Part shown: one piece after another, positions 1-64,000 of the stretch | Layout of the letters: every line of letters begins with the position of its first letter | Position numbering within the stretch: position 1 is the stretch's first letter | Origin: Terriglobales bacterium | GTDB lineage: Bacteria; Acidobacteriota; Terriglobia; Terriglobales; SCQP01 | Assembly (NCBI GenBank): GCA_050747745.1 | Contig: JBOGKM010000029.1 | Location: 8,993 to 72,992 of the forward strand | Reading direction: 5' to 3' | DNA length: 64,000 nt | The notes under the pieces: model-generated | What the model saw: the letters and a program-made list of their open reading frames with translations, nothing else | Database searches by the model: none | Told to the model about the DNA's origin: nothing | Translations under genes and position numbers: made by a program

Positions 1-1
1 G

Positions 2-2038
2 CTGGGCACGATCGGTTACATGGCGCCGGAGCAGGTGCGCGGCCAGGCGGCGGACGCGCGCAGCGATATTTTCAGCCTGGGCGCGGTGCTGTATGAAATG
101 CTTGCCGGCCGCCGCGCCTTTCGTGGTGATTCGGCAGCCGACACCATGAGCGCCATCCTCAAAGAGGAGCCAGACGAAATCTCCGCACCCGCGAGCGGCG
201 CCGCCGTGCCGCCGGGGCTGGAACGGCTGGTCCGGCATTGTCTGGAAAAAGAGCCGCGGCAGCGCTTCCAATCGCCTGATGACGTCGCTTACCAGTTGGG
301 CGAGTTCAGCCTCGGCTCCAACGCCACTTCGGGCGGCCTTGCCACCATGGCTGGTCCTGCGCGCCGGCGCTGGCTCTGGCCCGCCATCACCGCCGCCGCG
401 GTCATCGCTGCCGTGGCCATCACCTGGTTCGCCCGCGGCGGGAGCAGCACGGTTTCGCTACAAACCGAGCGGCTCACGTACCAGAACGGGCCCGTCGACG
501 GCGCGGCGTTTCTGCCCGGCGATCAGGCCTTTATCATCAGCGCGCAGTTCGGCGGCGCCAGCCAGGATGAACTCTACACCGGCCAGATCGGCACGCCCGG
601 CCTCGAGCCGTTGGGCGTGAGTGGCGAAGTGGTCGCCTCGGTTTCGAAATCCGGCGAGATCCTGCTGCTGCAACAGGGCCCGCATTACCGCAATGGCGGC
701 GCCGGCACTCTTTCGGAGATGCCGCGTACCGGCGGCGCGCCGCGTCCGCTGTTGGACCATATCGCGGCTGCCTGCTGGAATCCTGCAGGCACGGCGTATG
801 CCATCGTGCGCCAGGATCCAGCCACGGGCGGTGAAACGCTGGAATATCCGCCCGGCCATGCGTTGGCCGCGACTTCGGGTTGGTTCGACTACCCGCGCTT
901 TTCCCTGGATGGCCGCAACATCGCGCTACTCGACCACCCCGAGCCGGTTGATAACCTCGGCTACGTAGCCGTGGTGAGCCTAGGCGGGCACCTGCGGCGG
1001 CTTACCGCCATCTACAACCCGGCCTATAGCCTGGCTTGGGCGCCCTCGGGCCGCGAGCTTTGGTTCACGGGTCACCCCAACGCCGGCGCCGCCACCAGCA
1101 GCCTCAGCGTGTTCGCGGTCGCGCTCTCCGGCGCCGTCCACCCGCTGCTTTCGCCCGTGGTCCCTGAGTCCAGCCTCGAGGACGTCGCCGCCGACGGTGC
1201 GGTGCTGCTGAACGGAGAAAATTTCCGTGTCTCCGTGCGCGCCTTCACACCCTCTGCGCCCCAGGGCCGCGATCTCACTGTGTTGTCTTTTGCGGCGCTG
1301 GGCCAGCTTTCTCCGGGCGGCCGTGAAGCGCTGGTCGGCGACTTCATGATCACGCCCGGCTATGCGACCTATCTCCGCTCCACTGCTGGCGGCGCACCCG
1401 TCCGGCTGGGCCCAGGCGCGCCGATGGCGCTCTCACCTGATGGCCAGTGGGCGCTCAGCCTGGTTCCCACCAAGCTCCCTCAGCTCGAGCTGCTGCCCAC
1501 GGGCGCGGGAGCAGCCCGCCGGCTTACCCATGCCCAAGTCGATTTTTCGGCGGCACGCTTTCTGCCCGGCGGCCGCGGCATCGTCGCGGTTGGTGCCGCG
1601 CCGGGCCAACCGCCGCGTACCTACCTGGTCAGCCTCAGCGGCCAGGTTGCCGCGCTAACCCCGGAGGGCGTGGTCGGCGATCTCCCCACGCCCGATGGCA
1701 ACCACGTGCTGGTGCAGGATGCCCAGAACCGCTGGTTTCTGTTTCCGCTCGCCGGCGGCGCGCCGATGCCGGTGGCGCAGCTCACCAGTGCCGATCAGCC
1801 GCTGCGCTTCGGCGTGCGCGCGGGTCAGCTCTTCGTTGCCGACAAGGGAGCGAGCGGGTACGGCATTGTCAGCCTGAACCTTCGGACCGGCCAGCGGACG
1901 CTGCTGCACACGCTCGCCGCAACAGGTTACGTGTCCTTTCACACCCCCGAGATCGCCATCTCCCGCGACGGCGCGACCTACGCCTACGTCTATAAGCAAG
2001 AAGCAGGAACGGTGTATTTGGTTCGCGGCCTGCACTGA
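2..2038 (+). CDS. Ser/Thr protein kinase, C-terminal part (5' end lies outside the window): late kinase subdomains, one TM helix, TolB/PD40-like beta-propeller
   Basis: The frame is open from nt 2 (LGTIGYMAPEQ..DIFSLGAVLYEML, kinase APE/subdomain IX region). TM segment 'WLWPAITAAAVIAAVAITWF'. Repeated SPDG/SRDG propeller-like segments. Same architecture as 54170..56794. Confidence 0.85.
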   Translation: MGTIGYMAPEQVRGQAADARSDIFSLGAVLYEMLAGRRAFRGDSAADTMSAILKEEPDEISAPASGAAVPPGLERLVRHCLEKEPRQRFQSPDDVAYQLGEFSLGSNATSGGLATMAGPARRRWLWPAITAAAVIAAVAITWFARGGSSTVSLQTERLTYQNGPVDGAAFLPGDQAFIISAQFGGASQDELYTGQIGTPGLEPLGVSGEVVASVSKSGEILLLQQGPHYRNGGAGTLSEMPRTGGAPRPLLDHIAAACWNPAGTAYAIVRQDPATGGETLEYPPGHALAATSGWFDYPRFSLDGRNIALLDHPEPVDNLGYVAVVSLGGHLRRLTAIYNPAYSLAWAPSGRELWFTGHPNAGAATSSLSVFAVALSGAVHPLLSPVVPESSLEDVAADGAVLLNGENFRVSVRAFTPSAPQGRDLTVLSFAALGQLSPGGREALVGDFMITPGYATYLRSTAGGAPVRLGPGAPMALSPDGQWALSLVPTKLPQLELLPTGAGAARRLTHAQVDFSAARFLPGGRGIVAVGAAPGQPPRTYLVSLSGQVAALTPEGVVGDLPTPDGNHVLVQDAQNRWFLFPLAGGAPMPVAQLTSADQPLRFGVRAGQLFVADKGASGYGIVSLNLRTGQRTLLHTLAATGYVSFHTPEIAISRDGATYAYVYKQEAGTVYLVRGLH

Positions 2039-2041
2039 CTC

Positions 2042-3385
2042 TCATCCAGCTACGCGAGCAAACTGCTCGCCGGTGGGCTCGGCTCAACAGAACCAGGGCT
2101 CGTCAAGATAGGGAACGGTCGCGCGCGGCATCGCCTGCGGCGGCCGGCGCACACCGCCCGCCAGCGCGCAAATCTCGGCAAACGTCTCCACGCGCGGGCG
2201 CCGCATCTTCGCCGCGCGGGCGACCGCCTGCTGCACCTGCGCGCACAGCTCGTCGGCTTCGGGCTCGAGCGCGCGCCAGCGGAAGCTGAGCGCGGAGTCG
2301 TCGAACTCGCCCAGCCACTGCGCCGCGTCCGGCAGCTCCAGCATCCGCGAGCCGCGCGGCACCAGCAGACGGATGCCCCACTGCACCGGCGCGATCTGCT
2401 CCTCCAGACCGAGCTCGGCCGCCGTTTCCAGCATGGCGCGGAAGCTGGAGCGCGTGGTCCAGGGGGTGAAGACGACAAAGGTGGGGTTCAGAGGCAGGCC
2501 GAGCGCGCGCGTGAGCTCGAGCGCACGGGAAAAATCTGCCGCCGTGTGGCCCTTTTCCAGCCGTGCCAGCACGGCATCCTCAAACGATTCCACCGCGGTG
2601 GTGATGAGCACGCAACCGGCCTGCTGGAGCCGAGGCAGCAGGGCCGCATGGCGCAGCAGGTGCTCGATCTTGATGGTCACATCGAAGCTGAGGGCGGGAA
2701 ACTCGCGGTGCAGCGCCTCGGCAATGCGGACCGCGTGGGTGGGGCCATTGAAAAAATCAGGGTCGCCAAAGGTGATGTGTTCGGCGCCGCCGGTGGCCTG
2801 CTGGCGGATGTCGGCGAGCACGATCTCCGGCGCGACGATCCTGAACTGGCCGTTATAGATGGGCACGATGGGGCAATGGCGGCAGCGGTGCTTGCACCCG
2901 CGCGAGGATTCGGTGTAGCCGGTGCGCCGGCGCGAGCCGTCCGGCAAGTGCAGATGCGCGTACTCCTCGAGCGGCGGCAGGCTGGCGCGATCGGGCCGGA
3001 GGAATTGCAGGCGCGGAATTGGGCCGTCCGTTTCCTCGCCGCCCGCCAGGTCGGCCTCGAACTCCGGCCCCAACACCGTGTCCACACCCGCGGTGCGCAG
3101 CAGGTCGGCGTTGATGGGCGCGTACAGTCCGAACGCAATCAGCCGTGCCCGCGGCGCGGCGGCGCGCAGTCGCGGCAGCAGTTCCAACGCGAGGCGCGTA
3201 GCTGTGTGCATCGGCAAATACAGTCCGACCAGATCGGCCGCAGCGAGCGCGTGGTTGTCGAGTTCGTGCCGCGAAACATCGGTGCACGCCGCCTGCCAGC
3301 CGGCGCGCTGCAGCCACGCCGCCGCCGAGGCAAGCCCGAACGGCTGCCGTCCCATCTCGTAAGTGCCGATCAGCAGCGCCCGCAT
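2042..3385 (-). CDS. B12-binding-domain radical SAM protein, CUAEP/CCAEP-tail family, predicted selenoprotein (in-frame UGA at 2084-2086 read as Sec; true stop TGA at 2042-2044)
   Basis: The ORF 2084..3385 carries the radical SAM cluster motif 'SSRGCKHRCRHCPIV' (CxxxCxxC) after an N-terminal B12-binding-like domain. It ends ...EPWFC-TGA. Continuing in frame gives AEPTGEQFARVAG-TGA, so the tail reads F-C-U-A-E-P. A hairpin lies 13 nt after the UGA. Confidence 0.8.
2054..2070 (-). promoter_or_regulatory. Candidate bacterial SECIS hairpin downstream of the in-frame UGA
   Basis: The minus-strand RNA reads GCGAGCA-GUU-UGCUCGC, a perfect 7-bp stem with a G/U-containing apical loop. It starts 13 nt after the UGA at 2084-2086. 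Possible lower pairing AGC/GCU. Not folded computationally. Confidence 0.55.
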
Positions 3386-3498
3386 ACGCCCATTTTAATG
3401 GACGAGCGGCGACCAGCCCGGGCCAACCGCTGCCATTCGTAGCTTCGAGGTTCGGAACGTTTGAGTTATGCCATCCTGAAATTGTTCAGGAGGATTCC

Positions 3499-4275
3499 AT
3501 GCGGGTAGCGATTATCACCGGGGCGGCGCAGGGCATTGGCCGCAAAACCGCCGAGGTGCTGGCCGAGCGCGGCTATGCTCTGGCACTGGTCGATCTGAAA
3601 GGTTCGGCGGCGACAGCGGCGGCGGTGTGCGGGCTGGGCACGCCCGAACCGCCGCTGGATCTGAGCGGCGACGTCGCCGCTCCCAAAACCGCAGCGCAGG
3701 TCGCCGCCGCCGTCACCGGCCGCTGGGGTCATTGCGATGTGCTGGTCAACAACGCCGGCATCAGCTTCATCCAGCGCGCCGAAGAACTCGATCCGCAGCG
3801 CGCGCGGCGCGTGGTTGAAGTCAACCTGCTCGGGCCCATGCTGTTCTCGCAAGCCTGCGGGCGCATGATGCTCGAAGCGGCGAGCGGCAGCATTATCAAC
3901 GTGGCCTCGGTCGCTGGGTTGCAGGGCATCGCCGACCGTTCCGTCTACAACGCCACCAAACACGGCCTCATCGGCTACACGCGCACGCTGGCGGCGGAAT
4001 GGGGCGGGCGCGGTGTGCGCGTCAACGCGGTTTGTCCGGGCTGGGTGAAAACCGAAATGGACGATAGCGCGCAGGCTTCCGGCCTCTACTCCGACGCTGA
4101 CATCACCGCCCGTGTCCCCATGGGCCGCTTTGCCCTGCCCGAGGATGTCGCGCGCGCCATCGCCTTTCTGGCCGATCCGGCCGAGAGCGGTTTCATCAAC
4201 GGCGTGGCGCTGCCTGTAGATGGCGGCTGGACCGCCGACGGAAGCTGGCACAATCTGCGTTTGGCTCACCGCTGA
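3499..4275 (+). CDS. SDR family oxidoreductase (FabG-like short-chain dehydrogenase)
   Basis: 'VAIITGAAQGIGR' Rossmann TGxxxGxG motif, 'NNAG', and 'YNATKHG' (YxxxK catalytic motif). About 258 aa, typical of a classical SDR. Confidence 0.9.
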   Translation: MRVAIITGAAQGIGRKTAEVLAERGYALALVDLKGSAATAAAVCGLGTPEPPLDLSGDVAAPKTAAQVAAAVTGRWGHCDVLVNNAGISFIQRAEELDPQRARRVVEVNLLGPMLFSQACGRMMLEAASGSIINVASVAGLQGIADRSVYNATKHGLIGYTRTLAAEWGGRGVRVNAVCPGWVKTEMDDSAQASGLYSDADITARVPMGRFALPEDVARAIAFLADPAESGFINGVALPVDGGWTADGSWHNLRLAHR

Positions 4276-4865
4276 TGCGGGAGCGGAAGCAGCAGCATGG
4301 CGATAAACAGCACGCCTATAACGTAGAGGCCGATTTCTGGGACGAGGCCAATTGCGAGCGGCGCCGGCGCGTCGATCTTCAGTCCAAAGCGGTGCAGCAG
4401 GCCGGGTAGTCCTTGCTGCGCGCGCGTCAGGTCGGCTTGCGCCACATGCGTCAGAGCGCGGCTGGCGACGATGGCGTAGGCGCAGGCCGCCAGGCCCGCG
4501 ATGGCGTCGGCCAGATACACCCAGCGCCAGCGCAGCCCTAGCCAGAGCAGGCTGAGCAGCGCGCACAGCCCGGCCACTATCGCCGCCAGCGGAACCAGCG
4601 CTCCCAGCGTGAGCGCGCGCTGCAGCTCCGGCGAAGTTTTGCCGCCCCCGAACAGCCGGGCCAGCGTCTGCGCCTGGCGGACAATATCGCGCAGCGAAGG
4701 CTGACCGGGCTTGGGCTGCGCCCTGACGGCGTGTACCGCCTCGGCGCCAAGCTGGCCGACCGTCCACTCACGCGCGGTGACCAGCGGCGCCTGCGCGCGC
4801 AGCGCGGGCAGCAGGATTACCGCCAGCACCGCCAGCACGGAAGCAGTCCACCGCAGGGGCCACAT
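4266..4865 (-). CDS. Hypothetical membrane protein
   Basis: N-terminal signal/anchor 'VLAVLAVILLPALRAQA' plus 3-4 predicted hydrophobic helices. No recognised motif. Its 3' end overlaps the convergent SDR gene by 10 nt. Confidence 0.55.
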   Translation of the reverse strand: MWPLRWTASVLAVLAVILLPALRAQAPLVTAREWTVGQLGAEAVHAVRAQPKPGQPSLRDIVRQAQTLARLFGGGKTSPELQRALTLGALVPLAAIVAGLCALLSLLWLGLRWRWVYLADAIAGLAACAYAIVASRALTHVAQADLTRAQQGLPGLLHRFGLKIDAPAPLAIGLVPEIGLYVIGVLFIAMLLLPLPHQR

Positions 4866-4882
4866 AGGCCCTTAGGATAGCC

Positions 4883-5089
4883 TCACACTGCCCTTTGCTG
4901 ATTGCGCAGCCTGATTACGTCGCTGCGGGTGCGGTCCAGCACCGCCATGGCTTCCTGCAGCTTGCGCTCGGCATCCTGGCGGCGCTGCACCGAGTAGACA
5001 TGCCGCGCCAACTCGATTTGCAGCGCCTCAACTTTCCGGTAAGCAGACCGGTAGGCACGTTCCTGAGGTGAATCCAAGCGAAGCTCCAA
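4883..5089 (-). CDS. Small hypothetical protein (68 aa, predicted coiled coil)
   Basis: ATG-initiated ORF rich in R/Q/E heptad-like sequence. No motif. Supported only by being the best ORF in this gap. Confidence 0.3.
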   Translation of the reverse strand: MELRLDSPQERAYRSAYRKVEALQIELARHVYSVQRRQDAERKLQEAMAVLDRTRSDVIRLRNQQRAV

Positions 5090-5138
5090 AATGACTCGGA
5101 TGCACGCTGTCCCGAATTGGACATCCTAAACTAAAGAA

Positions 5139-5762
5139 GTGAGCGATCGCATTCGTTTAAGCCTGTGGTTTGAGTCGCAGACTACAGCGCAGATCCTGCC
5201 GCGACTGGCCGATGCCGTCGCGGTGTTGCCACAGGAGGCGCAAGTGCGCGGCGTGCGGCAGTTTTCCGTGGTGCCGATAGACTGGAACGAGCCGGCGGTG
5301 ATCGAGGAACGACCCGAAGCCGGGGTGAGCGCCGAGGAAGCCATCGAAGCGATGCGCGAGTTCATGCATGAGGATTGTGCGGCGGAGATCGAGCTGAGCT
5401 GGCTGCTGTGGACCTACAGTGGCGGCAGTTGGCAGCAGGCGCCGCATCAGCTGCGCTTTACTGGCATGGGACCGGCATTCGGCGGCGGCAGCGCACGCGA
5501 AGACGGTCAGATCAGCGTGGATTTTGGGCTGGACGAAGCGTTTTTGGCCGATCTGGCGCCGTGGAACCGAGAAACGCGCCAGCATTTGCAGGCCAACATC
5601 ATCCAACTGCTGGTGTATGCGCACCGGTTGCAGGAGCAGCTTCATCCGGCGGAACGGCGCCTGTGGTCGGACGGGGAAAGCGACTGGACGGCGAAGCTGA
5701 CGCGGCGGCTGGAGTTGGCGAGTTCGGAAGCAGGCACAGGAGCCGAAAACCTTGTGCAGTAG
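5139..5762 (+). CDS. Hypothetical acidic protein
   Basis: GTG-start ORF of 207 aa with protein-like composition. The opposite-strand ORF is Arg/Pro-rich shadow sequence. No recognised domain. Confidence 0.55.
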   Translation: MSDRIRLSLWFESQTTAQILPRLADAVAVLPQEAQVRGVRQFSVVPIDWNEPAVIEERPEAGVSAEEAIEAMREFMHEDCAAEIELSWLLWTYSGGSWQQAPHQLRFTGMGPAFGGGSAREDGQISVDFGLDEAFLADLAPWNRETRQHLQANIIQLLVYAHRLQEQLHPAERRLWSDGESDWTAKLTRRLELASSEAGTGAENLVQ

Positions 5763-6336
5763 GGCAACTGCAGTGCTGGCGTGCGTGGCTATTTTGGCCA
5801 CGTTGGTCGCGGCAGCACGCGGGCAGGATCCGGCCGATAGCGCCGATCGCCCGGCCGGAAACGTCAACGAACTCACCCTGGCAGGACTGCGGCCGGGGCG
5901 AAGCACGATTGCGCTGGCGGAGGCGCTCTGGGGGTACAGTTGGCGCCATCCCTCGCGCGACGAAGGTGATCTTTACGTCTGGTGCGACGCGCGCACGCAC
6001 CTCAAACTCACGCTGGAGGCCAGGCCCGGCGGCCTGATCCGGGTGGTGACCGTAAGCCGCATGCCGCCGGCGCGGCCGCTGGGCGCATGCAGCGCGGTGC
6101 TGGATGACAAAGTGGAAACCACCGGCCGCGGCGTGCGGCTGGGGGATACGCCGCGACAGCTCAAGCAGGTCTACGGCAAGCCGTTTTTTAGCGGACCGTC
6201 CAGCTGGGATGGGCACGACGTGAACATGATCGTGTTCAATTTTTCCTGGGCGGGCATCCACAAGCCGCAGATTCTGGAGTCGAGCTTCGCGGCGGGCAAA
6301 CTGGTGAAGATGACCCTCTCGGCCCAGTATTACTGA
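5752..6336 (+). CDS. Hypothetical secreted protein
   Basis: Signal peptide 'AVLACVAILATLVAAARGQD'. The start is ambiguous (TTG 5752 or GTG about 5773). It overlaps the upstream gene's end, which suggests an operon. Confidence 0.6.
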   Translation: MCSRATAVLACVAILATLVAAARGQDPADSADRPAGNVNELTLAGLRPGRSTIALAEALWGYSWRHPSRDEGDLYVWCDARTHLKLTLEARPGGLIRVVTVSRMPPARPLGACSAVLDDKVETTGRGVRLGDTPRQLKQVYGKPFFSGPSSWDGHDVNMIVFNFSWAGIHKPQILESSFAAGKLVKMTLSAQYY

Positions 6337-6367
6337 AGCGTGCGGCCAGTGGCATCCTAACAGCAAG

Positions 6368-7021
6368 ATGCTGCCCACGGGCAACGGCTGGCTGGCGGGG
6401 GTGTTTTATTTCTTCGTGGGCATGGGCGCGCCCGGACTGCTGCTGCTGGGAGTGCTCGATTCCAGCTTTTTGGCGCTGCCGTTCGCCAACGATATCGCCG
6501 TGATCGTGCTGGTGTCGCTGCACCACGGCCGCCTCCTGCTCTACGTGATCGCGGCGACGGCGGGTTCGCTGGCGGGCTGCTGGATCATGTTCTACATCGG
6601 GCGGCAGGGGGGCGAGCGCTTTCTGCGCGCGCACATGTCGGAGCAGCGTTTCCAGCGGCTGCAGGCGGCGATTGGAATGCGCGGTCCGGTGCTGCTGGCG
6701 GTTCCGGCGCTGATCCCGCCGCCGTTTCCGTTTACCGCCTTCGTGCTGGGCGCCGGGGCGCTGGAGGTGAAGCGCAGGCCGTTTCTGTCCATGTTGACCG
6801 CCATGCGCTTCCTGCGCTTTCTGGCCGAGGGCATTGCCGCGATTTATTTCGGCCGCGGCATCACGCGCTGGCTGAACACGCTGGGATTTCATCGCTTCAT
6901 CCAGGTTCTGATGGGGCTGGCGATCGTGGCCAGCGCCTACTCGATCTACCGTTTGGTGAAAGCCTCGCGCGCCAAGCCGGTCATCGATCCGCACCGGCTG
7001 CTTCACAACGGCATGAAATAA
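6368..7021 (+). CDS. DedA/YqaA-family (VTT/SNARE-associated domain) membrane protein
   Basis: Pattern 'LDSSFLALPFANDIAVI...AATAGSLAGCWIMFYIGRQGG...RGPVLLAVPALIPPPFP..TAFVLGAG' matches the YqaA/DedA arrangement. Multiple TM helices. Confidence 0.75.
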   Translation: MLPTGNGWLAGVFYFFVGMGAPGLLLLGVLDSSFLALPFANDIAVIVLVSLHHGRLLLYVIAATAGSLAGCWIMFYIGRQGGERFLRAHMSEQRFQRLQAAIGMRGPVLLAVPALIPPPFPFTAFVLGAGALEVKRRPFLSMLTAMRFLRFLAEGIAAIYFGRGITRWLNTLGFHRFIQVLMGLAIVASAYSIYRLVKASRAKPVIDPHRLLHNGMK

Positions 7022-8187
7022 AAGCCGGCGGCCAGAATGGCGTAGACGGCGATCAGTTGCGCGCCCTCGAGCCAGTTGGTTTCGCCATCGGCGGCGATCA
7101 TACCCACCATTACCGTGGACAGCACCACGGCGGCCACCTCGATGCCGGTGAACACGAGCGACATGGGATGGCCGAACCACAGCGAAATGAACACCAGCGC
7201 AGGCGCCAGCAGGAGCGCGATCTGCAGGCTGGAGCCGACGCCGATCGCCATGGCGAGATCCATTTCATTGCGGCGCGCGGCCATGACCGCGACGCCATGC
7301 TCGGCGGCGTTGCCGATGAGCGCGAAGATCACCCCGCCCCAGAACAGATCGGTGCCGTGGAAGGCGGCCTGGGCGGTTTGCAGCTCGCGCACCAGCAATT
7401 CGCTGAGCACGGCGGTGAGGATGACCGCGATGCTCATCTGCAGCGCGGGACCGCGGCGACGGCCGACCGCGCGCGTGCGTCCACTGACCCGGGCGGCGCG
7501 CAACTGGAAATAGAGGCTGAGGCCGTACATGATGATCAGGATGCCGGCGGTCCACAGGCTCAGATTTTCCAGGCTGGGATGCTCGGCGCCCAGCCCGCCG
7601 TAAACGGCGAGAGAAAACACGGCGGGCACCACCAGACCGACCGCGGCCAGAAACAACATGGTTGCGTTGCTGGCGGCAACGGTCTTGTTGACCGTCTGGC
7701 GCTCAAACTTCAGCCCTCCCAGCAGCATGGAAAATCCCAGCACCAGCAGCAGGTTGGAAATAATGCTCCCGGTGAGCGAGGCCTTGACGACCTCCAGCAG
7801 TCCGGCATTCAGCGCCGCCAGGGCCAGGATCAGTTCGCTCGCGTTACCCAGCGTGGATTGCAGCACCCCGGCGGCCAGCGGACCCATGCGGTTCGCCAAC
7901 TGGTCGGTGGTGGCGCCCAGGACCGCGGCCAGCGGAATCAGACCCAGCGCCGAAAAAATGAATATCCAAAGCGGACTGCCGCCCAGCACATCCAGCACAA
8001 TCGCAGCCACCACGGCCAGCAGCAGCCAATCCAGTCCAGGCGCGCCGGTGAGCCGGATTTTCTGTGGTTCTGGGCTGGATCCCGAGTTGCGCACGGCAGC
8101 ATTCACGGTACACTGAAATGAATTTCGAGTGGTAGCCGCCCCCATGGTTTCCCGCTTGCTCACTTTATTTTTGTGCGCTGTCTGCAC
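7003..8187 (-). CDS. Ca2+/H+ antiporter (CAX/ChaA family)
   Basis: Both CAX alpha-repeat signatures are present: 'GNASELILALAAL' and 'GNAAEHGVAVMAA'. About 11 TM helices. The true start is probably internal (ATG 8145 or GTG 8106), because the longest ORF overlaps the divergent gene. Confidence 0.9.
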   Translation of the reverse strand: MQTAHKNKVSKRETMGAATTRNSFQCTVNAAVRNSGSSPEPQKIRLTGAPGLDWLLLAVVAAIVLDVLGGSPLWIFIFSALGLIPLAAVLGATTDQLANRMGPLAAGVLQSTLGNASELILALAALNAGLLEVVKASLTGSIISNLLLVLGFSMLLGGLKFERQTVNKTVAASNATMLFLAAVGLVVPAVFSLAVYGGLGAEHPSLENLSLWTAGILIIMYGLSLYFQLRAARVSGRTRAVGRRRGPALQMSIAVILTAVLSELLVRELQTAQAAFHGTDLFWGGVIFALIGNAAEHGVAVMAARRNEMDLAMAIGVGSSLQIALLLAPALVFISLWFGHPMSLVFTGIEVAAVVLSTVMVGMIAADGETNWLEGAQLIAVYAILAAGFYFMPL

Positions 8188-8824
8188 CGCGGCCCCGGCG
8201 GCGGCGCAATTTCCGTTTTTGCACCACGCGGACAGCTCGGGATTTAAAACCTATGGCAAAATCACCTCGTTTTTGCTCAACGTGCCGCTGTCCTCGCCGC
8301 CCCTGAGTTCGTTGGCTCAGTTTCCGCTGAATCATTTCACCTACGTGCTCTATCCCACCGCCTCTTCCGGTGCCGAAGGGATGGTGCCGGGCAACACGAC
8401 CACGGGCGAGCCGCTGCTGATTCCGGTCCAGCGCGGCATCTACGATCACCACGCCGACACGGGCAATCCGCTCGAGTTTCAAGTGATCAAGGATCAGGCG
8501 GCTGTGCTGCCCCAAGCCCCCGGCAAGCAAGGCCTGCTAGTCTACACGGTGCTCTACACCGGCGACCGGCTCGCCAATTGCACCGGCGTGGTGCAGTTGC
8601 TCGAGATCGAGCGGGGTAAGCTCATCCTTGCCGATCAGTTCAGCTACGACTGCCGCGGCGGCGCCGGCGCGGAGTGGGACGCGCATAAACGCCAGCTCAC
8701 CATCCGCTCAGCCCGCTACTCATTGGGCGACCAGTCCTGCTGTCCCAGCCGCTATGACAGCGTGGTGTTCAAGCTCGATGGCAGGAGCATAAAAACCGGC
8801 GACAAGACCATCGGCGATCAGTAA
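8129..8824 (+). CDS. Hypothetical secreted protein
   Basis: Signal peptide 'MVSRLLTLFLCAVCTAAPAAAQ' (likely start 8144). Cys-containing C-terminal domain ('DCRGG...DQSCCPSRYD'). No confident family call. Confidence 0.65.
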   Translation: MVAAPMVSRLLTLFLCAVCTAAPAAAQFPFLHHADSSGFKTYGKITSFLLNVPLSSPPLSSLAQFPLNHFTYVLYPTASSGAEGMVPGNTTTGEPLLIPVQRGIYDHHADTGNPLEFQVIKDQAAVLPQAPGKQGLLVYTVLYTGDRLANCTGVVQLLEIERGKLILADQFSYDCRGGAGAEWDAHKRQLTIRSARYSLGDQSCCPSRYDSVVFKLDGRSIKTGDKTIGDQ

Positions 8825-8833
8825 GCAGCGGCC

Positions 8834-10114
8834 TCAGCGGCCGTGGTTCCCACGCTCGGCAAAATACTGCCATTTATTGAGATTCGCCGGCACGGCGACC
8901 TTGAAAAAGCCGACCATCATTTCATCCGTGGTTTGATCTCCCCAGTAGACGGCCACGTGGGGATCGGGATTGTGGGGATTATCCGCCGAGTTGTCGTACC
9001 AGGCCACCGCCTGCAGTTTCGTTCCCGCCGGCAGCGCCAGCGGATGCGCCAGAATGTAGCTGCGCTCCCAGTAGAAGTTGTAGTTGACGCGCAGCAGCGG
9101 CACGATCTGCCCGTCGCGCCGGATCAGATCGTATTCGAAGCGCTTACCGCGCAGGTGCATGTGCGGGAAAAAGCTCAACAGCGTAGCCGGGCCGGGCAGC
9201 GTGCCCCAGGCCTCGACGCGAAAGTTCTTCACGCCGGGTGGAATCACGAAGCTGCTGTTGGTCAACTGCAGCGTGAGCACGCGCCGCTTGGGAGGCTTGC
9301 GGTTGAACACCAGGCCGATACTGCTCTGGTCCACGGCGGCTTGGCCGTTCGTGGTGTAATGCATCTGGAACACCAGGTCTGAACCTGCGGGTATATATTC
9401 GCCCAGATCGGACGGATAGCGCGCCGGCGCGCTGCCGGGGGCGTAGACTAACAGGATTTCGCTATCGGTCCACAGCGCCGCCGAGGTGGCCGGGCGGTGC
9501 AGCAGCGAGCTGGCGGTGAAGGGCTGATGCAGCGGCGCGCCGCGCAGCCATTTGGATCCGGGCGGACGCACGTAGACCACGGCGTGATGGATATGGGCAC
9601 GCGCACCAGGCCGGATTTCCGCCATCTGCACCCAGCGGCCATGGCCAAAGCCGGTGGGCACGATCTCGTAGGTGTACGCGACCTGGCCGGCGGCGGGCAG
9701 ATGTACCGGGATGGGCATGCGGAAAATCGCGTCCGGTTTGGCGATATTCCAGCCTCGGGCCCAGTGCCTCGGTGGCGGCGCCTGGCGCGGATCGCCCGCG
9801 GGCGCGCCCGCCGCGGCCCACGCAACCAGGGTGTGAATCTGCGCGGGAGTAAGCGAAGGATTATTGGCCCAATGCCCGATGCCGGGAACGGCAAACCAGG
9901 GCGGCATCTGCCGCGTGCTGGTTTTTTGCGCAATCCGGTGAGCGTAGGGTTCGGACTGGGCGTAGGTTTCCAGCGGCATGGGCCCGATTTCTCCGGGACG
10001 ATGGCAGAGCTGGCAATGCTGCTGGAGGATGGGCAGCACGTCCCTATAAAACGTGGGCGTCTGAGCTGCCGCGAGCACGGCCGCCAGCACCAGCAACAGC
10101 GCCAGGCGCATCAC
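8834..10114 (-). CDS. Secreted heme-c (CXXCH) domain fused to a copper type II ascorbate-dependent monooxygenase-like (PHM/DBH fold) domain
   Basis: Signal peptide. 'DVLPILQQHCQLCHRPG' is a c-type heme site. Cu-ligand-like motifs occur in PHM order and spacing: 'AHIHHAV', 'FQMHYT', 'FFPHMHLRGK', 'TTDEMMVGF'. Confidence 0.75.
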   Translation of the reverse strand: MMRLALLLVLAAVLAAAQTPTFYRDVLPILQQHCQLCHRPGEIGPMPLETYAQSEPYAHRIAQKTSTRQMPPWFAVPGIGHWANNPSLTPAQIHTLVAWAAAGAPAGDPRQAPPPRHWARGWNIAKPDAIFRMPIPVHLPAAGQVAYTYEIVPTGFGHGRWVQMAEIRPGARAHIHHAVVYVRPPGSKWLRGAPLHQPFTASSLLHRPATSAALWTDSEILLVYAPGSAPARYPSDLGEYIPAGSDLVFQMHYTTNGQAAVDQSSIGLVFNRKPPKRRVLTLQLTNSSFVIPPGVKNFRVEAWGTLPGPATLLSFFPHMHLRGKRFEYDLIRRDGQIVPLLRVNYNFYWERSYILAHPLALPAGTKLQAVAWYDNSADNPHNPDPHVAVYWGDQTTDEMMVGFFKVAVPANLNKWQYFAERGNHGR

Positions 10115-11454
10115 TGGACTGCGGGCGGATTGGGCAATTCCAGCGGCTGGTCGAGGCGCACGGCGAGGAATTCGCCCGCCCTAAGCGTGAGGTCCTTCTT
10201 GTGCGACAGCAGCACGCCCGCGGTACCCACCGCCGCGCCCGCGATGCCGCCGCGCATCAACCCGCCGTAGCCGCCAAAAATGCCGCCCAGCACCGCGCCG
10301 ATGGCCGCGCCCTCGCCGGCTTTTTTGCCTTCCTCGGCGCCCTGGCCGTTCACCGTGCCTTCGCTCTGATTCACCTGCTGGGCGCTGTTGCCGACGCCGT
10401 TGGTGGTGGCGCTCAGCGAGACCGGAGCTTCGCCGGGCAAAATCAGGGTGTTGTATTGCAGCTGCAGTTGGGCGTGGCCGCTGAGCTTGCCGCCACGCTG
10501 CACTTTTTCGACGATGCCGGTGATTTTCGATCCTGCCGGGATCGCCGCCACCGCCCCCACCCAGATCGGCACCGTGGTGGTGAGCGTAAACGCCTGGCCG
10601 GCGTAGGCTGTCTTGGTATTCAGTTCGCGATCCAGCCGTGTCTGGATAATCGTGCCCTCCGCCACCAGTATGCCGTTGCCGTACACCCCGCTGGGCAGCG
10701 TGGCTGCATCCGCGCCGAGCGGCAGCTGATGGGCGCGGCCGGCCGCCGCCGCGGCGATCGGCGGACGCGCGCCAATCGCAGCGTTGTAGAGGCGATGGTT
10801 GTAGCCGTCGTCGTAGCCCAGGCTGAAACCCTGGCGAAAGGAGGATTGATAAGCGCTGCTGCTACCCAGCCCGGAATCATAGCCCACCAGCGCCTGTTGG
10901 TATTCGTGGCTGGAGGTGGCATCATAGGCTGCGCCGGAATTGGCCGCCGCCTGGCCAACGTTATATCCTTCGCGGTAGCCATTGGCCTTAGCGCCCGTGG
11001 CAGGCGAATCGGCCGCCGCCGCGGGAGCCTCGCGAGGTGTGATCGCGACCGGTACTGGCGGCGCCAGCAGGGCGCGCGTGCGCCCCGCGTAGCCGTCGAA
11101 ATAGCCGTCGGAAAAACCGGTCTGAAAACGAGTGCGGTAGGTCTGCTCGGAGCCGTAGGCGGCGGTATAACCCGCGGTTCCATCTTCGTACACGGTGTAC
11201 TTGCGCACGCTGGCGCCCAGCCCGGCGGCTTTATCCTGAACCCCAAGCGGATAGGCCGCGTTATAACCGGCTGCGTAGGCGGGATCAATGTTGCTGTTGA
11301 CGGGAGCACCGGTGAGCTGCTGCGCGCTCAGCGATAGGCTGAACGCCACCAGCAGCGCCATGATCGGCCCCAGCCAGCCGACAGGGAGCTTGCATCGCCG
11401 CACGCGAGTACCTCCTCGAAGCATTGGACGCGCCCGGCGGCATCGAGGTTTCAC
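10111..11454 (-). CDS. Secreted repeat protein: four G-Y/F repeats, TrbI/VirB10-like beta domain, C-terminal glycine zipper
   Basis: Repeats 'AAGYNAAY', 'FQTGFSDGYFDGYAGR', 'NGYREGYNVGQ', 'FRQGFSLGYDDGYNHR'. 'GTIIQTRLDRELNT..AIPAGSKITG..LQLQYNTLILPG' resembles a TrbI C-terminal domain. Tail 'GAAIGAVLGGIFGGYGGLMRGGIAGAAVG'. ATGA overlap with 8834..10114. The start is probably the internal Met at 11424. Confidence 0.65.
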   Translation of the reverse strand: MKPRCRRARPMLRGGTRVRRCKLPVGWLGPIMALLVAFSLSLSAQQLTGAPVNSNIDPAYAAGYNAAYPLGVQDKAAGLGASVRKYTVYEDGTAGYTAAYGSEQTYRTRFQTGFSDGYFDGYAGRTRALLAPPVPVAITPREAPAAAADSPATGAKANGYREGYNVGQAAANSGAAYDATSSHEYQQALVGYDSGLGSSSAYQSSFRQGFSLGYDDGYNHRLYNAAIGARPPIAAAAAGRAHQLPLGADAATLPSGVYGNGILVAEGTIIQTRLDRELNTKTAYAGQAFTLTTTVPIWVGAVAAIPAGSKITGIVEKVQRGGKLSGHAQLQLQYNTLILPGEAPVSLSATTNGVGNSAQQVNQSEGTVNGQGAEEGKKAGEGAAIGAVLGGIFGGYGGLMRGGIAGAAVGTAGVLLSHKKDLTLRAGEFLAVRLDQPLELPNPPAVQ

Positions 11455-11546
11455 CCTTACAGGGTAATGTGGCCGCGCCCGGAGCGCCAGCCGGTGTCGG
11501 TTGCCGCAGATCGAAGCCCGTGCCCTCCCGCCGCCATAATCAGTCT

Positions 11547-12896
11547 GTGAACTATCTTAGGCCCATCCGCGGCTGGCGTTGTGGACAGCGCGATTTCGCT
11601 CTAGGCGAGCGCACCTGGATCATGGCCATCCTCAATCTCACGTCCGATTCGTTTTACCCCGCCAGCCGCCTCGATCCTTCCGCGCCACAGCCGCTGGAAA
11701 GCGCCGCCGGCGCCGCCCTCGAAGCCGGCGCCGATATTCTCGATCTGGGCGCCGAGTCCACCCGTCCCGGCTCGGCGCCGCTGGCTCCGGCTGCCGAGCA
11801 GGCGCGCTTGCTGCCCGCCCTGCGATTGTTGCGGCGCCGGTTCCCCCACGCCTTGCTCTCCTCCGATACCCGCCACGCCGCCACCGCCCGCGCGGCGCTC
11901 GCTTCGGGTGCCGACATCATCAACGACGTTTCCGGCGGTGCGGATCCCGCCATGCTGCCGCTGCTTTCGGAGAGCGCCTGCGGTATCGTAGTCACGCACT
12001 GCCGCGGCGAGTTCGCCACCATGCATAAGCTGCCGCCGCTCGCCGATCCGCTGGCGACGGTGCTGGCCGGCCTGCGCTCGCTCGCCCAGCGCGCCGCCGC
12101 CGCCGGCATTGACGGCGAGCGCGTCATCCTGGATCCCGGTTTCGGCTTCGGCAAAAATCTGGACGAAAACTTTCCCCTGCTTGCCGGCCTCGATCATCTG
12201 CTCGCGCTCGGCTTTCCGCTGTTGGTGGGCTTTTCGCGCAAATCGTTTCTGCGCCGCGAACGCAGCCAGGGTCCGGAGGCTCGCCTTCCGGCCAGCCTCG
12301 CCGCCGCCACCGCCGCCGCGCTGGCCGGCGCGCACATTGTCCGCACGCACGATGTGGCCGCAACGCGCGAGGCGTTGCGCATCACCGGCCACCTGCTGGC
12401 CCATGGCCCGCGGGTGCGCCGCGCGCGGCCCGCCGACGTGAACGCGATTACCTCGCTGCTCGACGCCAACACCGCCGCGCACAGCGGCGCCCTCACCGGC
12501 TCGTTTCCGCGCGCCCGCGTCGCTTCCTGGGTGGAAAGCTCCATGCCGGTCATGGTGGCCGAGTTGGATGATCAGCTGGCCGGCGTCCTGGTCAGCTCCG
12601 ACCCGGAAGCGTGGCGTGCGTCGCCCGTAATCGTGGCCATGCTCGCGGCCCACCCCCTCCCTTCTGGCGCCTATCTTTACGGCCCGGTCTGCATTGCCGC
12701 CGCCGCGCGCGGCCGCAGCGTGCTGCCCGCGCTCTATGCCGGGCTGCAGCGCCTGCTCCCCGGCCGCGAAGCTATCCTCTTCATTCGCGCCGACAATTCC
12801 CGCTCGCTGCGCGTGCACGAAAAATTGGGAATGCATCGCGCCGCCTCATTCCGCTTCGACGGCGCCGAGTTCGCCATCTGGAGCAGCCTGAGGTAA
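11547..12896 (+). CDS. folP: Dihydropteroate synthase fused to a C-terminal GNAT-like acetyltransferase domain
   Basis: 'WIMAILNLTSDSF', 'DILDLGAESTRPG', 'INDVSGG', 'ILDPGFGFGK', 'LVGFSRKSF' and 'VRTHDV' are DHPS hallmarks. From about 12410, 'VRRARPADVNAITSLLD...' continues in the same ORF as a GNAT-like domain. GTG 11547 was chosen as the start (N-terminal 'GWRCGQRDFALG' is typical of FolP). Confidence 0.85.
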   Translation: MNYLRPIRGWRCGQRDFALGERTWIMAILNLTSDSFYPASRLDPSAPQPLESAAGAALEAGADILDLGAESTRPGSAPLAPAAEQARLLPALRLLRRRFPHALLSSDTRHAATARAALASGADIINDVSGGADPAMLPLLSESACGIVVTHCRGEFATMHKLPPLADPLATVLAGLRSLAQRAAAAGIDGERVILDPGFGFGKNLDENFPLLAGLDHLLALGFPLLVGFSRKSFLRRERSQGPEARLPASLAAATAAALAGAHIVRTHDVAATREALRITGHLLAHGPRVRRARPADVNAITSLLDANTAAHSGALTGSFPRARVASWVESSMPVMVAELDDQLAGVLVSSDPEAWRASPVIVAMLAAHPLPSGAYLYGPVCIAAAARGRSVLPALYAGLQRLLPGREAILFIRADNSRSLRVHEKLGMHRAASFRFDGAEFAIWSSLR

Positions 12897-12916
12897 AATG
12901 AGGGCGCAGCCCGCCT

Positions 12917-14608
12917 TTGGAGCGTCAGGACCCCCCGCTCATGCCGGATTCCGTTATTCCGAGACCCGAAAACGCCGCCCTAGGCGAGGACCCTTCCTTC
13001 GCCCAGCTTTTAGCCCAGTTTGACAGTGAAAGCGACAGCGCCGGTCCGGCTCGCGGCGAGCGCCGCAGCGGCCACGTGGTGAACTTGCGCGAAGATGTAG
13101 CGCTGGTGGATATCGGCGCGAAAGCCGAAGGGGTGCTCCCGCTCGACATTTGGCGCGAGCAGGGACCGGGCACCGAGCTGACACCCGGCGAGGCGATCGA
13201 GGTTGTGGTGGAAGGCCGCGACCCGGAAGGCAGCTTCAGACTTAGCCCCTATTCCCCCGACCGCCCGCGCACGCTGGAAGACGCCCGCATAGCGTTCGAG
13301 CAACACCGGGTACTGCGCGGCAAGGTCACCGGTGCAGTCAAAGGCGGCCTGACGGTGGATGTGGGTTTGCCCGGCTTTATTCCGCAATCCAAAAGCGGCG
13401 TTCGCGATGCCGGCGAGCTGCACAAGCTGGTCGGCCAGGAAGTGTTCTGCCGCATCATCAAGGCGCCTGAGGAAAAGCGCCTGTTGCTCGATCGCCGCAG
13501 CCTGCTGGAAGAACAGCAGCGCGCGGCGCAGCGGGAAACACTGGCGCACCTGCAGGAAGGCGACGAACTGACCGCTACGGTCAGCAGCCTGGCCACTTAT
13601 GGCGCGTTTGTGGATATCGGCGGCGTGGATGCCTTGCTGCACATCTCCGACATGAGCTGGACGCGGCTGAGTGAACCTGGCCAGGTCCTCACCCTCGGTC
13701 AGACGCTCACGGTCAAAGTCCTCAAACTCGACCGCGAAAACAAGCGTATCTCGGTTGGCCTCAAGCAGCTCACGCCCGACCCCTGGGCGGGGGTGCCCGA
13801 GCGCTATCCGGAAGGTACGCGCGTGCGCGGCCCGGTCACGCGCACCTCCGATTTCGGCGCCTTCGTCGAGATCGAACCCGGCGTCGAAGGCTTGATCCAC
13901 ATCAGCGAAATGTCCTGGTCGCGCCGCGTCCACAAGCCTACCGACGTGGTAAAGGTTGGCGAAACGGTGGAGGCCGCGGTGCTTGGCGTGCACCCCAAGG
14001 AGCGCCGGATTTCCCTCGGCCTGAAGCAGGCGCTGGGTGATCCCTGGGCCGATGCCGAAACCAAATACAAACCGGGAACGGTAGTCGAGGGCAAGGTGCG
14101 CAACCTGCAGCAGTTCGGCGCATTTTTGGAGATTGCCGGAGGCGTGGACGGCATGGTTCACATCGGTGACATCAGCCCCGAGCGCATCACCCACCCCGAC
14201 AAGGTACTGAAGCTGGGCGAGGTAGTGCGCGCCCAGGTGCTGGAACTGGACCTCAAGCAACGGCGTCTGCGGCTGGGCATGAAACAGCTCGTCCCCACTC
14301 CGTTCGAGGAGTTCGTGAGCACCCACCAGGTGGGCGAGCAGTTAAGCGGGCGCGTGGTCAAGGCATTTCCCGGCCGGGTGCAGCTCGATGAAGGCATCGA
14401 GGCGGCATGCCCGTCGGCCCTGGCGCCGCTGCGCGTGATCGAGGAAGGCACGCTGGCGGCCAAGCTGGCCGCGGTCTGGAAACCTGCGCAGGCCGCCGCG
14501 CCCCAGCCCGCGCCCTCCGGCGTGACTCTCAAAGCCGGCGAGGTGCGCCATTTCCGCCTCAGCCTGCTCGACGCCGAGCGCCACAAAATCGAAGTCGAGC
14601 CCGCCTAA
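12917..14608 (+). CDS. rpsA: 30S ribosomal protein S1
   Basis: Six tandem S1 (OB-fold) repeats of the form 'G..V.G.V......GAFV.I.GVDGL.HIS.' across 563 aa. Start TTG 12917 or ATG 12941. Confidence 0.92.
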   Translation: MERQDPPLMPDSVIPRPENAALGEDPSFAQLLAQFDSESDSAGPARGERRSGHVVNLREDVALVDIGAKAEGVLPLDIWREQGPGTELTPGEAIEVVVEGRDPEGSFRLSPYSPDRPRTLEDARIAFEQHRVLRGKVTGAVKGGLTVDVGLPGFIPQSKSGVRDAGELHKLVGQEVFCRIIKAPEEKRLLLDRRSLLEEQQRAAQRETLAHLQEGDELTATVSSLATYGAFVDIGGVDALLHISDMSWTRLSEPGQVLTLGQTLTVKVLKLDRENKRISVGLKQLTPDPWAGVPERYPEGTRVRGPVTRTSDFGAFVEIEPGVEGLIHISEMSWSRRVHKPTDVVKVGETVEAAVLGVHPKERRISLGLKQALGDPWADAETKYKPGTVVEGKVRNLQQFGAFLEIAGGVDGMVHIGDISPERITHPDKVLKLGEVVRAQVLELDLKQRRLRLGMKQLVPTPFEEFVSTHQVGEQLSGRVVKAFPGRVQLDEGIEAACPSALAPLRVIEEGTLAAKLAAVWKPAQAAAPQPAPSGVTLKAGEVRHFRLSLLDAERHKIEVEPA

Positions 14609-14629
14609 TCGGCGAGCGTGGATCTCGGG

Positions 14630-16003
14630 TTAGTTCCCGCCGCGCCGGAGCTTTTCCAGCTCCGCCATCCGTTCCCGGATGCGCTTTTCCCAGCCCTGCT
14701 CGCCGGGCTGGTAGTAGCTCCGGCCGCGCAGGTTTTCCGGCAGGCATTCCATGGCGGCGACCTTGGACTCGAGGTCGTGCGCGTACTGGTAGCCGCGGCC
14801 GTAGCCGAGGCCGCGCATCAGCCCGGTGGCTGCGTTGCGCAGGTGCAGCGGCACCGGCTCGGCGCGCGTCGTGTGTACATCCTCGACCACGCGTCCGTAA
14901 GCGGCGTAGAGGGCATTCGACTTCGGCGCCAGCGCCATGTAGACGCAGGCCTGCGCCAGCGCCAGCGCCGCCTCCGGCATGCCCAGCGCCTTGACGGCCG
15001 CCCGTGCCGCCAGCGCCTGCTCCAGCGCGCGCGGATCCGCCAACCCGATGTCCTCGGACGCCATGCGCACCATCCGCCGGGCCGCGTACATCGGATCTTC
15101 GCCGCTTTCCAGCAGACGCGCCAGCCAGTAAAGGCTGGCGTCCGGATCGCTATTGCGGACCGATTTGTGCAGCGCCGAAATGAGATTGAAATGCTGCTCG
15201 CCGCCGGCATCATACAGCAGCGTCTTGTGTTGCAGCGTGGCGTCGAGCAGTGCGACGGTGATTTCGATCTGGCTGCTGACATCCGGCTCAGCCCCGGCCG
15301 CCGCCGCTTCCAGCAGATTCAACCCTACGCGCGCATCGCCGTTGGCAAACGCCGCTATCCGCCGCAGTTCCGCTTCGCCCACGGCGATCTCCCGCACGCC
15401 TGCTCTGCCGGCCAGCACGCCGCGTTCGCGATCGCTCAGCGCCCGGCGCAACAGCGCGGCGATGTCCTCGTCGCTCAGCGCCTCCAGCACGTACACCCGC
15501 GCCCGCGACAGCAGCGCCGAGTTCACCTCGAAGCTCGGGTTCTCCGTGGTGGCGCCGATGAGGGTGATCGCGCCGCTTTCGACAAAGGGCAGAAAGGCAT
15601 CCTGCTGGGCGCGGTTGAAGCGATGAATTTCGTCAATAAAAACGATGGTCCGCTGTCCGGCGTGCTGGGCGCGTTCCGCCGCCGCCATTACCTCCCGGAT
15701 TTCCTTGATGCCGCTGGTCACGGCGCTGAAGGGCACGAACCGCCGTCGCGTCTGCGCCGCGATGATGCGCGCCAGGGTGGTTTTGCCCACGCCCGGCGGT
15801 CCCCACAGCAGAATGGATCCCAACTGGTCGCGTTCGATCTGCAGCCGGAGCGGCATGCCCGGCGCCAGCAGATGCTGCTGGCCCACCAGTTCCTCCAGCC
15901 CCTGGGGCCGCATGCGATCGGCCAGCGGCGGGGCGGCCGCGGCCGGCTCCGGAGGTGTTGCAAACAGTGACATGCGCGCTTCGACCCCCGCCTTAGGAGG
16001 CAC
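14630..16003 (-). CDS. rarA: Replication-associated recombination protein A (AAA+ ATPase MgsA/RarA)
   Basis: '[21 protein letters not shown]', Walker A '[17 protein letters not shown]', '[11 protein letters not shown]', and the C-terminal MgsA helical domain '[28 protein letters not shown]'. Confidence 0.93.
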
Positions 16004-16102
16004 CTGCTTCGGAGGGTAGGTTGGCTCGCCGGTGCGGCCCGGGCGAGCTCCTCGCCATCAATCACTACTACATTATCCTGCCCGGCCTGATCAGTTCGTC
16101 AG

Positions 16103-16906
16103 CTACTGCGCGGGGGCGCGCCGAAGCCGCGCCGCGGTAAATAGCAAAATCGCTCCGGCCATCGCCGCGTTCAGCGACTCCACGCCGCTGGCGATCGGGA
16201 TCGTCACCGTCGCATCGGCGACGCGCAGCAGCGCCCGCGGCACGCCTGCCGCTTCCTGGCCAATCACCAGGCACACCGGAGCGTCCAGGCCGGCCTGTTC
16301 TGGCGCGGTTCCGCCCCGCGTCGCCGTCGCCACCAGCCGCACGCCGCGGGAGCGGCAGGCGGCCATCAGCTCTTCGGCGCTTACCCGCGCCGCCACTGGC
16401 AAATGAAACAGCGAACCTGCGCTGGCGCGGACAGCCTTGGGATTGAATGGGCTTACCGTATCCGCCAGCGCCACCACCCCGGTAGCGCCAAAGGCTGCGG
16501 CGGCGCGCAGCAGCGTGCCCAAATTGCCCGGATCCTGCAACCCCCCGGCGGCCACAATGAGTGCCCGCTCGCCGAACATCGTATCCATGGATGCTGCGGT
16601 CCAGGCCACCAGCGCCGCCACCCCTTGCGGGTGTTCGGCATCCATGGCGGCGGCGAACGGCGCCTCTTCCGTCACCGCAATCACGGCGTATTTGGAAAAT
16701 TGCGGCAGCAGTTTGGCGCCGTGCTGTTCCAGGCCGCGGCGGCTGAACAGCACTTTTTCGATCCGTGCCCGGCTGCGCAGCGCCTCCCCGATCAGCCGCG
16801 GCCCCTCGAGGGCCAGCGCCGTCTCCGGCGGTCCGATGCGAAAGGCCCGGCGGAATTCGCCTAGCAACGCGTGATGACGCCCGATCGGGCTCGCTTCCCT
16901 CGGCAC
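16103..16906 (-). CDS. TrmH/SpoU-family RNA 2'-O-methyltransferase
   Basis: SPOUT motifs 'DPGNLGTLLRAAAAFG', 'LVIGQEAAGVP' and 'IPIASGVESLNAAMAGAILLF'. Confidence 0.85.
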   Translation of the reverse strand: MPREASPIGRHHALLGEFRRAFRIGPPETALALEGPRLIGEALRSRARIEKVLFSRRGLEQHGAKLLPQFSKYAVIAVTEEAPFAAAMDAEHPQGVAALVAWTAASMDTMFGERALIVAAGGLQDPGNLGTLLRAAAAFGATGVVALADTVSPFNPKAVRASAGSLFHLPVAARVSAEELMAACRSRGVRLVATATRGGTAPEQAGLDAPVCLVIGQEAAGVPRALLRVADATVTIPIASGVESLNAAMAGAILLFTAARLRRAPAQ

Positions 16907-17061
16907 CTCCCGAGTGTAGCCGACTATTTAAGCAGACTTATTTTGATTCCAGTCCAACCTTTTGGCCTCGCGCCCCCCGCGAGCTTTCCAGAAGCCCACC
17001 CAGCAGAATCAATGACTTGCGAACAAAAACTGTAGATATATAGGACCGCGAAGGCGCCGCC

Positions 17062-18090
17062 TTATAGGATCAGCATGCAGTCGCCGTAGCTGAGGAACCG
17101 GTAGCCGTTTTGGAGGGCATGCCGGTAAGCGTGGCGCACGCGATCCAGGCCGGCCAGGGCGGCGATCATCATCAACAGCGTGGTCTTGGGTGCGTGGAAG
17201 TTGGTCAGCAGTCCGTCCAGCGCGCGGAAGCTGTAGCCGGGGTAGATGTAAATACCCGTGGCGCCGCTGCTGGGCGCAAACTGGCTTCCGGCATCGGGCG
17301 CAATGGTTTCCAGCACGCGCGCGGCCGTGGTGCCCACGCCGATGATGCGCTTGCCCCGGCTGCGTGCGCGGTTCAACGCCGCCGCCGCCGCCGCGCTCAC
17401 CGCGTAGCGCTCGTGGTGCATGGGATGCTGCTCGATAGTCTCGCTGGTCACCGGCTGAAACGTGCCCAGCCCGACGTGTAAGCTGATCGTTGTCCATGCC
17501 ATGCCGCACGCCTTCAGGCGTTCCAGCACGCGCGCGCTGAAGTGGAGACCCGCAGTGGGCGCCGCCGCCGAGCCGGTCGCGCGCGCGTAGATGGTCTGGT
17601 AGCGCTCGTGATCCGCGGCCGCGTCCGGACGCCTGATATAGGGCGGCAGCGGCACGTGGCCGTGGATCTCGAGCCAGGCCGCAAGGCTGGGCACGCCGGA
17701 AAAGCGCAGCCGCCGCTCGCCGCGCTCACTCCGGCCCACGACCTCGGCGCGCAGCCCGGCGGCAAACGCCAGCTTCGTGCCCGGCGCGAGTTTACCGGCC
17801 GGCCGCGTCAGCGCCGTCCATTCCTCTGCCCCCACCTCCTCCAATAGCAGAATCTCGGCCTTGCCGCCGTCGGCGCGCTGGCCCAACAATCGCGCCGGAA
17901 ACACGCGTGACTCGTTGGCGACTAGCAAGTCACCGGGCGCGAGCAGTTCCGGCAGGTCGCGGAACTGCCGGTCTTCCAGATCTCCGTCCGTACGGCGCAG
18001 CACCAGCATGCGCGCCGCATCGCGTTCGGCGGGTGGCTGCTGGGCGATGCGCTCCGGCGGCAACTCGTAATCAAATTCGCTCAACTGCAT
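17062..18090 (-). CDS. queA: S-adenosylmethionine:tRNA ribosyltransferase-isomerase
   Basis: The canonical N-terminus 'MQLSEFDYELPPERIAQQP' starts at ATG 18090. 'GTTAARVLE' and 'LLTNFHAPKTTLLMMIAA' follow. The 111 codons upstream in the track ORF are shadow sequence overlapping the aldolase gene. Confidence 0.93.
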   Translation of the reverse strand: MQLSEFDYELPPERIAQQPPAERDAARMLVLRRTDGDLEDRQFRDLPELLAPGDLLVANESRVFPARLLGQRADGGKAEILLLEEVGAEEWTALTRPAGKLAPGTKLAFAAGLRAEVVGRSERGERRLRFSGVPSLAAWLEIHGHVPLPPYIRRPDAAADHERYQTIYARATGSAAAPTAGLHFSARVLERLKACGMAWTTISLHVGLGTFQPVTSETIEQHPMHHERYAVSAAAAAALNRARSRGKRIIGVGTTAARVLETIAPDAGSQFAPSSGATGIYIYPGYSFRALDGLLTNFHAPKTTLLMMIAALAGLDRVRHAYRHALQNGYRFLSYGDCMLIL

Positions 18091-18120
18091 CCGAGTTCCA
18101 GCATAGGCGATAATGTCGCC

Positions 18121-18894
18121 ATGGCGGACGAGCAGGCGCAAGAGATCGCGGCGCGGCAGGACATCTTGAGCATTGGTCGGTTTCTGCACCAGAAAAGCCT
18201 GGTGGCCGCCAGCGACGGCAACATCTCCGTGCGCCTGCCCGGTGAACGCATCCTGGCCACGCCCACCTCCATGAGCAAGGGCCTGATGCGGGACGAGGAT
18301 CTGGTCCTCACCGATCTGGAGGGCCACAAGCTGGCCGGCGCGCGCAACCCCTCCAGCGAAATGGCCATGCACCTGCTCATTTACCGCCTTCGACCGGAGG
18401 TCGGCGGCGTCGTGCATGCCCATCCGCCCGCCGCCACCGGCTTCGCCGCGGCCGGCATCCCGCTCAATCAGGCGCTGCTGGCCGAAGTCGTGCTAGCGCT
18501 GGGCTGCATTCCGCTCGCCGCCTACGGGACCACGGGTACGCCCGAGCTTTCCGCCACGCTGCGGCCGCTGATTCCGCATTACGATGCCATCCTGATGGCC
18601 AATCACGGCGTCGTCACCTACGGCGAGGATGTCTGGAAGGCCTATTTCAAGATGGAAACGGTAGAGCATTTCGCGCGTATCGCCCTGGTGACTCATTTGC
18701 TGGGCCGGCAGAACCTGCTCGGCCGCGAGGAAGTGGACAAGCTGATGCAGGCGCGCGAGCGCTACGAAGGCGTCTCCAGCGCCGCCGCAGTTTCGCCCGC
18801 GTGTCCGGTCACGCGCGAAGCCGACCCCCAGCCGCTCGCCGGGGCGGCAGCGGCGGCCGGCCCGAATTTTCCCGACGGCAAACGGCGCTGGTAA
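18121..18894 (+). CDS. Class II aldolase/adducin-family protein (fuculose-phosphate-aldolase-like) with a 40-aa C-terminal extension; first gene of the BMC operon
   Basis: 'ASDGNISVRL', 'SSEMAMHLLIY', 'GGVVHAHPPAATGFA' and 'ILMANHGVVTYGEDVWKAYFKMETVEHFA' give the metal-His and fold motifs of Aldolase_II. The tail 'VSSAAAVSPACPVTREADPQPLAGAAAAAGPNFPDGKRRW' lies beyond the fold. Confidence 0.88.
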   Translation: MADEQAQEIAARQDILSIGRFLHQKSLVAASDGNISVRLPGERILATPTSMSKGLMRDEDLVLTDLEGHKLAGARNPSSEMAMHLLIYRLRPEVGGVVHAHPPAATGFAAAGIPLNQALLAEVVLALGCIPLAAYGTTGTPELSATLRPLIPHYDAILMANHGVVTYGEDVWKAYFKMETVEHFARIALVTHLLGRQNLLGREEVDKLMQARERYEGVSSAAAVSPACPVTREADPQPLAGAAAAAGPNFPDGKRRW

Positions 18895-18918
18895 GCTACA
18901 ATCGCCCGAGGAGCGGCT

Positions 18919-19224
18919 ATGGCGGACATCAGCGGCGAAGCGTGGGGCATGGTTGAAACCAAGGGGTTGGTGGCGATGATTGAAGCCGCCGACGCCATGG
19001 TGAAAGCGGCCAACGTCATTCTGGTCGGTTGGGAGAAAAAAATCGGCGCCGGCTACGTCACCGCCATCGTGCAAGGAGATGTGGCCGCCGTCAAAGCCGC
19101 CACCGAAGCGGGAGCGGCGGCGGCGCGACGCATCGGGGAAGTCCTCTCGGTGCATGTGATTCCCCGCCCGGCGGCCGGACTGTCGCGCGCGGTTCCGCTG
19201 CAGGGCCTTCCGCCCGGGGCCTGA
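18919..19224 (+). CDS. Bacterial microcompartment shell protein, BMC-H (PduA/EutM/CcmK-type hexamer)
   Basis: '[58 protein letters not shown]...[10 protein letters not shown]' is a near-canonical single BMC domain with the KIGAG pore loop. A GAGGAG Shine-Dalgarno lies 6 nt upstream. Confidence 0.93.
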
Positions 19225-19236
19225 GCCTGATCGCCC

Positions 19237-19506
19237 ATGCAGCTTGCCCGCGTTATCGGTACCGTGGTGGCCACGCGCAAGGATGCGCGCCTGGAAGGAT
19301 TCAAACTGCTGGTCGTGCGCCCGCAGACTGCCGCAGGCCAGGACGAGGCCGGTTATGTGGTCGCGGTGGACATGGTGGGCGCGGGCGCGGGCGAGCGCGT
19401 GCTCATCGTGCAGGGCAGCTCGGCGCGCATGGCGCGCGACGGGCAGGACAAACCCATTGATGCCGCCATCGTCGGCATCGTGGATACGGTCGAGCTGGTG
19501 AGGTAA
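19237..19506 (+). CDS. BMC vertex protein, BMC-P (EutN/CcmL family), paralog 1
   Basis: 'MQLARVIGTVVATRKDARLEGFKLLVV...AVDMVGAGAGERVLIVQGSSAR...PIDAAIVGIVD' is the typical EutN/CcmL pattern. Confidence 0.9.
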   Translation: MQLARVIGTVVATRKDARLEGFKLLVVRPQTAAGQDEAGYVVAVDMVGAGAGERVLIVQGSSARMARDGQDKPIDAAIVGIVDTVELVR

Positions 19507-19509
19507 GCC

Positions 19510-19800
19510 GTGTTCCTGGCTCGCGTGACCGGAACCGTTGTCGCCACCGTCAAGGATGCCGCCTTGCGCTCCCACAAGCTGCTTGTGGTCCAGCCGCTCG
19601 ATGCCGCCGCGGGGCCCGTGGGCCGCGAGTTGGTGGCGCTGGACGCGGTCGGCGCAGGCGCGGGTGAAATCGTCTACTGCTGCCGCGGCAAGGAAGCCAG
19701 CTTTCCCTGGTTGCCCGCCAGCGTACCCGCCGACGCCGCCATCGTGGGCATTGTGGATCCCGCTGCCAATCGCGACTGGCTGCTGGAGACGGCATCATGA
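19510..19800 (+). CDS. BMC vertex protein, BMC-P (EutN/CcmL family), paralog 2
   Basis: GTG start 3 nt after paralog 1. 'FLARVTGTVVATVKDAALRSHKLLVVQP...ALDAVGAGAGEIVYCCRG...ADAAIVGIVD'. Confidence 0.88.
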   Translation: MFLARVTGTVVATVKDAALRSHKLLVVQPLDAAAGPVGRELVALDAVGAGAGEIVYCCRGKEASFPWLPASVPADAAIVGIVDPAANRDWLLETAS

Positions 19801-20099
19801 TCGTCGGCCGCGTGACCGGCGAAGTGGTCGCCACCCAAAAACACGGCAGTCACCAGGGCCGCAAGCTGCTGCTGGTCGCTCCCGAAACGCTCGACTCCGG
19901 AACCCCGTTGCCGGCGCGCGGCACACCCGCCGGCGGCGCCGCCCTCATCGCGCTCGATGCCGTGGGTGCCGGTGTGGGCGAGCGCGTGCTCGTGGTGCTG
20001 GATGGCTACGCCGCCATGACCGCGGTCAGCCGCCCCATGTCGCCGATCGATGCCGCCGTGGTCGGCATCCTCGACCGTCTGGATCTGTCCACGCCATGA
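19797..20099 (+). CDS. BMC vertex protein, BMC-P (EutN/CcmL family), paralog 3
   Basis: ATGA overlap with paralog 2. 'MIVGRVTGEVVATQKHGSHQGRKLLLV...ALDAVGAGVGERVLVV...PIDAAVVGILD'. It carries a Pro/Gly-rich insert. Confidence 0.85.
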   Translation: MIVGRVTGEVVATQKHGSHQGRKLLLVAPETLDSGTPLPARGTPAGGAALIALDAVGAGVGERVLVVLDGYAAMTAVSRPMSPIDAAVVGILDRLDLSTP

Positions 20100-20692
20100 C
20101 CGGGCCCGCCGCGCCCATCGTCAACGTCGGCTACCGCTCCACGAATTATTGGCTGATCGGAGATGGCGATCGAAGATTGCTGCTGGATCTCGGCTGGCCC
20201 GGCTCCCTGGGCGCGATGCGCGCGGCGCTGCGCCGGGCCGGGGTAGCGCCGCAAGACATCGCCTACGGCTTGGCCACGCACTATCACATGGATCACGCCG
20301 GGCTGGGCGAAGAGCTGAAACAGTTCGGCATGCGGCTGTTGGTCGTCGATCTGCAACTCGCGGCGATCCCCGCCATGCGGGCCCACATTAAACCGCAAGA
20401 TCACTACGTTGAGATTGCGGATGCCGGCAATCTGGTGATTCCTGCTTCCGGCAGCCGGGCGTTGTTGGCGCAGATCGGCCTGGCGGGCGAAATTCTGCCC
20501 ACGCCGGGCCATAGCGACGACAGCGTATCGTTGCTGTTGGACGACGGATCGGTGTTTACCGGCGATCTGACCCCGCCCGCGATGGCCACCGAAGAGGAGG
20601 CGGCCACGGTCGCGGCGAGCTGGCAACTGCTACAGCAGCGCGGGGCACGCCGCTGCTATCCCGCCCACGGTCCAGTGCGTGCGCTGGCGTAG
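20096..20692 (+). CDS. MBL-fold metallo-hydrolase (small, about 198 aa), translationally coupled to the last BMC-P gene
   Basis: ATGA overlap at 20096-20099. 'NYWLIGDGDRRLLLDLGWPG', 'THYHMDHAG' (HxHxDH), 'TPGHSDDS' and 'FTGD' follow the metallo-beta-lactamase motif order. Confidence 0.85.
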   Translation: MTGPAAPIVNVGYRSTNYWLIGDGDRRLLLDLGWPGSLGAMRAALRRAGVAPQDIAYGLATHYHMDHAGLGEELKQFGMRLLVVDLQLAAIPAMRAHIKPQDHYVEIADAGNLVIPASGSRALLAQIGLAGEILPTPGHSDDSVSLLLDDGSVFTGDLTPPAMATEEEAATVAASWQLLQQRGARRCYPAHGPVRALA

Positions 20693-20714
20693 GGTTCCGC
20701 GCCGCAGGCGCCGT

Positions 20715-21098
20715 CTATCGTCGAAAAAACGGCTGCACGTGGCCGTGGCCCCGGGCGTTGAAGGTAATCTGCTCCATGGAATGGTAGATCGTCCCCTGTC
20801 CGCTGAACTCGCCCACCCCCAACATAAGGTCGCGGCCATCACTCATCGGCAGCACCACCCAGCGCCCCGAGCTCGGTTCTAGACCACGCGTGTAGGTCAA
20901 GAGCCTGACCGAGGATCCGCGCAGAGCGAACAGAAGACCAACTCCGCAATTCAGCAGGTGCGGTTCGCAGCCCGGGCCGGTGATCAGGAAATCGCGGCTG
21001 CTGGGCTTATGGAATGAGCCCGTCCAGGCGCTATCGAGCTCAAACGGACCGCTCCAGCTAAACCTTCCCGAGGTCGTGGACTGCCGCGGACACTGCAC
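20715..21098 (-). CDS. Hypothetical protein (127 aa) in a locally lower-GC patch
   Basis: GTG-start ORF with moderate GC3 bias and non-shadow-like composition. No motif recognised. Lies downstream of the bactofilin gene on the same strand. Confidence 0.35.
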   Translation of the reverse strand: MQCPRQSTTSGRFSWSGPFELDSAWTGSFHKPSSRDFLITGPGCEPHLLNCGVGLLFALRGSSVRLLTYTRGLEPSSGRWVVLPMSDGRDLMLGVGEFSGQGTIYHSMEQITFNARGHGHVQPFFRR

Positions 21099-21217
21099 GC
21101 ACCCTGTCGGCCGGCCGGCGCGGCTATGAGCACGCTGGTGTCCAGGGCAGATCTGCAGGAGAGTGGCAGTGAGGGTTGCTGTGGCTACAAGCGCCGCAGG
21201 CCCCCGGCTCCAGCCGC

Positions 21218-21709
21218 TCAGCTCGAGGACTTCGCTCCGGCGGTGGCTGCGACGCCGGCACCCTTGCGAATATCTATGCCGCCCTTGAAGAATGCGCCAT
21301 CTTCGATGCTGATGCGCGCCGCGCTCACGTCGCCGGTGAGCGCGCCCTGCGCCTTGATCTCCACTCGGTCGGCGGCGCTGATGTTCCCGTTCAGTTTGCC
21401 CAGAATGACCACCTCGCGGGCGTTCACGCTGGCCTGCACCTGCCCGTTGGCGCCGATGGTCAGCACGTTTTTGGGCAGGTCCACCGAACCTTCGAGCTTG
21501 CCGTCCACGAACAAATCCTCGTTGCCGGTGATGGTGCCCTTGAGTTGGATGGTCTTGCTCAAATGCGTGGCCCGGTCGCTGCCGCCGCTGCGCGGGGCAG
21601 GAGCGCTGACGCCGGCGGCCACGGGCGTGGCGGGCGGGTTGTTGGGTTGCGGTTTGGCCGGCGGTGCCGGAACCTCGCGTTCATTCTGCTTCCACATGGA
21701 CAACGGCAC
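21218..21709 (-). CDS. Bactofilin-family cytoskeletal protein
   Basis: Pro-rich N-terminus, then the beta-helical repeat core 'IQLKGTITGNEDLFVDGKLEGSV...TIGANGQVQASVNAREVVILGKLNGNISAADRVEIKAQGALTGDVSAARISIEDGAFFKGGIDI'. Confidence 0.88.
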   Translation of the reverse strand: MPLSMWKQNEREVPAPPAKPQPNNPPATPVAAGVSAPAPRSGGSDRATHLSKTIQLKGTITGNEDLFVDGKLEGSVDLPKNVLTIGANGQVQASVNAREVVILGKLNGNISAADRVEIKAQGALTGDVSAARISIEDGAFFKGGIDIRKGAGVAATAGAKSSS

Positions 21710-21800
21710 ACCTCGGGGTTGAAGTCTGCCCCTATTGTACGGATCAATCAGTCCGGCGGCAACAGTGCATTCCCTTAACTCCGCTACTCTCTAGAAGGGC

Positions 21801-22727
21801 ATGCAACCCGAACGGCAATGGCTGGCGTGGGTGCGGCGGCAGGCGCAAGCGGGACCGCAGCGAGCGGAGCTGCGCCTCGGCATTGGCGATGATGCCGCCG
21901 TCGTGCGCCCGCGCCGCGGCTGGGAGTTGGTGCTGACCACCGATTTGCTGGCCGAGGGCGTGCACTTTGTGCGCGCCCTCGATCCCGCCGTCACTTGCGG
22001 GCGCCGGCTGGCCACGCGTGCCCTGAGCGATTTGGCGGCCATGGGCGCCGAGCCGCTGGCGCTGCTGGTTTCCAGCGCACTCCCGGCCGCTCTGCCGCTG
22101 GATTGGGCGCGGGCGCTGTATCGTGGCCTGCTGGCCGCCGCTCGCGAGGCCGGTGCCGTGCTCGCCGGTGGCGATAGCTCGGCTTCCCCGCGCGGCGTCG
22201 TGCTGGACGTGGTGGGCGTGGGCCAGGTGCCCTTGGGTCAGGCGCTGCGCCGCTCGGGCGCCCGCGCCGGCGACCGCATCTTCGTGTCCGGCGCCTTGGG
22301 CGAGGCTGCCTGGGGACGGGAGCTGGTGCAGGGCTCGCAGCCGGCGCGCACTACCGCCGAGCGCCGTGCCCGCCGCCGCCATCTGCATCCGTGCGCCCGC
22401 TGGGAACTGGGCCAGGCGTTGCGCAACCGTGCCGGCGCTTGCCTGGATCTCAGCGATGGCTTGGCCGTGGATCTGCACCATCTCTGCCGCGAAAGCGGTG
22501 TCGGTGCGGAAATTGTTGCGGCCGCGCTGCCTGCTCCCGCTGGTCTACAGCGCGCTCTGTACGGCGGGGAGGACTATGAGCTGTTGTTCACCCTCCCGTC
22601 CCGCCGCCGTCCGCCCTCCCTGCCCGGCCTGCACGAGATCGGCAGGATTACCTCCGCACGCGCATGCTGGCTGGTGAATGGCGGGCGGCAGCTCCTGAAG
22701 CAGCGCGGCTGGCAGCACTGGGCCTGA
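21801..22727 (+). CDS. thiL: Thiamine-monophosphate kinase
   Basis: 'GIGDDAAVV', 'LTTDLLAEGVHF', 'ALSDLAAMGAEP', 'LAGGDSS' and 'DLSDGLAVDLHHL' are AIR-synthase-fold ThiL motifs. Confidence 0.9.
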   Translation: MQPERQWLAWVRRQAQAGPQRAELRLGIGDDAAVVRPRRGWELVLTTDLLAEGVHFVRALDPAVTCGRRLATRALSDLAAMGAEPLALLVSSALPAALPLDWARALYRGLLAAAREAGAVLAGGDSSASPRGVVLDVVGVGQVPLGQALRRSGARAGDRIFVSGALGEAAWGRELVQGSQPARTTAERRARRRHLHPCARWELGQALRNRAGACLDLSDGLAVDLHHLCRESGVGAEIVAAALPAPAGLQRALYGGEDYELLFTLPSRRRPPSLPGLHEIGRITSARACWLVNGGRQLLKQRGWQHWA

Positions 22728-22769
22728 GCATGCTAATCCCGGGCTCTGACGACGGCGTTTGCGCTCAGT

Positions 22770-24761
22770 TTATTGCCTGACGTTCACCAGCATGTCGCGG
22801 AAATAATTCGCGGCGACGTATTTGGGCACAAAGGGCACCATCACGGTCATGACCTGGTGCGCCTGGGTGATCGGCATCCAGCCGCGCAAGTACGCTTTTG
22901 ACGAACGAAATACGTAGATCGGCAACCAGCCGCGCCAGTGCTCGGGATTTTCCACGGTCAGCGTGAGCCCCTGCGATCCATGCGCCGTACTGGCCGCCTC
23001 CGCCTGCAATTTTAACGTCGGTATCGGATTTTCGCTTGCTGCCGGTTGAAACAGCCAATTCAGGCTGGAGCTGTGGTCCAAATCCAGCGCTGGATTCAGG
23101 TGCCGTTCGCTTGCCGCCTGCAGCGCCTGCAGGCTTGGCAGCTGGTGGCGGGCAGTTTGGTTGAACTGCCGCAGCGCCGCCGTGAAATCCGCATCCGGAC
23201 GAAGCGCGCCGCGGACTCGCATCAATTGACGCAGCGAATAAACTTCATAGGCGGCGCGGGCGGCCAGCGCATTTTCCCCGTTTTGCCGAATCAGGCTGCG
23301 CCAGGCGCGCAGAGTCGGCTGGCTGGAGGAAAGGCCGGCGCGGGCAATCTCGTAAAGCAGGCCACCGGCCATGCGCAAGCCATGATCGAGGGGGCCGCTT
23401 GCCTTCCACCACTGTCCCGCCATTTGCAGTGCGGGCAGGTAGTCGGCCAGGCCGGGGTCCGCGCTGCCGAGTGAATCCGGACTAAACATCACCAACATGG
23501 GGATGGGAGTGCGCAGCGTCGCGTCCGCCCCCTGGGTGACCAAGGTTAGGCCTGGGTAAGCGTAGGGGCCAAAGCGCGTTCCCAGAAAGTTCAAAATATC
23601 GATTGCCTTGCTTCCCGCCAGCGCGATGGCGGCGGCTTCCAGCTTGCCCGGCTGGCTCAGTACCCGCAGTTCCACGCTGTGGCCATCGGCCAGCGATAAG
23701 TGGCGCTGAGTCAGTGTGCCTTTGCTCACCGCGAAGCCGGCGGCCGGTAACGGCGCGGGCGAGCGCCACACACCCGGGGAACTCGGCGATCCGCTCGCCA
23801 CCACCTGCCATCCGCGCCCGGCCGTGAGGTGCAGCACGAAACTGGCCGGCGCTCGCGCCGGCACATCCCAGAGCGTGGGATACCAACCCGGCTGCGCGAA
23901 CCAGGCTTGCGCGGCGTCGCTTTGCGGCGGGCGTCCGTGATAGCGCAGCGCCAGGCGGAGCTGGACGCCGGGCACAGGCGCCCGCGGAAGTTCCAAATAC
24001 AACCAGCTCGCGTGGCGCGGGCGCAGCAGAGGCACCGGCTGACCCGCCGCGCTCGCGCTCACTACGTTCAGCGCTGCCGCCAGGCGCAGCAGCAGGCCAC
24101 GGCCGGCCAGGCCGCGCAGCCTCAGCGTGACCCCGGCGTCCAGGTTGTGACCCGACACGGCGATCGACATTTCGTAGCCGCTGACGCGTGCGGACCCCGA
24201 CGGCGCGGCTTCCACTCGGTACCATTTTCCTTTGCCGTCGCGCACGGAAAGCAACAGCAGCGGCGGGGTTCGCGCGTTGGCCTCCGCCGCGAGCAGGCGT
24301 GCGATGGTGGGCCATCCCTGTTTGCGAACTTCATCGGCACGCTCCCGCAGCAATTTCTCCGCTTCCGGGGCCTTGCCGGCCGTAAAGACCGTGCCCGCGC
24401 CCAATCGCCGTTCGAATGCTGCCGTGTCAGAAAAGCGAAACACGGCGGCCTTGAATGCCAAGCCGAGACGTGTCGCCGTCGCTGCGGCGGGCAGACTCAG
24501 CCGGCCGGAGCCGAGGAACACCGCGGTTGAAATCGCGCCATCTACAGGTGCGGCCAGAGCCATCCGTCCGCGCTCGAGCTGGACGTGCAGTCCGCCCCAG
24601 CGGAGTGCGCTCTCATGGATGGCGGTGGTTTGCGTGAGCGGGGGAAACAGCAGGCGTTGATAGCGGGCCGGCAGTGAGGCGCGGGAGGGGGGTTGTCCGG
24701 CCGCCGGCAGCAGCAGCAGTCCCGCCGCCGCCAGCCCCACCAGCCGGCGCTGCGCCCTCAC
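22770..24761 (-). CDS. Hypothetical secreted protein (663 aa)
   Basis: Signal peptide 'LVGLAAAGLLLLPAAGQ'. Long ORF with protein-like composition. No HEXXH or other catalytic motif seen. Lies 3 nt downstream of the RDD gene. Confidence 0.6.
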   Translation of the reverse strand: MRAQRRLVGLAAAGLLLLPAAGQPPSRASLPARYQRLLFPPLTQTTAIHESALRWGGLHVQLERGRMALAAPVDGAISTAVFLGSGRLSLPAAATATRLGLAFKAAVFRFSDTAAFERRLGAGTVFTAGKAPEAEKLLRERADEVRKQGWPTIARLLAAEANARTPPLLLLSVRDGKGKWYRVEAAPSGSARVSGYEMSIAVSGHNLDAGVTLRLRGLAGRGLLLRLAAALNVVSASAAGQPVPLLRPRHASWLYLELPRAPVPGVQLRLALRYHGRPPQSDAAQAWFAQPGWYPTLWDVPARAPASFVLHLTAGRGWQVVASGSPSSPGVWRSPAPLPAAGFAVSKGTLTQRHLSLADGHSVELRVLSQPGKLEAAAIALAGSKAIDILNFLGTRFGPYAYPGLTLVTQGADATLRTPIPMLVMFSPDSLGSADPGLADYLPALQMAGQWWKASGPLDHGLRMAGGLLYEIARAGLSSSQPTLRAWRSLIRQNGENALAARAAYEVYSLRQLMRVRGALRPDADFTAALRQFNQTARHQLPSLQALQAASERHLNPALDLDHSSSLNWLFQPAASENPIPTLKLQAEAASTAHGSQGLTLTVENPEHWRGWLPIYVFRSSKAYLRGWMPITQAHQVMTVMVPFVPKYVAANYFRDMLVNVRQ

Positions 24762-24764
24762 TGC

Positions 24765-25562
24765 TTACTCCTCGCCTGGCGCCGTGACCACGCAGGTGCG
24801 GCTGATGAGATCGTGCCAACTCAAGTGTTGGCTGTCGCAGAACATCCAGGCAAAGCCCAGGCCGAGCGCCGCCAGCGAGACCACGCCCGCCCAAGCCCGC
24901 AGCCGTCCCGCGGCGGGCGTAAGTGGACCGTCCAGACTGGCAACCCGCAGGCCCAGGCAGCGCATGCCGATGGTGATCCCGCCGGCGCCATAGCCGCACA
25001 GCAGCAGGTACAGGGCACCAAGCACTCCAGGCACGGCAGCGGCCGCCGGCAACAACGGGCGCAGTTGCGTCAGGCTAAAAGCCGGACATCCCTGACTGGC
25101 CCAGCCCGTCAACGCGAACAGCACGGCGGCGGCGATGACCAGCAATACGTCCACCGCGCCTGCCTGCCAGCGGTCCGCCAGCGGGGCGAGTGCACGCGGT
25201 AGCGCGGCCGCGGTAGGCGGCGAGCTGGGCGCCATGGGCAGCGGAAGCGGCAGGCAGCCAGGATTACCGCCATAACGGACCTGCACGGTCGGCTGCCCAA
25301 GGGTTGCAGCTTTGGCCTGATCCCTCGCCGCCAGCGGCGCCGGCGTGGCGGGAGCGCGCACCGGATCGGCTAGAATCTCCCGCGGCTGCCGTGCTTCCTG
25401 CACAGGCGGGAAGCGCAGCAGGCGGGTGGCGGATCCTGCCGTTCTCCCAGGCGGCTGGCGGGCGCGGTAGGCGTCCACGCGATCCTGGAGCTCGCGCTTC
25501 CATTCCGGCAGGGGCGCGATCCGCGCGGGCTCGGCTTCATCCTGGAGGCGGGAGGACATCAT
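24765..25562 (-). CDS. RDD-family membrane protein
   Basis: C-terminal half: 'RWQAGAVDVLLV' followed by three TM helices, ending 'SWHDLISRTCVV', which matches the RDD-domain layout. The N-terminal half is Pro/Ala-rich. Confidence 0.75.
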   Translation of the reverse strand: MMSSRLQDEAEPARIAPLPEWKRELQDRVDAYRARQPPGRTAGSATRLLRFPPVQEARQPREILADPVRAPATPAPLAARDQAKAATLGQPTVQVRYGGNPGCLPLPLPMAPSSPPTAAALPRALAPLADRWQAGAVDVLLVIAAAVLFALTGWASQGCPAFSLTQLRPLLPAAAAVPGVLGALYLLLCGYGAGGITIGMRCLGLRVASLDGPLTPAAGRLRAWAGVVSLAALGLGFAWMFCDSQHLSWHDLISRTCVVTAPGEE

Positions 25563-25582
25563 TATTCGTTAAGCTACAAGGA

Positions 25583-27964
25583 ATGTCGGCGCGGCAGGCA
25601 TGGCCCATCTTGATTATCACCGGCATCGCCGCGGCTATCTGCCTTTCGGCGCAATCGCTGCCCTCTTCCGGTTACCAGCCGGATACGCTGCCGCGGTACC
25701 CGCAGCAAGCGGCGCGGTCCTCCAACCGCTTGCCTCTGTCCGGGGCGCTGCAGCCGGGCGAGGTGGTGGCCCTCGCTGCCGACCGCATCACCGCCTCGCT
25801 GCGACCCGGCGCTGCCGTCTACCACGCCTGGGGCAACGTCCAAGTTACGCTCGACGGTCTTCGCCTCAGCGCCGATGCGATGACCTATAACGCGCAGACG
25901 GGCGAAGCTATCGCCACCGGGCATGTCGCGTTCGATAGTGTCAGCGAGCAGACGCATATCGAGGGTACTCGCGCCCGCTACAATTTCCGCACCTCCACCG
26001 GCGAATTTGACGACTTCCGCGGGGTAAGCGGCGTTCGGCTGCGCGGCCGTCAACCCACCGCGTTCGCCTCCAATCCCCTCATCTTCACCGGCCGCAAACT
26101 GCTGCGGCTCGGTCCGGATGTGTACCGCCTGGAAAACGGCACGGTCACTTCCTGCACGCTGCCCTACCCGAAATGGATCTTCAGCGCTTCCCAGGTCCAG
26201 ATCGAGCTGGGCAAGGATGCCACGCTGCGCCACGCGGTGTTCCGCCTGTTCGATGTCCCCATCTTCTACGCGCCCTTCCTTACCTATTCCACCACGCGCA
26301 CCGGCCGCCACAGCGGGGTGCTGGTTCCCATGGTGAGCAAGAGCAACATCAAAGGCTATGTGCTGGGCGATTCCTATTACTGGGCAGCGGCGCGCAACCT
26401 CAATTTGACCGCGGGCGCGGAATGGTACAGCGCCCGCGGTTGGGCCGACCACGTCCGTTTGGTCAGCCGCCCGACGCGCAATTCCGACCTGGCGGTGCAA
26501 CTGGATGGCGTCTTCGACCGCGGCCTCTCCCAGCCGGATGGGGTACGTCTGCGTCAGGGCGGGCAGGAGCTGCATGTGACCGGCGATTATTACGCCGCCG
26601 ACGGCTTCCGTACCGTGCTCGACGCCGATTATCTATCGTCGTATCTCTACCGCCTCGAATTCCAAAATAGCTATGCGGAGGCGATCAACTCGGAAGCGAT
26701 TTCCACCGGGTTTTCCGAGAAGCAGTGGCAGGGTCAGGACCTCAGCATCGCTGTTCACCGCTATCAGGATTTTCTCGGAACCACGCCGACCGCCAATCTG
26801 TCGCTGGTGCAGTTTCCCAGTCTCGACTGGAGTGCCTATGCCCAGGACTTGACCCGCCAGTTGCCGCTGTATCTTTCCTTCGGCGCCGATGCCGGTCTGC
26901 TGGATCGCAGCGAGCCCGGTTTCGCCACCGGCGCCATGTCGCGCCTGAATTTTGCTCCCACGTTGAGCCTGCCAGTGAGCACCGCGCTGGGTACATTTCG
27001 CGGCAGTATCGGGGCCGACACCACTTACTATTCCGAACGCCAGCAGCCTTCCGCCCTGCTCCCGGCCACCACCGTCGCCCAACTGCTGACCGGCGGACTT
27101 TGGCGCAACGCCCTGGAAGCGGATCTGGAATGGCGTCCGCCCGCCCTGGCCAAAGTCTTTTCGGGGCCAGGCGGTGATCGCATCGAACACGTGTTTGAGC
27201 CGCAAATCGGCTACCACTTGGTTGCCGGAGTCAACGATGCGGACCAGGTGATCCGCTTTGACCAGGAGGATATTCTGGCCGATACCAGCGAGATCGAATA
27301 CGGCTTTACCAACCGCCTGCTGATTGCCAAAGGAGCCAAAGGCAACTCGCGCGAGCTGGCTTCCTGGACGCTGTTGCAGAAGTATTACTTCGACCCGACC
27401 TTCGGAGGCGCGCTCCAGCCAGGAGAGCGCAACGTTTTTCTCGCCAACGCGCTGCTGTCACCCTTCGCCGCGCAAGCGCTGCCGCTGGATTTTTCCCCCC
27501 TCAGTTCGGTGCTGCGGGTTTCTCCTTTCGCCCGTTTTGACGGCGAGTGGCGGCTCGACTATGACAACCACGATCACCAGATCAGCGATAGCGCCTTTAC
27601 CGGCGACTTTCATTTCGGCAAGGGATTTTTCTCGGGCAGCGATTATGTACTGCATCCTCCGTCCGGCATTCTCCCCCAGTTTGCCGTGCCAAGTTTCAAT
27701 CAATTGCGGCTGGGCCTGGGCTATGGCAACGTGCTGCAGCCAGGCTACAGCCTGGCTGGGAATGTGGCCTACGATCTGCACAGCGGTCAGTTGCTCTACA
27801 CCACCTTCCAGATCAGTCATAACTGGGACTGTTGTGGCTTTTCCATCGCCTATCGCCGTTTCGCTCTGGCCTCGGTGCGGCGCGAGAATCAATTCCTGAT
27901 CAGCTTCAGCTTGGCCAACGTGGGCACCTTTGGCAACCTGCGCCACCAGAGCCAGCCGTTCTGA
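25583..27964 (+). CDS. lptD: LPS-assembly outer-membrane protein LptD (OstA family)
   Basis: Start at ATG 25583 with signal peptide 'ILIITGIAAAICLSAQS'. OstA-like N-domain ('YHAWGNVQVTLDGLRLSADAMTYNAQTGEAIATGHVAF') and a large C-terminal beta-barrel ending in an aromatic residue (..SQPF). Confidence 0.8.
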   Translation: MSARQAWPILIITGIAAAICLSAQSLPSSGYQPDTLPRYPQQAARSSNRLPLSGALQPGEVVALAADRITASLRPGAAVYHAWGNVQVTLDGLRLSADAMTYNAQTGEAIATGHVAFDSVSEQTHIEGTRARYNFRTSTGEFDDFRGVSGVRLRGRQPTAFASNPLIFTGRKLLRLGPDVYRLENGTVTSCTLPYPKWIFSASQVQIELGKDATLRHAVFRLFDVPIFYAPFLTYSTTRTGRHSGVLVPMVSKSNIKGYVLGDSYYWAAARNLNLTAGAEWYSARGWADHVRLVSRPTRNSDLAVQLDGVFDRGLSQPDGVRLRQGGQELHVTGDYYAADGFRTVLDADYLSSYLYRLEFQNSYAEAINSEAISTGFSEKQWQGQDLSIAVHRYQDFLGTTPTANLSLVQFPSLDWSAYAQDLTRQLPLYLSFGADAGLLDRSEPGFATGAMSRLNFAPTLSLPVSTALGTFRGSIGADTTYYSERQQPSALLPATTVAQLLTGGLWRNALEADLEWRPPALAKVFSGPGGDRIEHVFEPQIGYHLVAGVNDADQVIRFDQEDILADTSEIEYGFTNRLLIAKGAKGNSRELASWTLLQKYYFDPTFGGALQPGERNVFLANALLSPFAAQALPLDFSPLSSVLRVSPFARFDGEWRLDYDNHDHQISDSAFTGDFHFGKGFFSGSDYVLHPPSGILPQFAVPSFNQLRLGLGYGNVLQPGYSLAGNVAYDLHSGQLLYTTFQISHNWDCCGFSIAYRRFALASVRRENQFLISFSLANVGTFGNLRHQSQPF

Positions 27965-27969
27965 GCCGG

Positions 27970-28965
27970 CTACCGGCTGTGGGCCTTTTTCGTTCGCAGC
28001 GCTTGTAGGTAGAGGCGCACATTTTTCTGCTGCTGCGCCAAGGTCACGGCAAAGCGGTGGGAGCCGTTGCCGTCGCTGACGAAGTAGAGATAATCGGTTT
28101 CCACGGGGTGCTGGGCGGCTTCGAGGGATGCGCGGCCGGGGTTGGTGATCGGGCCGGGCGGCAACCCTGGGTGCAGGTAGGTGTTGTAGGGCGACTTGCG
28201 TTCCAGGTCGGCGCGGTGCAAGCCGCCGGTCCAGGCATGCGCCAGCACCGCCGCGTAAATCACCGTGGGGTCGCATTGCAGCGGCAGGTGGCGCTGCAAG
28301 CGATTGTCAAACACGCCCGCAATCAGCGCGCGTTCCGCCGGTACGGCGGTTTCCTTCTGAATCAGCGACGCCAGCGTCACCCAGCGATGCACATCGGCGG
28401 GGTGATCGCGCCGCACTTCCTGGCGAAAACGGCCGGTCATCAGTTGGATGATGCCGCTCACCGGCATGTGCGGCGGGATGCGGTAGGTGGCGGGAAACAG
28501 GTATCCTTCGAGCGACACCGCCTGGGGATCGAGATCGCGGATCGGAGCCGGATCGGCGGTAGCTGCCACAAAGGCGGCCGCGCTCGCCAAACCTTTTTGC
28601 TCGAGCTCGCTGGCAATCTCGAAGCGGTTAAAGCCCTCCGGTATGGTGACGGAGACTGTATACACCAAGCCGCGCGCCAGGGCGTGAAACACCGCCGGCA
28701 CCGATTCGCCGCCGGCGAACCGGTAGGTGCCGGCCTGCAACCGGCTGTGCGGATGCAGTAGCGCCCATAGGTCAAATCCCACTGCGCTGCCAATCGCGCC
28801 CGACTGTTGCAGTTGCCGGGCAATCTGGCCCGTACGGCTGCCGTGAGTAATTGCGATCAGGCGCGGCTGCGACAGCCGCGGTCCCGGCGCCCACAGCCGT
28901 GCCAGGGTGACCCCCACCACGACCACGACTACCACGGCCACTAAAATCCAGCTGGCGCGCTTCAT
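27970..28965 (-). CDS. mltG: Endolytic murein transglycosylase MltG (YceG-like)
   Basis: Single N-terminal TM segment (V-run). 'TIPEGFNRFEIASEL', 'LEGYLFPATY', 'ASLIQKETAVPAERALIAGVFDNRL..PLQCDPTVIY' and 'YNTYLHPGLPPGPITNPG' are conserved YceG motifs. Confidence 0.9.
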   Translation of the reverse strand: MKRASWILVAVVVVVVVGVTLARLWAPGPRLSQPRLIAITHGSRTGQIARQLQQSGAIGSAVGFDLWALLHPHSRLQAGTYRFAGGESVPAVFHALARGLVYTVSVTIPEGFNRFEIASELEQKGLASAAAFVAATADPAPIRDLDPQAVSLEGYLFPATYRIPPHMPVSGIIQLMTGRFRQEVRRDHPADVHRWVTLASLIQKETAVPAERALIAGVFDNRLQRHLPLQCDPTVIYAAVLAHAWTGGLHRADLERKSPYNTYLHPGLPPGPITNPGRASLEAAQHPVETDYLYFVSDGNGSHRFAVTLAQQQKNVRLYLQALRTKKAHSR

Positions 28966-29062
28966 GGTTAAATCATTTTACGGTGCCTAGAGCTTTCGCA
29001 GGGGCTGCGGAAAGGGATGAATGAGGTAAACTCAAGCCATTGCCTTCCTCTCGACTGTTCTG

Positions 29063-32000
29063 ATGCTTCGGCACAAATCCCAGCTTGGTCATGGCGCCTT
29101 GGGGCTGGCTGCGGCGGCGCTGTTGACAGCCGGACTCAGCGGTTGCGGTAGTTCGCCCGCACCAGCAGTGGTCGTCCCGCCGGTTACCGCCAATTTTCTG
29201 ATGGAGTCCTCTACCGGCGGAACCCTTCCCGAGGGCGTAGTGGATACGCCCTACGCCTATGGCTTTCAAACTAATGTCGGCCAGCCCGGCGTTGACGCCA
29301 CTGCGCCCGTGGTCTTTCAAGCCGCGTCGGCTCTGCCCCCGGGGCTGACCCTCAGCGATGGCGGCGTTCTGTCCGGGTCGCCTACTCAGCCCGGCGTGTT
29401 TTCCGTAGCGATCGAAGCTGTGGATAGTTCCTCGCCGATGCCGCTAGTCGCCGCCTTCACCTACTTGATGGATGTCCGCCTGCCCGGCGTGACTCTTACC
29501 CAGGTTGCCCACAGCGACCTGGGGGGGCGCGGCCAGAACGGCGCCGTGCGCGTTGTAACCTCCAGCGCCAGCGGCCTGGCCTACGCCTATGTCGGCACCC
29601 TCGGCACGCCCGGTGAATGCCCCGCAACTGGAATCAAAATTGTCAGCCTGAGCACGGTGACCAATCCCCAGGTGGTGGCCACCGCCGGCGGCGTCAGCGG
29701 AGCCAGTCAGGCCAATGTGCGCGTTGGCACTGGCCTGACCTCGCCTTACTTTCACAACGGCGGTCGGGGCGACATCATGGCCGTCACCGAGCAGCCCTGC
29801 AATCCCGCCAATGGCGCCGCCAACCAGGAGGGGGTCCAGTTTTACGATGTCACCAACCCGGCCAGCCCTCAATTTTTGGGGAGCTGGAGCTCCGGCCTCG
29901 ATGGCGGGGACGATGTTGCCTTCGTCGAGGTGCCCGGAGCTGCCAATTCCGTCGGTCAGGTGAACCAAAGCCAGGATAAAATCTACGCCTTGGTCGGCGT
30001 GCCCGGCTCGGAAACCTCGCCCGCAGGCAACGGCGAAGGCGACCTGCGCGTGCTCGATATCACCAATCCGGCCACGCCGGAACAGATTGGCGACTGGGGC
30101 GTATTGAAGGCTACCGACGAACTGTTGCCCAACGTGGTTATGGGCTATGACCCGCGCGTGTTCCTGGCCAGCATCAATCTCTCCAGTGATGGCAAAACTG
30201 CCTACCTCGGCTACTGGGACGAGGGCGTGGTCGTACTCAACGTCAGCGATCCCACCCAAATCGCCACCAACAATCCTGCTATCTTCCTCGACCACATCAC
30301 CTATCCGATTACCTCCATCGCCAGCACGACGGTCCCTGCTGAACCGGAAGGCAACACCCGCGCCGCGCTGCCCATGGATAACGACACCGACCTGCTCATT
30401 GCCGATCAGGTCTGCGCCTCGGCGATGTCACCCAATCCCTCCGATCCCAGCCAGCAGGTGGCCACCGATCCCGCAGTCGGTTTGGTTTGCGGTCCACCCG
30501 TTCCGCTGACGCTGACCTCGGGCTGGGGTTTCGTCCGCACCTACGCGCTTGGCACACCGGGCACGGCTACGCTGGAGAGCTACTACGCCGACCCGCAGTC
30601 CATGTCCGCACCCGCGCCCGACGATGGCATCTACACGGCGCACGCGCTGGCCTGGAATGGCAATACCGCTGATCCTCATGCCTACGTGGCCTGGTATTCA
30701 GCCGGGGTGGAGGATCTCGATATTACCTCGATCGCTCCCCCGACGCCGTTGGCTTCCTTCGTCCCCCCCGACACGCCCGATCCCAACGGTAGCAATCCGC
30801 TGGTGAACAACCCGCCCAAGGCGCTGGTCGACGGCGTCGCCGCGTACAACGCCAACGGTAATCACTATATCCTCGCCAGCGACATCAACTCCGGACTGTG
30901 GATCGTTCAGGAAACCCCAACCAGCCAGCTCACCATTCTGACCACGATCCTGCCCAACGGCAATGTCGGTGTGCCCTACAGCGCCGCTCTGACCAGCGTC
31001 AACGGCAGCCTGGGTAATTCCAAAGTCACCTACAGCCTGACCGCGACTTCCGAGCCCATGCCCAGCGGCCTCACCTTGAACAGCGATGGAACCATTACCG
31101 GCGTTCCGCTGGCCGCCGGCACCGTGGCCATCGATTTCCAGGCTGACGACGGCGCCGGCACCACCACCGTGCAGCAGATTCAGATGACCATTGATCAAAA
31201 CTTGGCGATCACCACCTGTGACGGCACCTGCTCGTCCACCTCCAGCGCAATCGCGCCGCAGTTGGGCACCATCGGGGAGGGCTACACCTATACGCTTAGC
31301 GGCGTGAACGGCACCGCTCCCTACACCTGGTCGCTTGCCAACGGCAGCCTGCCGCCCGGCTTCAGCCTCGATTCCACCACTGGCGTGATCAGCGGCACGG
31401 CCACCAGCAGCGGCACCTACACCGCGACGGTCGAGGCTGCCGACAGCTCGGTTCCGGCTGAGATAGCCACGCTGCCGCTCACGCTGCAAGTCGCAGGTCT
31501 CACGCCTCCCTCCACCCCGCCTCCCGATCCCGTGGTGGGGACCAGCTATACCGCCACTGTGACCATGTCCAATGGCCAGGGTCCGTTTATTCCGACGCTG
31601 TTCAACGGTACGCTGCCGCCCGGTCTCAGCGTGAGCACGAGCGAGGAAAGCACCCTCGATTGGCAATTCACCGGTACTCCTACACAGGCAGGCACTTACA
31701 ATTTCACCATCCTGGTGACCGACGCCGACGGCCAGACCGCGGACGTGCCTTACTCCATGACCGTTGAACCGTTCACCATCACGCCGGCCTTCCTGACCAC
31801 CGGCGTCGAGGGCCGCGGTTATCTGGAGCAGTTGAGCGTTAGCGGCGGCACCTCGCCCTACCAGTTTCAGATGGTGTTGGGGCAGTTGCCTTCCGGGTTG
31901 AACATGGACCAGGAGGGCGACATCTATGGCGTGCCCGCTTCCGGCACAGCGGGCACGGACAGTTTCAGTATTGCCGTCACCGACGCGAACGGACTGCGCG

Positions 32001-32311
32001 TTATCCAGCCGTTCACACTGACCATTTTCAATCCGACTCAATTGGCGATCACCACGGTACAGTTGCCCTCCGGACAGGCAGGACAACAGTACAGCCAAGC
32101 CATTACCGCGAATTTCGGTACTGCGCCCTACGTCTTCAGTCTCACCAACGGTTCTCTCCCGCCGGGTGTGACCCTGTCCCCTGCGGGCGAGCTGGCGGGC
32201 GTGCCCGCTGCCGCCAGCACCGGTCCGTATTCTTTCACCGTCGAAGTGCGCGATGCCACCGGGGCCACAGCCCAAGGCCACTTCAACTGGATCATCGCGC
32301 CGCAAGGTTAG
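29063..32311 (+). CDS. Surface lipoprotein: LVIVD-repeat beta-propeller flanked by tandem putative-Ig (cadherin-like) domains
   Basis: Lipobox 'LTAGLSGC'. LVIVD-type repeats ('DLRVLDITNPATPEQIG', 'GVVVLNVSDPTQI', 'SGLWIVQ'). About 7 repeats of '..Y...L....G..PY.WSL..GSLPPGL.L...G.ISGTPT..GT..F.V.V.D'. Confidence 0.8.
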   Translation: MLRHKSQLGHGALGLAAAALLTAGLSGCGSSPAPAVVVPPVTANFLMESSTGGTLPEGVVDTPYAYGFQTNVGQPGVDATAPVVFQAASALPPGLTLSDGGVLSGSPTQPGVFSVAIEAVDSSSPMPLVAAFTYLMDVRLPGVTLTQVAHSDLGGRGQNGAVRVVTSSASGLAYAYVGTLGTPGECPATGIKIVSLSTVTNPQVVATAGGVSGASQANVRVGTGLTSPYFHNGGRGDIMAVTEQPCNPANGAANQEGVQFYDVTNPASPQFLGSWSSGLDGGDDVAFVEVPGAANSVGQVNQSQDKIYALVGVPGSETSPAGNGEGDLRVLDITNPATPEQIGDWGVLKATDELLPNVVMGYDPRVFLASINLSSDGKTAYLGYWDEGVVVLNVSDPTQIATNNPAIFLDHITYPITSIASTTVPAEPEGNTRAALPMDNDTDLLIADQVCASAMSPNPSDPSQQVATDPAVGLVCGPPVPLTLTSGWGFVRTYALGTPGTATLESYYADPQSMSAPAPDDGIYTAHALAWNGNTADPHAYVAWYSAGVEDLDITSIAPPTPLASFVPPDTPDPNGSNPLVNNPPKALVDGVAAYNANGNHYILASDINSGLWIVQETPTSQLTILTTILPNGNVGVPYSAALTSVNGSLGNSKVTYSLTATSEPMPSGLTLNSDGTITGVPLAAGTVAIDFQADDGAGTTTVQQIQMTIDQNLAITTCDGTCSSTSSAIAPQLGTIGEGYTYTLSGVNGTAPYTWSLANGSLPPGFSLDSTTGVISGTATSSGTYTATVEAADSSVPAEIATLPLTLQVAGLTPPSTPPPDPVVGTSYTATVTMSNGQGPFIPTLFNGTLPPGLSVSTSEESTLDWQFTGTPTQAGTYNFTILVTDADGQTADVPYSMTVEPFTITPAFLTTGVEGRGYLEQLSVSGGTSPYQFQMVLGQLPSGLNMDQEGDIYGVPASGTAGTDSFSIAVTDANGLRVIQPFTLTIFNPTQLAITTVQLPSGQAGQQYSQAITANFGTAPYVFSLTNGSLPPGVTLSPAGELAGVPAAASTGPYSFTVEVRDATGATAQGHFNWIIAPQG

Positions 32312-32397
32312 TCGAGGCGCTACCCGATGGCGGGTTGGTCATGGGATGATAGGCTGAAGTGGACAGGTCCGGTTGAGTCGCCGCCCGGAGAGGAAAC

Positions 32398-32706
32398 ATG
32401 GAGAAACCCTCGCAGAACATTCAGGATTCGTTTCTGAACACCGCGCGCAAGGAAAAGCAGACGGTTACCATTTACCTGCTGAGCGGCGTGAAGCTGAGTG
32501 GCCGTATCCGCAGTTTCGACAAATACTGTCTGGTGCTCGAATCGGGCAACCAGGAACAAATGCTCTTCAAGCACGCCATTTCCACGGTGGTGCTGCAGCG
32601 CGGTGGCGCGCGCGAGCACAACGAGAAGCATCTCTCGCCGGCCCCGCGAGCGCATGCGGAATCCGCCAGTGCCGCCGCCGTCCCCGGCGAAACCAAGGAG
32701 TCCTGA
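32398..32706 (+). CDS. hfq: RNA chaperone Hfq
   Basis: '[56 protein letters not shown]' shows the Sm1/Sm2 motifs. GGAGAGG Shine-Dalgarno upstream. Confidence 0.95.
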
Positions 32707-32739
32707 GCCGCGCCTGCTTCACCCCAGGAGCCGGTCTTT

Positions 32740-34047
32740 TTGGTGGGGGTGGGCTTGACCGGCCGCTCCCAGGCCGGACTGCCCTTCGCGGCTCGCCAGT
32801 CTGCGCTGGGTGCGGCCGGATCTGCTGGCCGTGAAAAGACTGAATCGTCGCTCGCGGAACTGCGTGTGCTCGCCGAAAGCGCCGGCGGCCGGGTGGTAGG
32901 CAGCGCCTGCCAGCAGCGCACCCACCCCGATGCCGCCACTCTGATTGGCTCCGGCAAAGTTGCCGAACTCGCCGCCGCCGCCGCCGCCGCCGCGGTGGTG
33001 ATTTTTGATTGCGAGCTTTCACCCACGCAGCAGCGCAATCTCGAGCAGGCTCTCGGCCGCCGCGTCCTGACGCGTACGCAGCTGATTCTCGACATTTTTG
33101 CCCGCCGCGCGCGCACCCGCGAAGGGCAACTCCAAGTCGAGCTGGCGCAGCTGGAATACCTGCTGCCGCGGCTCGCCGGGCGCGGCCAGGCGATGTCGCG
33201 CCTGGGCGGCGGCATCGGTACTCGCGGTCCCGGCGAAACCCAGCTGGAAAGCGATCGCCGCCGCATTCACCAGCGCATCCGCACCCTCAAGCTGGCGCTG
33301 GAACGGGTCCGCCGCCAGCGCGGCCAGCAGCGTGGCCAGCGCGAGAGCGTGCCGCTTGCGACCGTTGCCCTAGTCGGCTACACCAATGCCGGAAAGAGCA
33401 CCCTGTTCAATCGCCTCACCGGCGCTGGCGTGGTCACCTCCAGCTTCATGTTTGCCACCCTCGACCCCACCCTGCGCAAGCTGCGGCTTCCCTCGCGCCG
33501 TACCGTGCTGTTGAGCGACACCGTCGGCTTCGTTCGCGATTTGCCCCACAGCCTCATTAGCGCCTTCCGCGCCACCCTGGAAGAAGTCACCCGCGCCCGC
33601 CTGCTGTTGGTGGTCAGCGATGCCTCTTCCCCGGATCGGGAGCAGCAGGAAGTCCAGGTGCAGAAGGTTCTTACCGAGCTCGGAGCTGAGTCCACACCCC
33701 AGATTCTTGTATGGAATAAATCCGATCTTTTCGCCTCCCCGCCCTCCATGCCGGCACCGGGGCCTCTGTGGATGAGTGCCCGTACCGGCGCTGGAGTCGA
33801 GTCGCTGCTGGCTCGACTGGATCAGGAACTGGCGCGGGATCCGTTCGAAGAAGTCCATTTGTGCATTCCCCACCCGGCTGGCAAGCAGATGCACTGGCTT
33901 CACGAACGGGGCAAGATTTTGGCCGTCCACCACACCTCAAAGCAAGTGGAACTCATCGCCCGTGTGCCGGTGTCGCTAGTGCCACGCTTGGCGGAATTCC
34001 GTACGCTCCCGGGAGTTGAGCGGTTCAAAACTGTGGAAAACGGGTGA
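32740..34047 (+). CDS. hflX: GTPase HflX
   Basis: HflX N-domain '[14 protein letters not shown]...[10 protein letters not shown]', '[16 protein letters not shown]', G1 '[12 protein letters not shown]', and G3 'DTVGF'. TTG 32740 is the first available in-frame start after the hfq stop. Confidence 0.93.
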
Positions 34048-34406
34048 ATTCCGCTCCCTCCGCTCTCTTCTTCAGAGAAGCTTCGACGGCCTTCTCATGC
34101 TCGAAAATTGGACCGGTGGCCTGTATTAACTCTTTTATTTCCAACGTTTACCGACTGCGCCGCGGACTGCTGCTGCCGCTCGCGTGCGGATGAGCGCTAA
34201 CGGCAAGGGCTTGGCCGCTTTTGCACAGGTGGATAAAGGTGCCGGGGGCGATTTGGGCCAGCAAAATCAGCCCAATTCTACGCTTGCCTCAGTTTGGTGC
34301 GCCTCCGTAGCCCGCCCAAATTGGTCTCCACAGGGTGCCTCGACTTTTGCTTCTTCTTCGTGCGCTTTGCAGGGCCACAGCCTCGAGCCGGCACGCGCTG
34401 CGCGCA

Positions 34407-35951
34407 TTAGTGCACCAGATCGATGGGCTGATCGTGACTGGCGCCCGAGATGAACTGCGCCACATCGTGCGCCAGCTTAATGCGTGAGGGGGTGTCCTGG
34501 TAGATCATGTGGCCAACCTGATAGTGGTGCACGATAATGTTTTTCTGTTCCTCCGGCGGCAGGAACAAATGCCACATGCTGTACTGGGCTTCAAAGAACG
34601 GGCAGGCCAAATCGTAATAACCGCCCGCCAGCATTAGTTTCATATAGGGATTTTTCGCGAACGCACTCTCCAGCAACGTGCTCATGTTTTCGTTCATGCC
34701 CATGTTGAACTGCCAGGGATCAATCCCGCCGCCGTATACGTCGTCGGTTTTGTAGCCCAGGTTCTCGCGCACGTACTTCAGGAACATCTGGGTGTAGACC
34801 GGCCGCTGCACCCAGCTCGGATCGAAATCGTTGTAGAGTTGGCCGGGCACGCGATTGAAGCTGGTCATGCGGCCGTCCAACCTCCCGACGGCGCGCTTTT
34901 CTCCCCGTAGCAGCGAGCTTTCGAACAGCGAGCTGCTGACGCGCAGGTTGAAATCGTCCAGCAATTGCGGCTCGAGCCCGGTAAAGCTCGCCAGTTGGGC
35001 AATCGCTTGCTGGCGCGCCACGCCCTGCAGTTGATCACCCTGTTCCAGGTCCATCATGTAGGTCGTCGTCGCCCAGTGTTCGGCTTTCTGCACCACCTGC
35101 TGCAGAGTCAGCTTTTCCATGTCCGGGGGTAGCTTCTTGTGATACCAGGCGATGGCGGTGTAAGAGGGGAGGAACAGCACGTTGGGCAAATCATTGTCGG
35201 GCGATTCGTCCAGCGTGTGCATGTTGAGCACGCTCGACAGCAGGATGACCCCGTTGAGCGCGATGCCTTTTTGCGCCAGATAGCCCGCGAGACCAGCCGA
35301 ACGGAAGGTGCCGTAGCTCTCGCCGGCCAGGAAGAGCGGTGAGCTGAGGCGCTGATAGTTGGTCAGATAAAGCCGGATGAACGCGCTCAGCGATTGCAGG
35401 TCGCCCTGCACGCTGGAGGTGAACTTGAGCGCGGCGGCATTGACCGCGCGGCTGTAGCCGGTGCCGTCCGGATCAATGAACACCATGTCGGTGAACGGCA
35501 GCCAGCTTTGTTGATTGTCCACCAGCGTGTACGGCGGCGGCGGCAGCGTGCCGTCCGGGTTCAACTCGATGCGCCGCGGCGCGAATCCGCCCATCTGCAC
35601 CCAGATTGCCGGCTCGCCCGGTCCCCCGTTGTAGATGAAGGCGAGCGGTCGCGCGCCGGGCTGGGCGCCATCCAGTGTATAGGCGACGAAAAAGATGTGG
35701 CACTCGGTTTTGCCCTTGGCGTCGGGAACCGGCAGTCGCCCCGCGGTGGTGGTGTAGGAGTAGGTCTGCCCTCCGATCTGGATTTGATGGTGCCGCACCA
35801 CTGGCGGCGGATCGGTCGGACTGGGATCGTAGGGATGTCCTTGCGGCGGCCGCCGGAAAAAGAACCGGCCCTGCGCCGCCAGCGGCAGCGCCAAGCTTAG
35901 GGCTAGAATGGGCAGCAGCGCCGCAGGGGCGCGCGGAAGCCGGATGTTCAT
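34407..35951 (-). CDS. Peptidase S10 (serine carboxypeptidase) family protein, secreted
   Basis: Start ATG 35951 with signal peptide 'LLPILALSLALPLAAQG'. 'YNGGPGEPAIW', catalytic 'LAGESYG' and 'VHHYQVGHMIY' follow. The upstream 166 codons of the track ORF are Arg/Ser-rich shadow sequence. Confidence 0.85.
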   Translation of the reverse strand: MNIRLPRAPAALLPILALSLALPLAAQGRFFFRRPPQGHPYDPSPTDPPPVVRHHQIQIGGQTYSYTTTAGRLPVPDAKGKTECHIFFVAYTLDGAQPGARPLAFIYNGGPGEPAIWVQMGGFAPRRIELNPDGTLPPPPYTLVDNQQSWLPFTDMVFIDPDGTGYSRAVNAAALKFTSSVQGDLQSLSAFIRLYLTNYQRLSSPLFLAGESYGTFRSAGLAGYLAQKGIALNGVILLSSVLNMHTLDESPDNDLPNVLFLPSYTAIAWYHKKLPPDMEKLTLQQVVQKAEHWATTTYMMDLEQGDQLQGVARQQAIAQLASFTGLEPQLLDDFNLRVSSSLFESSLLRGEKRAVGRLDGRMTSFNRVPGQLYNDFDPSWVQRPVYTQMFLKYVRENLGYKTDDVYGGGIDPWQFNMGMNENMSTLLESAFAKNPYMKLMLAGGYYDLACPFFEAQYSMWHLFLPPEEQKNIIVHHYQVGHMIYQDTPSRIKLAHDVAQFISGASHDQPIDLVH

Positions 35952-36036
35952 ACGAGCATGCTCCTGACGCGGGAAATAGACTGCGCGCGCATTATGGCAT
36001 TGCGTTGCCCATGATTGCCACCAAAAAAGGTGCCGC

Positions 36037-37350
36037 GTGCCCGCCGCTACAGGATTGACGGCTATCGTCGGCGCCGGCATTGCCGGCTTGAGCGCGGCTT
36101 GGACCCTGCACCAACAGGACCGCGCCTTTCTACTACTGGAGGCGGAAAACCGCTGTGGCGGCACCGTCCGGACCGAACGCGAAGACGGATTCGTATACGA
36201 GGGCGGGCCGGACTCGTTTCTGGCATCGAAAACCGCGGCCCTGGATTTGTGCCGCGAGCTGGGACTGGAAGAGGAACTCATTGCCCCCAGGCCGCAACCG
36301 CTGGGCCCACGCGTCTGGCAGCGCGGGCGATTGCAACCGATTCCGTCCGGCTGGCGCCTGCTGGCGCCCACACGCCTGCTCCCGGTGCTGCGCTCGCCGC
36401 TGTTTTCCCCCGCGGTCAAGGCCGCCATCGCCTGGCACTGGCGGCGCATCGCCGTCCCGGCGCGCGAGCAGGAGACCGTGGCTGCCTACCTGGAGCGGCG
36501 TTTTGGAGCTTTCGCCGCCGCCGCCCTTAGTGCCGCCGTCACCGCGCCCCTGCTGGCAGGCGTGTACGGCGGCGATCCCGCCCGCCTGGGTGCGACGTGG
36601 GCGCAGCCGGCTCCGGCGCTGGCGCATGGAGGTCCCATGTTCCTGAGCTTTCGTGGCGGCATGGAGGTGTTGGTCGGGCGCTTGCAGGAGAAGCTGAGGC
36701 CCCATATGCGGCTGGGCTGGCGCGTCCGCAGCGTGCAGGCGGATGGCGCGGCCGGCTACCTTCTGGAATCGCAGGCGGGTGAGCGGATCGAAGCGGCGCG
36801 TCTGCTGCTGGCCCTTCCGGCTTGGCAAGCGGCCGCCCGAGTGCGCGAGCTCGATCCCGAGCTGGAAGCAGCGCTCGCAGCAATCCCCTATGCTTCCTCC
36901 ATCAACGTCAACGCCGCTTTTCGCCAGGCGCCTGTGCTGCCTCGCGGACACGGTTTTGTGGCGAGCGGAGCGGGTGAGTTGCTGGCGTGCACGTTCGCCC
37001 ATCAGAAATTTGCCGGCCGCGCACCCCGGGGAGGCGCCTTGCTCCGCCTATTTTATGGAGAGGCGCTTGCCACGGCAAGCGAGGAGCGCATGGCAGCGCA
37101 GGTCTGCGCGGACCTGCAAAAACTGCTGGGCATTACGACCCCTCCCGACCGGCTGCACCTGCGCCGATGTCTGCGCGCCCTGCCGCAGTACACCCCAGCT
37201 CACGGACAAATCCTGCGGCGCCTGCGCGCCGCCCTGCAACGCCACCCCGCCCTGGCGCTGGCGGGCAATGCATACAGCGGCCTAGGCGTGCCCGACTGCA
37301 TTGCCTCGGGCCGCGCTGCTGCCGCCGGGAGAGCCGCGGGCATACAATAG
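36037..37350 (+). CDS. hemY: Protoporphyrinogen/coproporphyrinogen oxidase (HemY-type FAD amine-oxidase fold)
   Basis: 'IVGAGIAGLSAAW' dinucleotide fold, 'LLLEAENRCGGTVRTEREDGFVYEGGPDSF', and a C-terminal 'LALAGNAYSGLGVPDCIASGRAAA'. Confidence 0.85.
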   Translation: MPAATGLTAIVGAGIAGLSAAWTLHQQDRAFLLLEAENRCGGTVRTEREDGFVYEGGPDSFLASKTAALDLCRELGLEEELIAPRPQPLGPRVWQRGRLQPIPSGWRLLAPTRLLPVLRSPLFSPAVKAAIAWHWRRIAVPAREQETVAAYLERRFGAFAAAALSAAVTAPLLAGVYGGDPARLGATWAQPAPALAHGGPMFLSFRGGMEVLVGRLQEKLRPHMRLGWRVRSVQADGAAGYLLESQAGERIEAARLLLALPAWQAAARVRELDPELEAALAAIPYASSINVNAAFRQAPVLPRGHGFVASGAGELLACTFAHQKFAGRAPRGGALLRLFYGEALATASEERMAAQVCADLQKLLGITTPPDRLHLRRCLRALPQYTPAHGQILRRLRAALQRHPALALAGNAYSGLGVPDCIASGRAAAAGRAAGIQ

Positions 37351-37355
37351 CCCGC

Positions 37356-38999
37356 GTGGGCACAAGCTGCCAACTACTGCAAGTCGTTCACGCCCTGTAT
37401 CCTCAATCGGCGGGCGAAATCGAGCAGTATGCCTGGGAAATTGCGCGCGGGCTGGGCGGCGCTGTTCTCAGCCTGAGCCCGCAGCCGGGCACCCCGCCGC
37501 CCGCCTGGGAGGGCCTGCAAGTGCTGACCCCGGCCCCCGGGGAAACCGCCATGGCCACCTGGCAGCGCGCCCTCGATTGCGTCCAGCCACGGGCGGTGTT
37601 CGTGCAGCACCTGGGCGCGCTCAGCCCCGCCGTGCTACTGGATTTGCGCGAGCGCAGCATTCCCTACGCCGTGTTCCTGCACGACTTTACGCCCCTGTGC
37701 CCCACCCATCACCTCTGGCACCGCAGCGAGGAAAACTGTAGCGGACCGGGCGCCACCGGCTGGAAGTGCGCGTGGTGTATCAGCGGCGACCTGCGCCGCG
37801 TAGCGGAACTGCCGCTGCGCATGATGCTCTATCGCCATCGGCCGCAGGACTGGCGCACCGCGCTGGTGCGCGCCGAAGCCCTGGTGACCAGTTCGCGTTT
37901 CGCGCGCGATTTCTGGATCGGGCAGGGTGGCCCTCCCGAGCGCATCACGGTGGTGGCACCGCGGCTGGGACTGGATGACGGGCCGCGCCCGGCCGTGGGC
38001 GTTCCCCCCCGCCGCCGCTTGTTGTTTGCCGGCGGTCCTGGCCATGCCGGCGGCGCCGAGCTGCTGGGTGCGGCCCTGGATCTGGTCGCCGAGCCGGTGC
38101 AGCTGGAGGTGCTGGGACGGCGCAGCGAAGCGGAGCAGTTGCGGCTGCGTGCCGGCATTGCCGATCGTCACGGCCTTACCTTTCACGGCCAGATTGCACC
38201 CGCCGAGCTGCTCGCCCGGCTCGCCGCCTGCGGCACCGTTATTGTTCCGCCCCGCTGGCAGCAGCCCTTCAGCCGCTTGATCGCTGACGCCCAGGCCGCC
38301 GGCGCCCGTGTCGTCGCCACTGCCGTCGGCGGCTTGCCGGAGCAGATTATCCACGGCGTTAACGGCTTTCTTGCCGCTCCCGATGATGCCCAGGCTCTGG
38401 CCGAGGGTCTGGTCGAGGCCTGGAGCCAGGACCAGCCTGCCTGGGCGGGAGAGCGCGTCGCGGGCAACGCGCGCTCAGCAGGTTTAGCCAGCTCCGATGC
38501 GCTCCATCGTCTTTTGGATCTGATGATCCGCGGCGTGACTGAGCCCGATCCCGCCCTCGAGCTCGAGCATGGCCGGTGGTTGCGGCACCAGGCGGCCGCC
38601 GAAGCCGCCACGGTGTTGGAGGAAGCGCAAAAACTTTCGCTGGCCCTGAGAGACCCGGGGGAAGCCGAACCCGCCTTCGCTTCCCGCGCCTACGCCACCA
38701 CGCGCCAACGCATGCTGGACCTGAATCATGCCGTCGCGTTTTTCCGCGGCCGCGGCTGCCGCCGCATTGCCAATGCCGGCACGCAAGACCGAACCGCCCT
38801 CGATGTGATGGGGGCGCTGGACATCTGGGGCTTGGAAATGGTCTCCGTCCACGATTTACCGGATGGCATTTGGGTGGAAGCGGATACGGTGAAGCCGGAG
38901 CTGCTGCGCCGGCGGTTTCCGCAGGCGAAGGCGCTGGTGACGAGCTTGCCCGAGGGCCTGGAAACCGTCGCGTGGTCCGAGGACGCGCCGGGAGAATAA
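37356..38999 (+). CDS. Glycosyltransferase family 1 (GT-B) protein with a ~190-aa C-terminal extension of unknown function
   Basis: GTG 37356 lies 5 nt after hemY. 'LLQVVHALYPQSAGEIEQY...' forms the N-domain and 'LLFAGGPG...FHGQI..ELLARL..VIVPPRWQQPFSRLIADAQAAGARVVATAVGGLPEQIIHGVNGFL' is the Glycos_transf_1 core. Confidence 0.75.
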   Translation: MGTSCQLLQVVHALYPQSAGEIEQYAWEIARGLGGAVLSLSPQPGTPPPAWEGLQVLTPAPGETAMATWQRALDCVQPRAVFVQHLGALSPAVLLDLRERSIPYAVFLHDFTPLCPTHHLWHRSEENCSGPGATGWKCAWCISGDLRRVAELPLRMMLYRHRPQDWRTALVRAEALVTSSRFARDFWIGQGGPPERITVVAPRLGLDDGPRPAVGVPPRRRLLFAGGPGHAGGAELLGAALDLVAEPVQLEVLGRRSEAEQLRLRAGIADRHGLTFHGQIAPAELLARLAACGTVIVPPRWQQPFSRLIADAQAAGARVVATAVGGLPEQIIHGVNGFLAAPDDAQALAEGLVEAWSQDQPAWAGERVAGNARSAGLASSDALHRLLDLMIRGVTEPDPALELEHGRWLRHQAAAEAATVLEEAQKLSLALRDPGEAEPAFASRAYATTRQRMLDLNHAVAFFRGRGCRRIANAGTQDRTALDVMGALDIWGLEMVSVHDLPDGIWVEADTVKPELLRRRFPQAKALVTSLPEGLETVAWSEDAPGE

Positions 39000-39120
39000 A
39001 TTTTATCCAAACCTGTAACTTTGCCCTCGCCGCCCCGTTGTGAGCTTGTAGGCGCTTCCAGGTGGGACCGGATCGCCGCCGTCGCGCTGCCAAAGCGCAA
39101 GAGGCGGGAGGGTTATCGGC

Positions 39121-39462
39121 ATGGAACACAACGAATATCGGGATTTCTTTTCCACTTTGTCCAATGTCTCCCGTATGGCGATCGTGCAGATGCTCCGTCG
39201 CCGTGGCGCTACGGTGACTCAAATTGCTGAGACGCTGGGCTTCGAGCAGAGCCGGGTTTCCCATTCCTTGGCGCGGCTTCAACGGGCCGGCATCGTGGTG
39301 TGCCGCTGGGAGCAGAAGCGGAAGATGTTTCACCTGGTCGAGGGCATAGCGCCGCTCCTGCACGATATCGAAGCTTACCTGGAAGCACGGCCCAAGCTTG
39401 GCCGGGCCGAGGCGGCGGCCTCTTGGCAGGCACCGGCTTGGGCGGCGGCCGGCTCCGAGTAG
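39121..39462 (+). CDS. ArsR/SmtB-family winged-helix transcriptional regulator
   Basis: 'FFSTLSNVSRMAIVQMLRRRGATVTQIAETLGFEQSRVSHSLARLQRAGIV..RWEQKRKMFHL' shows the HTH plus wing pattern of ArsR-type repressors. Confidence 0.8.
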   Translation: MEHNEYRDFFSTLSNVSRMAIVQMLRRRGATVTQIAETLGFEQSRVSHSLARLQRAGIVVCRWEQKRKMFHLVEGIAPLLHDIEAYLEARPKLGRAEAAASWQAPAWAAAGSE

Positions 39463-39466
39463 GCGC

Positions 39467-39967
39467 TTACGCCGCTTTGGCAAATAGCGGCTGGGAAATA
39501 TCGGTCAAGCGTTCGTCGGCGATGCGCTCCTCGGCTTCATTATCGGCGAGCAGCCTCGCCACTTGCAATTCGGCGATGCGGTCAGCCAGCGTGCGCAGCG
39601 ACCCGTAGCCGGAAATTTCGTAGTGTTCAATCTTTTGCGCGGCGACAATGAGCGAAAGATCCGAGCTGGAGGGGTCGCGATCCCTGCCCTCGTTGATGCT
39701 CTCCTCGCTTTCCTCGATCAAGCCCTGCATTCCCTTGCAGGTCTGCGCTTTAGGCTTGATGCTGAGCAGTTCAAACGCCTGGTTCAGCCGCTCAATATGG
39801 CCGCGGGTTTGCTCCAGGTGATCGGTAAAACACTGGCTCAACTGGGGAGACTGGGCGGCTTTGGCCATCTTCGGCAGAGCTTTTACCAGCTGATTTTCGG
39901 CATGGAGGAGATCCTCCATCTCGTCCACGAGCAGAGCTTTCAATTGCGGGAGGTTTTCGTGTGGCAT
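39467..39967 (-). CDS. Ferritin-like DUF892 (YciE/YciF) family protein
   Basis: 'LLVDEMEDLLHAENQLVKALPKMAKAA..L...F..HLEQTRGHIERLNQAFELL' and 'AAQKIEHYEISGYGSL' form the characteristic DUF892 four-helix pattern. Confidence 0.85.
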   Translation of the reverse strand: MPHENLPQLKALLVDEMEDLLHAENQLVKALPKMAKAAQSPQLSQCFTDHLEQTRGHIERLNQAFELLSIKPKAQTCKGMQGLIEESEESINEGRDRDPSSSDLSLIVAAQKIEHYEISGYGSLRTLADRIAELQVARLLADNEAEERIADERLTDISQPLFAKAA

Positions 39968-40109
39968 GGGCAGGTCCTTGGGAGGATGGGATGTGGGATA
40001 GCGGATGCGATGCCCCGCGCGATCGGGCCAGTTGCATGCAGGGGCGGATTTGAGTTCTCGTCGAGTAGTGTGCTATAAGAACTCCGGTCACCTTAGCAGG
40101 GGGTTACAG

Positions 40110-43100
40110 ATGCGCATGGGTCGTCGTGTGGTGTTCGGTTTGCTTCCGGTGGCATTGTTGCTGGCTGGCGTAGCGGTGGCGCAATCGGCGCCGGCTGCGG
40201 TATGGAGCCAACTGCGCTGGCGCAGCATCGGGCCCTACGTTGGCGGCCGGGTGGTCGCGGTCGACGGCGTCGCCCGGGATCCGAATCTGTTTTTCATGGG
40301 CACGGTCGGTGGCGGGATTTGGAAGAGCACCGACTACGGGCTGCAGTGGAAAAACATTTCCGACGGCACGCTGCCCGGCGCCAGCGCCAGCATCGGAGCG
40401 CTGGCGGCCGCACCCTCGAATCCGAAAATTATTTACGCCGGTACAGGCGAATGCGATATCCGCAACGACACTATTCCCGGCGACGGCATTTTCAAATCCA
40501 CCGACGGCGGCAAAACCTGGAAATACGCTGGTTTGCGCGCCACCCGCACCACCTGCGCCCTCGCCATTGATCCGCAGAATCCTGACGTTGTTTACGCCGC
40601 TTCCATGGGCCAGGTGTTCGTGCCGAATGCCGAAGGCGGAGTCTACAAGACAACCGATGGCGGCCAAACCTGGAACAAGATTCTTTCCGTGAACGACCGC
40701 ACCGGCGCGATTGACCTGGTGATGCAGCCGGGCCAGCCGGACGAGCTGTACGCCGCCCTGTGGCAGGCACAGCGCACTCCCTGGACCTTGGACGATGGCG
40801 GAGCGGGCAGCGGTTTGTACAAAACCACCGATGGCGGCGCCCACTGGACCAACCTGATCCGCAATCCCGGCATGCCCGCCGGCACCATCGGGCGGGTCGG
40901 TGTCAGCGTGACCGCAGCCGATCCCGAGCGCGTGTACGCCATCGTCGAGGCCAAGCACGGAGGTGTGTTCCGCTCCTCCGATGGTGGCCAGACCTGGAAG
41001 CGCGTGAACAAGGATTGGCAGTTGCGTATCCGCGCCTTTTACTACACCGCCTTGTATGCCGATCCCAAGGACGCCAACGTGGTCTACGCCCCCCAGGTGG
41101 CCGCGCTTTGGGTCTCGCGCGACGGCGGCGAGACCTTCCAGCGTCTGCATACGCCCCACGGCGACAACCACATCGTCTGGATCAACCCGGATCAGACGAA
41201 GATTCTGCTGGAGGGCAACGACGGCGGTGCGACCGTTTCCACCGACGGCGGCAAGAGCTGGAGCAGCGAGGATAATCAGCCCACGGGCGAGATGTACCAC
41301 GTCAACATTGACAATGAATTTCCCTTCCATGTCTACGGGGCGCAGCAGGACGAAGGTTCAAGCGAAGGTCCCAGCTCGACGCCTGCGGGCGGCATTCCGC
41401 TTTCGGCGTGGAAAGAAATTGCCGGCGGCGAAAGCACCCATGTGGTGCCCGTGCCCGGCGAACCCTGGATCAATTTCGGCAGCGGCTACTTCGAGCTGTT
41501 CACCAGCAAGAACCGGCGCACGGGCGAAGTAGACGATGTCAGTCCGGAGCCGGACATGCACGACGGCGAGGCGGCCAGCGCCATGACGTACCGCTTCGGG
41601 TGGACGCACGCGATCACCTTTTCGCCCGTGAACCCCAAGCAGTTGCTGCTCGGTGCCCAGTACGTGCTGGAAAGCTTCGATTATGGCCGCACCTGGAAAC
41701 GCATCAGCCCGGATCTGACCCGCAACAATCCCGCCACCGAAGGTCCCTCCGGCGGTCCCGTCACGCTCGATCAGACGGGCGCGGAAACCTATCCTGGCTT
41801 GCAGACGATCGCGGTTTCGCCGTTGAACGGCAACCTCATTTGGGCGGGCTCGGACGACGGCCTGGCGCACGTCACCCGCAACGGCGGCAAGACCTGGCAG
41901 GCGGTGACACCGCCGCAGTTGCCGGACCAGTCCTGGATCAGTTGCATTGAGCCTTCCTACTCCGATCCGGGCACGGCTTATCTGACCGCTCGACGCTACA
42001 TGTGGAACGACTACCAGCCCTACGTTTACAAAACCACCGACTACGGCCAGACCTGGACGCCGATCGTTAACGGCTTGCCCGCGCACAGCTATGTCTTTGA
42101 GCTGCGCCAGGATCCGGATGCGCCCAATTTGTTGTTTCTGGGCACGAACAGCACTGTCGAGGTGAGTTTCGACGACGGCCAGCTCTGGCAGCCGCTGGCG
42201 CTGAACCTGCCCACCGTCCAGGTGCGGGATCTTGCAGTCGACCGGCGTCAGGGCGAGCTGGTGATTGCCACCCACGGACGGGCGTTCTGGATTCTCGACA
42301 ATCTGGCGATGCTCGAGCAGCTCAGCCGCAAGCCGGACGCGGGTTCGACTAGCCCGTATCTGTTCACACCCGAGAAGGTCTGGCTCAGCCCGGCCTATGG
42401 CGGCGGCCGGTTTCCGCGGCCGGGTGCGGGTCAGAATCCGCCGTTTGGGGCCACGGTGTTTTTTACCATCCCCGCCAGCTATGATGGCTCGACACCGGTC
42501 CAGTTGAGCTTTGCCAACGCGCAGGGCCAGACCATCCGCAGCTTTGCGCTGCACCTGAAAAACAAGGCGGCCAATGCAGCTGGAGCGGGCGCGCCGGCGC
42601 GCGCCCTCAGTCCGGCGCAGCGGGCGCAGCGCGCCCGCCAGCGGCTCACGGCCATCACCCCGGGCACGAATCGCTTTCAATGGGATATGCGTTATCCAAG
42701 TGCCGCCAGCATCACCGGCTTCCAGCCTCCGGTGGGCGTCGGGGTGGCGTACAGCATGGCGGGACCGGTGATTACGCCGGGCGAGTACAGCGTGACCCTG
42801 AGCTACGGCGGCCAGAAGTTGGCGCGCAACTTTACCGTGGCCCTCGATCCGCGCCTGCACCCGCCCGCGGGAGCACTGGAAGCGCAACTAAAGCTGCAGT
42901 TGCAGATTCACGCCACGCTCGACCATTTGGATCAGCAAATCAATCAGGCCTTGGCCGAGCGCGCTCGCCTGCAGCAAGCCGGCAATAGCGGCGCCGCGGC
43001 CAGCCTCGGCCAGGCGCTGGCGCCGCTGGTACAGTTGAAGCTGCGGGGCGGAGAATCCGATGCCGTCTACGGCACCCGCTTGCACTTGCATCTGGCGTTT

Positions 43101-43229
43101 CTAGCGGGCGAAGTGACCGAAGGCTACCGCAGCCCCACGCCCGCAGAGCTGGCGGCCTATCAGTACCTGGCCGGCAAAATTGCTACTGCCGAGCAGGCGC
43201 TCACGGCAGCCATGGCACGGGGTCGGTAG
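40110..43229 (+). CDS. Secreted BNR/sortilin (VPS10)-like double beta-propeller protein (GH74-like glycosyl-hydrolase superfamily)
   Basis: Start ATG 40110 with a signal peptide. At least 11 Asp-box repeats of S/T-x-D-x-G-x-T/S-W type ('STDGGKTWKY', 'TTDGGQTWNK', 'SSDGGQTWKR', 'STDGGKSWSS', 'TTDYGQTWTP', ...). Confidence 0.85.
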   Translation: MRMGRRVVFGLLPVALLLAGVAVAQSAPAAVWSQLRWRSIGPYVGGRVVAVDGVARDPNLFFMGTVGGGIWKSTDYGLQWKNISDGTLPGASASIGALAAAPSNPKIIYAGTGECDIRNDTIPGDGIFKSTDGGKTWKYAGLRATRTTCALAIDPQNPDVVYAASMGQVFVPNAEGGVYKTTDGGQTWNKILSVNDRTGAIDLVMQPGQPDELYAALWQAQRTPWTLDDGGAGSGLYKTTDGGAHWTNLIRNPGMPAGTIGRVGVSVTAADPERVYAIVEAKHGGVFRSSDGGQTWKRVNKDWQLRIRAFYYTALYADPKDANVVYAPQVAALWVSRDGGETFQRLHTPHGDNHIVWINPDQTKILLEGNDGGATVSTDGGKSWSSEDNQPTGEMYHVNIDNEFPFHVYGAQQDEGSSEGPSSTPAGGIPLSAWKEIAGGESTHVVPVPGEPWINFGSGYFELFTSKNRRTGEVDDVSPEPDMHDGEAASAMTYRFGWTHAITFSPVNPKQLLLGAQYVLESFDYGRTWKRISPDLTRNNPATEGPSGGPVTLDQTGAETYPGLQTIAVSPLNGNLIWAGSDDGLAHVTRNGGKTWQAVTPPQLPDQSWISCIEPSYSDPGTAYLTARRYMWNDYQPYVYKTTDYGQTWTPIVNGLPAHSYVFELRQDPDAPNLLFLGTNSTVEVSFDDGQLWQPLALNLPTVQVRDLAVDRRQGELVIATHGRAFWILDNLAMLEQLSRKPDAGSTSPYLFTPEKVWLSPAYGGGRFPRPGAGQNPPFGATVFFTIPASYDGSTPVQLSFANAQGQTIRSFALHLKNKAANAAGAGAPARALSPAQRAQRARQRLTAITPGTNRFQWDMRYPSAASITGFQPPVGVGVAYSMAGPVITPGEYSVTLSYGGQKLARNFTVALDPRLHPPAGALEAQLKLQLQIHATLDHLDQQINQALAERARLQQAGNSGAAASLGQALAPLVQLKLRGGESDAVYGTRLHLHLAFLAGEVTEGYRSPTPAELAAYQYLAGKIATAEQALTAAMARGR

Positions 43230-43248
43230 GGGTCCAGTAGATATCGAG

Positions 43249-43335
43249 TGGTGCCGCAGAAGGGACTCGAACCCCCACTCCCTTGCGAGAACGTGGACCT
43301 GAACCACGCGCGTCTGCCAGTTCCGCCACTGCGGC
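43249..43335 (-). tRNA. tRNA-Leu (anticodon CAG), class II with long variable arm, CCA encoded
   Basis: The reverse complement reads GCCGCAGTGGCGGAACTGGCAGACGCGCGTGGTTCAGGTCCACGTTCTCGCAAGGGAGTGGGGGTTCGAGTCCCTTCTGCGGCACCA. It has a 7-bp acceptor stem, anticodon stem CGTGG/CCACG with loop TTCAGGT, and a GTTCGAGTC T-loop. Confidence 0.93.
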
Positions 43336-43353
43336 ACGCCCGACTAGTTTACC

Positions 43354-44778
43354 TCAACTCGGGCTGTGATTCGGAAGCTCCAGCAGAAAACGTGCCGGCC
43401 GGCCGGGCGGGCTGGCCAGGCTGAGCGTGCCGCCATGGATGCGCGCGATTTCCGCGGCGCTGAACAAGCCCAACCCCATGCCCTGGGGCTTGGTGGTGGC
43501 GTAGGCCTCGAACAGCCGCAGCCGCAGCTCGGCAGCGACGCCCGGACCGGTATCCTCGACCCAGGCGCGCACGTGATGCTGGTCGGCCTCCGTGTGTACA
43601 GTGATGCGGCCGGAGGCGGCGCCCACCGCCTCGATGGCGTTGAACAGCAAGTTGACCAGCACCCGCTGCAGGTCGTGATAGTGGCCCGCTACGGTGGGCA
43701 CAGGCTGCAGCTCGGAAACAATTTCCAGGCCCGTCCGGCTGCGCCAAAGCGGACGCGTCAGCTCGATCGCCTCGCGCGCCACCTGGGACAAATCCACCGC
43801 CGTGCGCTCGCCTCCGCCGGTGATAGAGTCGCGCATGCGGCGCACGATCTGGGCGCCATCGACGGCGGCGCGGTCGATCATTTCGCGGTAGCGGCGCCGT
43901 TCGGCGGCGGGAGCATTTTCGTGCAACTCGAGCACGGCCAGCGCCCGCCGGATAATATCCAGCACGTGATTGAAGTCGTGGCTAAGGCCGGCGAATATCT
44001 TTCCCGCGCCGGCCAGGCGCGCATTGTCCAGCAGCCGGGATTGCAGGTCCTTGATGGCGGTCAGGTCGGTGATCACCACCACCGCGCCTTCCAACCGGCC
44101 CCCGGCGCCCAGCCATGGGATGGCGTGAATGAGCACCTGAATGCGGCGGTTGCGGCCGACGTCGAGAATCGCGCCCTGCTGGTGAATGGCGATGCCGGCG
44201 CGGCTGGCGGCCTCCAGCGTGGTCGGCGCCGGCACCGGAGCGGCCGTGCTCGAGGTGAACTGGAAGCGCTGGGCAAGGTCCTCGGCATGCTCGCCCACCA
44301 GGGTTTCGCCGGGGCGGTCGAGCATGGCGTGCGTCGCGGTGTTCATGGAGGTCACGCGAAAATCAGGGCCGAACATCACCACCGCATCGCTGATATTGTC
44401 CATCACCGCGGCCATTTGCCGTGCGCCGCTGACGGCCTGGCGTCCGCTGTGCCGCCGCTGTTCCATTAGCCACAGCAGGAACAGGCCCACCAGCAGCAGG
44501 ATCAGTTCGGCTGCACCGGTCTCGGCCGGCGTGGGCGCGAACAGCCTGGTCTCGGCGGGAAACAGCCAAATGCGGTACACGCTGCTGCCGGCCACGCTCA
44601 GCAGCACCGAAGCCAGTCCCGCCCAGGCTCCGAACAAAGCTTCGCTGATCACGATTCCGGGCAAGTACACCAGCAGCGTAATGGACCGATTCGGATGGAC
44701 CCAAATCAGGATCGCGGTGGCGGCAAGAGAAAGCCCGATCACTGCCCACGCCACGCCCAGGGTGCGCCGGAACTGCAT
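43354..44778 (-). CDS. Membrane sensor histidine kinase (TM region, PAS, HisKA, HATPase_c); no adjacent response regulator
   Basis: 4-5 N-terminal TM helices, a PAS-like 'MAAVMDNISDAVVMFGPDFRVTSMN', H-box 'FAGLSHDFNHVLDII', N-box 'LLFNAIEA', and G-boxes 'DTGPGV' and 'GMGLGL'. Confidence 0.88.
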   Translation of the reverse strand: MQFRRTLGVAWAVIGLSLAATAILIWVHPNRSITLLVYLPGIVISEALFGAWAGLASVLLSVAGSSVYRIWLFPAETRLFAPTPAETGAAELILLLVGLFLLWLMEQRRHSGRQAVSGARQMAAVMDNISDAVVMFGPDFRVTSMNTATHAMLDRPGETLVGEHAEDLAQRFQFTSSTAAPVPAPTTLEAASRAGIAIHQQGAILDVGRNRRIQVLIHAIPWLGAGGRLEGAVVVITDLTAIKDLQSRLLDNARLAGAGKIFAGLSHDFNHVLDIIRRALAVLELHENAPAAERRRYREMIDRAAVDGAQIVRRMRDSITGGGERTAVDLSQVAREAIELTRPLWRSRTGLEIVSELQPVPTVAGHYHDLQRVLVNLLFNAIEAVGAASGRITVHTEADQHHVRAWVEDTGPGVAAELRLRLFEAYATTKPQGMGLGLFSAAEIARIHGGTLSLASPPGRPARFLLELPNHSPS

Positions 44779-44819
44779 CCCCAGCTAAGATGCGTTCACC
44801 CGGCTGAAGCGGACTCCGA

Positions 44820-45734
44820 CTATTGCATCGGCAGGGCGCGGGGAACGACTTGCTCGGCCTGATCGCGGGCGTGATAGGAGCTGCGCACCAGCGGCCCGGC
44901 TTCCACGTGGCCAAACCCCAGGGCCAGGGCCTGGACCTTAATTGCGGCAAATTCTTCCGGTGTGTACATGCGCTTGACTGGCAAATGGTTGCGGCTGGGG
45001 CGCAAGTACTGGCCCAGGGTCAAAATATCGCAGCCGGTGGCCGCCAGCCTCTGCAAGGCCGCGAATAGTTGGGCCTCGGTTTCTCCCAACCCCAGCATGA
45101 GGCCGCTTTTGCTGAGCATGCCTGGGGCGAAGCGTTTGACGTTGCGCAGCAGTTCCAGCGAACGCTCAAACTGGGCGCCCGGCCGGACAAAACGGTACAG
45201 CTCGGGCACGGTTTCGGTATTGTGGTTCAGGATTTGGGGCCCAGCATCGAGCACGATGCGCAGAGCGGCCTCGCTGCCCCGGAAATCCGGGATGAGGACC
45301 TCCACCGAGCATTCCGGCAGGCGTGCATGGATGGCGGCGATGGTTTGGGAGAAAATCCTCGCCCCGCCGAGGTTATCGTCGTCCCGGTCGACGGAAGTGA
45401 TCACCGCATGGCGCAGCCGCAGCCGCAGCACCGCTTCGGCGACCCGGCGGGGTTCGTCCGTATCCAGCGGCAGCGGCCGGCCCTTGGGCACGGCACAGAA
45501 GCCGCAGCGGCGGGTACAGAGATTGCCCAGGATCATGAACGTGGCCGTGCCGCGATTCCAACAGTCGCCGATGTTGGGGCAGCGAGCCGACTCGCATACG
45601 GTGTGCAGGCTGAGCTGGCGCGCCAGGGCCTTGAGGTGATGGTAGTTGTCTCCCCCAGGCATGCGGACCCGCAGCCACTCCGGACGCGGCGGACGCAGCG
45701 CCGCCGCCGGCTCGATTTGCACCAGCGTTTCCAT
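44820..45734 (-). CDS. lipA: Lipoyl synthase
   Basis: 'LHTVCESARCPNIGDCW' (auxiliary cluster) and 'FMILGNLCTRRCGFCAV' (radical SAM CxxxCxxC), plus 'RSSYHA' at the C-terminus. Confidence 0.95.
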   Translation of the reverse strand: METLVQIEPAAALRPPRPEWLRVRMPGGDNYHHLKALARQLSLHTVCESARCPNIGDCWNRGTATFMILGNLCTRRCGFCAVPKGRPLPLDTDEPRRVAEAVLRLRLRHAVITSVDRDDDNLGGARIFSQTIAAIHARLPECSVEVLIPDFRGSEAALRIVLDAGPQILNHNTETVPELYRFVRPGAQFERSLELLRNVKRFAPGMLSKSGLMLGLGETEAQLFAALQRLAATGCDILTLGQYLRPSRNHLPVKRMYTPEEFAAIKVQALALGFGHVEAGPLVRSSYHARDQAEQVVPRALPMQ

Positions 45735-45781
45735 GCTGTCTCCTTGATTTTATCGCTATACTGGCACTCAGAGGTGCTCCC

Positions 45782-46192
45782 GTGAGCAACGACGCCAGCC
45801 AGGAACGCGTGCGATGGTTCGCCAGCCAGGTCGGCCTGGAGGTGTTCTTTATCGCAGCGGGAGAGCTGGAACCCGGTTCCACACTGGGCGCGGTGTTCAC
45901 GCTGGAAGACTATGACGCGCCGCTGGAACCGATCGCCGCCGGCGCCAGCGATGAGCAGATCCGCGCCGCCGTCGAGCGTGCCCGCCGTACTCTGATCGAG
46001 CGCTGCGGGTGTGAGATCGTGCACGACGGCGCGGGCGTGTTCCGCTGCCTCAGCCACGACGTGGAATGCGACACCGGCGAGGAGCAGGATCCCGTCATCC
46101 GGCAGACGCTGCGCTGGACCGCTGCCTGCCCGGTAGGCGGCGTCACGCAGGCGTTTCACTTGGCTGGGCACCAGCCACCGGAGAATAAATAA
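45782..46192 (+). CDS. Hypothetical protein (136 aa)
   Basis: GTG-start ORF with acidic, protein-like composition. Its stop overlaps the SYLF gene start by 1 nt (TAATG), suggesting co-translation. No recognised domain. Confidence 0.5.
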   Translation: MSNDASQERVRWFASQVGLEVFFIAAGELEPGSTLGAVFTLEDYDAPLEPIAAGASDEQIRAAVERARRTLIERCGCEIVHDGAGVFRCLSHDVECDTGEEQDPVIRQTLRWTAACPVGGVTQAFHLAGHQPPENK

Positions 46193-46890
46193 TGAACAAG
46201 CGAGTGCGCTCTATTCCCGTGATGGTTCTGGCGGCAGGCCTGGTGCTGGCGCTGGTGCCGCGGCTGCATGCCCAGAAAGCATTGCAGCGGCTCCAGCGCT
46301 CGGCGAAAGTGTTTCAGGAGATCATGAACGCTCCCGACGGGGGCATTCCCGACATCATCCTCCAGCATGCCCAGTGCGTGATGATCGTGCCCGGCTACAA
46401 GCGCGCGGGCTTCGGATTTGGCGGAGCTCTGGGCCGAGGCGTGGTCACCTGCCGCGTGCCGGCGGGACAGGGGCATGCGGCGGGCTGGTCCGCGCCGCTG
46501 TTTGTCAGCCTGGGCGGGGTCAGCTTCGGGCTGCAGATCGGCGCTCAGGAAAGCGACGTAGTGATGTTGATCATGAACCGCGACGGCGAAACCCATCTGC
46601 TGCACGACCGGGTGACCCTGGGCGGTGACATGGCCGCCACCGCCGGACCGGTCGGGCGCGAAGCGGATGCGCAAACCGATGCCAGTCTGCACGCAAAAAT
46701 GCTGGCCTATTCGCGCAGCAAAGGCCTGTTCGGCGGCATCACCATCAAGGGCGGCGTAATCAAACAGGACCACGACAGCAACGAATGGCTGTATAAAAAC
46801 GCCACCGCGCGACAGATTCTCGATGGCGAAGTCGCGCGGCCTGCTGCGGCCAGCAGCCTGATCGCCGAGCTCAGCCACCGCGGGGACTGA
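46192..46890 (+). CDS. Secreted SYLF (DUF500/Ysc84-like) lipid-binding domain protein
   Basis: Signal peptide. 'IPDIILQHAQCVMIVPGYKRAGFGFGGALGRGVV', 'WSAPLFVSLGGVSFGLQIGAQESDVVMLIMN' and 'TLGGDMAATAGPVGR' form the SYLF pattern. Confidence 0.8.
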   Translation: MNKRVRSIPVMVLAAGLVLALVPRLHAQKALQRLQRSAKVFQEIMNAPDGGIPDIILQHAQCVMIVPGYKRAGFGFGGALGRGVVTCRVPAGQGHAAGWSAPLFVSLGGVSFGLQIGAQESDVVMLIMNRDGETHLLHDRVTLGGDMAATAGPVGREADAQTDASLHAKMLAYSRSKGLFGGITIKGGVIKQDHDSNEWLYKNATARQILDGEVARPAAASSLIAELSHRGD

Positions 46891-46904
46891 CGTAGGAGTT
46901 GCTC

Positions 46905-49900
46905 CTAGCTGGTGCGGGTGACGGGTTCGGTGGGGGCGGTGAGCCAAGCGAGCAGCCGGCTAGTCTCCGCCAGGACGGCGGCCGCACCAGTGACGGCAAA
47001 GGGGAGTTTCAGCGTGCCCTCGGGAGTGAACTGTGCGCCGCAATGGCGCTCGACCAGCTCCGCGATGCGCTGCGGGTCCACGCGCGCCTGCGGGGTAAAG
47101 CGCAGCCAAAGCTGATCGCGCCGCCGCTCCAGGCTGGTGAGGCCGAGCTGGCGGCAGCGCGGGCGCAGGGCGGCGTAGGCGAGCAGGTTTTCCACCGTCG
47201 CCGGCGGCGCGCCATAGCGGTCGCGTAGCTCGCGCACGACATCGTCGCGGGCGGCATCGTTTTCCGCTTCTGCCAGGCGCTTGTACATGCGCAGGCGCTG
47301 ATTCTCTTCGGGCACGTACTCGGGCGGGATGCGGATGTCGAGGCCGAGCTGCAACTGAACGTCGGTGGCGGCCTCAACGGCTTCGCCTTTCAGTTCGCGT
47401 ACCGTCTGTTCCAGCATTTGCACGTAGAGATCGAAGCCGACGGCGTCGAGATTGCCGCTCTGCTCGCCGCCCAGCAAATTGCCGGCGCCGCGCAACTCGA
47501 GATCCAAAGCCGCAATTTTAAAGCCGGCGCCCAGGTCGCTGAATTCGCGCATGGCGGCCAGGCGCTTGCGCGCCAGCGGCGGCAGTTCGACTTCGGCGGG
47601 CACCAACAGGAAGGCGTAGGCGCGGCGGTTGGAGCGGCCTACACGGCCGCGCAACTGGTACAGTTCGCTCAGGCCGAGCCGATCGGCGCGGTTGATGATG
47701 ATGGTGTTGGCGAGAGGGATGTCGAGGCCGTTTTCAATAATGGTGGTCGACAGCAGAATATCGGCTTCATGCTGCACGAAGCGGAGCATGACCTTTTCCA
47801 GCTCCTCTTCCGGCAGCTGGCCGTGGCCGACGGCGATACGAGCCGCCGGCGCCAGCCGCTGCAGCATCGCCGCGACTTCCCAGATGGCGTCCACGCGGTT
47901 GTGGACAAAATAGACCTGGCCGCCGCGCGATAATTCCTGCTGCAGCGCATCGCTGATCAGCTTTTCGCTCCACGCCGCTACCATCGTCTGAATTGCCAGG
48001 CGATCGCGCGGCGGGGTCTCGATCACGGATAGGTCGCGCAGCCCGGCCAGCGACATGTTGAGCGTGCGCGGGATGGGCGTGGCCGACAGCGACAGTACAT
48101 GCACCTCTTTTTTCAACTGCTTCAGGCGTTCCTTGTGGCGCACCCCGAATCGTTGCTCCTCGTCCACGACGAGCAGTCCCAGGTTTTGGAATTTGACGTC
48201 CTTGGACAGCAGGCGGTGCGTGCCGATGACGATGTCGCACTGGCCGTGCGCCAGCCGCTCCAGCGTTTGTTTCTGCTGGGTGCGGGTACGGAAGCGACTG
48301 AGCAATTCGACCGTGACCGGAAAGGCACGGAAACGCTGGCGGAAGGTCTGCTCGTGCTGGAAAGCGAGCACCGTGGTAGGCGCCAGCACGGCGACCTGGC
48401 GCCCTTCCGCCACTACCTTGAACGCGGCCCGCATGGCGACCTCGGTTTTGCCATAGCCGACGTCGCCGACCACCAGCCGGTCCATGGGACGGGAGTTTTC
48501 CAGATCCTGGCGCACATCGGCGATGGCCTTGGCCTGGTCCTCGGTTTCGGAGTAGGGGAATGCATCCTGAAATTCGTGCTGCACGTGGTCGTCGGGAGCG
48601 CAGGCGGGCACGCGCACCGCGTGGCGGGCGGCATAGAGCTTCAGCAGTTCGTCGGCAATGTCCCGCATGGCGCGCTTGACGCGGCTTTTGCGTTGCGCCC
48701 ATTGCGTGCCGCCGAGGCGGTCGAGGACGGCGGCGGCGCCATTCGCGCTCCGGTATTTCTGTACCAGATCCATGCGGGTCAGAGGCACGTAGAGCTTGGC
48801 GGCATCGGCATATTCCAGGATCATGAACTCGCCGCTTCGGGCAGCGGCCGCACCGGCCTCAAATTCCTTGAGGCCGGCGTAGCGCCCGATGCCGTGCTCG
48901 ACGTGCACCACGAAATCCCCCGGGACCAGGTCGCGAAAGTCGCTGAGGAAGGTGGAGATATGGGTACGGCGGTCTGGCGGAGCGTAAGTGCGCAACGTAT
49001 CATCGGGAAACAGATCGTTGACGCCGAAAATCGTGAAATGCTGCCCGGGCAGGCTGAAGCCGTGCCGCAGCCGCCCCTGCGCAATGATCGCCGCCGGGCC
49101 GGCAGCAGTAAAGAAGGCCTTTTCTGACAGGTAGTCCACGCCCGAGCGGCGCGAGCGCGAGCCGAACTGAAAGGAGAGCTTATATGCGGTGAACAAATCG
49201 CCCAGGCGTTCCACTTCCCCCGCGTTGGCGCCCAGAAACACCAGCCGCTCGCCACCTTCCAGCGCCGCGCGCGATTCCTCCACCAGGCGCGTGACTGCGC
49301 CCTGATAACGCGGTGCGGGACGGGAATGGTACTCGACGGTTCGCGCCGGCGCCGGAGTTGCCGCACCCAATTCCAGCGCTTCGGCTGCCAGCTCGATCGT
49401 CTCGACGCGCAGCTCGCGCATCGAGATGACGGGAAGCCGGGCAAGATGCTGCTGCATTTGCCCGGGGGTGAAGAAAACCGTTTCCGGATCGGGGCCGACC
49501 TGCGGCTGATAGCGCTCACGCAGGCGTTTCCACCAGCGTTCCAGCTCCGCTTGTACCGCCTCGGGCTCACTCACGATCACCAGCGGTCGCTCCGCCAGCT
49601 CGAACAAATACCGGTCGAAGCCTTCGAGCGCGGCAACCCGGAACTCCCAGCCGGGCGCGGGCGCCTCGCCCAGCATTTCGCGCAAATGCGGCGCCAGCGG
49701 CAGCGAGGTCAGCGGCAGCAGCAGCGCCTGCTCGACGGCGCCGGTGGAACGCTGGGTGGCCGGATCAAACTCACGCAGGGATTCGATTTCGTCTCCGAAC
49801 ATTTCCAGGCGGATGGGCCGCGCCGCTTCCGGACTGAACATATCCAACAGGCCGCCGCGAATGGAGAACTGGCCCGGCATTTCCACCGGGTCCTGGCGCT

Positions 49901-50420
49901 GGTAGCCCATCCACTGCAACTGTTCCGTCAGGCCGGATGAATCCACCACGTCGCCTTGCCGCAGCCGCCGGACCAGGCGGCGGTAGAAATCCGGATGCGG
50001 CAGGCGAGTTGCCGCAGCCACTGCTGGCGCCAGCAGCAGCGGCGAACCTTCGACCCAGCGCCACAGCGCAAGCGCGCGTTGCTCCAGAACCTCCGGGTGC
50101 GGCGAGAGACCTTCGTAGGGATCCACGGCAAACGTGGGTAACACCAACGGGCGATCTTCATCGCTGCTGGCCGCCCCGGTGAGCTCGGCAAACGATGCCA
50201 TACCCTCGAGCCAGTCCTCGGCCGTGTGGTTGTCGGGAACGATGAACAGTACCTGACGCCGCGTCAGGCGCTGCAACTGGGCCGCAGCCAGGAGCTGGGC
50301 AGGCGGGGTGAGTCCGCTGAGTTCCACCCGTTCTCCCGCGCTCCAGGCAGATTGCACCCGCGCCAGCGGGCCTTGCCGCGCCAGCGTCTCCAGCAGCTCA
50401 CGCACAAACGCCAACGTCAT
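46905..50420 (-). CDS. mfd: Transcription-repair coupling factor
   Basis: 1171 aa. CarD/TRCF RID region 'GDFVVHVEHGIGRY', helicase motifs 'MDRLVVGDVGYGKTEVAMRA', 'LLVVDEEQRFG', 'LSLSATPIPRTL' and 'QLRGRVGRS', and a TRCF C-terminal domain. Confidence 0.95.
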   Translation of the reverse strand: MTLAFVRELLETLARQGPLARVQSAWSAGERVELSGLTPPAQLLAAAQLQRLTRRQVLFIVPDNHTAEDWLEGMASFAELTGAASSDEDRPLVLPTFAVDPYEGLSPHPEVLEQRALALWRWVEGSPLLLAPAVAAATRLPHPDFYRRLVRRLRQGDVVDSSGLTEQLQWMGYQRQDPVEMPGQFSIRGGLLDMFSPEAARPIRLEMFGDEIESLREFDPATQRSTGAVEQALLLPLTSLPLAPHLREMLGEAPAPGWEFRVAALEGFDRYLFELAERPLVIVSEPEAVQAELERWWKRLRERYQPQVGPDPETVFFTPGQMQQHLARLPVISMRELRVETIELAAEALELGAATPAPARTVEYHSRPAPRYQGAVTRLVEESRAALEGGERLVFLGANAGEVERLGDLFTAYKLSFQFGSRSRRSGVDYLSEKAFFTAAGPAAIIAQGRLRHGFSLPGQHFTIFGVNDLFPDDTLRTYAPPDRRTHISTFLSDFRDLVPGDFVVHVEHGIGRYAGLKEFEAGAAAARSGEFMILEYADAAKLYVPLTRMDLVQKYRSANGAAAVLDRLGGTQWAQRKSRVKRAMRDIADELLKLYAARHAVRVPACAPDDHVQHEFQDAFPYSETEDQAKAIADVRQDLENSRPMDRLVVGDVGYGKTEVAMRAAFKVVAEGRQVAVLAPTTVLAFQHEQTFRQRFRAFPVTVELLSRFRTRTQQKQTLERLAHGQCDIVIGTHRLLSKDVKFQNLGLLVVDEEQRFGVRHKERLKQLKKEVHVLSLSATPIPRTLNMSLAGLRDLSVIETPPRDRLAIQTMVAAWSEKLISDALQQELSRGGQVYFVHNRVDAIWEVAAMLQRLAPAARIAVGHGQLPEEELEKVMLRFVQHEADILLSTTIIENGLDIPLANTIIINRADRLGLSELYQLRGRVGRSNRRAYAFLLVPAEVELPPLARKRLAAMREFSDLGAGFKIAALDLELRGAGNLLGGEQSGNLDAVGFDLYVQMLEQTVRELKGEAVEAATDVQLQLGLDIRIPPEYVPEENQRLRMYKRLAEAENDAARDDVVRELRDRYGAPPATVENLLAYAALRPRCRQLGLTSLERRRDQLWLRFTPQARVDPQRIAELVERHCGAQFTPEGTLKLPFAVTGAAAVLAETSRLLAWLTAPTEPVTRTS

Positions 50421-50532
50421 AGAAACGGGCAGCGGGTTTTCATTTTAGCAGACGCGCGCGAACCGGCGCCGTGACGGCCAGCGGAAGCGGGCTAATCCGA
50501 ACTAAACTAAGGCTAAGCAGTGAGCCCTCGCG

Positions 50533-51456
50533 ATGCACGAACATTCTCATGCCGGGCACACGCACGGCGTTCGCAGCCACCACATGCGGCTGTTTTTGAC
50601 CATCAGCGCGCTGGTGACACTGGCTTACGTTGTGGTGGCATTCGTGGTGGGGTTGCAAGCCCACTCGCTGGCTCTGGTGTCGGAAGCCGGGCACAACCTG
50701 ACCGATTTTCTGGCTCTGGCGCTGACCTGGGTGGGTGTGTACTTTCAAGCCAAGCCGCCGGCTGGCAGCAAGACCTTCGGATTCCAGCGCGCCGGGGTGC
50801 TCACCGCCCTGGTCAACGTGGTGACGCTGTTTGTGATTACCGTGCTGATCGTAATCGAAGCGGTCGCGCGCTTGCGTTCGCCCACAGCGGTGGCCACCGG
50901 GCCGATGTTGTGGGTGGCCGTGGCGGGGCTGGTGATGAACACCGCCATCGCCTGGTTTTTGGAGCATGGACGCAGCGACGTCAACTTGCGGGCGGCATTC
51001 CTGCACATGGTCGGCGACGCCTGCGCCACGGCGCTGGTGGTGGTGGGCGCGATCGTGATTGCCGCCACCGGCTGGGAAGTGGTGGATCCGATCCTGTCGC
51101 TGGTGATCGCGGCGCTGATTCTGGCCAGCGGCTGGGGCATTTTCCTCGACACGCTCAACATTCTGCTGGAAGGCGCGCCGCGCGGCGTAAAGCCGCGCGA
51201 GGTGGAGCAGGCACTGGCGGGAATGGCCGGCGTCGAGGCGGTGCACGACCTGCACATCTGGAGCCTAGGTTCGCAGTCGCATGCGCTCAGCGCCCACGTG
51301 CGCATTGCTGACGTACAGGTGTCCGCCAGCGAAATCATCCGCGAACAGCTCGTTGCGCTGCTGGACGAGCGCTACCACATCCACCACGCCACGCTGCAAT
51401 TTGAAACCAGCGCCGCCTGCGACGGCTGCCGCATGGGCGCGGGGGACGGGGAATAG
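50533..51456 (+). CDS. Cation diffusion facilitator family transporter (CzcD/ZitB-like)
   Basis: His-rich N-terminus 'MHEHSHAGHTHG'. Six TM helices with metal-site motifs 'EAGHNLTDFLA' and 'LHMVGDA'. Cytoplasmic domain 'VHDLHIWSL'. Confidence 0.92.
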   Translation: MHEHSHAGHTHGVRSHHMRLFLTISALVTLAYVVVAFVVGLQAHSLALVSEAGHNLTDFLALALTWVGVYFQAKPPAGSKTFGFQRAGVLTALVNVVTLFVITVLIVIEAVARLRSPTAVATGPMLWVAVAGLVMNTAIAWFLEHGRSDVNLRAAFLHMVGDACATALVVVGAIVIAATGWEVVDPILSLVIAALILASGWGIFLDTLNILLEGAPRGVKPREVEQALAGMAGVEAVHDLHIWSLGSQSHALSAHVRIADVQVSASEIIREQLVALLDERYHIHHATLQFETSAACDGCRMGAGDGE

Positions 51457-51494
51457 GAGATAGGGACAGGGGAACTGAAACTCCTGCCGCCGGT

Positions 51495-54026
51495 CTAATT
51501 CACGAGTGGTGGCTGGTCGGCGTTGCCGTTGGCTTCCGCTTCTTCCGGGGGCAGGACGCTGGCGGCGGCGACCTGGTCGCCCTCCTCCAGGCGCAAGATG
51601 CGCACGCCCTGGCTGGCGCGGCCGACTTCGCGGATTGAGCTGCTGCCGCAGCGGATGATCTTGCCCTGCTGGGAAATGATCATCACCTCGGGAGCCTCGC
51701 TCACCGCCATTACCGCCACCACTTTGCCGTTGCGGGCGGTGGTTTTCAGGTTGATCACGCCCGAGCCGCCGCGCGACTGCAGCCGGTACTCGGAAAGGGA
51801 AGTGCGCTTGCCGTAGCCGCCTTCGGTGACGCTGAGGATGAGCTGACCGGGGTCGCTGGCCACTTCCATGCCCACGATGAAGTCGCCTTCGTCCAGCCGC
51901 ATGCCGCGCACGCCCGCCGCGGTACGGCCCATCGAGCGCACACCCGATTCCGGGAAGCGAATGCTCTGGCCCTCGTGTGTGGCCAGGAAGATTTCACTCC
52001 TGCCGTCGCTGAGGTTGGCGTTCACCAGCTCGTCGCCCTTATCCACACCCATGGCGATGATGCCGCGCGCCATGGGATTGGAGAAGTCCTGGACACGGGT
52101 TTTCTTGATTGTGCCCTGGCGCGTGACCATGACAATGAATTCGTTCTGGCTTTCCAGACCCTTGATGGGCAGCATTGAGCGCATTTCCTCGCCCGGTTGC
52201 AGCGCCACCAGGCTCTGCACCGCCTTGCCCTTGCTGGCCGCGCCGGCGTCTGGAATTTCATAAACCTTGAGCCAGTACACGCGGCCGGTGTTCGTAAACA
52301 CCAGGATGTAGCTGTGGGTGGAGGAGACGAACAGATGCTCCACGAAATCCTCTTCGCGCGTGCCCGCGCCGCGCCGCCCGCTGCCGCCGCGGCGCTGTTG
52401 GCGGTAGGTGGAAATCGGCGTGCGCTTGAGATAGCCGGAATGGGTGACGGTGATGGCGACGGTTTCTTCCTTGATGAGATCCTCGAGCGCGATTTCCGCC
52501 ACCGCTTCCTGGATTTCGGTGCGGCGCGGATCCTTGTCGCCGCCGTAGTTCTTGCGGATTTCCTTGAGTTCATCGGCAATCGCGCCGCGCAGTTTCTTGT
52601 CGCTGGCCAGAATGGATTCCAACTCGGCGATGAGCTTGCGGATTTCGTTCATCTCGTCGAGAATCTTCTGTTGCTCCATGCCGGTGAGCCGGTGCAATTG
52701 CAGATCGAGGATGGCCTGCGCCTGCCGCTCGGTGAGCTCGAAGCGCGCCACCAGGCCCTCGCGCGCCTCGCGCGGACTGGACGAAGCGCGGATCAGCTTG
52801 ATGACCGCGTCGAGATGATCGAGGGCAATCTTGTAGCCCTCCAACACATGTTCGCGCTCGCGCGCCTTGCGCAGCTCGAACAGGCTGCGGCGGCGCACCA
52901 CGTCCACCCGGTGATCGAGGAAGAGCTGGATGGCCTGGCTCAGGCCCAACTCGCGCGGCTGGCCGTTGACCACCGCCAGCAGGATCATGCCAAAACTGGA
53001 CTGCAGCGCAGTGTGTTTATAAAGCTGATTGAGGATCAGCTCCGGCTGTTCGCCGCGCTTGAGCTCGAGCACGACCCGCATGCCGTCGCGGTCGCTTTCG
53101 TCGCGAATGTCGCCGATTCCTTCAATGCGTTTTTCCTGTACCAGCTCGGCCATCCGCTCGATCAGGCGCGCCTTGTTCACCTGGTAGGGAATTTCGGTGA
53201 CGACGATGGCCTTGCGGTCTTTGCCGACGTTTTCGGTGGCGGCGCGGGCGCGGACGACGAACGAGCCGCGTCCGGTGGCGTAGGCCTGGGCGATGCCGCC
53301 GTTGCCGAAAATGATGCCGCCAGTCGGGAAATCCGGTCCCTTCACATGCTGCATCAGATCGGCCAGGGAGGCCTTGGGATTGCGCAGCAGCTCGAGCGAG
53401 GCATCGAGGATTTCGGTCAGGTTGTGGGGTGGAATCTTAGTCGCCATGCCGACGGCAATGCCATCGGAACCGTTGATGAGCAGGTTGGGAATGCGGGTGG
53501 GCAACACCAGCGGTTCCTGCGTGGATTCATCGAAATTGGGCGCCATGTCCACGGTGTCCTTGTCGATGTCACGCAGCATTTCCTCGGCGATTTTCGTGAG
53601 CCGGGCTTCGGTGTAGCGATAGGCTGCGGGCGGATCCCCGTCCACCGAACCGAAATTGCCCTGACCATCCACCAACAGGTAGCGCAGGTTGAAATCCTGC
53701 GCCATGCGCACCAGCGCGTCGTATACAGGCGCATCGCCGTGAGGATGATACTTCTTGAGCACTTCGCCCACCACGCCGGCGCACTTCGAGAATTTCTTAT
53801 TCGAAAGCAGACCTTCGCTGTACATGGCGTAGAGAATGCGCCGATGCACCGGCTTGAGGCCGTCGCGCACATCGGGCAGGGCACGGCCGACGATGACCGA
53901 CATGGCGTAGTCGAGATACGAGCGCCGCATCTCGTCTTCGATGTTGACGGGCTGGTAGGGCTTGCCCACGGGCGGTTCGTTGCCGCCACCGGCGGGAAGT
54001 GGAAGCTGGTTCTCATCATCAGGCAT
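51495..54026 (-). CDS. gyrA: DNA gyrase subunit A
   Basis: '[32 protein letters not shown]', 'HPHGD' and '[10 protein letters not shown]' (catalytic Tyr region). C-terminal beta-pinwheel repeats with a GyrA-box-like '[10 protein letters not shown]'. Confidence 0.97.
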
Positions 54027-54169
54027 AAAGCCTTATTTTACCATAGCTTAGCTCCGCATTGCACGCAAAATACCGAGGAACCTGGCGGGTCCGTCAGGGC
54101 AGGCGCAGCCAGTGGCGCAGGCGCGCCAAGCCGGTACCGTAGGGTGTGAAGGGCTGGATGAGGTCCAAG

Positions 54170-56794
54170 TCATCTTCGTTGGCGCCTGTACCATAAGTCA
54201 CAGTCTTGCCATCGGGCGCCAGCGTGACGTGAATGCCGGGCAGCAGCCAGGAGTTCGGCGGCCGCGCCGTGCGTGACGGTTCCATACAGTGCGCGGCTGT
54301 CGGCAGAAAATGTCCAGCCGTTGAGTGGCAAGCGGGTGAGCGTGCGCTCGCCAGAACCATCCGGCGAGATCATGTGAATCGAGCCGACGCCGGCTGCAAA
54401 AGCGATCCATTTGCCATCCGGCGACCAGGCGGGCCCGCCTTGCGGTGCGGTTTCAGCCACTACGTGGGGCACAAAGACGCGTGGGGCCGCGCCGCCCGTG
54501 GTCGCGACCACCATCAACCGGTTAGCCGGCCCGGCAGTGCTGAGATAGACGATTTGGCTGCCGTCCGGCGACCAGCAGGGCGCCGATTGGTAGTCCTTGG
54601 CGGGGGCGGTTAGCGGTACTGCCGGCCCGCCCGCCACCGAAGCTACCCACAACCGGGAAGGTTGTGGCAGCGAGCCGCGAGCTGTGGGGGTGAAAGTGAA
54701 CGCGACTCGGTGCGCGTGGGGAGAAAGCGCGGGGAGCTGGTAATACCCTATTGCCCCCATTTGCGCCAGCCCTACCAACTCTCGGTCGCTGACGCCACTT
54801 GAGGATTGCCGGCGAATCCAAATCGCATCCTCGCCGTCGCGATCAGTGACGTAAACCAGCGCGGATGCGTCGGCCGCCCAAGCCGGCATGCTTTGGTTGT
54901 GGACCGAAGCAATGAGCGTTCGCACTGCGGCCGTATGTACGTCCGCCGACACGATGTTGAATTTTCCGAAGGACCGATCAAGGGCCAGAGCATTGCCTTG
55001 CGGAGAAAGCGTGGCCAGATAGCCGGCCGAAATGCCCTGCATCAGCAAGTGCATCCGTCCCGACTCCAGGTCCGCCTCCCACAGCTTCGAACCGCCAGTT
55101 TGAGAATCAGCCGAAATAAGAATATGCCTTCCGTCCGGCATCCAGGTCATTCGGGCAAAGTCGCGCGGTGGCAAATTGGCCAGCACCGGCCGCGGCGGAT
55201 GCGCGGCTGAGGGCGGAAATGGCAGCACCCAGGTGCGGGTCGGGCCTTGCGCGTCGGGCAGCAACAGCAGCAATTTGCTTCCGTCCGGCGAGAACGCCAG
55301 CGATGGGAAATCGCTCAGCGCCGCCACTGCGAACGGCGCCGGCTTGTACCAGCGCAGTGGCGCGCCGATTGGGCTGCCGTAAGCCAAGCCGAGCTTGCCA
55401 TCCGGTTGCGGCAGCAGTGCGGCAACCACATTACCGCGGGCGGCGTAGGCTTCGGCTCCGCTGCCGGGCGCCGCCGGAAATTTCATGAGCAGGCGCGGCT
55501 GCCCGCCCACCGCCGCCACAGACCAAATTGACGGTGTGTTGAATGGATCTTCCACAAGGAGAATGCTCCGGCCATCCGCGCTCCATGCCAGTGGTGCCGC
55601 CATCTCCGGCATGTGGGTGAGCTGCAGCGGCGACGGGTCGCCGTAGCGGTAGATATAAACCTGGCCCGGACTTGCACTATCGGGCTGAGCCGCGTAGGCG
55701 AGGGCGCGGCCATCGGCCGACCAAACCGGGACGAAGTTATAGCCCGGGCCATTTAGCGTGAGCGTCCGGTAGGCGCTTGCCGAAAGGGTGGGCGTGCCGC
55801 GGTCCAGCATGAGCAAAGCGCATATGCCGGCGGTGATCACCACCGCAATGGCGATCCAGAGCGGCGTGCGCCAGCCACGCCGTGCCGGCTTGGACTTGCC
55901 GGAGGCGGAGGCAAGCGCGCTCAGGTTGGTGCTCGATTGATCGCTGAGTCCGGCGAGGGCGAACTCCAGATCCGCCGCGCTCTGAAAGCGCTGGCGCGGG
56001 TTCTTCTCCAGGCAGCGGCGCACGATGCGATTCAGCGACGGCGGCGCGGCAGAATCGGCTGCGGTGATCTCAGGCGGCTCCTCGCGCAGGATGGCGGTCA
56101 TGGTTTCCGCCGCAGTGGGCGCTTGGAAAGCTCGGCGGCCGGCCAGCAGCTCGTAGGTAATGGCACCGAAGGAGAAGATGTCGGCCGGTGTGTCGACCGT
56201 CTCGCCGCGCACCTGTTCGGGCGCCATATAGCCGACCGTGCCCATCACCGCGCCCGGAGCGGTCACCACGGCGGGCGAGGTCTCCGCCATGGTGTCCACT
56301 TCAGCCGCTACCGCCAGCGCCACCCGCGCCAGGCCAAAATCGAGGATCTTCACCCGCCCCTCGCTCGTGATCATGATGTTTTCCGGCTTCAGATCGCGGT
56401 GCACCACCCCAGCTGCATGCGCTGCCGCCAGACCTTGCGCCATCTGGCGAGCGTAATCGAGGGTCCGCCGCAGCGGTAATTTCCCTTGCCGCAGCCGCTC
56501 CCGCAGGGTTTCGCCCTCGAGCAGTTCCATGACCAGGAAAATGGCGCCCTGGTGCTCGCCCACGTCGTGGATGGCGACGAGGTTGGGGTGATTGAGTGCG
56601 GCCAGCGTCCGTGCTTCCTGCTCCAGGCGGCGCAGCAGCGCCGCATCGCTGCTGCCGCCCGCGCGCAGTACTTTGACGGCAACATCGCGTTTCAACCGCG
56701 TGTCGTGCGCGCGATAAACTTCGCCCATGCCGCCCGCACCCAGCAGCGCCACGATCTCATACGGTTCCAGCCGGGTTCCGGCGGGGAGCGACAT
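54170..56794 (-). CDS. Ser/Thr protein kinase with TM helix and TolB/PD40-like beta-propeller; the 3' end is probably frameshifted (continuation in frame of ORF 54094..54360)
   Basis: 'LLGAGGMGEVYRA', 'VAVKVL', 'HRDLKPENIM', 'DFGLA' and 'GTVGYMAPEQ'. TM segment 'LWIAIAVVITAGICALLML'. Multiple 'S.DG' propeller repeats. See the finding on the 3' end. Confidence 0.88.
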   Translation of the reverse strand: MSLPAGTRLEPYEIVALLGAGGMGEVYRAHDTRLKRDVAVKVLRAGGSSDAALLRRLEQEARTLAALNHPNLVAIHDVGEHQGAIFLVMELLEGETLRERLRQGKLPLRRTLDYARQMAQGLAAAHAAGVVHRDLKPENIMITSEGRVKILDFGLARVALAVAAEVDTMAETSPAVVTAPGAVMGTVGYMAPEQVRGETVDTPADIFSFGAITYELLAGRRAFQAPTAAETMTAILREEPPEITAADSAAPPSLNRIVRRCLEKNPRQRFQSAADLEFALAGLSDQSSTNLSALASASGKSKPARRGWRTPLWIAIAVVITAGICALLMLDRGTPTLSASAYRTLTLNGPGYNFVPVWSADGRALAYAAQPDSASPGQVYIYRYGDPSPLQLTHMPEMAAPLAWSADGRSILLVEDPFNTPSIWSVAAVGGQPRLLMKFPAAPGSGAEAYAARGNVVAALLPQPDGKLGLAYGSPIGAPLRWYKPAPFAVAALSDFPSLAFSPDGSKLLLLLPDAQGPTRTWVLPFPPSAAHPPRPVLANLPPRDFARMTWMPDGRHILISADSQTGGSKLWEADLESGRMHLLMQGISAGYLATLSPQGNALALDRSFGKFNIVSADVHTAAVRTLIASVHNQSMPAWAADASALVYVTDRDGEDAIWIRRQSSSGVSDRELVGLAQMGAIGYYQLPALSPHAHRVAFTFTPTARGSLPQPSRLWVASVAGGPAVPLTAPAKDYQSAPCWSPDGSQIVYLSTAGPANRLMVVATTGGAAPRVFVPHVVAETAPQGGPAWSPDGKWIAFAAGVGSIHMISPDGSGERTLTRLPLNGWTFSADSRALYGTVTHGAAAELLAAARHSRHAGARWQDCDLWYRRQRR

Positions 56795-57123
56795 CAGGGA
56801 AAGTGTAAATCAAGAAGACGAATTCCGGCGTGGTGAACACGGGGTTTTCCAGGCCGCGCGTTTTGCGCAACCCCCTGACGCCCAGACCCGCCCTCCCACC
56901 AGGCCAATCAGGATGCCGCCACCGAAGCCGAGCGCGAAATGGCTGGCGGCGAGCACCCAACGGCCCCAGCCATTGGTGTGGAAGTTCAACAGCGCCAAAA
57001 GATCAGCCCGCCGATGACGGCGATGGAAGCTGCCAGCTGCATAACCAACCGCGCCGCGCGGGTCGCCCGCGTTCAGAGACAGCCGCGGCGAGCTGTATAG
57101 CCCGGAGTAGCCTGAGTGTCGGA

Positions 57124-57984
57124 CTAACGGGTGCGTTCCAGCAGGCAGACGGCCGACCAGGGGCGGTTGCCTTTGCCAGGGTGGGACTGCGGCAGCCATG
57201 CCGCCAGCGTCAGCGGCCAACTGAGCCGATGGTGGCCGAGTGCAGCACGCAAGAGCGTATGGACTTCAGTGGCATGCCAACCGCAGGGTTGGAAGAATTT
57301 GGTGCCTTCGGCTGGCGCGAAGCGGAACGGTGTGCCCGCTTGCGCGACCGCAGTGCCCATTTTTCTGTTCATCATGCGCAGTAGGCCGGGACTGCCGAAA
57401 TCCAACGCCCAGGCTTGGAAGCTGGCGGGAGTGGCGAGATCGCGAGCCAGCGCGGCCACCGTCGCGGGCATGAAATAAATCAGCAGGCCTTCAGTGATGA
57501 CCAACACGCGCCGGGCTTGGTCACCCAGGCGCGCGAACAGAGCCTGCCGTGCCGCTGGGTCGGCCAGGTCGGTGGCTTGGCGCTGCAGTTGGCAATGCGG
57601 CTCAGCCTCGCGCAGGATGGAGGCCTTGTACTCCAGCATGGGCGCCAGATCCACCTCGACCCAGCGCAATTGGGGCGGCAGCGGCAAACGATAGGGGCGG
57701 GTATCAAGACCGGCGGCAAGATTGATTACCATGTCGGCGCCGGAGGCGATCTGCTGCTCGATGATGCGATCCAACAAAACGGTGCGCGCGGTGAATGACC
57801 AGAGATTGCGGCTGGCAAAGGTTTCCTCTGCGGCGATGCGGGCGCCGCGCTCGCCCGCCAGTCTGCGTGCATAAGGATCATGGAACAGCGCATCGGGGCG
57901 CTCGCTCTCCTGGGCACGGTAGAGGGCGACCCAGAGTGCGGTGTCGCTGACGTTGCGGATGGCCGGTTCTTCAAGACTGGCCAT
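57124..57984 (-). CDS. Class I SAM-dependent methyltransferase (leucine carboxyl methyltransferase/TcmP-like family)
   Basis: 'VSDTALWVALYRAQES.RPDALFHDPYA', 'VINLAAGLDTRPYRL', 'WVEVDLAPMLEYK' and 'LVITEGLLIYF' follow the LCMT-family motif order. Confidence 0.85.
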   Translation of the reverse strand: MASLEEPAIRNVSDTALWVALYRAQESERPDALFHDPYARRLAGERGARIAAEETFASRNLWSFTARTVLLDRIIEQQIASGADMVINLAAGLDTRPYRLPLPPQLRWVEVDLAPMLEYKASILREAEPHCQLQRQATDLADPAARQALFARLGDQARRVLVITEGLLIYFMPATVAALARDLATPASFQAWALDFGSPGLLRMMNRKMGTAVAQAGTPFRFAPAEGTKFFQPCGWHATEVHTLLRAALGHHRLSWPLTLAAWLPQSHPGKGNRPWSAVCLLERTR

Positions 57985-58603
57985 AAATCGGTATGACGGC
58001 GCCGTTTACGTCGGCGGCTTCCGGGCTGGTCAGCCAATGGATCAGCGCCGCGATCGAGGATGGTTGCACCCAGGCCTGGAAATTCGCGCGCGGCATCGCG
58101 GCGCGATTGGCGGGCGTATCAATAACGCTGGGCAGGACGACGGTGCAGGTTGCGGCGCGGGAGGCGATTTCAAGGGCCAGGGTCCGTGCCAGCGCCACCA
58201 CGCCCGCCTTGGACGCGTTGTAGGCGGCCAAGTTGGCTGCCGGGACCACGGCGTTGCGCGAGCCCACCAGCACGATGCGGCCGCCGGGTTGAGCCAGCAG
58301 CGCGGGTACGGCGGCGCGAGTCATGTAAAAGGCCGCGTCCAGGTTCAGCGCCATCATGCGGCGCCAGGTGGCGTCGTCGGTATCGGCAACGCTGGTGCCG
58401 CCGGCAAAGCCGCCCACCAGATGAATGAGTGCATGCAGCGGGCGCCCGGCCGCGGCCACCACACGTGCGGCTTCGTCTGGACGGGTCAGGTCATATTCCG
58501 GATGCGACACCGCCAGCACGTGATCGGCGGCGAAAGCGGCCACCACGGCGGACCCCAGGCCACCCGAAGCTCCAGTGATCAGAATGTTTCGCAGCGGCGG
58601 CAT
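57971..58603 (-). CDS. SDR-family oxidoreductase (short, ~210 aa)
   Basis: 'ILITGASGGLGSAV' and 'YNASKAG' (YxxxK). Its 3' end overlaps the methyltransferase start by 14 nt, suggesting an operon. Confidence 0.85.
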   Translation of the reverse strand: MPPLRNILITGASGGLGSAVVAAFAADHVLAVSHPEYDLTRPDEAARVVAAAGRPLHALIHLVGGFAGGTSVADTDDATWRRMMALNLDAAFYMTRAAVPALLAQPGGRIVLVGSRNAVVPAANLAAYNASKAGVVALARTLALEIASRAATCTVVLPSVIDTPANRAAMPRANFQAWVQPSSIAALIHWLTSPEAADVNGAVIPIYGQS

Positions 58604-58627
58604 CGCGGCTATTATGGCCTGAGAAGG

Positions 58628-59545
58628 ATGCTACGGAAGACTAACCCAATTATAGCGGCTTGGCTGCTGGGATTGTTGGCGCTGGCGGGGATGGCACAAG
58701 CACCGGCCAAGGTGCGCCTGGTGGCCACCTACACCCCGGATTCCTGGCTGATTTATTCGGCCACCATTCACACGACCATCACTACCCACACCAGCCAAAA
58801 CGCCAATTGGAATGCAAGGCTGGATACCAAGGCTGAGATCCGACTGCACGTGCTGTCAGGCGCCACGCCTAACAACTTTCAGATGGAGGCGCGCTTCACC
58901 AGCTACAAAACCACCGTCACGGCGCAAAATCCCAACCAGCAGGCGCAGTTACAGCAACAGTCGGCCGCCTCGGATCAGGCCGCCACTGGCATGAAGCCGG
59001 CGCGATTTCAGGTGAGCAACGGCCACTTCACCATCCTGTTCCGCCAGCCAGGCGGCGCCTACGATCAGGCGGTGGACATGTTGAGCGAGCTGGCACGCAC
59101 CGACGAGCTACCCGCCGGACCGGTGGCCGTGGGTGCTACCTGGACCCGGCAACGGACGCGTGGCATTCCGGAAACCTCGCTCTCGATGCCGCTTACCCTG
59201 CATTGCACGCTTACCGCGCTCAGCAGCGGGCACGGTCAACGCACGGCCACGATTGGCGTGCAGAGCAGCTCGGGCATCAATCTTCCGCCCGGTTCGCTGC
59301 CTGACTCGCAGCAACTGGCGCGCGAAGGGCTGGTTCCCATGGGCAAGTTCAGCTTCACCACCACCACCATGGCCCAGTTCCGGACGGCGGACGCGGTGCT
59401 GCTGGATACCAGCAGCCAAACGCACAGCACCATGCATCTCGACTTCATCGGGCCGAGCCCGAAGGCGGAGACATCGGATTCGCAAATTCACTCCACCGGC
59501 GAAGTTAAGCTCGTAAAAATCCTGACGGTGCCGGGAAAGCGCTAA
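58628..59545 (+). CDS. Hypothetical secreted protein (305 aa)
   Basis: ATG 58628 is preceded by GAGAAGG. Signal peptide 'IIAAWLLGLLALAGMAQA'. Gln/Thr-rich. The upstream 229 codons of the track ORF are antisense to the SDR/MTase genes. Confidence 0.6.
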   Translation: MLRKTNPIIAAWLLGLLALAGMAQAPAKVRLVATYTPDSWLIYSATIHTTITTHTSQNANWNARLDTKAEIRLHVLSGATPNNFQMEARFTSYKTTVTAQNPNQQAQLQQQSAASDQAATGMKPARFQVSNGHFTILFRQPGGAYDQAVDMLSELARTDELPAGPVAVGATWTRQRTRGIPETSLSMPLTLHCTLTALSSGHGQRTATIGVQSSSGINLPPGSLPDSQQLAREGLVPMGKFSFTTTTMAQFRTADAVLLDTSSQTHSTMHLDFIGPSPKAETSDSQIHSTGEVKLVKILTVPGKR

Positions 59546-62500
59546 TTAGTTATTACCTGTACGGTAGCGGTTTGCGAGAGGGTTTGGGTTGAGCCCGGAG
59601 GCGCGACCGTGGCCGTAATCGTGACCGTGCTGGTCTGTGCGGGCGGGCCGTTGTTGCTGCTGCTGCCGCCGCAGGCGGCACTGGCCAGCGCCAACAGCAC
59701 CAGTGCTGCCCATACGGGCATGCGGCGCTGGGCGCGCGCGCCCACAGCCGTCAAGGATGCGGCTGCGAGTAGGAATAACCAAAGCACCGGACCGTTGCCG
59801 CCGACAACGGGAACCGAGGCCGCGGCGCCGCCGGCAGCGATGGTGAGCGTCGTGGTGGAACCATTGCTGATCGCGACCGGCCCCGAGGGTACCTGGCAGG
59901 TGTAGCCGGCAGGCAAGCCCGCGCAGCTCAGCGTGGCGTTGAGCTGCAGGCCATAGGAGACGCCGAAGCGCAACGTGACCGGAGCTTGATTGTTGTCGGC
60001 CGAGGTGAGCGTGACCGAGGCGGGCAAGGCGGTGAGGTTGAAGTCTCCGTTGTTGGCAAGTGCCAGCTGCTCGGACCAGGTTGAGGCGGCGCCGGTGGCC
60101 GTAACGGTGAGGGGAATATTGGACGAGGCAGCCAGGGCCGACAAGCCGCTTACGGTGAGAGTCGTATCGCCTCCACCGGGCGCGGAGTTGGCTGGTGAGA
60201 AGCCGCACTGCACGGCGGCGGTGCTGGAGCAGCTCCAGGTGACCGGGCCGGCAAAGCCATCCGCGAAGGTGGGAGTGAGAATGATCGTCGCCGCGTCAAT
60301 TCCGGGTGCGACCACCGGCAGCGCGGGATTGGCGGCGAAGGAGAAACCGGCAGGTGCCAGCGTGGGAATGCTCCAGGCACCGCGGCCATGCGTACCCGCC
60401 GTCACTACCGGCGACGCGTCCTGGGTGCGCGTGAGCGCCAGGCTCAGCACGGCGGCGGCGGGCAGGTTGTCGCCCAGCAGCGACCATTGCTCGCCTGCCA
60501 CGCCGCCATCGGTAGTCACGAACACGCCCACGTCGGTGGCGACATAAATGTCGTTGGGTGCATCCGGATCAATCACAATGGCATTGATGGGCGTGCCCGG
60601 CAGATTGCCGGAGATATTGATGGCGGTGGCGCCGCCATCGGTGCTTTTGAACAAAGCCGCGTTCGGACCGACGAACCCCAGCCCCCAGTAGACGATCTGC
60701 GGACTGACCGGGCTGACGGCAATGGCGCCCACCGGACCGGCGAAGGTGGCTGCTCCCGGCTGCACCTCCGTCCAGGAGGGCATAGCCAGCGTGTTAGTCG
60801 CGTCCTGGCTCACGCTGAGCGAGCCGTCGTAAGCGCCGACATACAGCACATTGGGCGCCTGCGGAGCCGCGGCCAGAGCGGTGAGGTCGTCCTGAGAATC
60901 ATCCATGGCGCCGACGAGATGGATGATATCGCTGCTGATGGGATTCCAGCCTGATCCGGGTGCACCCGGATCCGCCGGACCGCGCCAAACCCGCTGCGTG
61001 AGCAGATAAACGGTAGACGGATCTGAGGGCGCGAGGATAAAGGGAATGTAAAACTCGCCAATGTCGGTGATGGTGCTGCCATTAACGACCGGATTCCAGG
61101 TGAGGCCTGAGTTGTCCGAGCGCTGCAGCGAGATGCCGTAGTCTTCGGTAAAAAACTGGCCTGTCTGGCCAGGGTTGACCGCAGTATGGCCGCCATCGCC
61201 GCCGAGCAAGCTGCTCCAGATCGTCTCAGATCCAGAGCTGAGCAGGGCGGTGCCGTTGTCTTGGGAGCCACCCAGAACCGCTCCGTTCATGGCGGCATCG
61301 GTGCTGACGCTGTAGAACTGGATGGTGCCCAACGTGGCGTTCTTGTTCGTCCACGACAAACCTGCGTTGCTGGTATACCAGGCGCCGCCATCATTGGCGA
61401 TGACCCAGGAAGTGGCCGACAGACACCAGATGGCGTGTTCATCGGGATGGACGTAACCACCGGTGTAGGCGCGGGTGAGGTTGGTCCAGTTCATGCGGGA
61501 TGAGCCGGCTGTACCCGACCAAACGTCAATGCCGCCGATGACGAGCTGATTGGAATTGGGCGGCGCGGCGATGAACTGGTCATAGCTGCCCTGGGAATTG
61601 CTGCCGTACAGGTTCGGGGGCGCGGGCAGTGAGAGTGGCCGCCAGGACTGGCCGGCGTTGGTGGATTCTACCAGGCCACTGCACCCGCTGCAATCGTAGG
61701 AGCCGGTTTGCTTGCCGTCACTATCGGTGATGAGGGCAAACAGCGTGGTTCCGCGCAGCGCCAGGGAGGTGCGATAAAAATTTTGCGAACTGGTGGGCAC
61801 GGAAAACGGCGAAGGCAGTGCGGTCCAGCTCTGGCCCTGATCGCTGGAAGAGAAAAACCCCTGGCCGCGAAGAGCGGCGTAATAGCTACCGTTGGCGGGA
61901 TCGTAAAGAATGTCAGTGCCGGAGGCGGCAGTGCCGCCGGCGGCAGGAAAGACTTGCGTCCAAGTGGCGCCGCCATCCGCGGAGCGCACGATGCCGATGG
62001 CAGGCGCCGAAACGACGAAATCGTTGTTGACGTAAACTCCACCTTCCGTTACCGCCGCCAGCAGCACCTGCGGATCAGTGGGATCAATCAACAGGCGAGA
62101 AATGGCGCTACCCAGAAAATTTACGCCGGTGCCCTGAGTCCAGGTCTGGCCGCCATCGATAGACTTGAAAATGCCGTCACCGTAGTAGCTGTCCTGGCTG
62201 AGATTGGGCTCACCCGTGCCCACATAAATGGTCGTGGGCGAAGTGGAGTCGTCGAGGGCAATGCTGCCGATGGCCAGGCTGGGAAGGTTGTCGCCGATGG
62301 GCGTGAAGGTGGGGTCGGGCAAGAGGGCATCGGTGGACATCCACAGTCCGCCATCGGCCGCGCCCAGATACAGCGTGTTGCCGCTGGGATCCTTGCCCGT
62401 ATCCACGGCGATGGCGGTGAGGCGGCCGGCCACGTCGCCATAGTTAGGATCGGTCTCCGGACGCGGTCCGAGCTCGCTCCAATTGCCGCTCAGCGAGGAT

Positions 62501-62772
62501 GGGCCGGACGCGCCGATGGATTCGAGCTGGCGCCGCAGCGGCTCGGGGTGCAGTACCGGGAAGCGCAGCGCGCGCTCATACGCCTGGAAGCGGTGCGCGG
62601 CGGGCGAGAGCGCATCCCGCGATTGGCGGAAGCGCATGAACCAGTCAGCGCGCGCCAAGGGGTGGTCACCCTCTGGATACGGATTCGGCTTACGCGCTGC
62701 CTGGGTCAGTGCCAGCGCGGTAACCAGACCCAGCGCGACCACCACCATCGCACCGCCGAGTCCCTTGTTCAT
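59542..62772 (-). CDS. Secreted BNR/Asp-box beta-propeller protein with C-terminal Ig-like region and an unusual TM plus lipobox-like tail
   Basis: N-terminal anchor 'AMVVVALGLVTALAL'. Asp-boxes 'SIDGGQTWTQ', 'SADGGATWTQ', 'SSDQGQSWTA', 'STNAGQSWRP', 'TSNAGLSWTN' and 'STDGGATA'. C-terminal '..PVLWLFLLAAASLTAVGARAQRRMPVWAALVLLALASAACGGSSSNN..'. Confidence 0.8.
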   Translation of the reverse strand: MNKGLGGAMVVVALGLVTALALTQAARKPNPYPEGDHPLARADWFMRFRQSRDALSPAAHRFQAYERALRFPVLHPEPLRRQLESIGASGPSSLSGNWSELGPRPETDPNYGDVAGRLTAIAVDTGKDPSGNTLYLGAADGGLWMSTDALLPDPTFTPIGDNLPSLAIGSIALDDSTSPTTIYVGTGEPNLSQDSYYGDGIFKSIDGGQTWTQGTGVNFLGSAISRLLIDPTDPQVLLAAVTEGGVYVNNDFVVSAPAIGIVRSADGGATWTQVFPAAGGTAASGTDILYDPANGSYYAALRGQGFFSSSDQGQSWTALPSPFSVPTSSQNFYRTSLALRGTTLFALITDSDGKQTGSYDCSGCSGLVESTNAGQSWRPLSLPAPPNLYGSNSQGSYDQFIAAPPNSNQLVIGGIDVWSGTAGSSRMNWTNLTRAYTGGYVHPDEHAIWCLSATSWVIANDGGAWYTSNAGLSWTNKNATLGTIQFYSVSTDAAMNGAVLGGSQDNGTALLSSGSETIWSSLLGGDGGHTAVNPGQTGQFFTEDYGISLQRSDNSGLTWNPVVNGSTITDIGEFYIPFILAPSDPSTVYLLTQRVWRGPADPGAPGSGWNPISSDIIHLVGAMDDSQDDLTALAAAPQAPNVLYVGAYDGSLSVSQDATNTLAMPSWTEVQPGAATFAGPVGAIAVSPVSPQIVYWGLGFVGPNAALFKSTDGGATAINISGNLPGTPINAIVIDPDAPNDIYVATDVGVFVTTDGGVAGEQWSLLGDNLPAAAVLSLALTRTQDASPVVTAGTHGRGAWSIPTLAPAGFSFAANPALPVVAPGIDAATIILTPTFADGFAGPVTWSCSSTAAVQCGFSPANSAPGGGDTTLTVSGLSALAASSNIPLTVTATGAASTWSEQLALANNGDFNLTALPASVTLTSADNNQAPVTLRFGVSYGLQLNATLSCAGLPAGYTCQVPSGPVAISNGSTTTLTIAAGGAAASVPVVGGNGPVLWLFLLAAASLTAVGARAQRRMPVWAALVLLALASAACGGSSSNNGPPAQTSTVTITATVAPPGSTQTLSQTATVQVITN

Positions 62773-62793
62773 TGCGTATCGAGTATAGCGGCC

Positions 62794-64000
62794 TCAGTAG
62801 CCATAAAACGGCCCGATATAGGTATTTCCTCCAGAGCTGGCCTGCGTGCCGTTCAGTCCAATGGCGATGGTTCGCCCAAAGAAAAATGCCAGTCCGAAAT
62901 CAAAATTGTCGGGATTGGGCCCGGCCAGATTGTTGAAGACCCAATTGCCGCCGTCGAACAAGTTCTGCGCGTTGGCCACGCTCCAGGTCGCGGTGGCGCT
63001 GACGCTGCCGTCGGCGGAGATGTTGGTTGCGGTGTAGTGCACCGTTGCCCCCGGACAGTAAAAGCCATCATTAGGCTGGGCGCATAGAGGCATGTTGCCC
63101 AGGGTTTGCGAATCCAGGAAAAAAATGGCGTTGGAGCCGGAATCGAACACGGATTCCTGGTAGAGCTTGTCGTCAAATTCGGTTTCGAAACCCCCGTATT
63201 CATCAGCTCCCAACACGGTTTCGCCGACCAGACTGTTGTTGCTTTCGGTGCCTATACCGAAGACCAAATACCCGTTCACGCTGGGCGCACCAAGGCTGAG
63301 CACGGCAGGCACCTCGATCAGCTCGCCGTTATTGTCGGCCGAAAACAAAGCGACCGGGTTCTGCACCTCGCCTGCAATCGGGATCAGTGCCTGGGTGCAG
63401 CCGGAACTAGGACAGGAGTAATATTCGGACTCGCTTGCGGTCCCACCCTCGTCGGAACTGCATTGCGGGCCGCAATCGTAACGGAATACGCTGATGCCGA
63501 GAATGCCGTTGGCGCCCAGATCGGTCTGAGTGTCGTTCTCCACCAAGGAGCCGCCAGCACTACACGAGCTGGGCGCGCTGGGGGATGTCGCCTGATCCTG
63601 AATTACCTGGATGGGCACGCTCGACGCGGTCTCTCCGCCGATTTTCACGTCGGCAGTGGCGACCGAGCCCCAGGTATAGCTGGACACGTACTGGGCGCAT
63701 TCGTATAACGGATTGCCGCCGGGAGCATTGCTGGCCGGCAGCGGCAGGTTGGCCAACTGGGAGTCGAGCAGTCGTAGGCCATACGAGCCGCTGTCGACCA
63801 AAACGTTGTTGATCGTTGTGCAATTGGTGGTGCCTGGTACGCACACGGTTACGGTGGTGAACAAACCGTTGGTGTAGTCCTGGGTAACGCCCTCATTGGC
63901 GACCACGGGAACTACGTTGGGACCAGAGGGCGTGCTGGGATTGCCGGTAGCGCCGCCTCCGCTACTGCTGTTGCTGCTGCCGCCACAGGCAGCCAAAGGC
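62794..64000 (-). CDS. Lipoprotein with pepsin-like bilobal aspartic-protease signature (DUF3443-like); 5' end (signal peptide) lies outside the window
   Basis: The frame is open to the window edge. 'LAACGGSS' lipobox lies at the edge. Two 'hydrophobic-D-S-G-S' motifs ('VLVDSGSYGLRLL' at ~63793-63795 and 'SVFDSGSNAIFFL' at ~63142-63144) are 217 residues apart. Many Cys pairs. Confidence 0.7.
   Translation of the reverse strand, partial: PLAACGGSSNSSSGGGATGNPSTPSGPNVVPVVANEGVTQDYTNGLFTTVTVCVPGTTNCTTINNVLVDSGSYGLRLLDSQLANLPLPASNAPGGNPLYECAQYVSSYTWGSVATADVKIGGETASSVPIQVIQDQATSPSAPSSCSAGGSLVENDTQTDLGANGILGISVFRYDCGPQCSSDEGGTASESEYYSCPSSGCTQALIPIAGEVQNPVALFSADNNGELIEVPAVLSLGAPSVNGYLVFGIGTESNNSLVGETVLGADEYGGFETEFDDKLYQESVFDSGSNAIFFLDSQTLGNMPLCAQPNDGFYCPGATVHYTATNISADGSVSATATWSVANAQNLFDGGNWVFNNLAGPNPDNFDFGLAFFFGRTIAIGLNGTQASSGGNTYIGPFYGY

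What the first reader, a model, noticed from the sequence alone, without database searches (positions are those of the whole stretch)
2042..2086. In-frame UGA followed by 'AEP' and a perfect hairpin: CUAEP-tail radical SAM selenoprotein missed by the ORF track
The 433-aa radical SAM ORF ends '...LDEPWFC' at TGA 2084-2086. Reading on in frame gives A-E-P-T-G-E-Q-F-A-R-V-A-G and then TGA (2042-2044). The C-terminus therefore reads C-U-A-E-P..., the defining tail motif of the CUAEP/CCAEP-tail radical SAM (seleno)protein family. Thirteen nt after the UGA the mRNA can form GCGAGCA-GUU-UGCUCGC (2054-2070), a 7-bp perfect stem placed where a bacterial SECIS element is expected. The extension fills what would otherwise be a 45-nt gap before the convergent kinase stop at 2036-2038. 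The function of this family, and why a Cys-Sec pair sits on a flexible tail of a radical SAM enzyme, is not established.
Basis: partly seen in the sequence, partly recalled or inferred. Interest (0 to 1): 0.75.

Follow-up and report, generated by a model that had tools for sequence, protein, structure and literature searches.

The report
Known CUAEP-tail radical SAM selenoprotein gene
The apparent stop codon at the end of this radical SAM gene almost certainly encodes selenocysteine, but the family is already catalogued (and this exact protein already carries the family name in GenBank), so what remains open is its unknown enzymatic function.

Summary
The minus-strand ORF 3385..2087 ends ...EPWFC, then TGA (2086-2084), then in-frame AEPTGEQFARVAG and a second TGA (2044-2042). 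A perfect 7-bp hairpin lies at 2070-2054.

The protein clears the curated cut-off of NCBIfam NF040546, the CUAEP/CCAEP-tail radical SAM (seleno)protein, and the read-through tail completes the profile. In 79 other species the codon after the Cys is TGA in 69 and TGC/TGT in 10, never TAA or TAG. The following A-E-P codons vary only synonymously. The hairpin is kept through compensatory changes in the TGA loci and is absent from the Cys loci.

It is not new. The family is curated and named in a 2022 preprint, and this exact protein is GenBank MGH9486334.1, deposited truncated at 433 aa.

Three points are new here. The SECIS occurs in two registers that track tail length. An L-amino-acid-ligase-type ATP-grasp gene follows the rSAM gene in 52 of 68 testable loci; in this genome about 8.4 kb of other genes separates them. 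The only close characterised relative is ArsL, whose Cys tail holds As(III) for attack by a SAM-derived radical. That suggests a testable function.

Sec machinery could not be checked.

The parts
2087..3385 (-). Main reading frame of the radical SAM gene (residues 1-433, ending ...LDEPWFC)
   Evidence: ORF list and translation. NF040546 scores 556 bits against a cut-off of 500. Pfam Radical_SAM PF04055 scores 53 bits. GenBank MGH9486334.1 is the same 433 aa.
2873..2896 (-). CxxxCxxC motif (C164-K-H-R-C168-R-H-C171), ligands of the [4Fe-4S]/SAM cluster
   Evidence: Read from the sequence. All three Cys are invariant in 29- and 38-sequence alignments.
2612..2614 (-). Codon of Cys258, an extra Cys invariant across the family (motif GC[LAV][FL][VI]T). 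It is a candidate third soft ligand alongside the Cys-Sec dyad; this is inference.
   Evidence: Invariant column in alignments A1, A4 and A5. ArsL is reported to have only six conserved Cys, three for the cluster and three in the tail.
2084..2086 (-). UGA read as selenocysteine (residue 434), directly after Cys433
   Evidence: The homologous codon is TGA in 69 of 79 species and TGC/TGT in 10, never TAA or TAG.
2045..2083 (-). Thirteen tail codons, AEPTGEQFARVAG
   Evidence: The tail adds 20 bits and completes the NF040546 profile to position 467 of 468. In the Sec loci Ala is kept in 66 of 69, Glu in 69 of 69 and Pro in 69 of 69, with variation only at the third codon position.
2054..2070 (-). 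SECIS hairpin: 7-bp stem GCGAGCA/UGCUCGC with loop GUU. The loop G is the wobble base of the Gln codon CAG.
   Evidence: RNAalifold independently predicts the same helix. Five of 8 pairs show compensatory changes and 0 of 500 shuffles reach the observed score. The Gln codon is CAG in 69 of 69 Sec loci; in the 10 Cys loci it is CAA in 3, CAG in 3 and another codon in 4. Local MFE averages -10.2 kcal/mol in Sec loci and -2.8 in Cys loci, with no overlap.
2042..2044 (-). True stop codon (TGA) of the 447-residue selenoprotein
   Evidence: Translation. It lies 3 nt from the convergent kinase stop at 2036-2038.
20..2038 (+). Context only: convergent Ser/Thr kinase gene, with its N-terminus cut off by the window start. 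It belongs to the roughly 8.4-kb block that separates the rSAM gene from its usual ATP-grasp partner in this genome.
   Evidence: Pfam Pkinase. The full 861-aa gene and the block of kinase, two MacB-like genes and PadR are seen in L001.
3499..4275 (+). Context only: divergent short-chain dehydrogenase gene upstream. The 433-aa minus-strand ORF 3466..4767 that overlaps it is a shadow ORF.
   Evidence: Called gene with adh_short in L001. Many SDR models hit it at about 200 bits. The shadow ORF has no Pfam or NCBIfam hit.

Best explanation
The gene encodes a 447-residue selenoprotein of the CUAEP/CCAEP-tail radical SAM family.

Recoding (well supported). The UGA at 2086-2084 is read as selenocysteine. 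The mRNA immediately downstream folds into a small hairpin at 2070-2054, starting 13 nt after the UGA, with an apical loop carrying G-U. From established knowledge of bacterial Sec decoding, SelB-GTP-Sec-tRNA(Sec) would bind this hairpin and deliver Sec to the ribosome. Translation then continues through A-E-P and ten more codons to the real stop at 2044-2042. Beyond A-E-P, the tail serves largely as the place where the SECIS has to sit. Cys-containing homologues lack the hairpin, and three of the ten end one to four residues after AEP.

Enzyme function (inferred, about 0.3). The enzyme works like its only close characterised relative, ArsL. A [4Fe-4S] cluster on CxxxCxxC reductively cleaves SAM. 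The mobile C-terminal Cys-Sec dyad, possibly helped by the invariant Cys258, holds a soft metalloid or chalcogen substrate in the active site, where a SAM-derived carbon radical attacks it. By analogy with ArsL that radical may be 3-amino-3-carboxypropyl. The amino-acid-like product would then be passed to the L-amino-acid-ligase-type ATP-grasp enzyme encoded directly downstream in most genomes.
For: Family membership:
- NF040546 scores 556 bits without the tail and 576 with it, against a cut-off of 500, and the tail completes the profile.
- GenBank gives this exact protein the family name.

Recoding:
- The codon is TGA in 69 species and TGC/TGT in 10, and no TAA or TAG occurs among the 79.
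- 116 of the 120 nearest database proteins are truncated exactly at ...PW[FY]C. The other 4 read CCAEPT.EQ.
- The A-E-P codons vary only synonymously.

SECIS:
- A hairpin sits at the same offset in all 69 Sec loci.
- RNAalifold predicts it independently.
- Compensatory changes occur in 5 of 8 pairs in each register class, 0 of 500 shuffles reach the score, and slid-partner controls are far lower.
- The loop G is fixed: the Gln codon is CAG in 69 of 69 Sec loci, while 3 of the 6 Cys loci that keep Gln there use CAA. My arithmetic from these counts gives a Fisher P of about 3e-4.
- Local folding energies of Sec and Cys loci do not overlap.
- No T-run follows the stem, so it is not terminator-like.

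Function:
- ArsL (NF040542) is by far the next-best curated family, at 243 bits against 43 bits or less for all others.
- The ArsL C-terminal Cys tail binds As(III) and is required for C-As bond formation but not for SAM cleavage.
- An ArsL variant with a bare CC dyad (MCCA) is highly active.
- The modelled tail has low confidence and is probably mobile.
- An LAL-type ATP-grasp gene is present in 52 of 68 loci with enough downstream sequence and adjacent in 40, with a median gap of 16 nt from the tail stop.
- Its orthologue in the source contig is 43% identical, E=5e-110.
- Its nearest solved structure is the L-amino-acid ligase BL00235, E=7e-29.
- All three LAL Pfam domains score above their cut-offs.
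- Haft and Gwadz argue that CU motifs point to heavy-metal interaction.
Against: Recoding:
- No selA, selB, selD or tRNA-Sec lies in the 64-kb window, and the rest of the MAG could not be read. Sec decoding in this organism is therefore inferred from an intact UGA, SECIS and tail, not shown.
- No curated Rfam model recognises the hairpin.
- On the single sequence the hairpin is statistically unremarkable.
- I assigned each locus to a stem register by its best pairing, which inflates the percentage of paired cells. It does not affect the counts of compensatory changes.

Function:
- The ArsL score of 243 bits is below the cut-off of 450 and covers only the core (residues 118-390).
- The tail motif differs, and no ars, selenium or methyltransferase gene is a conserved neighbour.
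- Which SAM bond is cleaved is unknown.
- In this genome the ATP-grasp gene is about 8.4 kb away, on the far side of oppositely oriented genes.
- The family is very widespread in soil Acidobacteriota (at least 582 species). That fits a housekeeping role better than antibiotic synthesis.
Confidence: 0.85

Rival explanations
1. The Cys-Sec tail is a redox arm, not a substrate holder. As with the C-terminal Gly-Cys-Sec-Gly of mammalian thioredoxin reductase, a selenenylsulfide on a mobile tail would cycle between oxidised and reduced states. It would deliver electrons or a hydrogen atom into the radical SAM active site, or resolve a product radical or disulfide. SAM cleavage could then be canonical, producing the 5'-deoxyadenosyl radical.
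For: A vicinal Cys-Sec on a C-terminal tail of low model confidence is the architecture of the thioredoxin reductase redox tail (established knowledge). Most bacterial selenoproteins are redox enzymes (abstracts). Sec and Cys interchange at this site, as is typical of redox-active Cys sites. The nearest structural neighbour, AprD4, is a canonical 5'-dA enzyme.
Against: The closest characterised sequence relative is ArsL, whose Cys tail binds substrate and neither carries redox equivalents nor binds an auxiliary cluster. Haft and Gwadz find the CU dipeptide rare among selenoproteins and mostly in metal or organometal contexts such as HgcA, MerT and the SAO system. No thioredoxin-like or reductase partner is conserved nearby.
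Confidence: 0.25
2. The UGA is an ordinary stop codon. The protein ends at Cys433, and the hairpin is simply a spacer or transcript-end structure between two convergent genes.
For: The gene caller, the GenBank record and 116 of 120 database homologues end at the Cys. The hairpin is palindromic and also lies 16 nt after the kinase's own TGA on the other strand. Single-sequence folding statistics are weak. No Sec machinery is seen in the window.
Against: TAA and TAG never occur at this position in 79 species, and Cys codons replace TGA in 10. The next three codons are under protein-level selection. The hairpin covaries and is present even where the downstream gene is co-directional, yet it is absent from exactly the Cys-codon loci. 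No T-run follows the stem. The curated family profile includes the tail.
Confidence: 0.04
3. This copy is a relic. The lineage has lost Sec decoding, so the UGA now terminates translation and yields a tail-less, possibly inactive enzyme on its way to decay or to a Cys conversion.
For: Sec machinery could not be verified for this MAG. Selenoprotein loss and Sec-to-Cys conversion are common in bacteria (title and abstract of PMC1794560). The gene has lost its usual adjacency to the ATP-grasp partner.
Against: The UGA, the perfect 7-bp stem, the GUU loop and an open 13-codon tail are all intact. Against the closest relative (L002, 75% identity), the differences up to the end of the stem are synonymous and keep pairing: CCC to CCG, and CGC to CGT, which turns a G-C pair into G-U. 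The three closest relatives all keep TGA and the hairpin. The rest of the protein keeps all invariant residues.
Confidence: 0.05

Closest known systems
CUAEP/CCAEP-tail radical SAM (seleno)protein, NCBIfam NF040546
   Same: Full-length match above the curated cut-off. It has the CxxxCxxC motif, the ...EPW[FY]-C-U-A-E-P tail, Sec/Cys interchange at the same column and the same taxonomic home in Acidobacteriota/Terriglobales. GenBank already names this protein so.
   Different: No difference at the family level. This copy belongs to the short-tail, register-48 SECIS subgroup, and it is separated from the ATP-grasp gene that usually follows.
ArsL, arsinothricin biosynthesis radical SAM enzyme (RCCLKC-tail family, NF040542)
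   Same: It is the closest characterised relative: 243 bits over the catalytic core, against 43 bits or less for every other curated rSAM family. Both have CxxxCxxC plus a short Cys-rich C-terminal tail. In ArsL that tail binds the substrate As(III) for attack by the SAM-derived ACP radical. A CC dyad alone suffices in an engineered ArsL.
   Different: The score is below the ArsL cut-off of 450. The tail reads C-U-A-E-P, not R-C-C-L-K-C, so it has two chalcogen ligands rather than three thiols. The N-terminal domain does not align. There is no arsM or ars operon context. An extra invariant Cys258 is present. The partner is an amino-acid ligase rather than a methyltransferase.
Bacterial SECIS elements (archetype: E. 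coli fdhF)
   Same: A small hairpin inside the reading frame, starting 11-13 nt after the UGA, with G-U exposed in the apical loop. The loop lies 22-23 nt from the U of UGA, within the range used by bacterial SECIS predictors (established knowledge). The hairpin is conserved by covariation and is dispensable when Cys replaces Sec.
   Different: The stem is shorter (6-8 bp) and I saw no conserved bulged U. It occurs in two alternative pairing registers within one protein family. No Rfam model matches it. SelB binding is untested.
C-terminal Gly-Cys-Sec-Gly redox tail of mammalian thioredoxin reductase
   Same: An adjacent Cys-Sec pair on a flexible C-terminal extension of an enzyme whose primary redox centre is buried (established knowledge; tail flexibility).
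   Different: The fold and cofactors are unrelated, and the motif is CUAEP plus about 10 to more than 25 further residues, not a penultimate GCUG. The SECIS is in-frame and bacterial, not in a 3' UTR. No evidence of redox cycling exists.
CU-motif selenoproteins of organometallic systems (HgcA, SAO-locus proteins, MerT variants)
   Same: They share the rare Cys-Sec dipeptide, which Haft and Gwadz interpret as a soft-metal binding site. The same paper lists NF040546 beside them.
   Different: There is no sequence or fold relationship, and no mercury or organometal genes lie nearby.
AprD4 and class-B (cobalamin-domain) radical SAM enzymes
   Same: These are the best structural matches to the model of a CCAEP homologue: AprD4 6fd2 at E=7e-19 and TM 0.67, then MgmA, TsrM, OxsB and CysS. 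They share an N-terminal Rossmann-like domain followed by the rSAM core.
   Different: Identity is only 14-21%. The Pfam B12-binding hit is below its cut-off (22 against 32.1 bits). None of them has a Cys-Sec tail.

Membership tests
CUAEP/CCAEP-tail radical SAM (seleno)protein (NF040546) | Whole-protein score at or above the curated cut-off (500 bits) of the equivalog model | tested here: met
   556.3 bits without the tail and 576.4 bits with it. The profile is covered to position 467 of 468.
CUAEP/CCAEP-tail radical SAM (seleno)protein (NF040546) | Radical SAM CxxxCxxC cluster motif | tested here: met
   C164-KHR-C168-RH-C171, invariant in the alignments. Pfam PF04055 scores 53 bits.
CUAEP/CCAEP-tail radical SAM (seleno)protein (NF040546) | C-terminal C-[U/C]-A-E-P motif | tested here: met
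   ...PWF-C-(TGA)-A-E-P-T... in the window. Seventy-eight homologous loci could be read through these codons; 74 read C-x-AEP and four have a single substitution at the Ala (S, V, T) or in the third codon.
CUAEP/CCAEP-tail radical SAM (seleno)protein (NF040546) | UGA aligned with a Cys codon in non-Sec homologues | tested here: met
   TGA in 69 loci, TGC in 7, TGT in 3, other stop codons in 0.
CUAEP/CCAEP-tail radical SAM (seleno)protein (NF040546) | Sec is actually incorporated (Sec machinery in the genome; Se in the protein) | not testable with these tools
   No tRNA-Sec or SelA/B/D in the window. Other contigs of GCA_973402415.1 could not be read.
Bacterial SECIS element | Hairpin starting about 11-13 nt 3' of the UGA, inside the transcript | tested here: met
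   The stem runs from +16 to +32 in the window (13-nt spacer) and starts at +14 to +17 in all 69 Sec loci.
Bacterial SECIS element | Conserved G (with U) in the apical loop | tested here: met
   Loops read GUU, GGU, AGUU, AGUUG or AGGUG. The G at +23 is invariant (CAG in 69 of 69), although CAA would be synonymous and is used in Cys loci.
Bacterial SECIS element | Structure maintained by compensatory substitutions | tested here: met
   Five of 8 pairs carry double changes in each register class, and 0 of 500 shuffles reach the score. RNAalifold predicts the same helices.
Bacterial SECIS element | Dispensable when the UGA is replaced by a Cys codon | tested here: met
   Local MFE averages -2.8 kcal/mol in the 10 Cys loci and -10.2 in the 69 Sec loci, with no overlap. 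Three Cys forms stop one to four codons after AEP.
Bacterial SECIS element | Binds SelB and directs Sec insertion | not testable with these tools
   This needs a binding assay or a read-through reporter.
ArsL (NF040542, RCCLKC-tail radical SAM) | Score at or above the curated cut-off (450 bits) | tested here: not met
   243 bits, core region only.
ArsL (NF040542, RCCLKC-tail radical SAM) | C-terminal R-C-C-L-K-C motif with three As(III)-binding Cys | tested here: not met
   The tail is C-U-A-E-P... with only two chalcogen residues. The ArsL motif is described.
ArsL (NF040542, RCCLKC-tail radical SAM) | Genomic association with arsM or an ars operon | tested here: not met
   No ars gene in the window, in L001 or among recurrent neighbours of the 80 loci.
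ArsL (NF040542, RCCLKC-tail radical SAM) | Cleaves the C-gamma-S bond of SAM to give MTA and an ACP radical | not testable with these tools
   This needs an in vitro assay.
Cobalamin-dependent (class B) radical SAM enzymes | N-terminal cobalamin-binding domain recognised by PF02310 | tested here: inconclusive
   PF02310 scores 22 bits against a cut-off of 32.1. The fold resembles both B12-dependent enzymes and AprD4. From my own knowledge, AprD4 is cobalamin-independent.

The most novel reading that the evidence does not exclude
The CUAEP-tail enzymes are a second, far larger branch of ArsL-type radical SAM chemistry. The mobile Cys-Sec dyad, perhaps with the invariant Cys258, would capture a soft metalloid or chalcogen. 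Candidates are As(III), Sb(III), or a selenium or sulfur species. A SAM-derived 3-amino-3-carboxypropyl radical would add to it, making a methionine- or glutamate-like amino acid with a carbon-heteroatom bond. The co-transcribed L-amino-acid ligase would then build that product into a dipeptide. This would be an unrecognised and very widespread small-molecule pathway in soil Acidobacteriota, and a reason for placing Sec on the tail.
Probability: 0.25. Interest if true: 0.75.

Novelty: already known. Interest (0 to 1): 0.35.

Why it matters
As an annotation matter it is minor. The deposited protein (433 aa) lacks its selenocysteine and 13 C-terminal residues, as do about 97% of the family's nearest database entries. 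Any structural or functional work based on those records would miss the probable active-site arm.

As biology, the family is one of the most widespread selenoproteins of soil Acidobacteriota, found in at least 582 species-level genomes, and it has no known function.

Two links found here turn "function unknown" into concrete experiments that are feasible with a U434C variant. One is ArsL as the only close characterised relative. The other is a tightly coupled L-amino-acid-ligase gene downstream.

Tried and rejected
1. **Sec machinery.** ARAGORN and Rfam found only tRNA-Leu in the window. Thirty large ORFs scanned against NCBIfam gave no SelA, SelB or SelD. The single SelD-model hit is ThiL, at 254 bits on the ThiL model and 88 bits on SelD, below the SelD cut-off of 125.

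2. **Annotated context for the middle of the window.** Two exact-protein look-ups failed, probably because the called start codons differ.

3. **Curated SECIS models.** A permissive Rfam scan of 1990-2140 gave only a meaningless raiA hit at E=8.9.

4. **Terminator reading of the hairpin.** Rejected, because no T-run follows it and comparative data contradict it.

5. **The upstream 433-aa minus-strand ORF (3466..4767) as an operon partner.** Rejected as a shadow ORF over a real SDR gene on the other strand.

6. **Structure prediction of the window protein with U written as C.** No coordinates are returned, so the distances from the tail to the cluster and to Cys258 could not be measured.

7. 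**RiPP maturase reading (rSAM plus ATP-grasp).** Considered and set aside. The ATP-grasp carries the L-amino-acid-ligase C-terminal domain. The gap between the two genes is a median 16 nt, which leaves no room for a precursor gene there. My ORF clustering used a 100-aa minimum, so small precursor genes elsewhere would have been missed.

8. **Other conserved neighbours.** Only lineage-specific housekeeping genes were found.

9. **Literature.** No paper in the held library links NF040546 to ArsL or to an amino-acid ligase.
Full report
**1. The observation**

On the minus strand the ORF 3385..2087 (433 codons) ends ...VPYLDEPWFC and is followed by TGA at 2086-2084. Reading on in frame gives AEPTGEQFARVAG and a second TGA at 2044-2042. 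The inverted repeat GCGAGCA-GTT-TGCTCGC occupies 2070-2054 and starts 13 nt after the first TGA. The convergent kinase ORF ends at 2036-2038, so the extension fills the 45-nt gap.

Taken alone, the hairpin is weak evidence. Perfect stems of this quality occur about once per 860 positions in this 65% GC window. That gives P of about 0.014 for one at the right distance from a given codon. The segment's folding energy is no better than shuffles, with z = -0.69. Because the repeat is palindromic, it also lies 16 nt after the kinase's TGA on the other strand, where its loop reads AAC.

**2. What the gene is**

- The 433-aa product scores 556 bits on NCBIfam NF040546, "CUAEP/CCAEP-tail radical SAM (seleno)protein" (cut-off 500). 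The match stops at profile position 457 of 468.
- With the read-through tail appended (U written as C), the score rises to 576 bits and the match runs to position 467. The curated model therefore contains this tail.
- The protein has CxxxCxxC (C164/C168/C171) and a Pfam Radical_SAM domain.
- The exact 433-aa sequence is GenBank MGH9486334.1, already named [quoted passage not shown] but deposited without its tail.
- The source is MAG GCA_973402415.1, contig CCXETJ010000077.1.

**3. Is the UGA a Sec codon?**

- Among the 120 closest database proteins, 116 are called as ending exactly at ...PW[FY]C. The 4 that carry Cys continue CCAEPT.EQ....
- I fetched 80 loci from different species (at least 582 species carry a relative). 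In the 79 that could be read, the codon after the conserved Cys is TGA in 69, TGC in 7 and TGT in 3, and never TAA or TAG.
- In the Sec loci the next three codons vary almost only at the third position. Ala is GCG/GCC/GCA/GCT in 66 of 69, Glu is GAG/GAA in 69 of 69, and Pro is CCN in 69 of 69. That shows selection on the protein downstream of the UGA.

**4. Is the hairpin a SECIS?**

- Every Sec locus has a 5-9-bp stem, mostly 6-8 bp, at the same offset. The stem sequences differ widely but stay complementary (GCGAGCA/UGCUCGC, GGGACC/GGUCCC, AAGAGCA/UGCUCUU, CCGGCC/GGCCGG and others), and the loops always expose G-U.
- The stem occurs in two registers. In 41 loci, including the window, i+j = 48; in 28 loci, i+j = 47.
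- RNAalifold predicts these helices without guidance.
- Pair counting finds compensatory double changes in 5 of 8 pairs in each class. None of 500 shuffles reaches the observed covariation score, and every slid-partner control is much lower.
- Two internal controls come from the Cys-codon loci.
  - The Gln codon that supplies the loop G is CAG in 69 of 69 Sec loci, while 3 of the 6 Cys loci that keep Gln there use CAA.
  - The local folding energy of nt 12-37 averages -10.2 kcal/mol in Sec loci and -2.8 in Cys loci, with no overlap.
- Three Cys forms end one to four residues after AEP. In 31 of 69 Sec loci the stop lies at +36, just past the 3' end of the stem. So the tail beyond AEP mainly houses the SECIS.
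- The stem is not followed by a T-run, and no Rfam model matches it.
- Caveat: I assigned each locus to a register by its best pairing. That inflates the percentage of paired cells but not the counts of compensatory changes.

**5. What could not be shown**

The window holds no tRNA-Sec. None of the 30 large ORFs scanned is SelA, SelB or SelD, and the only SelD-like hit is ThiL. The rest of the MAG was out of reach. Sec decoding in this organism is therefore inferred from the intact UGA, hairpin and tail, and from the three closest relatives (68-75% identity) keeping the same arrangement.

**6. Surroundings**

- The 433-aa minus-strand ORF just upstream (3466..4767) is a shadow ORF. The real gene there is a divergent short-chain dehydrogenase at 3499-4275 on the plus strand.
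- Clustering all flanking ORFs of the 80 loci found one widely conserved partner, an ATP-grasp gene of about 445 aa.
  - It is present in 52 of the 68 loci with at least 1.5 kb downstream, including all 9 Cys-form loci.
  - It lies within 400 nt on the same strand in 40 of them, with a median gap of 16 nt from the true tail stop to its start.
  - It has the three Pfam domains of L-amino-acid ligases (ATPgrasp_N, ATP-grasp_4, LAL_C2).
  - Its nearest solved relatives are the L-amino-acid ligase BL00235 (E=7e-29, nearly full length) and BacD.
- A convergent yggX gene (Fe(II)-trafficking / oxidative-damage protection) follows in 42 of 59 loci.
- The source genome keeps the orthologous ATP-grasp/yggX pair (43% identity, E=5e-110). 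It lies about 8.4 kb from the rSAM gene, beyond a block of oppositely oriented genes: the kinase, two MacB-like permeases and PadR. That puts it 6.4-7.7 kb to the left of window position 1.
- All other recurrent neighbours are lineage-specific housekeeping genes.

**7. How the enzyme may work**

- The second-best curated family is ArsL (NF040542, "RCCLKC-tail") at 243 bits over the core. Every other rSAM family scores 43 bits or less.
- ArsL cleaves the C-gamma-S bond of SAM to give MTA and a 3-amino-3-carboxypropyl radical, which adds to As(III).
- The ArsL C-terminal Cys tail is not an auxiliary-cluster site. It binds As(III) and is needed for product formation but not for SAM cleavage. An engineered ArsL whose tail is a bare CC dyad is highly active.
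- Haft and Gwadz list NF040546 among the few CU-motif selenoproteins, call it uncharacterised, and argue that CU motifs point to soft-metal binding.
- An AlphaFold model of a natural CCAEP homologue is confident overall (pLDDT 89, pTM 0.89). Confidence falls to about 70 around EPWFCCAEP and to below 50 at the end, consistent with a mobile arm. The fold matches AprD4 and class-B rSAM enzymes.
- The family has one extra invariant Cys (C258) that ArsL reportedly lacks.
- Together with the amino-acid-ligase partner, this suggests that the Cys-Sec arm presents a soft substrate to a SAM-derived radical, and that the resulting amino acid is ligated into a dipeptide. I put this at roughly 0.25-0.3.
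- The main rival is a thioredoxin-reductase-like redox arm, at about 0.25.

**8. Comparison and novelty**

Every testable defining feature of NF040546 and of a bacterial SECIS is met. The defining features of ArsL are not met: the score is below cut-off, the tail motif differs, and there is no ars context. So the protein may work like ArsL but is not one.

The family, its Sec status and even this protein's name are already public, so the finding itself is already known. The following additions are, as far as the held literature shows, not described:

- covariation support for the SECIS, and its two registers tied to tail length;
- the view of the tail beyond AEP as a host for the SECIS;
- the conserved L-amino-acid-ligase partner;
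- the explicit link to ArsL.

**9. Verdict**

This is a correct rediscovery of a catalogued selenoprotein whose database record is truncated. Interest is moderate to low for the finding as such. It would be higher only if the ArsL-like functional hypothesis were tested and held.

Noticed in passing
L001 19777-21054 (source contig; 6.4-7.7 kb left of window position 1) and 52 of the loci L002-L081: An L-amino-acid-ligase-type ATP-grasp gene follows the rSAM gene in 52 of 68 testable species and is adjacent in 40, with a median gap of 16 nt. In the source genome the pair is split by about 8.4 kb of oppositely oriented genes: the kinase, two MacB-like permeases and PadR.
   Followed up: yes
L066 8901-9275 (-) as an example; L001 21057-21302: A convergent yggX gene (Fe(II)-trafficking / oxidative-damage protection, NF003817) follows the ATP-grasp gene in 42 of 59 loci. 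I did not resolve whether this is a functional link to an Fe-S enzyme or just conserved synteny.
   Followed up: partly
Loci L002-L081, 45 nt after the Sec codon: The SECIS stem occurs in two pairing registers one nucleotide apart. Register 48 goes with short tails of 15 residues or fewer (36 of 40). Register 47 goes with longer tails (27 of 28), of which the long ones (more than 22 residues) end in a conserved A-E-[AT]-F-[VL].
   Followed up: partly
L046, L050, L078 (Cys-codon homologues): Three of the ten Cys forms stop one to four residues after AEP. Beyond AEP, the tail therefore seems to be needed only where a SECIS must be accommodated.
   Followed up: partly
window 2612-2614 (-), Cys258: A fifth Cys (motif GC[LAV][FL][VI]T) is invariant across the family, in addition to the three cluster Cys and Cys433. 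ArsL is reported to lack such a residue. It may be a third ligand for whatever the Cys-Sec dyad binds.
   Followed up: no
window 3466-4767 (-) versus 3499-4275 (+): A 433-aa ORF with no family hit overlaps a real short-chain dehydrogenase gene on the other strand. It is a GC-rich shadow ORF that could be mistaken for an operon partner of the rSAM gene.
   Followed up: yes
window about 51678-52034, inside gyrA (51495-54026, -): The window is contiguous where the deposited MAG is split into contig 77 and contig 39. The contig ends map so that they overlap by about 357 nt, so the window comes from a more contiguous version, or the deposit has redundant contig ends.
   Followed up: partly
window 2036-2070 (+): The SECIS repeat is palindromic, so it also sits 16 nt after the kinase's own TGA stop. 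On that strand the loop is AAC, without G-U, and I found no reason to think the kinase is recoded.
   Followed up: partly
window 20-2038 (+) and 54170-56794 (-): Two large paralogous Ser/Thr kinases (861 and 874 aa) carry Tricorn/PD40-like C-terminal regions. One of them abuts the rSAM gene.
   Followed up: no
window 21801-22727 (+): ThiL (thiamine-phosphate kinase, 254 bits) also hits the SelD model at 88 bits, below the cut-off of 125. It is a PurM-superfamily paralogue and not evidence of selenium metabolism.
   Followed up: yes
L026 and L041: Two loci come from the same Bryobacteraceae MAG (DATAUH01), so some genomes carry two TGA-containing paralogues of this gene.
   Followed up: no
L033 7504-8256 (+) and five other loci: In six loci a conserved 244-aa ORF of unknown family lies directly downstream of the rSAM gene, about 75 nt away on the same strand. 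I did not annotate it.
   Followed up: no
window 40005-43229 (+) and 59542-62772 (-): Two proteins of about 1075 aa have partial hits to the F510_1955 glycosylhydrolase family, and the precomputed Pfam record for the second lists only a faint Sortilin-Vps10 hit. They appear unrelated to the finding.
   Followed up: no

Follow-up and report, generated by a model that had tools for sequence, protein, structure and literature searches.

An aldolase and shell gene cassette in Terriglobales as a probable reduced variant of the ACI-type bacterial microcompartment locus

The DNA analyzed here, a 64-kb stretch of a Terriglobales (Acidobacteriota) MAG referred to below as the window, carries six co-oriented genes on the + strand between positions 18121 and 20692, with spacings of 24, 12, 3, −4, and −4 nt and with Pfam domains in the order Aldolase_II, BMC, three EutN_CcmL, and Lactamase_B. 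The first-pass annotation, made from the sequence alone, had described this set as an operon encoding a class II aldolase, one hexameric (BMC-H) and three pentameric (BMC-P) bacterial microcompartment (BMC) shell proteins, and an MBL-fold hydrolase with the motif THYHMDHAG; the ORF coordinates and Pfam bear out both the arrangement and the identities, and the HxHxDH motif is present. The housekeeping flanks that it named are likewise recovered by Pfam, with S1 (rpsA), RarA, a SpoU methylase (trmH family), and QueA upstream and bactofilin and AIRS/ThiL downstream. Of these, queA (17062–18090, − strand; Queuosine_synth, 4.5e-127) is divergent and lies 30 nt upstream of the aldolase gene. Rfam, tRNA, and promoter/terminator scans returned nothing regulatory at the locus. 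MAG GCA_973402415.1 has a contig identical to the window, and the source labels of the homologues considered below read Terriglobales, Terriglobia, or Acidobacteriota.

The first gene (18121–18894, + strand) encodes the signature enzyme of the cassette, a class II, FucA-like aldolase of 257 aa (Aldolase_II, 3.6e-46). Among solved structures, L-fuculose-phosphate aldolases come closest to it (6btd, 1.2e-24), and its matches to the NCBIfam models FucA, AraD, OtnC, and MtnB all fall far below the cut-offs, giving no substrate call. Residues E80, H99, H101, and H162 are invariant in an alignment of 16 homologues, and we take them to be the catalytic glutamate and the zinc-binding histidine residues of FucA. 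The shell genes follow on the same strand. BMC-H (18919–19224, 101 aa; BMC, 2.9e-27) has a derived pore motif, EKKIGAG, and a derived edge motif, PRPA, and scores 118 bits against NCBIfam EutM, under the cut-off of 133. The BMC-P paralogues BMC-P1 (19237–19506, 89 aa), BMC-P2 (19510–19800, 96 aa), and BMC-P3 (19797–20099, 100 aa) match EutN_CcmL at 8.3e-32, 3.1e-27, and 5.5e-22, respectively, and the alignment reveals a lineage-specific internal insertion in the third. When computed against five close relatives (dS 0.35–1.8), dN/dS amounts to 0.09–0.16 for the aldolase, 0.04–0.11 for BMC-H, 0.07–0.15 for BMC-P1, 0.15–0.29 for BMC-P2, and 0.13–0.24 for BMC-P3; the five cassette genes (0.04–0.29 overall) are under purifying selection.

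Relatives of the aldolase are encoded in at least 588 species-level genomes. Among the best 79 loci, the order aldolase, BMC-H, BMC-P1, BMC-P2, BMC-P3 recurs with positional orthology in 42 of 79 species-level genomes, such that positional orthologues of each of the three BMC-P paralogues occur across the 42 loci; 42 shell-positive and 35 shell-negative species were found. A BMC-H homologue search yielded the closest relative, locus L098, and among its top 120 matches showed no obvious satellite paralogue and no BMC-T. In 43 related loci, queA lies directly upstream of the aldolase gene and serves as a conserved synteny anchor in Terriglobales, and the conserved neighbors of the cassette are housekeeping in nature, including queA itself, a TonB-dependent receptor, glutamate dehydrogenase, a CofD/YvcK-like protein, RuvA, and cysteine dioxygenase. 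At this fixed site, between queA and the TonB receptor gene, the aldolase is accompanied by shell genes in some species and stands without them in others.

A canonical metabolosome core, that is, an aldehyde dehydrogenase (AldDh), a phosphotransacylase, and an alcohol dehydrogenase encoded beside the shell genes, is not found in the window by Pfam. The search covered ~47 likely coding ORFs of the 64 kb, with a few short ORFs lying outside the scan; none of those scanned matched AldDh, PTAC/PduL, Fe-ADH, Acetate_kinase, or 2-Hacid_dh, nor was a shell gene (BMC or EutN) detected beyond those of the operon. Extending the search by 10 kb past the window start likewise uncovered no core enzymes; in all, ~28 kb of upstream and ~44 kb of downstream sequence yielded no AldDh. 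Among the ORFs scanned, the absence of the core and of BMC-T asserted by the first-pass annotation therefore holds. It is no anomaly, as main loci without AldDh are the described norm for the ACI type of BMC (Sutter et al. 2021, PMC8217296). This type, known from Acidobacteria only, comprises a class II aldolase, BMC-H, and a BMC-P triplet, with AldDh on a distal satellite; its aldolase (pfam00596) bears a C-terminal encapsulation peptide (EP), and an EP-bearing AldDh is found on satellites in most ACI genomes (PMC8217296). The same catalogue defines a BMC main locus by the presence of a minimum of one BMC-H plus one BMC-P (PMC8217296). Since both are present here, the locus is by this definition a main locus and not a satellite. 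Of the two possibilities offered initially, a minimal organelle or a satellite shell locus with its core enzymes elsewhere, the notion of partners elsewhere is favored, whereas satellite status falls away.

The best explanation, which we regard as probable, sees here a reduced, ACI-like BMC main locus in Terriglobales, with the MBL gene as an extra and the partner enzymes encoded elsewhere. From established BMC biology, the shell would be a small polyhedron with facets built from BMC-H hexamers and vertices closed by BMC-P pentamers. Cleavage of a ketose-1-phosphate, for example, L-fuculose- or L-rhamnulose-1-phosphate, by the aldolase would yield DHAP together with lactaldehyde or a similarly reactive aldehyde, and in most lineages a C-terminal amphipathic encapsulation helix would draw the enzyme into the shell. 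The aldehyde would then be consumed by an AldDh encoded elsewhere in the genome, as reported for ACI (Sutter et al. 2021), this last step resting on analogy with the catalogued type. In the subclade of the window, the helix is gone, only a Pro-rich tail ending in GKRRW is kept, and the pore and edge motifs of BMC-H have changed; the aldolase may no longer be packaged in the same way, if at all.

The search for a consuming enzyme around related loci and in protein libraries bears on a second possibility, namely, that the aldolase and its shell constitute the whole organelle in Terriglobia and no AldDh is needed. Such a compartment might hold the step that produces the reactive aldehyde and DHAP, or might confine an aldol condensation. 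In its favor, the aldolase is the only cassette enzyme in all 42 shell-linked species loci, with housekeeping neighbors, and a scan of the 10 kb around each locus with acylating AldDh signatures and PROSITE AldDh patterns gave nothing but three single-motif chance matches. The cargo hunt also points this way: a 34-position EP profile derived from 26 aldolase tails gave 52 matches among 1.84 billion representative proteins, and the 19 inspected are all C-terminal fragments of aldolases or apparent chimeras. As every match is ≤273 aa, none is an AldDh. No second cargo emerged from this search, the EP being seen on aldolases and their fragments only, and an EP regular expression run over all ORFs of ~90 related loci (1.6 Mb) likewise retrieved aldolases alone. 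However, so short a profile has little power for divergent EPs, EP-bearing AldDhs sit on satellites in most ACI genomes (PMC8217296), and established BMC biology offers no known rationale for enclosing the release of an aldehyde without the enzyme that consumes it. In addition, the aldolase persists in many relatives that have no shell genes next to it and hence functions without a compartment as well. A self-sufficient aldolase compartment is therefore considered unlikely, and the ACI-like main locus with distant partners is retained.

The aldolase tail sets the subclade of the window apart from its relatives. The C-terminal extension (residues 216–257; 18766–18891, + strand) is Pro/Ala-rich, ends in GKRRW, and is without an amphipathic encapsulation helix. 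Alignment with relatives carrying ...VTREELAAIVEDAxRHxKRRW reveals a deletion of ~24 aa, with the 42-aa extension ending in GKRRW kept; this tail includes 6 Pro and never extends beyond 8 aa without Pro or Gly, compared to Pro/Gly-free runs of 20–33 aa in the helix-bearing relatives, the tail helix of one relative's aldolase being VTREELAAIVEDA. An AF2 model built on a 16-sequence alignment has no helix past residue 216, and with a mean pLDDT of 56, it is too weak to be used beyond this absence. The EP helix is kept by every shell-linked aldolase except those of the window subclade, and a CP[VI] linker motif marks 46 of 46 aldolases with a linked shell versus 6 of 35 without one. The aldolase tail thus tracks shell presence, and the window subclade has lost the encapsulation helix. 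A hydrophobic-moment classifier applied to the last 45 residues (Fisher p 0.003) was rejected, being contaminated by the last helix of the catalytic domain in short-tailed proteins; its p value is for this reason set aside in favor of the CP[VI] motif and the tail alignment.

Changes in the shell coincide with the altered tail in this subclade. In an alignment with other Terriglobia BMC-H proteins, to which a PduA sequence was added as reference, only the BMC-H of the window subclade shows a 1-aa insertion, GSG replaced by GAG, and PRPH replaced by PRPA. As a result, the pore motif is EKKIGAG in the subclade and EKIGSG in the other Terriglobia loci, which also keep PRPH. One possible reading of these changes, which we hold to be quite unlikely, is that the BMC of the window subclade has been rewired under purifying selection, combining a helix-less tail with an invariant GKRRW and a BMC-H that has gained a pre-pore lysine and lost the PRPH histidine. 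If this were true, the tail may be a new, very short targeting signal, or the shell may serve a different, unlinked cargo, and, in the lineage of the window itself, the co-translated MBL protein may have been enlisted as a new partner.

The same changes could mark a relic under loss, that is, a compartment that no longer packages its aldolase and whose shell genes are decaying or close to deletion. Loss of the EP helix in the whole subclade fits this view, as does the change of the BMC-H edge from PRPH to PRPA. Moreover, the aldolase shares this helix-less form in the sister species L013, L018, and L015, where no shell genes adjoin it; L016 and L017 are also without adjacent shell genes, and a large sister clade of ~29 species has lost both the shell and the aldolase tail. 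Nevertheless, the five ORFs are intact and tightly packed, the dN/dS values given above, from the same five relatives, remain low (0.04–0.11 for BMC-H and 0.07–0.29 for BMC-P; dS 0.35–1.8), and the derived BMC-H motifs are themselves conserved inside the subclade. Together, these features argue for remodelling rather than decay, making a relic improbable and leaving the reduced, ACI-like main locus as the preferred account.

The last gene of the operon has a different history from the other five. It encodes a small MBL-fold hydrolase of 198 aa (20096–20692, + strand; Lactamase_B, 8.6e-16), starting at an internal ATG of the ORF 19538–20692, and an ATGA overlap read directly in the sequence joins the BMC-P3 stop to the MBL start. 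Given this 4-nt overlap, the gene is probably co-transcribed and co-translated with the cassette. However, the six-gene unit proposed at first sight shrinks to a conserved unit of five, since MBL is present in none of the best 79 related loci and is also missing from the nearest relatives, which are syntenic and have the same flanking genes (L098/L099, L094, and L002). DNA homology between the window and L098 ends right after BMC-P3, and alignment of the two delimits a lineage-only segment of ~1.1 kb from BMC-P3 to bactofilin. Apart from the MBL gene, this segment comprises positions 20693–21217, where a 127-aa ORF (20715–21098, − strand) is unannotated, with no Pfam match and no gene predicted by the gene caller. 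Repeats around the insertion were sought, and no mobile-element signature was found. The MBL family is ubiquitous, with members of ~200 aa that are ~65% identical across phyla mostly without the cassette; the closest homologues found outside the lineage (77–78% identity) adjoin an aldo-keto reductase and not shell genes, and the sole solved relative is human LACTB2 (4.7e-12). The Pfam domain spans residues 13–164 of 198, leaving no terminal extension for an EP. The MBL gene is thus a recent acquisition of this lineage, inserted behind the last shell gene, and its absence from related loci, the closest relatives included, together with its non-BMC contexts elsewhere, sets it outside the conserved system. 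The idea of a minimal organelle of combined aldolase and MBL chemistry, with MBL as a second lumen enzyme, draws on the overlap with BMC-P3 and on intact metal-binding motifs, yet it is highly improbable and largely refuted by the comparative context, namely, 0 of 79 related loci, no room for an EP at either terminus, and a ubiquitous family whose nearest homologues sit in non-BMC surroundings.

The reduced, ACI-like main locus is of interest in several respects. Acidobacteria are a dominant soil phylum, and our literature search found no experimental work on an ACI-type BMC. The minimal five-gene cassette is common among soil Acidobacteria and widespread in Terriglobia. The series of shell presence and absence at one genomic site offers a handle for phylogenetic profiling of the missing partners, and, as the aldolase peptide is lost along with the shell, also for testing the encapsulation peptide. 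In addition, the five-gene cassette is a compact candidate for shell engineering.

With respect to known systems, the first-pass annotation had likened the locus to the PVM loci for fucose and rhamnose of Planctomycetes and Verrucomicrobia. The resemblance stands as far as the aldolase and the multiple BMC-P are concerned. PVM loci additionally have AldDh, PTAC, acetate kinase, a lactate/malate-DH-like reductase, and a DeoR regulator, none of which is detected by Pfam in the window, and assignment to the PVM type is rejected on the absence of these defining enzymes and regulator. The type I satellite of the HO BMC of Haliangium ochraceum is likewise a small module of aldolase and pentamers set apart from AldDh. 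However, HO is myxobacterial, its main locus has AldDh and BMC-T, and its satellite has only two BMC-P and no BMC-H, for which reasons this identification is rejected as well. GRM5, the glycyl-radical type for fucose and rhamnose in Firmicutes, shares a class II aldolase homologue, from which release of lactaldehyde is expected, but it differs in phylum and shell complement and includes a glycyl radical enzyme, AldDh, PduS, and a regulator.

The suspicion that a published catalogue might already hold the layout proved well founded, the closest kind being the ACI type (Sutter et al. 2021, PMC8217296), whose aldolase is most similar to the HO/MIC3 aldolase (PMC8217296). Candidatus Solibacter usitatus was termed 'PVM-like' by Axen et al. 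2014 (PMC4207490) and re-filed as ACI in 2021 (PMC8217296). In the clade scheme of the catalogue, ACI pentamers are green, grey, and orange, and the ACI aldolase falls under aldol_5_aci2. Nonetheless, comparison with the catalogue yields agreement in the main features and not an exact match. ACI loci encode a 2-hydroxyacid dehydrogenase (pfam00389/02826), which Pfam does not detect in the window and for which the operon spacing leaves no room, and three homologue-less proteins, one of them a Cys protein of ~80 aa that bears an EP at its N terminus and another rich in His, none of which fits in the gaps of the operon; the dehydrogenase, Cys protein, and His-rich protein are also not among the conserved neighbors of the related loci. 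The EP helix of the ACI aldolase is missing from the window subclade but present in all other shell-linked relatives, and, similarly, the ACI BMC-H motifs PRPH and GSG differ in the subclade while other Terriglobia loci keep both. The appended MBL gene has no counterpart in ACI. The 125 ACI loci come mainly from subdivisions 4 and 6 (PMC8217296), whereas the window host belongs to Terriglobales; in the accessible part of the catalogue's supplement text, neither Terriglobales genera nor ACI aldolase or AldDh HMMs were found. What the two share is the acidobacterial host, a pfam00596 aldolase with a C-terminal extension, and a main locus of one BMC-H and a contiguous BMC-P triplet with neither BMC-T nor AldDh. 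The locus is, in sum, probably a reduced variant of an already described BMC type.

The window carries six plus-strand genes, encoding a class II aldolase (18121-18894; Aldolase_II, Pfam 3.6e-46), a BMC-H protein (18919-19224; Pfam BMC, 2.9e-27), three EutN_CcmL pentamers, P1 (19237-19506; 8e-32), P2 (19510-19800; 3e-27) and P3 (19797-20099; 5.5e-22), and a 198-aa MBL-fold hydrolase (20096-20692; Lactamase_B, 8.6e-16). The ORFs are spaced by 24, 12, 3, -4 and -4 nt, with an ATGA overlap at the P3/MBL junction (CCATGACC), and are flanked by rpsA, rarA, a SpoU methylase and queA on one side and by bactofilin and thiL on the other, all as described in the first-pass annotation. G+C is 61-69% across the whole window, with no island signature. 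Genes were predicted from GC3 bias, and the about 47 likely genes scanned in the 64-kb window gave no Pfam match to Aldedh, PduL, Fe-ADH, acetate kinase or 2-Hacid_dh, nor to any additional BMC or EutN domain, bearing out the reported lack of a metabolosome core in the window; the same core and shell domains are absent from the 10 kb beyond the window start.

Only one NCBI contig matches, CCXETJ010000077.1 of MAG GCA_973402415.1; it is identical over positions 1-52034, and the remaining stretch (52035-64000, about 12 kb) runs past its end, so that the window stems from an assembly longer than the indexed one. The protein of 59542-62772, recorded only on a 7-kb Logan contig, is one of two Sortilin/BNR-repeat proteins of ~1075 aa (the other at 40005-43229); a DUF3443 protein adjoins one of them, and 62794-63996 also belongs to this set. 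The gene order on the matching Logan contig is DUF2844-DUF3443-Sortilin, a conserved module unrelated to the microcompartment finding.

In a species-level scan with the aldolase alignment as query (GTDB set, one genome per species), relatives of the aldolase are encoded in at least 588 genomes; homologues of the aldolase carry the labels Terriglobales, Terriglobia or Acidobacteriota. The best 79 loci are all from acidobacterial MAGs, mostly Terriglobia, except one labelled Bacillota, and when all their ORFs were searched with the six window proteins, the order aldolase-H-P1-P2-P3 was found in 42 loci, in which each window pentamer has its best match in the pentamer of equal position; 35 have the aldolase without shell genes and two are incomplete. 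The cassette recurs in two contexts, between queA and a TonB-dependent receptor, and between TPR, CofD/YvcK-like and glutamate dehydrogenase genes and RuvA and RuvB. These recurrent neighbours are housekeeping genes, and no enzyme besides the aldolase is consistently linked to the cassette among the related loci. One Terriglobia MAG (L026) carries the whole cassette twice in tandem (9980-12432 and 14860-17335, about 4.9 kb apart), with identical aldolase tails and a TonB-receptor gene between the copies. In two other loci, L029 (~11570-12290) and L067 (3478-3903), the pentamer genes are interrupted by a ~140-aa ORF (cluster c87), GIY-YIG nuclease-like by eye only, which suggests that a selfish element entered the cassette in these lineages. 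Locus L052 (JAIMBE010000003.1), an Acidiferrales-type cassette with flanks deposited as a 'Bacillota bacterium' MAG, is probably from a mislabelled or contaminated bin.

The hydrolase had been counted as a sixth member of the unit, and an organelle built around aldolase/MBL chemistry had been proposed. An ORF search with the window protein recovered no MBL homologue in any of the 79 best related loci. The closest relatives share the window flanks (rarA, SpoU and queA before the cassette; bactofilin, thiL, RDD and LptD after it), and bactofilin directly follows P3 in L098/L099 and L002-L004; in L094, another close relative, flagellar genes lie 3' of the cassette instead. On DNA alignment with the closest relative, homology stops right after P3, and the window carries about 1.1 kb extra. 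The MBL family itself is very large, comprising ~200-aa proteins with about 65% identity across several phyla, and the closest homologues found outside the window lineage (77-78% identity) have a 134-aa ORF on one side, an aldo-keto reductase gene on the other and no shell gene in the vicinity. Since the gene is absent from related loci and its closest homologues outside the window lineage lie in a non-shell context, the conserved unit comprises five genes (aldolase, H, P1, P2 and P3), and the hydrolase gene was inserted only in the window lineage, is translationally coupled by chance and is most simply read as a passenger; its association with the cassette is incidental, and neither the six-gene unit nor the aldolase/MBL organelle survives.

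The sole solved relative of the hydrolase is human LACTB2. JGI naming of the family is inconsistent (LACTB2, glyoxylase-like, ribonuclease), and many members (P0121-P0240) have a precomputed Pfam match to PF23023 (Anti-Pycsar Apyc1, a cyclic-nucleotide phosphodiesterase fold) that is faint for the window protein. The lineage-specific segment also holds a 127-aa ORF on the minus strand (20715-21098), convergent with MBL and coding-like (GC3 0.76), with neither a Pfam match nor a gene call in the public record.

The catalytic domain of the aldolase ends near residue 215, and E80, H99, H101 and H162, which we take to be equivalent to the catalytic Glu and zinc-binding His residues of FucA, are invariant among homologues; the NCBIfam matches to FucA, AraD, OtnC and MtnB are all sub-threshold and so assign no substrate. 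In shell-linked relatives, the domain is followed by CPVT, a variable linker and (R/K)ITVTREELAAIVEDAxRHxKRRW or a close variant, a clear amphipathic helix as predicted from sequence. An approximate neighbour-joining tree built on the catalytic domain spreads helix-bearing, shell-linked aldolases over several deep clades, and a single large clade (about 29 species) has neither adjacent shell genes nor the CPVT/helix tail, with the aldolase still at the queA/TonB-receptor site. The CP[VI] motif is present in 46 of 46 shell-linked versus 6 of 35 shell-less aldolases, counts that are not phylogenetically independent. Because tail and shell are lost together, a role for the tail as a putative packaging signal has good comparative support. 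The shell-bearing members of the window subclade (the window, L012, L011, L002, L014 and L094) are the exception, with Pro-rich tails whose Pro/Gly-free runs reach at most 8 aa, retaining just CPVTR[ED] and a terminal KRRW (mostly GKRRW). This helix-less tail is shared by the sister species L013, L018 and L015, in which no shell is adjacent, and L016 and L017 keep the helix, likewise with no adjacent shell. Together with L064, L082 and L085, these five species have a shell-type tail (encapsulation peptide (EP) helix or KRRW) and lack shell genes in the 3 kb downstream; either their shell genes were relocated elsewhere in the genome or the losses are very recent.

Among ~90 loci, the EP motif occurs in aldolases only, and no aldehyde dehydrogenase (AldDh) motif lies within 10 kb of any locus. 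An EP profile searched against 1.84 billion representative proteins (E<=0.001), short and therefore missing divergent EPs, gave 52 matches, none above 273 aa; the 19 inspected are aldolase fragments or apparent chimeras, a weak negative for other cargo. Three short database proteins fuse an unrelated N-terminus to the aldolase EP tail: P0241 starts with the first ~62 aa of BMC-P1, P0274 with an NAD-binding dehydrogenase-like segment and P0277 with a segment without assigned identity. Chimeras that arose in assembly or gene calling could explain them, as could real fusions.

Pairwise Nei-Gojobori dN/dS between the window genes and five subclade relatives is 0.09-0.16 for the aldolase, 0.04-0.11 for BMC-H, 0.07-0.15 for P1, 0.15-0.29 for P2 and 0.13-0.24 for P3, approximate values given the high dS (0.35-1.8), and these indicate purifying selection on all five genes. 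Compared with BMC-H of all other Terriglobia, the subclade BMC-H is altered at functional positions: an additional Lys stands ahead of the pore loop (EKKIGAG versus EKIGSG) and PRPH has become PRPA, both kept throughout the subclade. Low dN/dS, together with conservation of the BMC-H changes, suggests remodelling rather than decay of the cassette. Outside the subclade, P1 orthologues (L005, L008, L027, L038, L066 and L073) bear a C-terminal extension with a charged helix-like end, e.g. ...LDALHEAELAAARKK, a tail peptide of its own being unusual for a shell protein; the window P1 is without it, the tail missing in the very subclade that is without the aldolase helix.

The FucA-like aldolase, the hexamer and the three pentamer paralogues are encoded by a conserved operon under selection. 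Shells of H and P proteins only are known from model systems, and by analogy with established BMC biology, H and P would form a small closed shell within which the aldolase would release DHAP and an aldehyde; going by the catalogue of BMC types, a distally encoded, EP-bearing AldDh would then oxidise the aldehyde. Packaging is uncertain in the window lineage because the aldolase helix is gone. The original observation is sound and its overall interest modest; two leads are worth keeping, the helix-less aldolase alongside a selected, remodelled BMC-H, and the natural series of shell presence and absence across Terriglobia.

The closest known kind is ACI, described by Sutter et al. 2021 (PMC8217296) as an Acidobacteria-only type of 125 loci that come mostly from subdivisions 4 and 6; Solibacter loci were earlier filed as 'PVM-like' (Axen et al. 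2014, PMC4207490). Terriglobales names do not appear in the portion of the catalogue's supplement text that was accessible, and the paper library searched yielded no later literature on ACI or on Terriglobia microcompartments. Like ACI, the window locus combines a shell and an aldolase with no aldehyde-oxidising core in the locus, so that the core-less layout, real as it is, is no surprise, being already the published hallmark of that type. Unlike ACI, it is without the dehydrogenase and the proteins of no known homology, and hence is not textbook ACI; the match to a catalogued type is close, not exact, the window locus being a reduced variant of an acidobacterial BMC kind that the catalogue already lists.

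Follow-up and report, generated by a model that had tools for sequence, protein, structure and literature searches.

Bacterial loci that encode three pentameric microcompartment shell proteins (BMC-P) have been described. According to PMC8217296, the BMC-P triplet combines a standard pentamer (of the green, blue or purple clade) with one grey-clade and one orange-clade member and occurs in ACI, HO, PVM, SPU and FRAG loci; the classes are named 'standard', 'special pentamer 1' and 'special pentamer 2' (Supplementary Data 6). The same source gives the ACI shell as one hexamer (BMC-H) plus the triplet, with the triplet genes almost always adjacent, and places the ACI AldDh on a satellite locus (Supplementary Data 2). 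Three pentamer genes for twelve vertices were noted there as a puzzle (Sutter 2021), and a 2024 paper still calls the function of the triplet unknown. The PVM loci of Planctomycetes and Verrucomicrobia contain the pentamers PvmH, PvmK and PvmM and the aldolase PvmN, together with AldDh, PTAC, acetate kinase, a lactate/malate-type dehydrogenase, a DeoR regulator and two BMC-H (PMC4207490, PMC11346464). In pentamer structures, a GS motif forms the rim of the pore at its narrow end, the funnel tapering towards the inner (lumen-side) surface (PMC6971018). A GAGxGE-type motif, with an Arg and a Lys of BMC-H, has been placed at the pentamer-hexamer interface (2026 review, PMC13370225).

The window, which is the whole 64-kb stretch of DNA that was analysed, contained three tandem and translationally coupled BMC-P (EutN/CcmL) genes of 89, 96 and 100 aa at positions 19237-20099 (P1, P2 and P3; Table 1). 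In the Pfam search, PF03319 (EutN_CcmL) matched P1, P2 and P3 with E values of 8e-32, 3e-27 and 5.5e-22 and scores of 110, 95.3 and 78.5 bits (cut-off 25), each match spanning the entire model (positions 1-83 of 83). The P1-P2 junction read TAA-gcc-GTG, a 3-nt gap, P2 and P3 overlapped by ATGA, and a second ATGA overlap joined P3 to the downstream MBL gene. With tblastn, one BMC-H was found in the 64-kb window, and no further BMC-H or BMC-P besides it and P1-P3. The number and length of the pentamer genes, their coupling and the single hexamer gene were as the first-pass annotation had described them, and the peptides that it had quoted (IVYCCRGKEASFPWLP and the C-terminal PAANRDWLLETAS from P2, ETLDSGTPLPARGTPAGG from P3) were all found in the translations. 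Its description of the paralogs as clearly diverged agreed with pairwise identities of 55% (P1-P2), 45% (P1-P3) and 45% (P2-P3). Among solved structures, P1 was closest to CcmL (2qw7, 1e-20), followed by the shell pentamer of Haliangium ochraceum (HO; 5v74, 1e-19).

Table 1. Features of the operon and its flanks (positions in the window).
Feature	Position	Strand	Details
queA (flank)	17062..18090	-	PF02547, E = 4.5e-127; diverges from operon
Class II aldolase, operon gene 1	18121..18894	+	257 aa; PF00596, E = 3.6e-46
Aldolase C-terminal peptide NFPDGKRRW	18865..18891	+	Stands in place of the helical encapsulation peptide of relatives
BMC-H hexamer shell protein	18919..19224	+	101 aa; PF00936, E = 2.9e-27
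P1 (BMC-P paralog 1)	19237..19506	+	ATG start, 89 aa; standard pentamer, orthogroup G1
P1 pore motif GSSAR	19414..19428	+	Residues 60-64
P2 (BMC-P paralog 2)	19510..19800	+	GTG start, 96 aa; specialised pentamer, orthogroup G2
P2 hallmark RGKEASFPWLP	19684..19716	+	Residues 59-69; replaces GS pore-rim motif and small helix
P3 (BMC-P paralog 3)	19797..20099	+	ATG start, 100 aa; specialised pentamer, orthogroup G3
P3 loop expansion TLDSGTPLPARGTPAGGAA	19887..19943	+	Residues 31-49; rich in Ala, Gly and Pro; clade-specific
P3 pore motif DGY	within 20001..20021	+	Residues 69-71
MBL-fold hydrolase	20096..20692	+	198 aa; PF00753, E = 8.6e-16; ATGA overlap with P3
Unannotated spacer	20693..21217		525 bp; by blastn against L002, came in along with the MBL gene
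Terminator-like hairpin in spacer	20746-20729	-	
Bactofilin (flank)	21218..21697	-	PF04519, E = 1.8e-24; convergent with operon

The operon was separated from queA by 30 nt, and queA served as a synteny anchor, with the same position in loci of the Terriglobales clade (L002, L122-L124, L126-L128). In Terriglobales loci, the gene downstream was usually bactofilin (L002, L004, L122, L123, L126-L128). The closest NCBIfam models of the aldolase were FucA, AraD and related families, each below its cut-off; a class II aldolase is the signature enzyme of ACI/PVM-type microcompartments. In most related loci, an ortholog of the aldolase (45-86% identity) preceded the triplet. The BMC-H had the KAA lysine and, as its RP motif, IPRPA in place of PRPH, and a GAGGAG Shine-Dalgarno sequence preceded its start; the P gene starts were weak or coupled. 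No RNA element or riboswitch matched around the operon in Rfam (E up to 0.1), and promoter and terminator scans of the operon gave no signal above chance. In the spacer no gene was called; a 127-aa minus-strand ORF there had no Pfam match, and the spacer had no Rfam match.

The locus resembled the ACI type but lacked several of its defining features, as given in PMC8217296. Shared with ACI were the acidobacterial host, the PF00596 aldolase, the single BMC-H and the adjacent BMC-P triplet, and the aldolase and shell proteins had orthologs (45-86% identity) in loci of Blastocatellia and Vicinamibacteria. In some of these loci, the ACI small cysteine-rich protein or the 2-hydroxyacid dehydrogenase was present as well. 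Unlike in ACI, the aldolase here lacked the C-terminal amphipathic helical encapsulation peptide and ended in PxGKRRW, an MBL gene was appended, and the host belonged to Terriglobales, whereas the catalog assigns ACI chiefly to Subdivisions 4 and 6 of the Acidobacteria. Annotation and tblastn found no ACI 2-hydroxyacid dehydrogenase (PF00389/PF02826) in the 64-kb window, and among the fetched loci this gene lay near the triplet in five only (L006, L026, L029, L036, L079). The ACI small protein with conserved C-terminal cysteines (C..CDHC..C..RGF) was not found in the 64-kb window by tblastn; it followed P3 in 14 loci, mostly of Blastocatellia/Pyrinomonadaceae. No AldDh was found in the 64-kb window. 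From the PVM set, the window had the aldolase and one BMC-H only; the other PVM enzymes, DeoR and a second BMC-H were not found in its 64 kb.

About 120 related loci, mostly of Acidobacteriota, were compared; the neighbour-gene census covered targeted searches and a few clear clusters only, and crude gene calls in this high-GC DNA held shadow ORFs. Three tandem BMC-P genes were present in 72 of 87 loci. By HMM classification, 89 loci had the gene order G1-G2-G3 and a further 22 had G2-G3, so that the P2 and P3 lineages, which nearly always co-occurred, were adjacent in 111/119 loci. P2 was always the middle gene of the triplet in the fetched loci. The triplet order was kept in several classes of Acidobacteriota, as well as in a few MAGs of Actinomycetota and Bacillota. 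The nearest non-self neighbour of a protein was of the same position class in all 210 of 210 cases, identity was 0.55-0.66 within positions and 0.39-0.43 between positions, and the three orthogroup clades had neighbour-joining bootstraps of 97.5, 99 and 70%. Orthologs of P2 reached 84% identity, as compared with 55% between P2 and its paralog P1. The three paralogs were under purifying selection (dN/dS 0.05-0.29 across all three; 0.05-0.16 for P1).

These comparisons of sequences confirmed P1-P3 as old, non-redundant members of three separate orthogroups and not recent duplicates. The first-pass annotation had proposed non-redundancy rather than recent duplication, and the orthogroups, the 210/210 neighbour test, the bootstraps and the dN/dS values all bore this out; near-identical duplicates clustering together, which it had named beforehand as the result that would speak against it, were not observed, and the paralogs split into three position clades. 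The opposite reading, in which the triplet arose by recent duplication and is redundant, or holds copies in decay, with one functional gene, was favoured by the general argument only that one pentamer gene satisfies twelve vertices. The identity of 45-55% between paralogs against up to 84% between orthologs, the order conserved across acidobacterial classes and in the few Actinomycetota and Bacillota MAGs, the low dN/dS, the intact reading frames and the BMC-P fold predicted for P2 and P3 left it a negligible probability, and it can be regarded as already refuted by the orthology, selection and fold results.

P1 was placed structurally through its sequence match to CcmL, and AF2 models of P2 and P3 were built from alignments of database hits (pLDDT 80.5 and 82.5, respectively). 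Foldseek returned EutN, GrpN and CcmL on top for P2 (E about 3e-8) and CcmL, EutN and GrpN on top for P3; for both, the top 40 or more matches were all BMC-P pentamers, with EutN, GrpN, CcmL and the HO pentamer at TM 0.7-0.85. Both proteins are thus predicted to keep the five-stranded beta-barrel BMC-P fold, and a missing EutN fold, the other result that had been named as adverse, was not seen in the models. With the fold predicted for P2 and P3 and the paralogs in three orthogroups, neither of the two adverse results was obtained.

Nothing essential distinguished P1-P3 from the published BMC-P triplet (PMC8217296), and the pattern is not new. As in that triplet, three divergent BMC-P stood in one locus, P1 being the standard member (GSSAR motif, nearest to CcmL and the HO pentamer). 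For the placing of P2 and P3 in the grey and orange clades, profile scores against the one solved grey-clade protein, MSM0273 (5l37), were close (38.5 vs 31.8 bits) and did not discriminate.

The GAGxGE motif, the counterpart of the one described at the pentamer-hexamer interface, was present in all three paralogs (GAGAGE in P1 and P2, GAGVGE in P3); its retention is indirect evidence that they may assemble into vertex pentamers. Pore motifs were mapped onto P1-P3 by alignment to standard pentamers and by the published description, not by coordinates. The GSSAR motif of P1 was invariant in 70/70 orthologs. IVYCCRGKEASFPWLP, which the first-pass annotation had listed for P2, was no peculiarity of this gene but a hallmark shared by the whole P2 orthogroup, whose pore-rim motif was RG(K/R)EASFP, with R in 66/70, G in 70/70, K/R in 69/70, E in 70/70, F in 69/70 and P in 68/70 sequences. 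The (K/R)EA part was retained in distant P2-like proteins, and the hallmark was a low-confidence loop in the AF2 model. P3 carried VATQK and D/EG-aromatic motifs, and the pore motif of its orthogroup was EG(W/F/Y). The residue after the glycine was W/F/Y in 53/70 orthologs and basic in 16/70, so that the 'aromatic plug' of P3 was not universal. On these alignments, the orthogroups keep the docking motif and differ most sharply at the pore-rim motif; the available text of PMC8217296 makes no mention of pore-motif differences among triplet members.

The reading preferred here, with a probability of about 0.55, is that the operon encodes a small, ACI-like shell module in which each paralog would form its own homopentamer and the three would provide three vertex types in one shell. 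The operon order (class II aldolase, one BMC-H, three BMC-P) would represent a Terriglobales microcompartment shell module, with P1 as the putative standard vertex pentamer and P2 and P3 as members of two 'special pentamer' lineages. All three kinds of homopentamer would cap vertices of the same shell, and these vertices would differ in their axial pores and lumen faces: neutral/standard with P1, charged with P2 and aromatic/plugged with P3. The putative pore rim would be formed by GS in P1, by G-(K/R)-E in P2, where a loop rich in Pro comes next and replaces the helix, and by G-(W/F/Y) in P3. The strong BMC-H Shine-Dalgarno sequence, against the weak or coupled P starts, fits a shell of many hexamers and few pentamers. 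Speaking against three vertex types, twelve vertices seem too few for three pentamer species.

Co-assembly of P1, P2 and P3 into heteropentamers, with the triplet forming one composite vertex, would account for three genes that are always together and adjacent. It also agrees with their tight coupling here (3-nt gap, ATGA) and with the 4-nt overlaps in L002, L006, L122 and L124, and hetero-hexamers of CcmK paralogs are documented (PMC10681173). Each orthogroup, however, fixes its own pore-rim residues, and a homomeric five-fold ring is the easiest reading of these fixed rims, since the pore would be scrambled if subunits were mixed. Moreover, three subunit types cannot fill five positions symmetrically, the inter-gene spacing varied across loci, up to 1 kb, and the BMC-P pentamer structures among the search matches were each described as a single protein. 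Heteropentamers are, on balance, unlikely. Fused two-domain BMC-P proteins (P0025, P0027, P0114, P0323) were considered as 'Rosetta-stone' evidence of heteromers and set aside, because the domains fused in P0027 and P0114 are truncated, so that these proteins resemble products of deletion or of faulty assembly.

In CmcD of GRM2 (6qn1), an aromatic residue at the pore motif produces a hydrophobic ring where the pore is narrow, at its lumen-side end (PMC6971018), and the G-(W/F/Y) of P3 aligned at that place. CmcD differs in being the sole pentamer of its locus and in having lost the small helix through a deletion of five residues (PMC6971018), whereas P3 keeps a predicted helix (residues 70-76) and belongs to another clade. 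The alpha-carboxysome proteins CsoS4A and CsoS4B represent more than one conserved BMC-P paralog despite 12 vertices to cap; they are a pair, not a triplet, and their similarity to P1-P3 was weak (E 1e-4 to 1e-8).

Aldolases with the helical peptide, in 54 loci, ended in ..LTR.EL.ALV.EAV.., and those of the present clade had an Ala/Pro-rich linker followed by an [FLW]P[DHN]GKRRW terminus. The tail peptide of the aldolase in the window was AAGPNFPDGKRRW, with the conserved ending PxGKRRW. Only 24 nt separate the aldolase from the BMC-H start, which leaves no room for an overlooked helical encapsulation peptide between them; that possibility was rejected. No other ORF of the window or the fetched loci had a GKRRW-type ending, save an arginine-rich 99-residue ORF in L061 that ended in (K/R)(K/R)RW; considered as further cargo, it was judged spurious.

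Among the fetched loci, seven had an insert-bearing P3: six with a GKRRW aldolase and L095, in which the aldolase was off the contig. About 37 further database proteins shared the P3-type insert, which added 3 to 14 residues in all insert-bearers, and its pLDDT in the AF2 model was about 65. The Pro/Gly insert of P3 and the C-terminal tail of P2, which the first-pass annotation had singled out, were both present; as distinct features they had been overstated, being variable, poorly conserved and limited to one Terriglobales clade. Their variability and poor conservation make them weak candidates for specific docking sites, and the alignments suggest that they are surface decorations of that clade.

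These features bear on an alternative in which P2 and/or P3 act mainly on the lumen side or in assembly (vertex cargo docking, core nucleation or shell size), the P3 insert being a possible partner of PxGKRRW in this clade. Paralog-specific sequence at the lumen-side end of the pentamer would suit such a function, and an additional role for the extra paralogs is proposed in PMC11585597 and PMC8217296. The insert was present in all six fetched GKRRW loci and in L126-L128, a later locus family that combined the GKRRW-type aldolase tail with an insert-bearing P3, and in none of the 54 loci with a helical-peptide aldolase. This co-occurrence was confined to one clade, however, so that it amounts to one event in evolution. 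At +3 to +14, the insert was also sequence-variable and predicted to be disordered, unlike a specific binding site, and GAGxGE was kept in all three paralogs, as expected of shell-seated proteins. A mainly lumen-side role appears improbable, to much the same degree as mixed rings. The narrower proposal that the PxGKRRW peptide docks on a special pentamer, the helical peptide having been swapped out and the P3 loop gained in the same clade, is a doubtful one, and distinctly less probable than the lumen-side role in general. If it were true, PxGKRRW would represent a novel type of signal for targeting to microcompartments, and cargo attachment at vertices would be the first role assigned to the extra BMC-P paralogs. 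In a weaker form of this proposal, the three pentamers may give vertices whose pores differ (neutral, charged and aromatic), one of which would suit phosphorylated substrates.

The MBL gene was probably co-transcribed with the operon. It was present in 1 of about 120 loci and absent from close relatives of identical synteny, and its nearest homologs (78% identity) adjoined an aldo-keto reductase, with no BMC genes there. On this distribution, the MBL gene is taken as a lineage-specific, recent hitch-hiker, and its candidacy as a conserved microcompartment component was ruled out by the locus distribution and the homolog neighbourhoods. It could alternatively be a new cargo or accessory enzyme, for example a thioesterase similar to glyoxalase II, recycling a thiol cofactor in a system that encodes no phosphotransacylase. 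The ATGA overlap with P3 implies co-translation, a weak likeness to hydroxyacylglutathione hydrolase was seen (TIGR03413, E = 6e-6, far below cut-off), and PTAC was not found among the Pfam-annotated genes of the window. A cargo role would nevertheless be very unlikely, given the single occurrence, the relatives of the same synteny without MBL and the nearest homologs away from BMC genes. The protein belonged to a widespread family of ~200 aa, with best database matches of 64-78% identity whose few named sources spanned several phyla, and had no N- or C-terminal extension able to serve as an encapsulation peptide. The site 3' of P3 was, besides, a variable junction, occupied by bactofilin, a PIN-RHH toxin-antitoxin pair or MBL.

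The locus represents a known phenomenon and a modest new variant of it, a stripped-down operon of a soil bacterium with a few unusual local features. Why three pentamer genes are kept in such loci is not answered by the window. For that question, however, the operon is about as small a test bed as nature provides, with one enzyme, one hexamer and three pentamer genes in a single coupled operon, and it offers a testable lead, in that the docking motif is shared and the lumen-side pore motif differs across the three orthogroups. It also offers a naturally occurring replacement of the canonical encapsulation peptide. If none of these leads holds, the locus is one more case of a catalogued pattern; should the replacement peptide prove functional, more tags would be at hand for engineered synthetic shells.

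Three same-strand open reading frames (ORFs) of 89, 96 and 100 aa (P1, P2 and P3) followed a single hexamer gene (BMC-H), and each matched the pentamer family PF03319 (EutN_CcmL; BMC-P) over its full length (E = 8e-32, 3e-27 and 5.5e-22, respectively). P1 and P2 were joined by TAA-gcc-GTG, P2 and P3 overlapped at an ATGA, and a second ATGA overlap connected P3 to a metallo-beta-lactamase-fold (MBL) hydrolase gene. Searching the whole 64 kb with tblastn returned no shell genes beyond the one BMC-H and the three BMC-P; the ORFs, Pfam matches, junctions and tblastn search confirmed every detail of the first-pass annotation of three tandem, coupled pentamer genes against one hexamer gene. Pairwise identities were 55% (P1-P2), 45% and 45%, in agreement with its description of the paralogs as clearly diverged. 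Pfam annotation of the called genes and large ORFs in the window gave no extra shell gene and no aldehyde dehydrogenase, phosphotransacylase or 2-hydroxyacid dehydrogenase. The operon neighbours queA, bactofilin gene and thiL were housekeeping genes, and GC content was 65%.

Table. Window features, with positions and surroundings.
Feature	Position	Strand	Pfam	Context
queA		minus		30 nt from operon, divergent from aldolase
Class II aldolase	18121-18894			first gene of operon
BMC-H	18919-19224		PF00936	between aldolase and P1
P1, P2, P3	19237-20099		PF03319	after BMC-H
MBL-fold hydrolase	20096-20692			last operon gene
Bactofilin gene	21218-21697	minus		convergent with operon; followed by thiL
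gyrA	51495-54026	minus

Between the divergent start codons of queA and the aldolase (18091-18120), a GATAAT hexamer (18109-18114) stopped 6 nt short of the aldolase ATG, and there was no Shine-Dalgarno sequence; this would fit a leaderless transcript. The window matched contig CCXETJ010000077.1 of assembly GCA_973402415.1, whose proteins are listed under "Terriglobales bacterium"; two contigs of this assembly (077 and 039) overlapped by ~357 bp on the window (~51678-52034), inside gyrA. The window therefore seems to derive from a longer assembly of that organism.

P1 was the most canonical paralog, with CcmL 2qw7 (E = 1e-20) and the Haliangium ochraceum shell pentamer 5v74 (E = 1e-19) as its best solved relatives. 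AlphaFold2 models of P2 (pLDDT 80.5) and P3 (pLDDT 82.5) both contained a five-stranded barrel. In Foldseek, BMC-P pentamer subunits filled the top 40 or more places for each model (TM 0.7-0.85). The models of P2 and P3 and the CcmL similarity of P1 agree with a EutN fold in all three.

In a database search with P2, its orthologs from other Terriglobales MAGs reached 84% identity, vs 55% between P2 and P1. An alignment of P2 orthologs was then used to scan genomes, which gave 80 related loci (L-numbers). Acidobacteriota supplied most of them (Terriglobia, Bryobacterales, Blastocatellia/Pyrinomonadaceae and Vicinamibacteria), and MAGs of Acidimicrobiia and Bacillota/Clostridia a few. Three tandem BMC-P with the P2 type central occurred in 72 of 87 loci; once loci from metagenomes and gene neighbourhoods were added, 89 loci showed the order G1-G2-G3 (orthogroups of P1, P2 and P3) and another 22 showed G2-G3, some of them truncated at contig ends. 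Mean identity was 0.66, 0.58 and 0.55 within the three position classes and 0.39-0.43 between classes, and the closest relative from another locus belonged to the same class for 210/210 proteins. When 25 diverse loci were placed in a neighbour-joining tree, every class came out as a split of its own (bootstrap 97.5, 99 and 70%). Within the window's clade, dN/dS was 0.05-0.16 for P1, 0.15-0.29 for P2 and 0.12-0.25 for P3, comparable to that of BMC-H and the aldolase. From identities, nearest neighbours, gene order, tree splits and dN/dS, P1, P2 and P3 are therefore three orthogroups of ancient origin, whose order is fixed and each of which is under purifying selection. Redundant recent duplication, already disfavoured in the first-pass annotation, was excluded by the 45-55% paralog identity, the same-class nearest relatives and purifying selection.

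Positions 1-2400 of L003 (GCA_974122065.1, CDBHFJ010000078.1) formed a perfect mosaic, 99-100% identical to the window through the end of P1 (window ~19491) and 100% identical to L002 from P2 on, with the switch point within a conserved stretch. Either the assembly merged two co-occurring strains, or recombination took place very recently.

GAGxGE was kept in all three paralogs (GAGAGE in P1 and P2, GAGVGE in P3). A review citing shell structures assigns the matching motif to the interface of pentamer and hexamer and gives a BMC-H Arg and Lys a role there also (PMC13370225); the window's BMC-H had both residues. The strongest group-specific differences lay outside GAGxGE, at the pore-forming motif. 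In most BMC-P proteins a GS motif, with a small helix after it, lines the pore rim, and the pore is a funnel of ~4 Å at its narrow inner surface (GRM2 shell paper, PMC6971018). Over 70 triplets, with the motif positioned in P1-P3 by alignment and the published description rather than by coordinates, P1 had an invariant G-S-S-A-R (70/70), P2 had R-G-(K/R)-E-A-S-F-P, a Pro-rich loop replacing the helix (K/R 69/70, E 70/70), and P3 had (E/D)-G-(W/F/Y) (aromatic 53/70, basic 16/70). The (K/R)EA hallmark was still present in P2-like proteins of only 38-49% identity. The stretch IVYCCRGKEASFPWLP, previously noted as a mark of P2, was present but not peculiar to it: given this conservation in the column counts and in distant P2-like proteins, it is a signature of the whole orthogroup. 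Its predicted position is the lumen-side pore rim.

Alongside the orthology, selection, predicted fold and docking-motif retention documented here, the likeliest interpretation is that the paralogs each form a pentamer of their own, inserted at shell vertices; three pentamers would give vertices with differing axial pores and lumen faces. GAGGAG preceded BMC-H and the pentamer genes had weak or coupled starts, a pattern that would fit hexamer excess. In a rival reading, P1-P3 would instead mix as heteropentamers. Four database proteins (P0025, P0027, P0114 and P0323; 159-172 aa) were two-domain BMC-P proteins combining P1-like and P2-like, or P2-like and P3-like, domains; in P0027 and P0114 the joined domains were truncated, which looks like the result of deletion or of an assembly error. 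Genuine two-domain fusions would inform how the paralogs associate.

A further rival places the role of P2 and P3 at the lumen side, in cargo or assembly. The Pro/Gly-rich insert of P3 and the C-terminal tail of P2 that the first-pass annotation had pointed out were both present, but clade-limited. The insert was an Ala/Gly/Pro-rich expansion (+3 to 14 residues) of one loop, between the second and third strands in the AlphaFold2 model, poorly conserved, varied in length and modelled at low confidence. It occurred in seven P3 genes of the tabulated loci and in ~37 more proteins from databases; a single Terriglobales clade accounts for all of them, and every other P3 examined lacked it. The P2 tail (DPAAN..W..), a predicted short helix in the window, was limited to the same clade, where it elsewhere tolerates a ~100-residue extension made by a repeat element. 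P3 loop and P2 tail look like relaxed surface features, not precise docking sites. In L127 (also L126 and L128), a GC-rich repeat element occurred twice (5358-5848 and 6690-7004), in the aldolase/BMC-H spacer (490 nt vs 24) and within the P2 3' end; the copies shared three collinear segments (88-98% identical), and the second lengthened P2 to 188 aa, giving it a tail rich in Pro, Gly and Ala.

A helical encapsulation peptide (..LTR.EL.ALV.EAV..) ended the aldolase in 54 related loci, as reported for the ACI locus type in the published catalog (PMC8217296). The peptide was missing from the aldolase of the window's clade (window, L002/L123, L094, L122, L124/L125 and L126-L128), in which an Ala/Pro-rich linker was followed by a conserved terminal [FLW]P[DHN]GKRRW (window 18865-18891). 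Across the window and fetched loci, ORFs ending in this motif were only these aldolases and one arginine-rich 99-residue ORF in L061, judged spurious. Among tabulated loci, those with the GKRRW tail were exactly those with the P3 loop expansion; because both mark one clade, this co-occurrence counts as one evolutionary event and not as a correlation. In this Terriglobales clade the encapsulation peptide has been replaced.

The MBL hydrolase as cargo is another rival reading. Its gene was coupled to P3, yet occurred in no other fetched locus, close relatives with queA-to-bactofilin synteny included; its nearest homologs (78% identity) adjoined an aldo-keto reductase and had no shell gene close by, and the family is a widespread hydrolase of ~200 aa. 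Relative to L002, the window had a 1.1-kb insertion (20096-21217) consisting of the MBL gene and a 525-bp unannotated spacer. The site downstream of P3 was a variable junction, and the MBL gene is treated as a hitch-hiker. The spacer held a 127-aa minus-strand ORF without Pfam match and a terminator-like hairpin (20746-20729, minus strand). Directly after P3, the small ACI cysteine-rich protein, with the C-terminal motif C-x(7-9)-C-D-x-C-x-x-C-x-x-(R/L)-G-F, was found in 14 loci (L019, L032, L047, L049, L054, L055, L062, L063, L065, L067, L077, L080, L082 and L085), mostly Blastocatellia/Pyrinomonadaceae, with two labelled Clostridia; it was absent from the window and its clade. In most Terriglobales loci (L002, L004, L122, L123 and L126-L128) the triplet was directly followed by the convergent bactofilin gene, even in L004, where there was no adjacent aldolase; this may be plain synteny.

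As the catalog describes (PMC8217296), BMC-P triplets combine one grey and one orange clade member with a third from green, blue or purple, and are found in ACI, HO, PVM, SPU and FRAG loci, a multiplicity called unexpected; Supplementary Data 6 of Sutter et al. 2021 names one class of "standard pentamer" and two of "special pentamer". The ACI type is described there as acidobacterial, with BMC-H, an adjacent triplet, a PF00596 aldolase whose C-terminus bears an encapsulation peptide, a 2-hydroxyacid dehydrogenase and three unknown proteins (one small and cysteine-rich); its AldDh lies on a satellite locus. In its shell module, the window agrees with both the triplet and the ACI shell composition, and its aldolase and shell genes were orthologous to those of loci carrying the ACI cysteine-rich protein or dehydrogenase; however, three features that define ACI, namely the helical peptide, 2-hydroxyacid dehydrogenase and cysteine-rich protein, were each sought and not found. 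The locus is therefore called ACI-like and reduced rather than a strict ACI member, and it is not PVM. Why multiple BMC-P paralogs exist "remains unknown" according to a 2024 paper (PMC11585597). The triplet finding is real but rediscovers a catalogued pattern; its added value lies in the pore-motif contrast of the three orthogroups, in the encapsulation-peptide replacement of one Terriglobales clade, and in a very compact natural operon for experiments.
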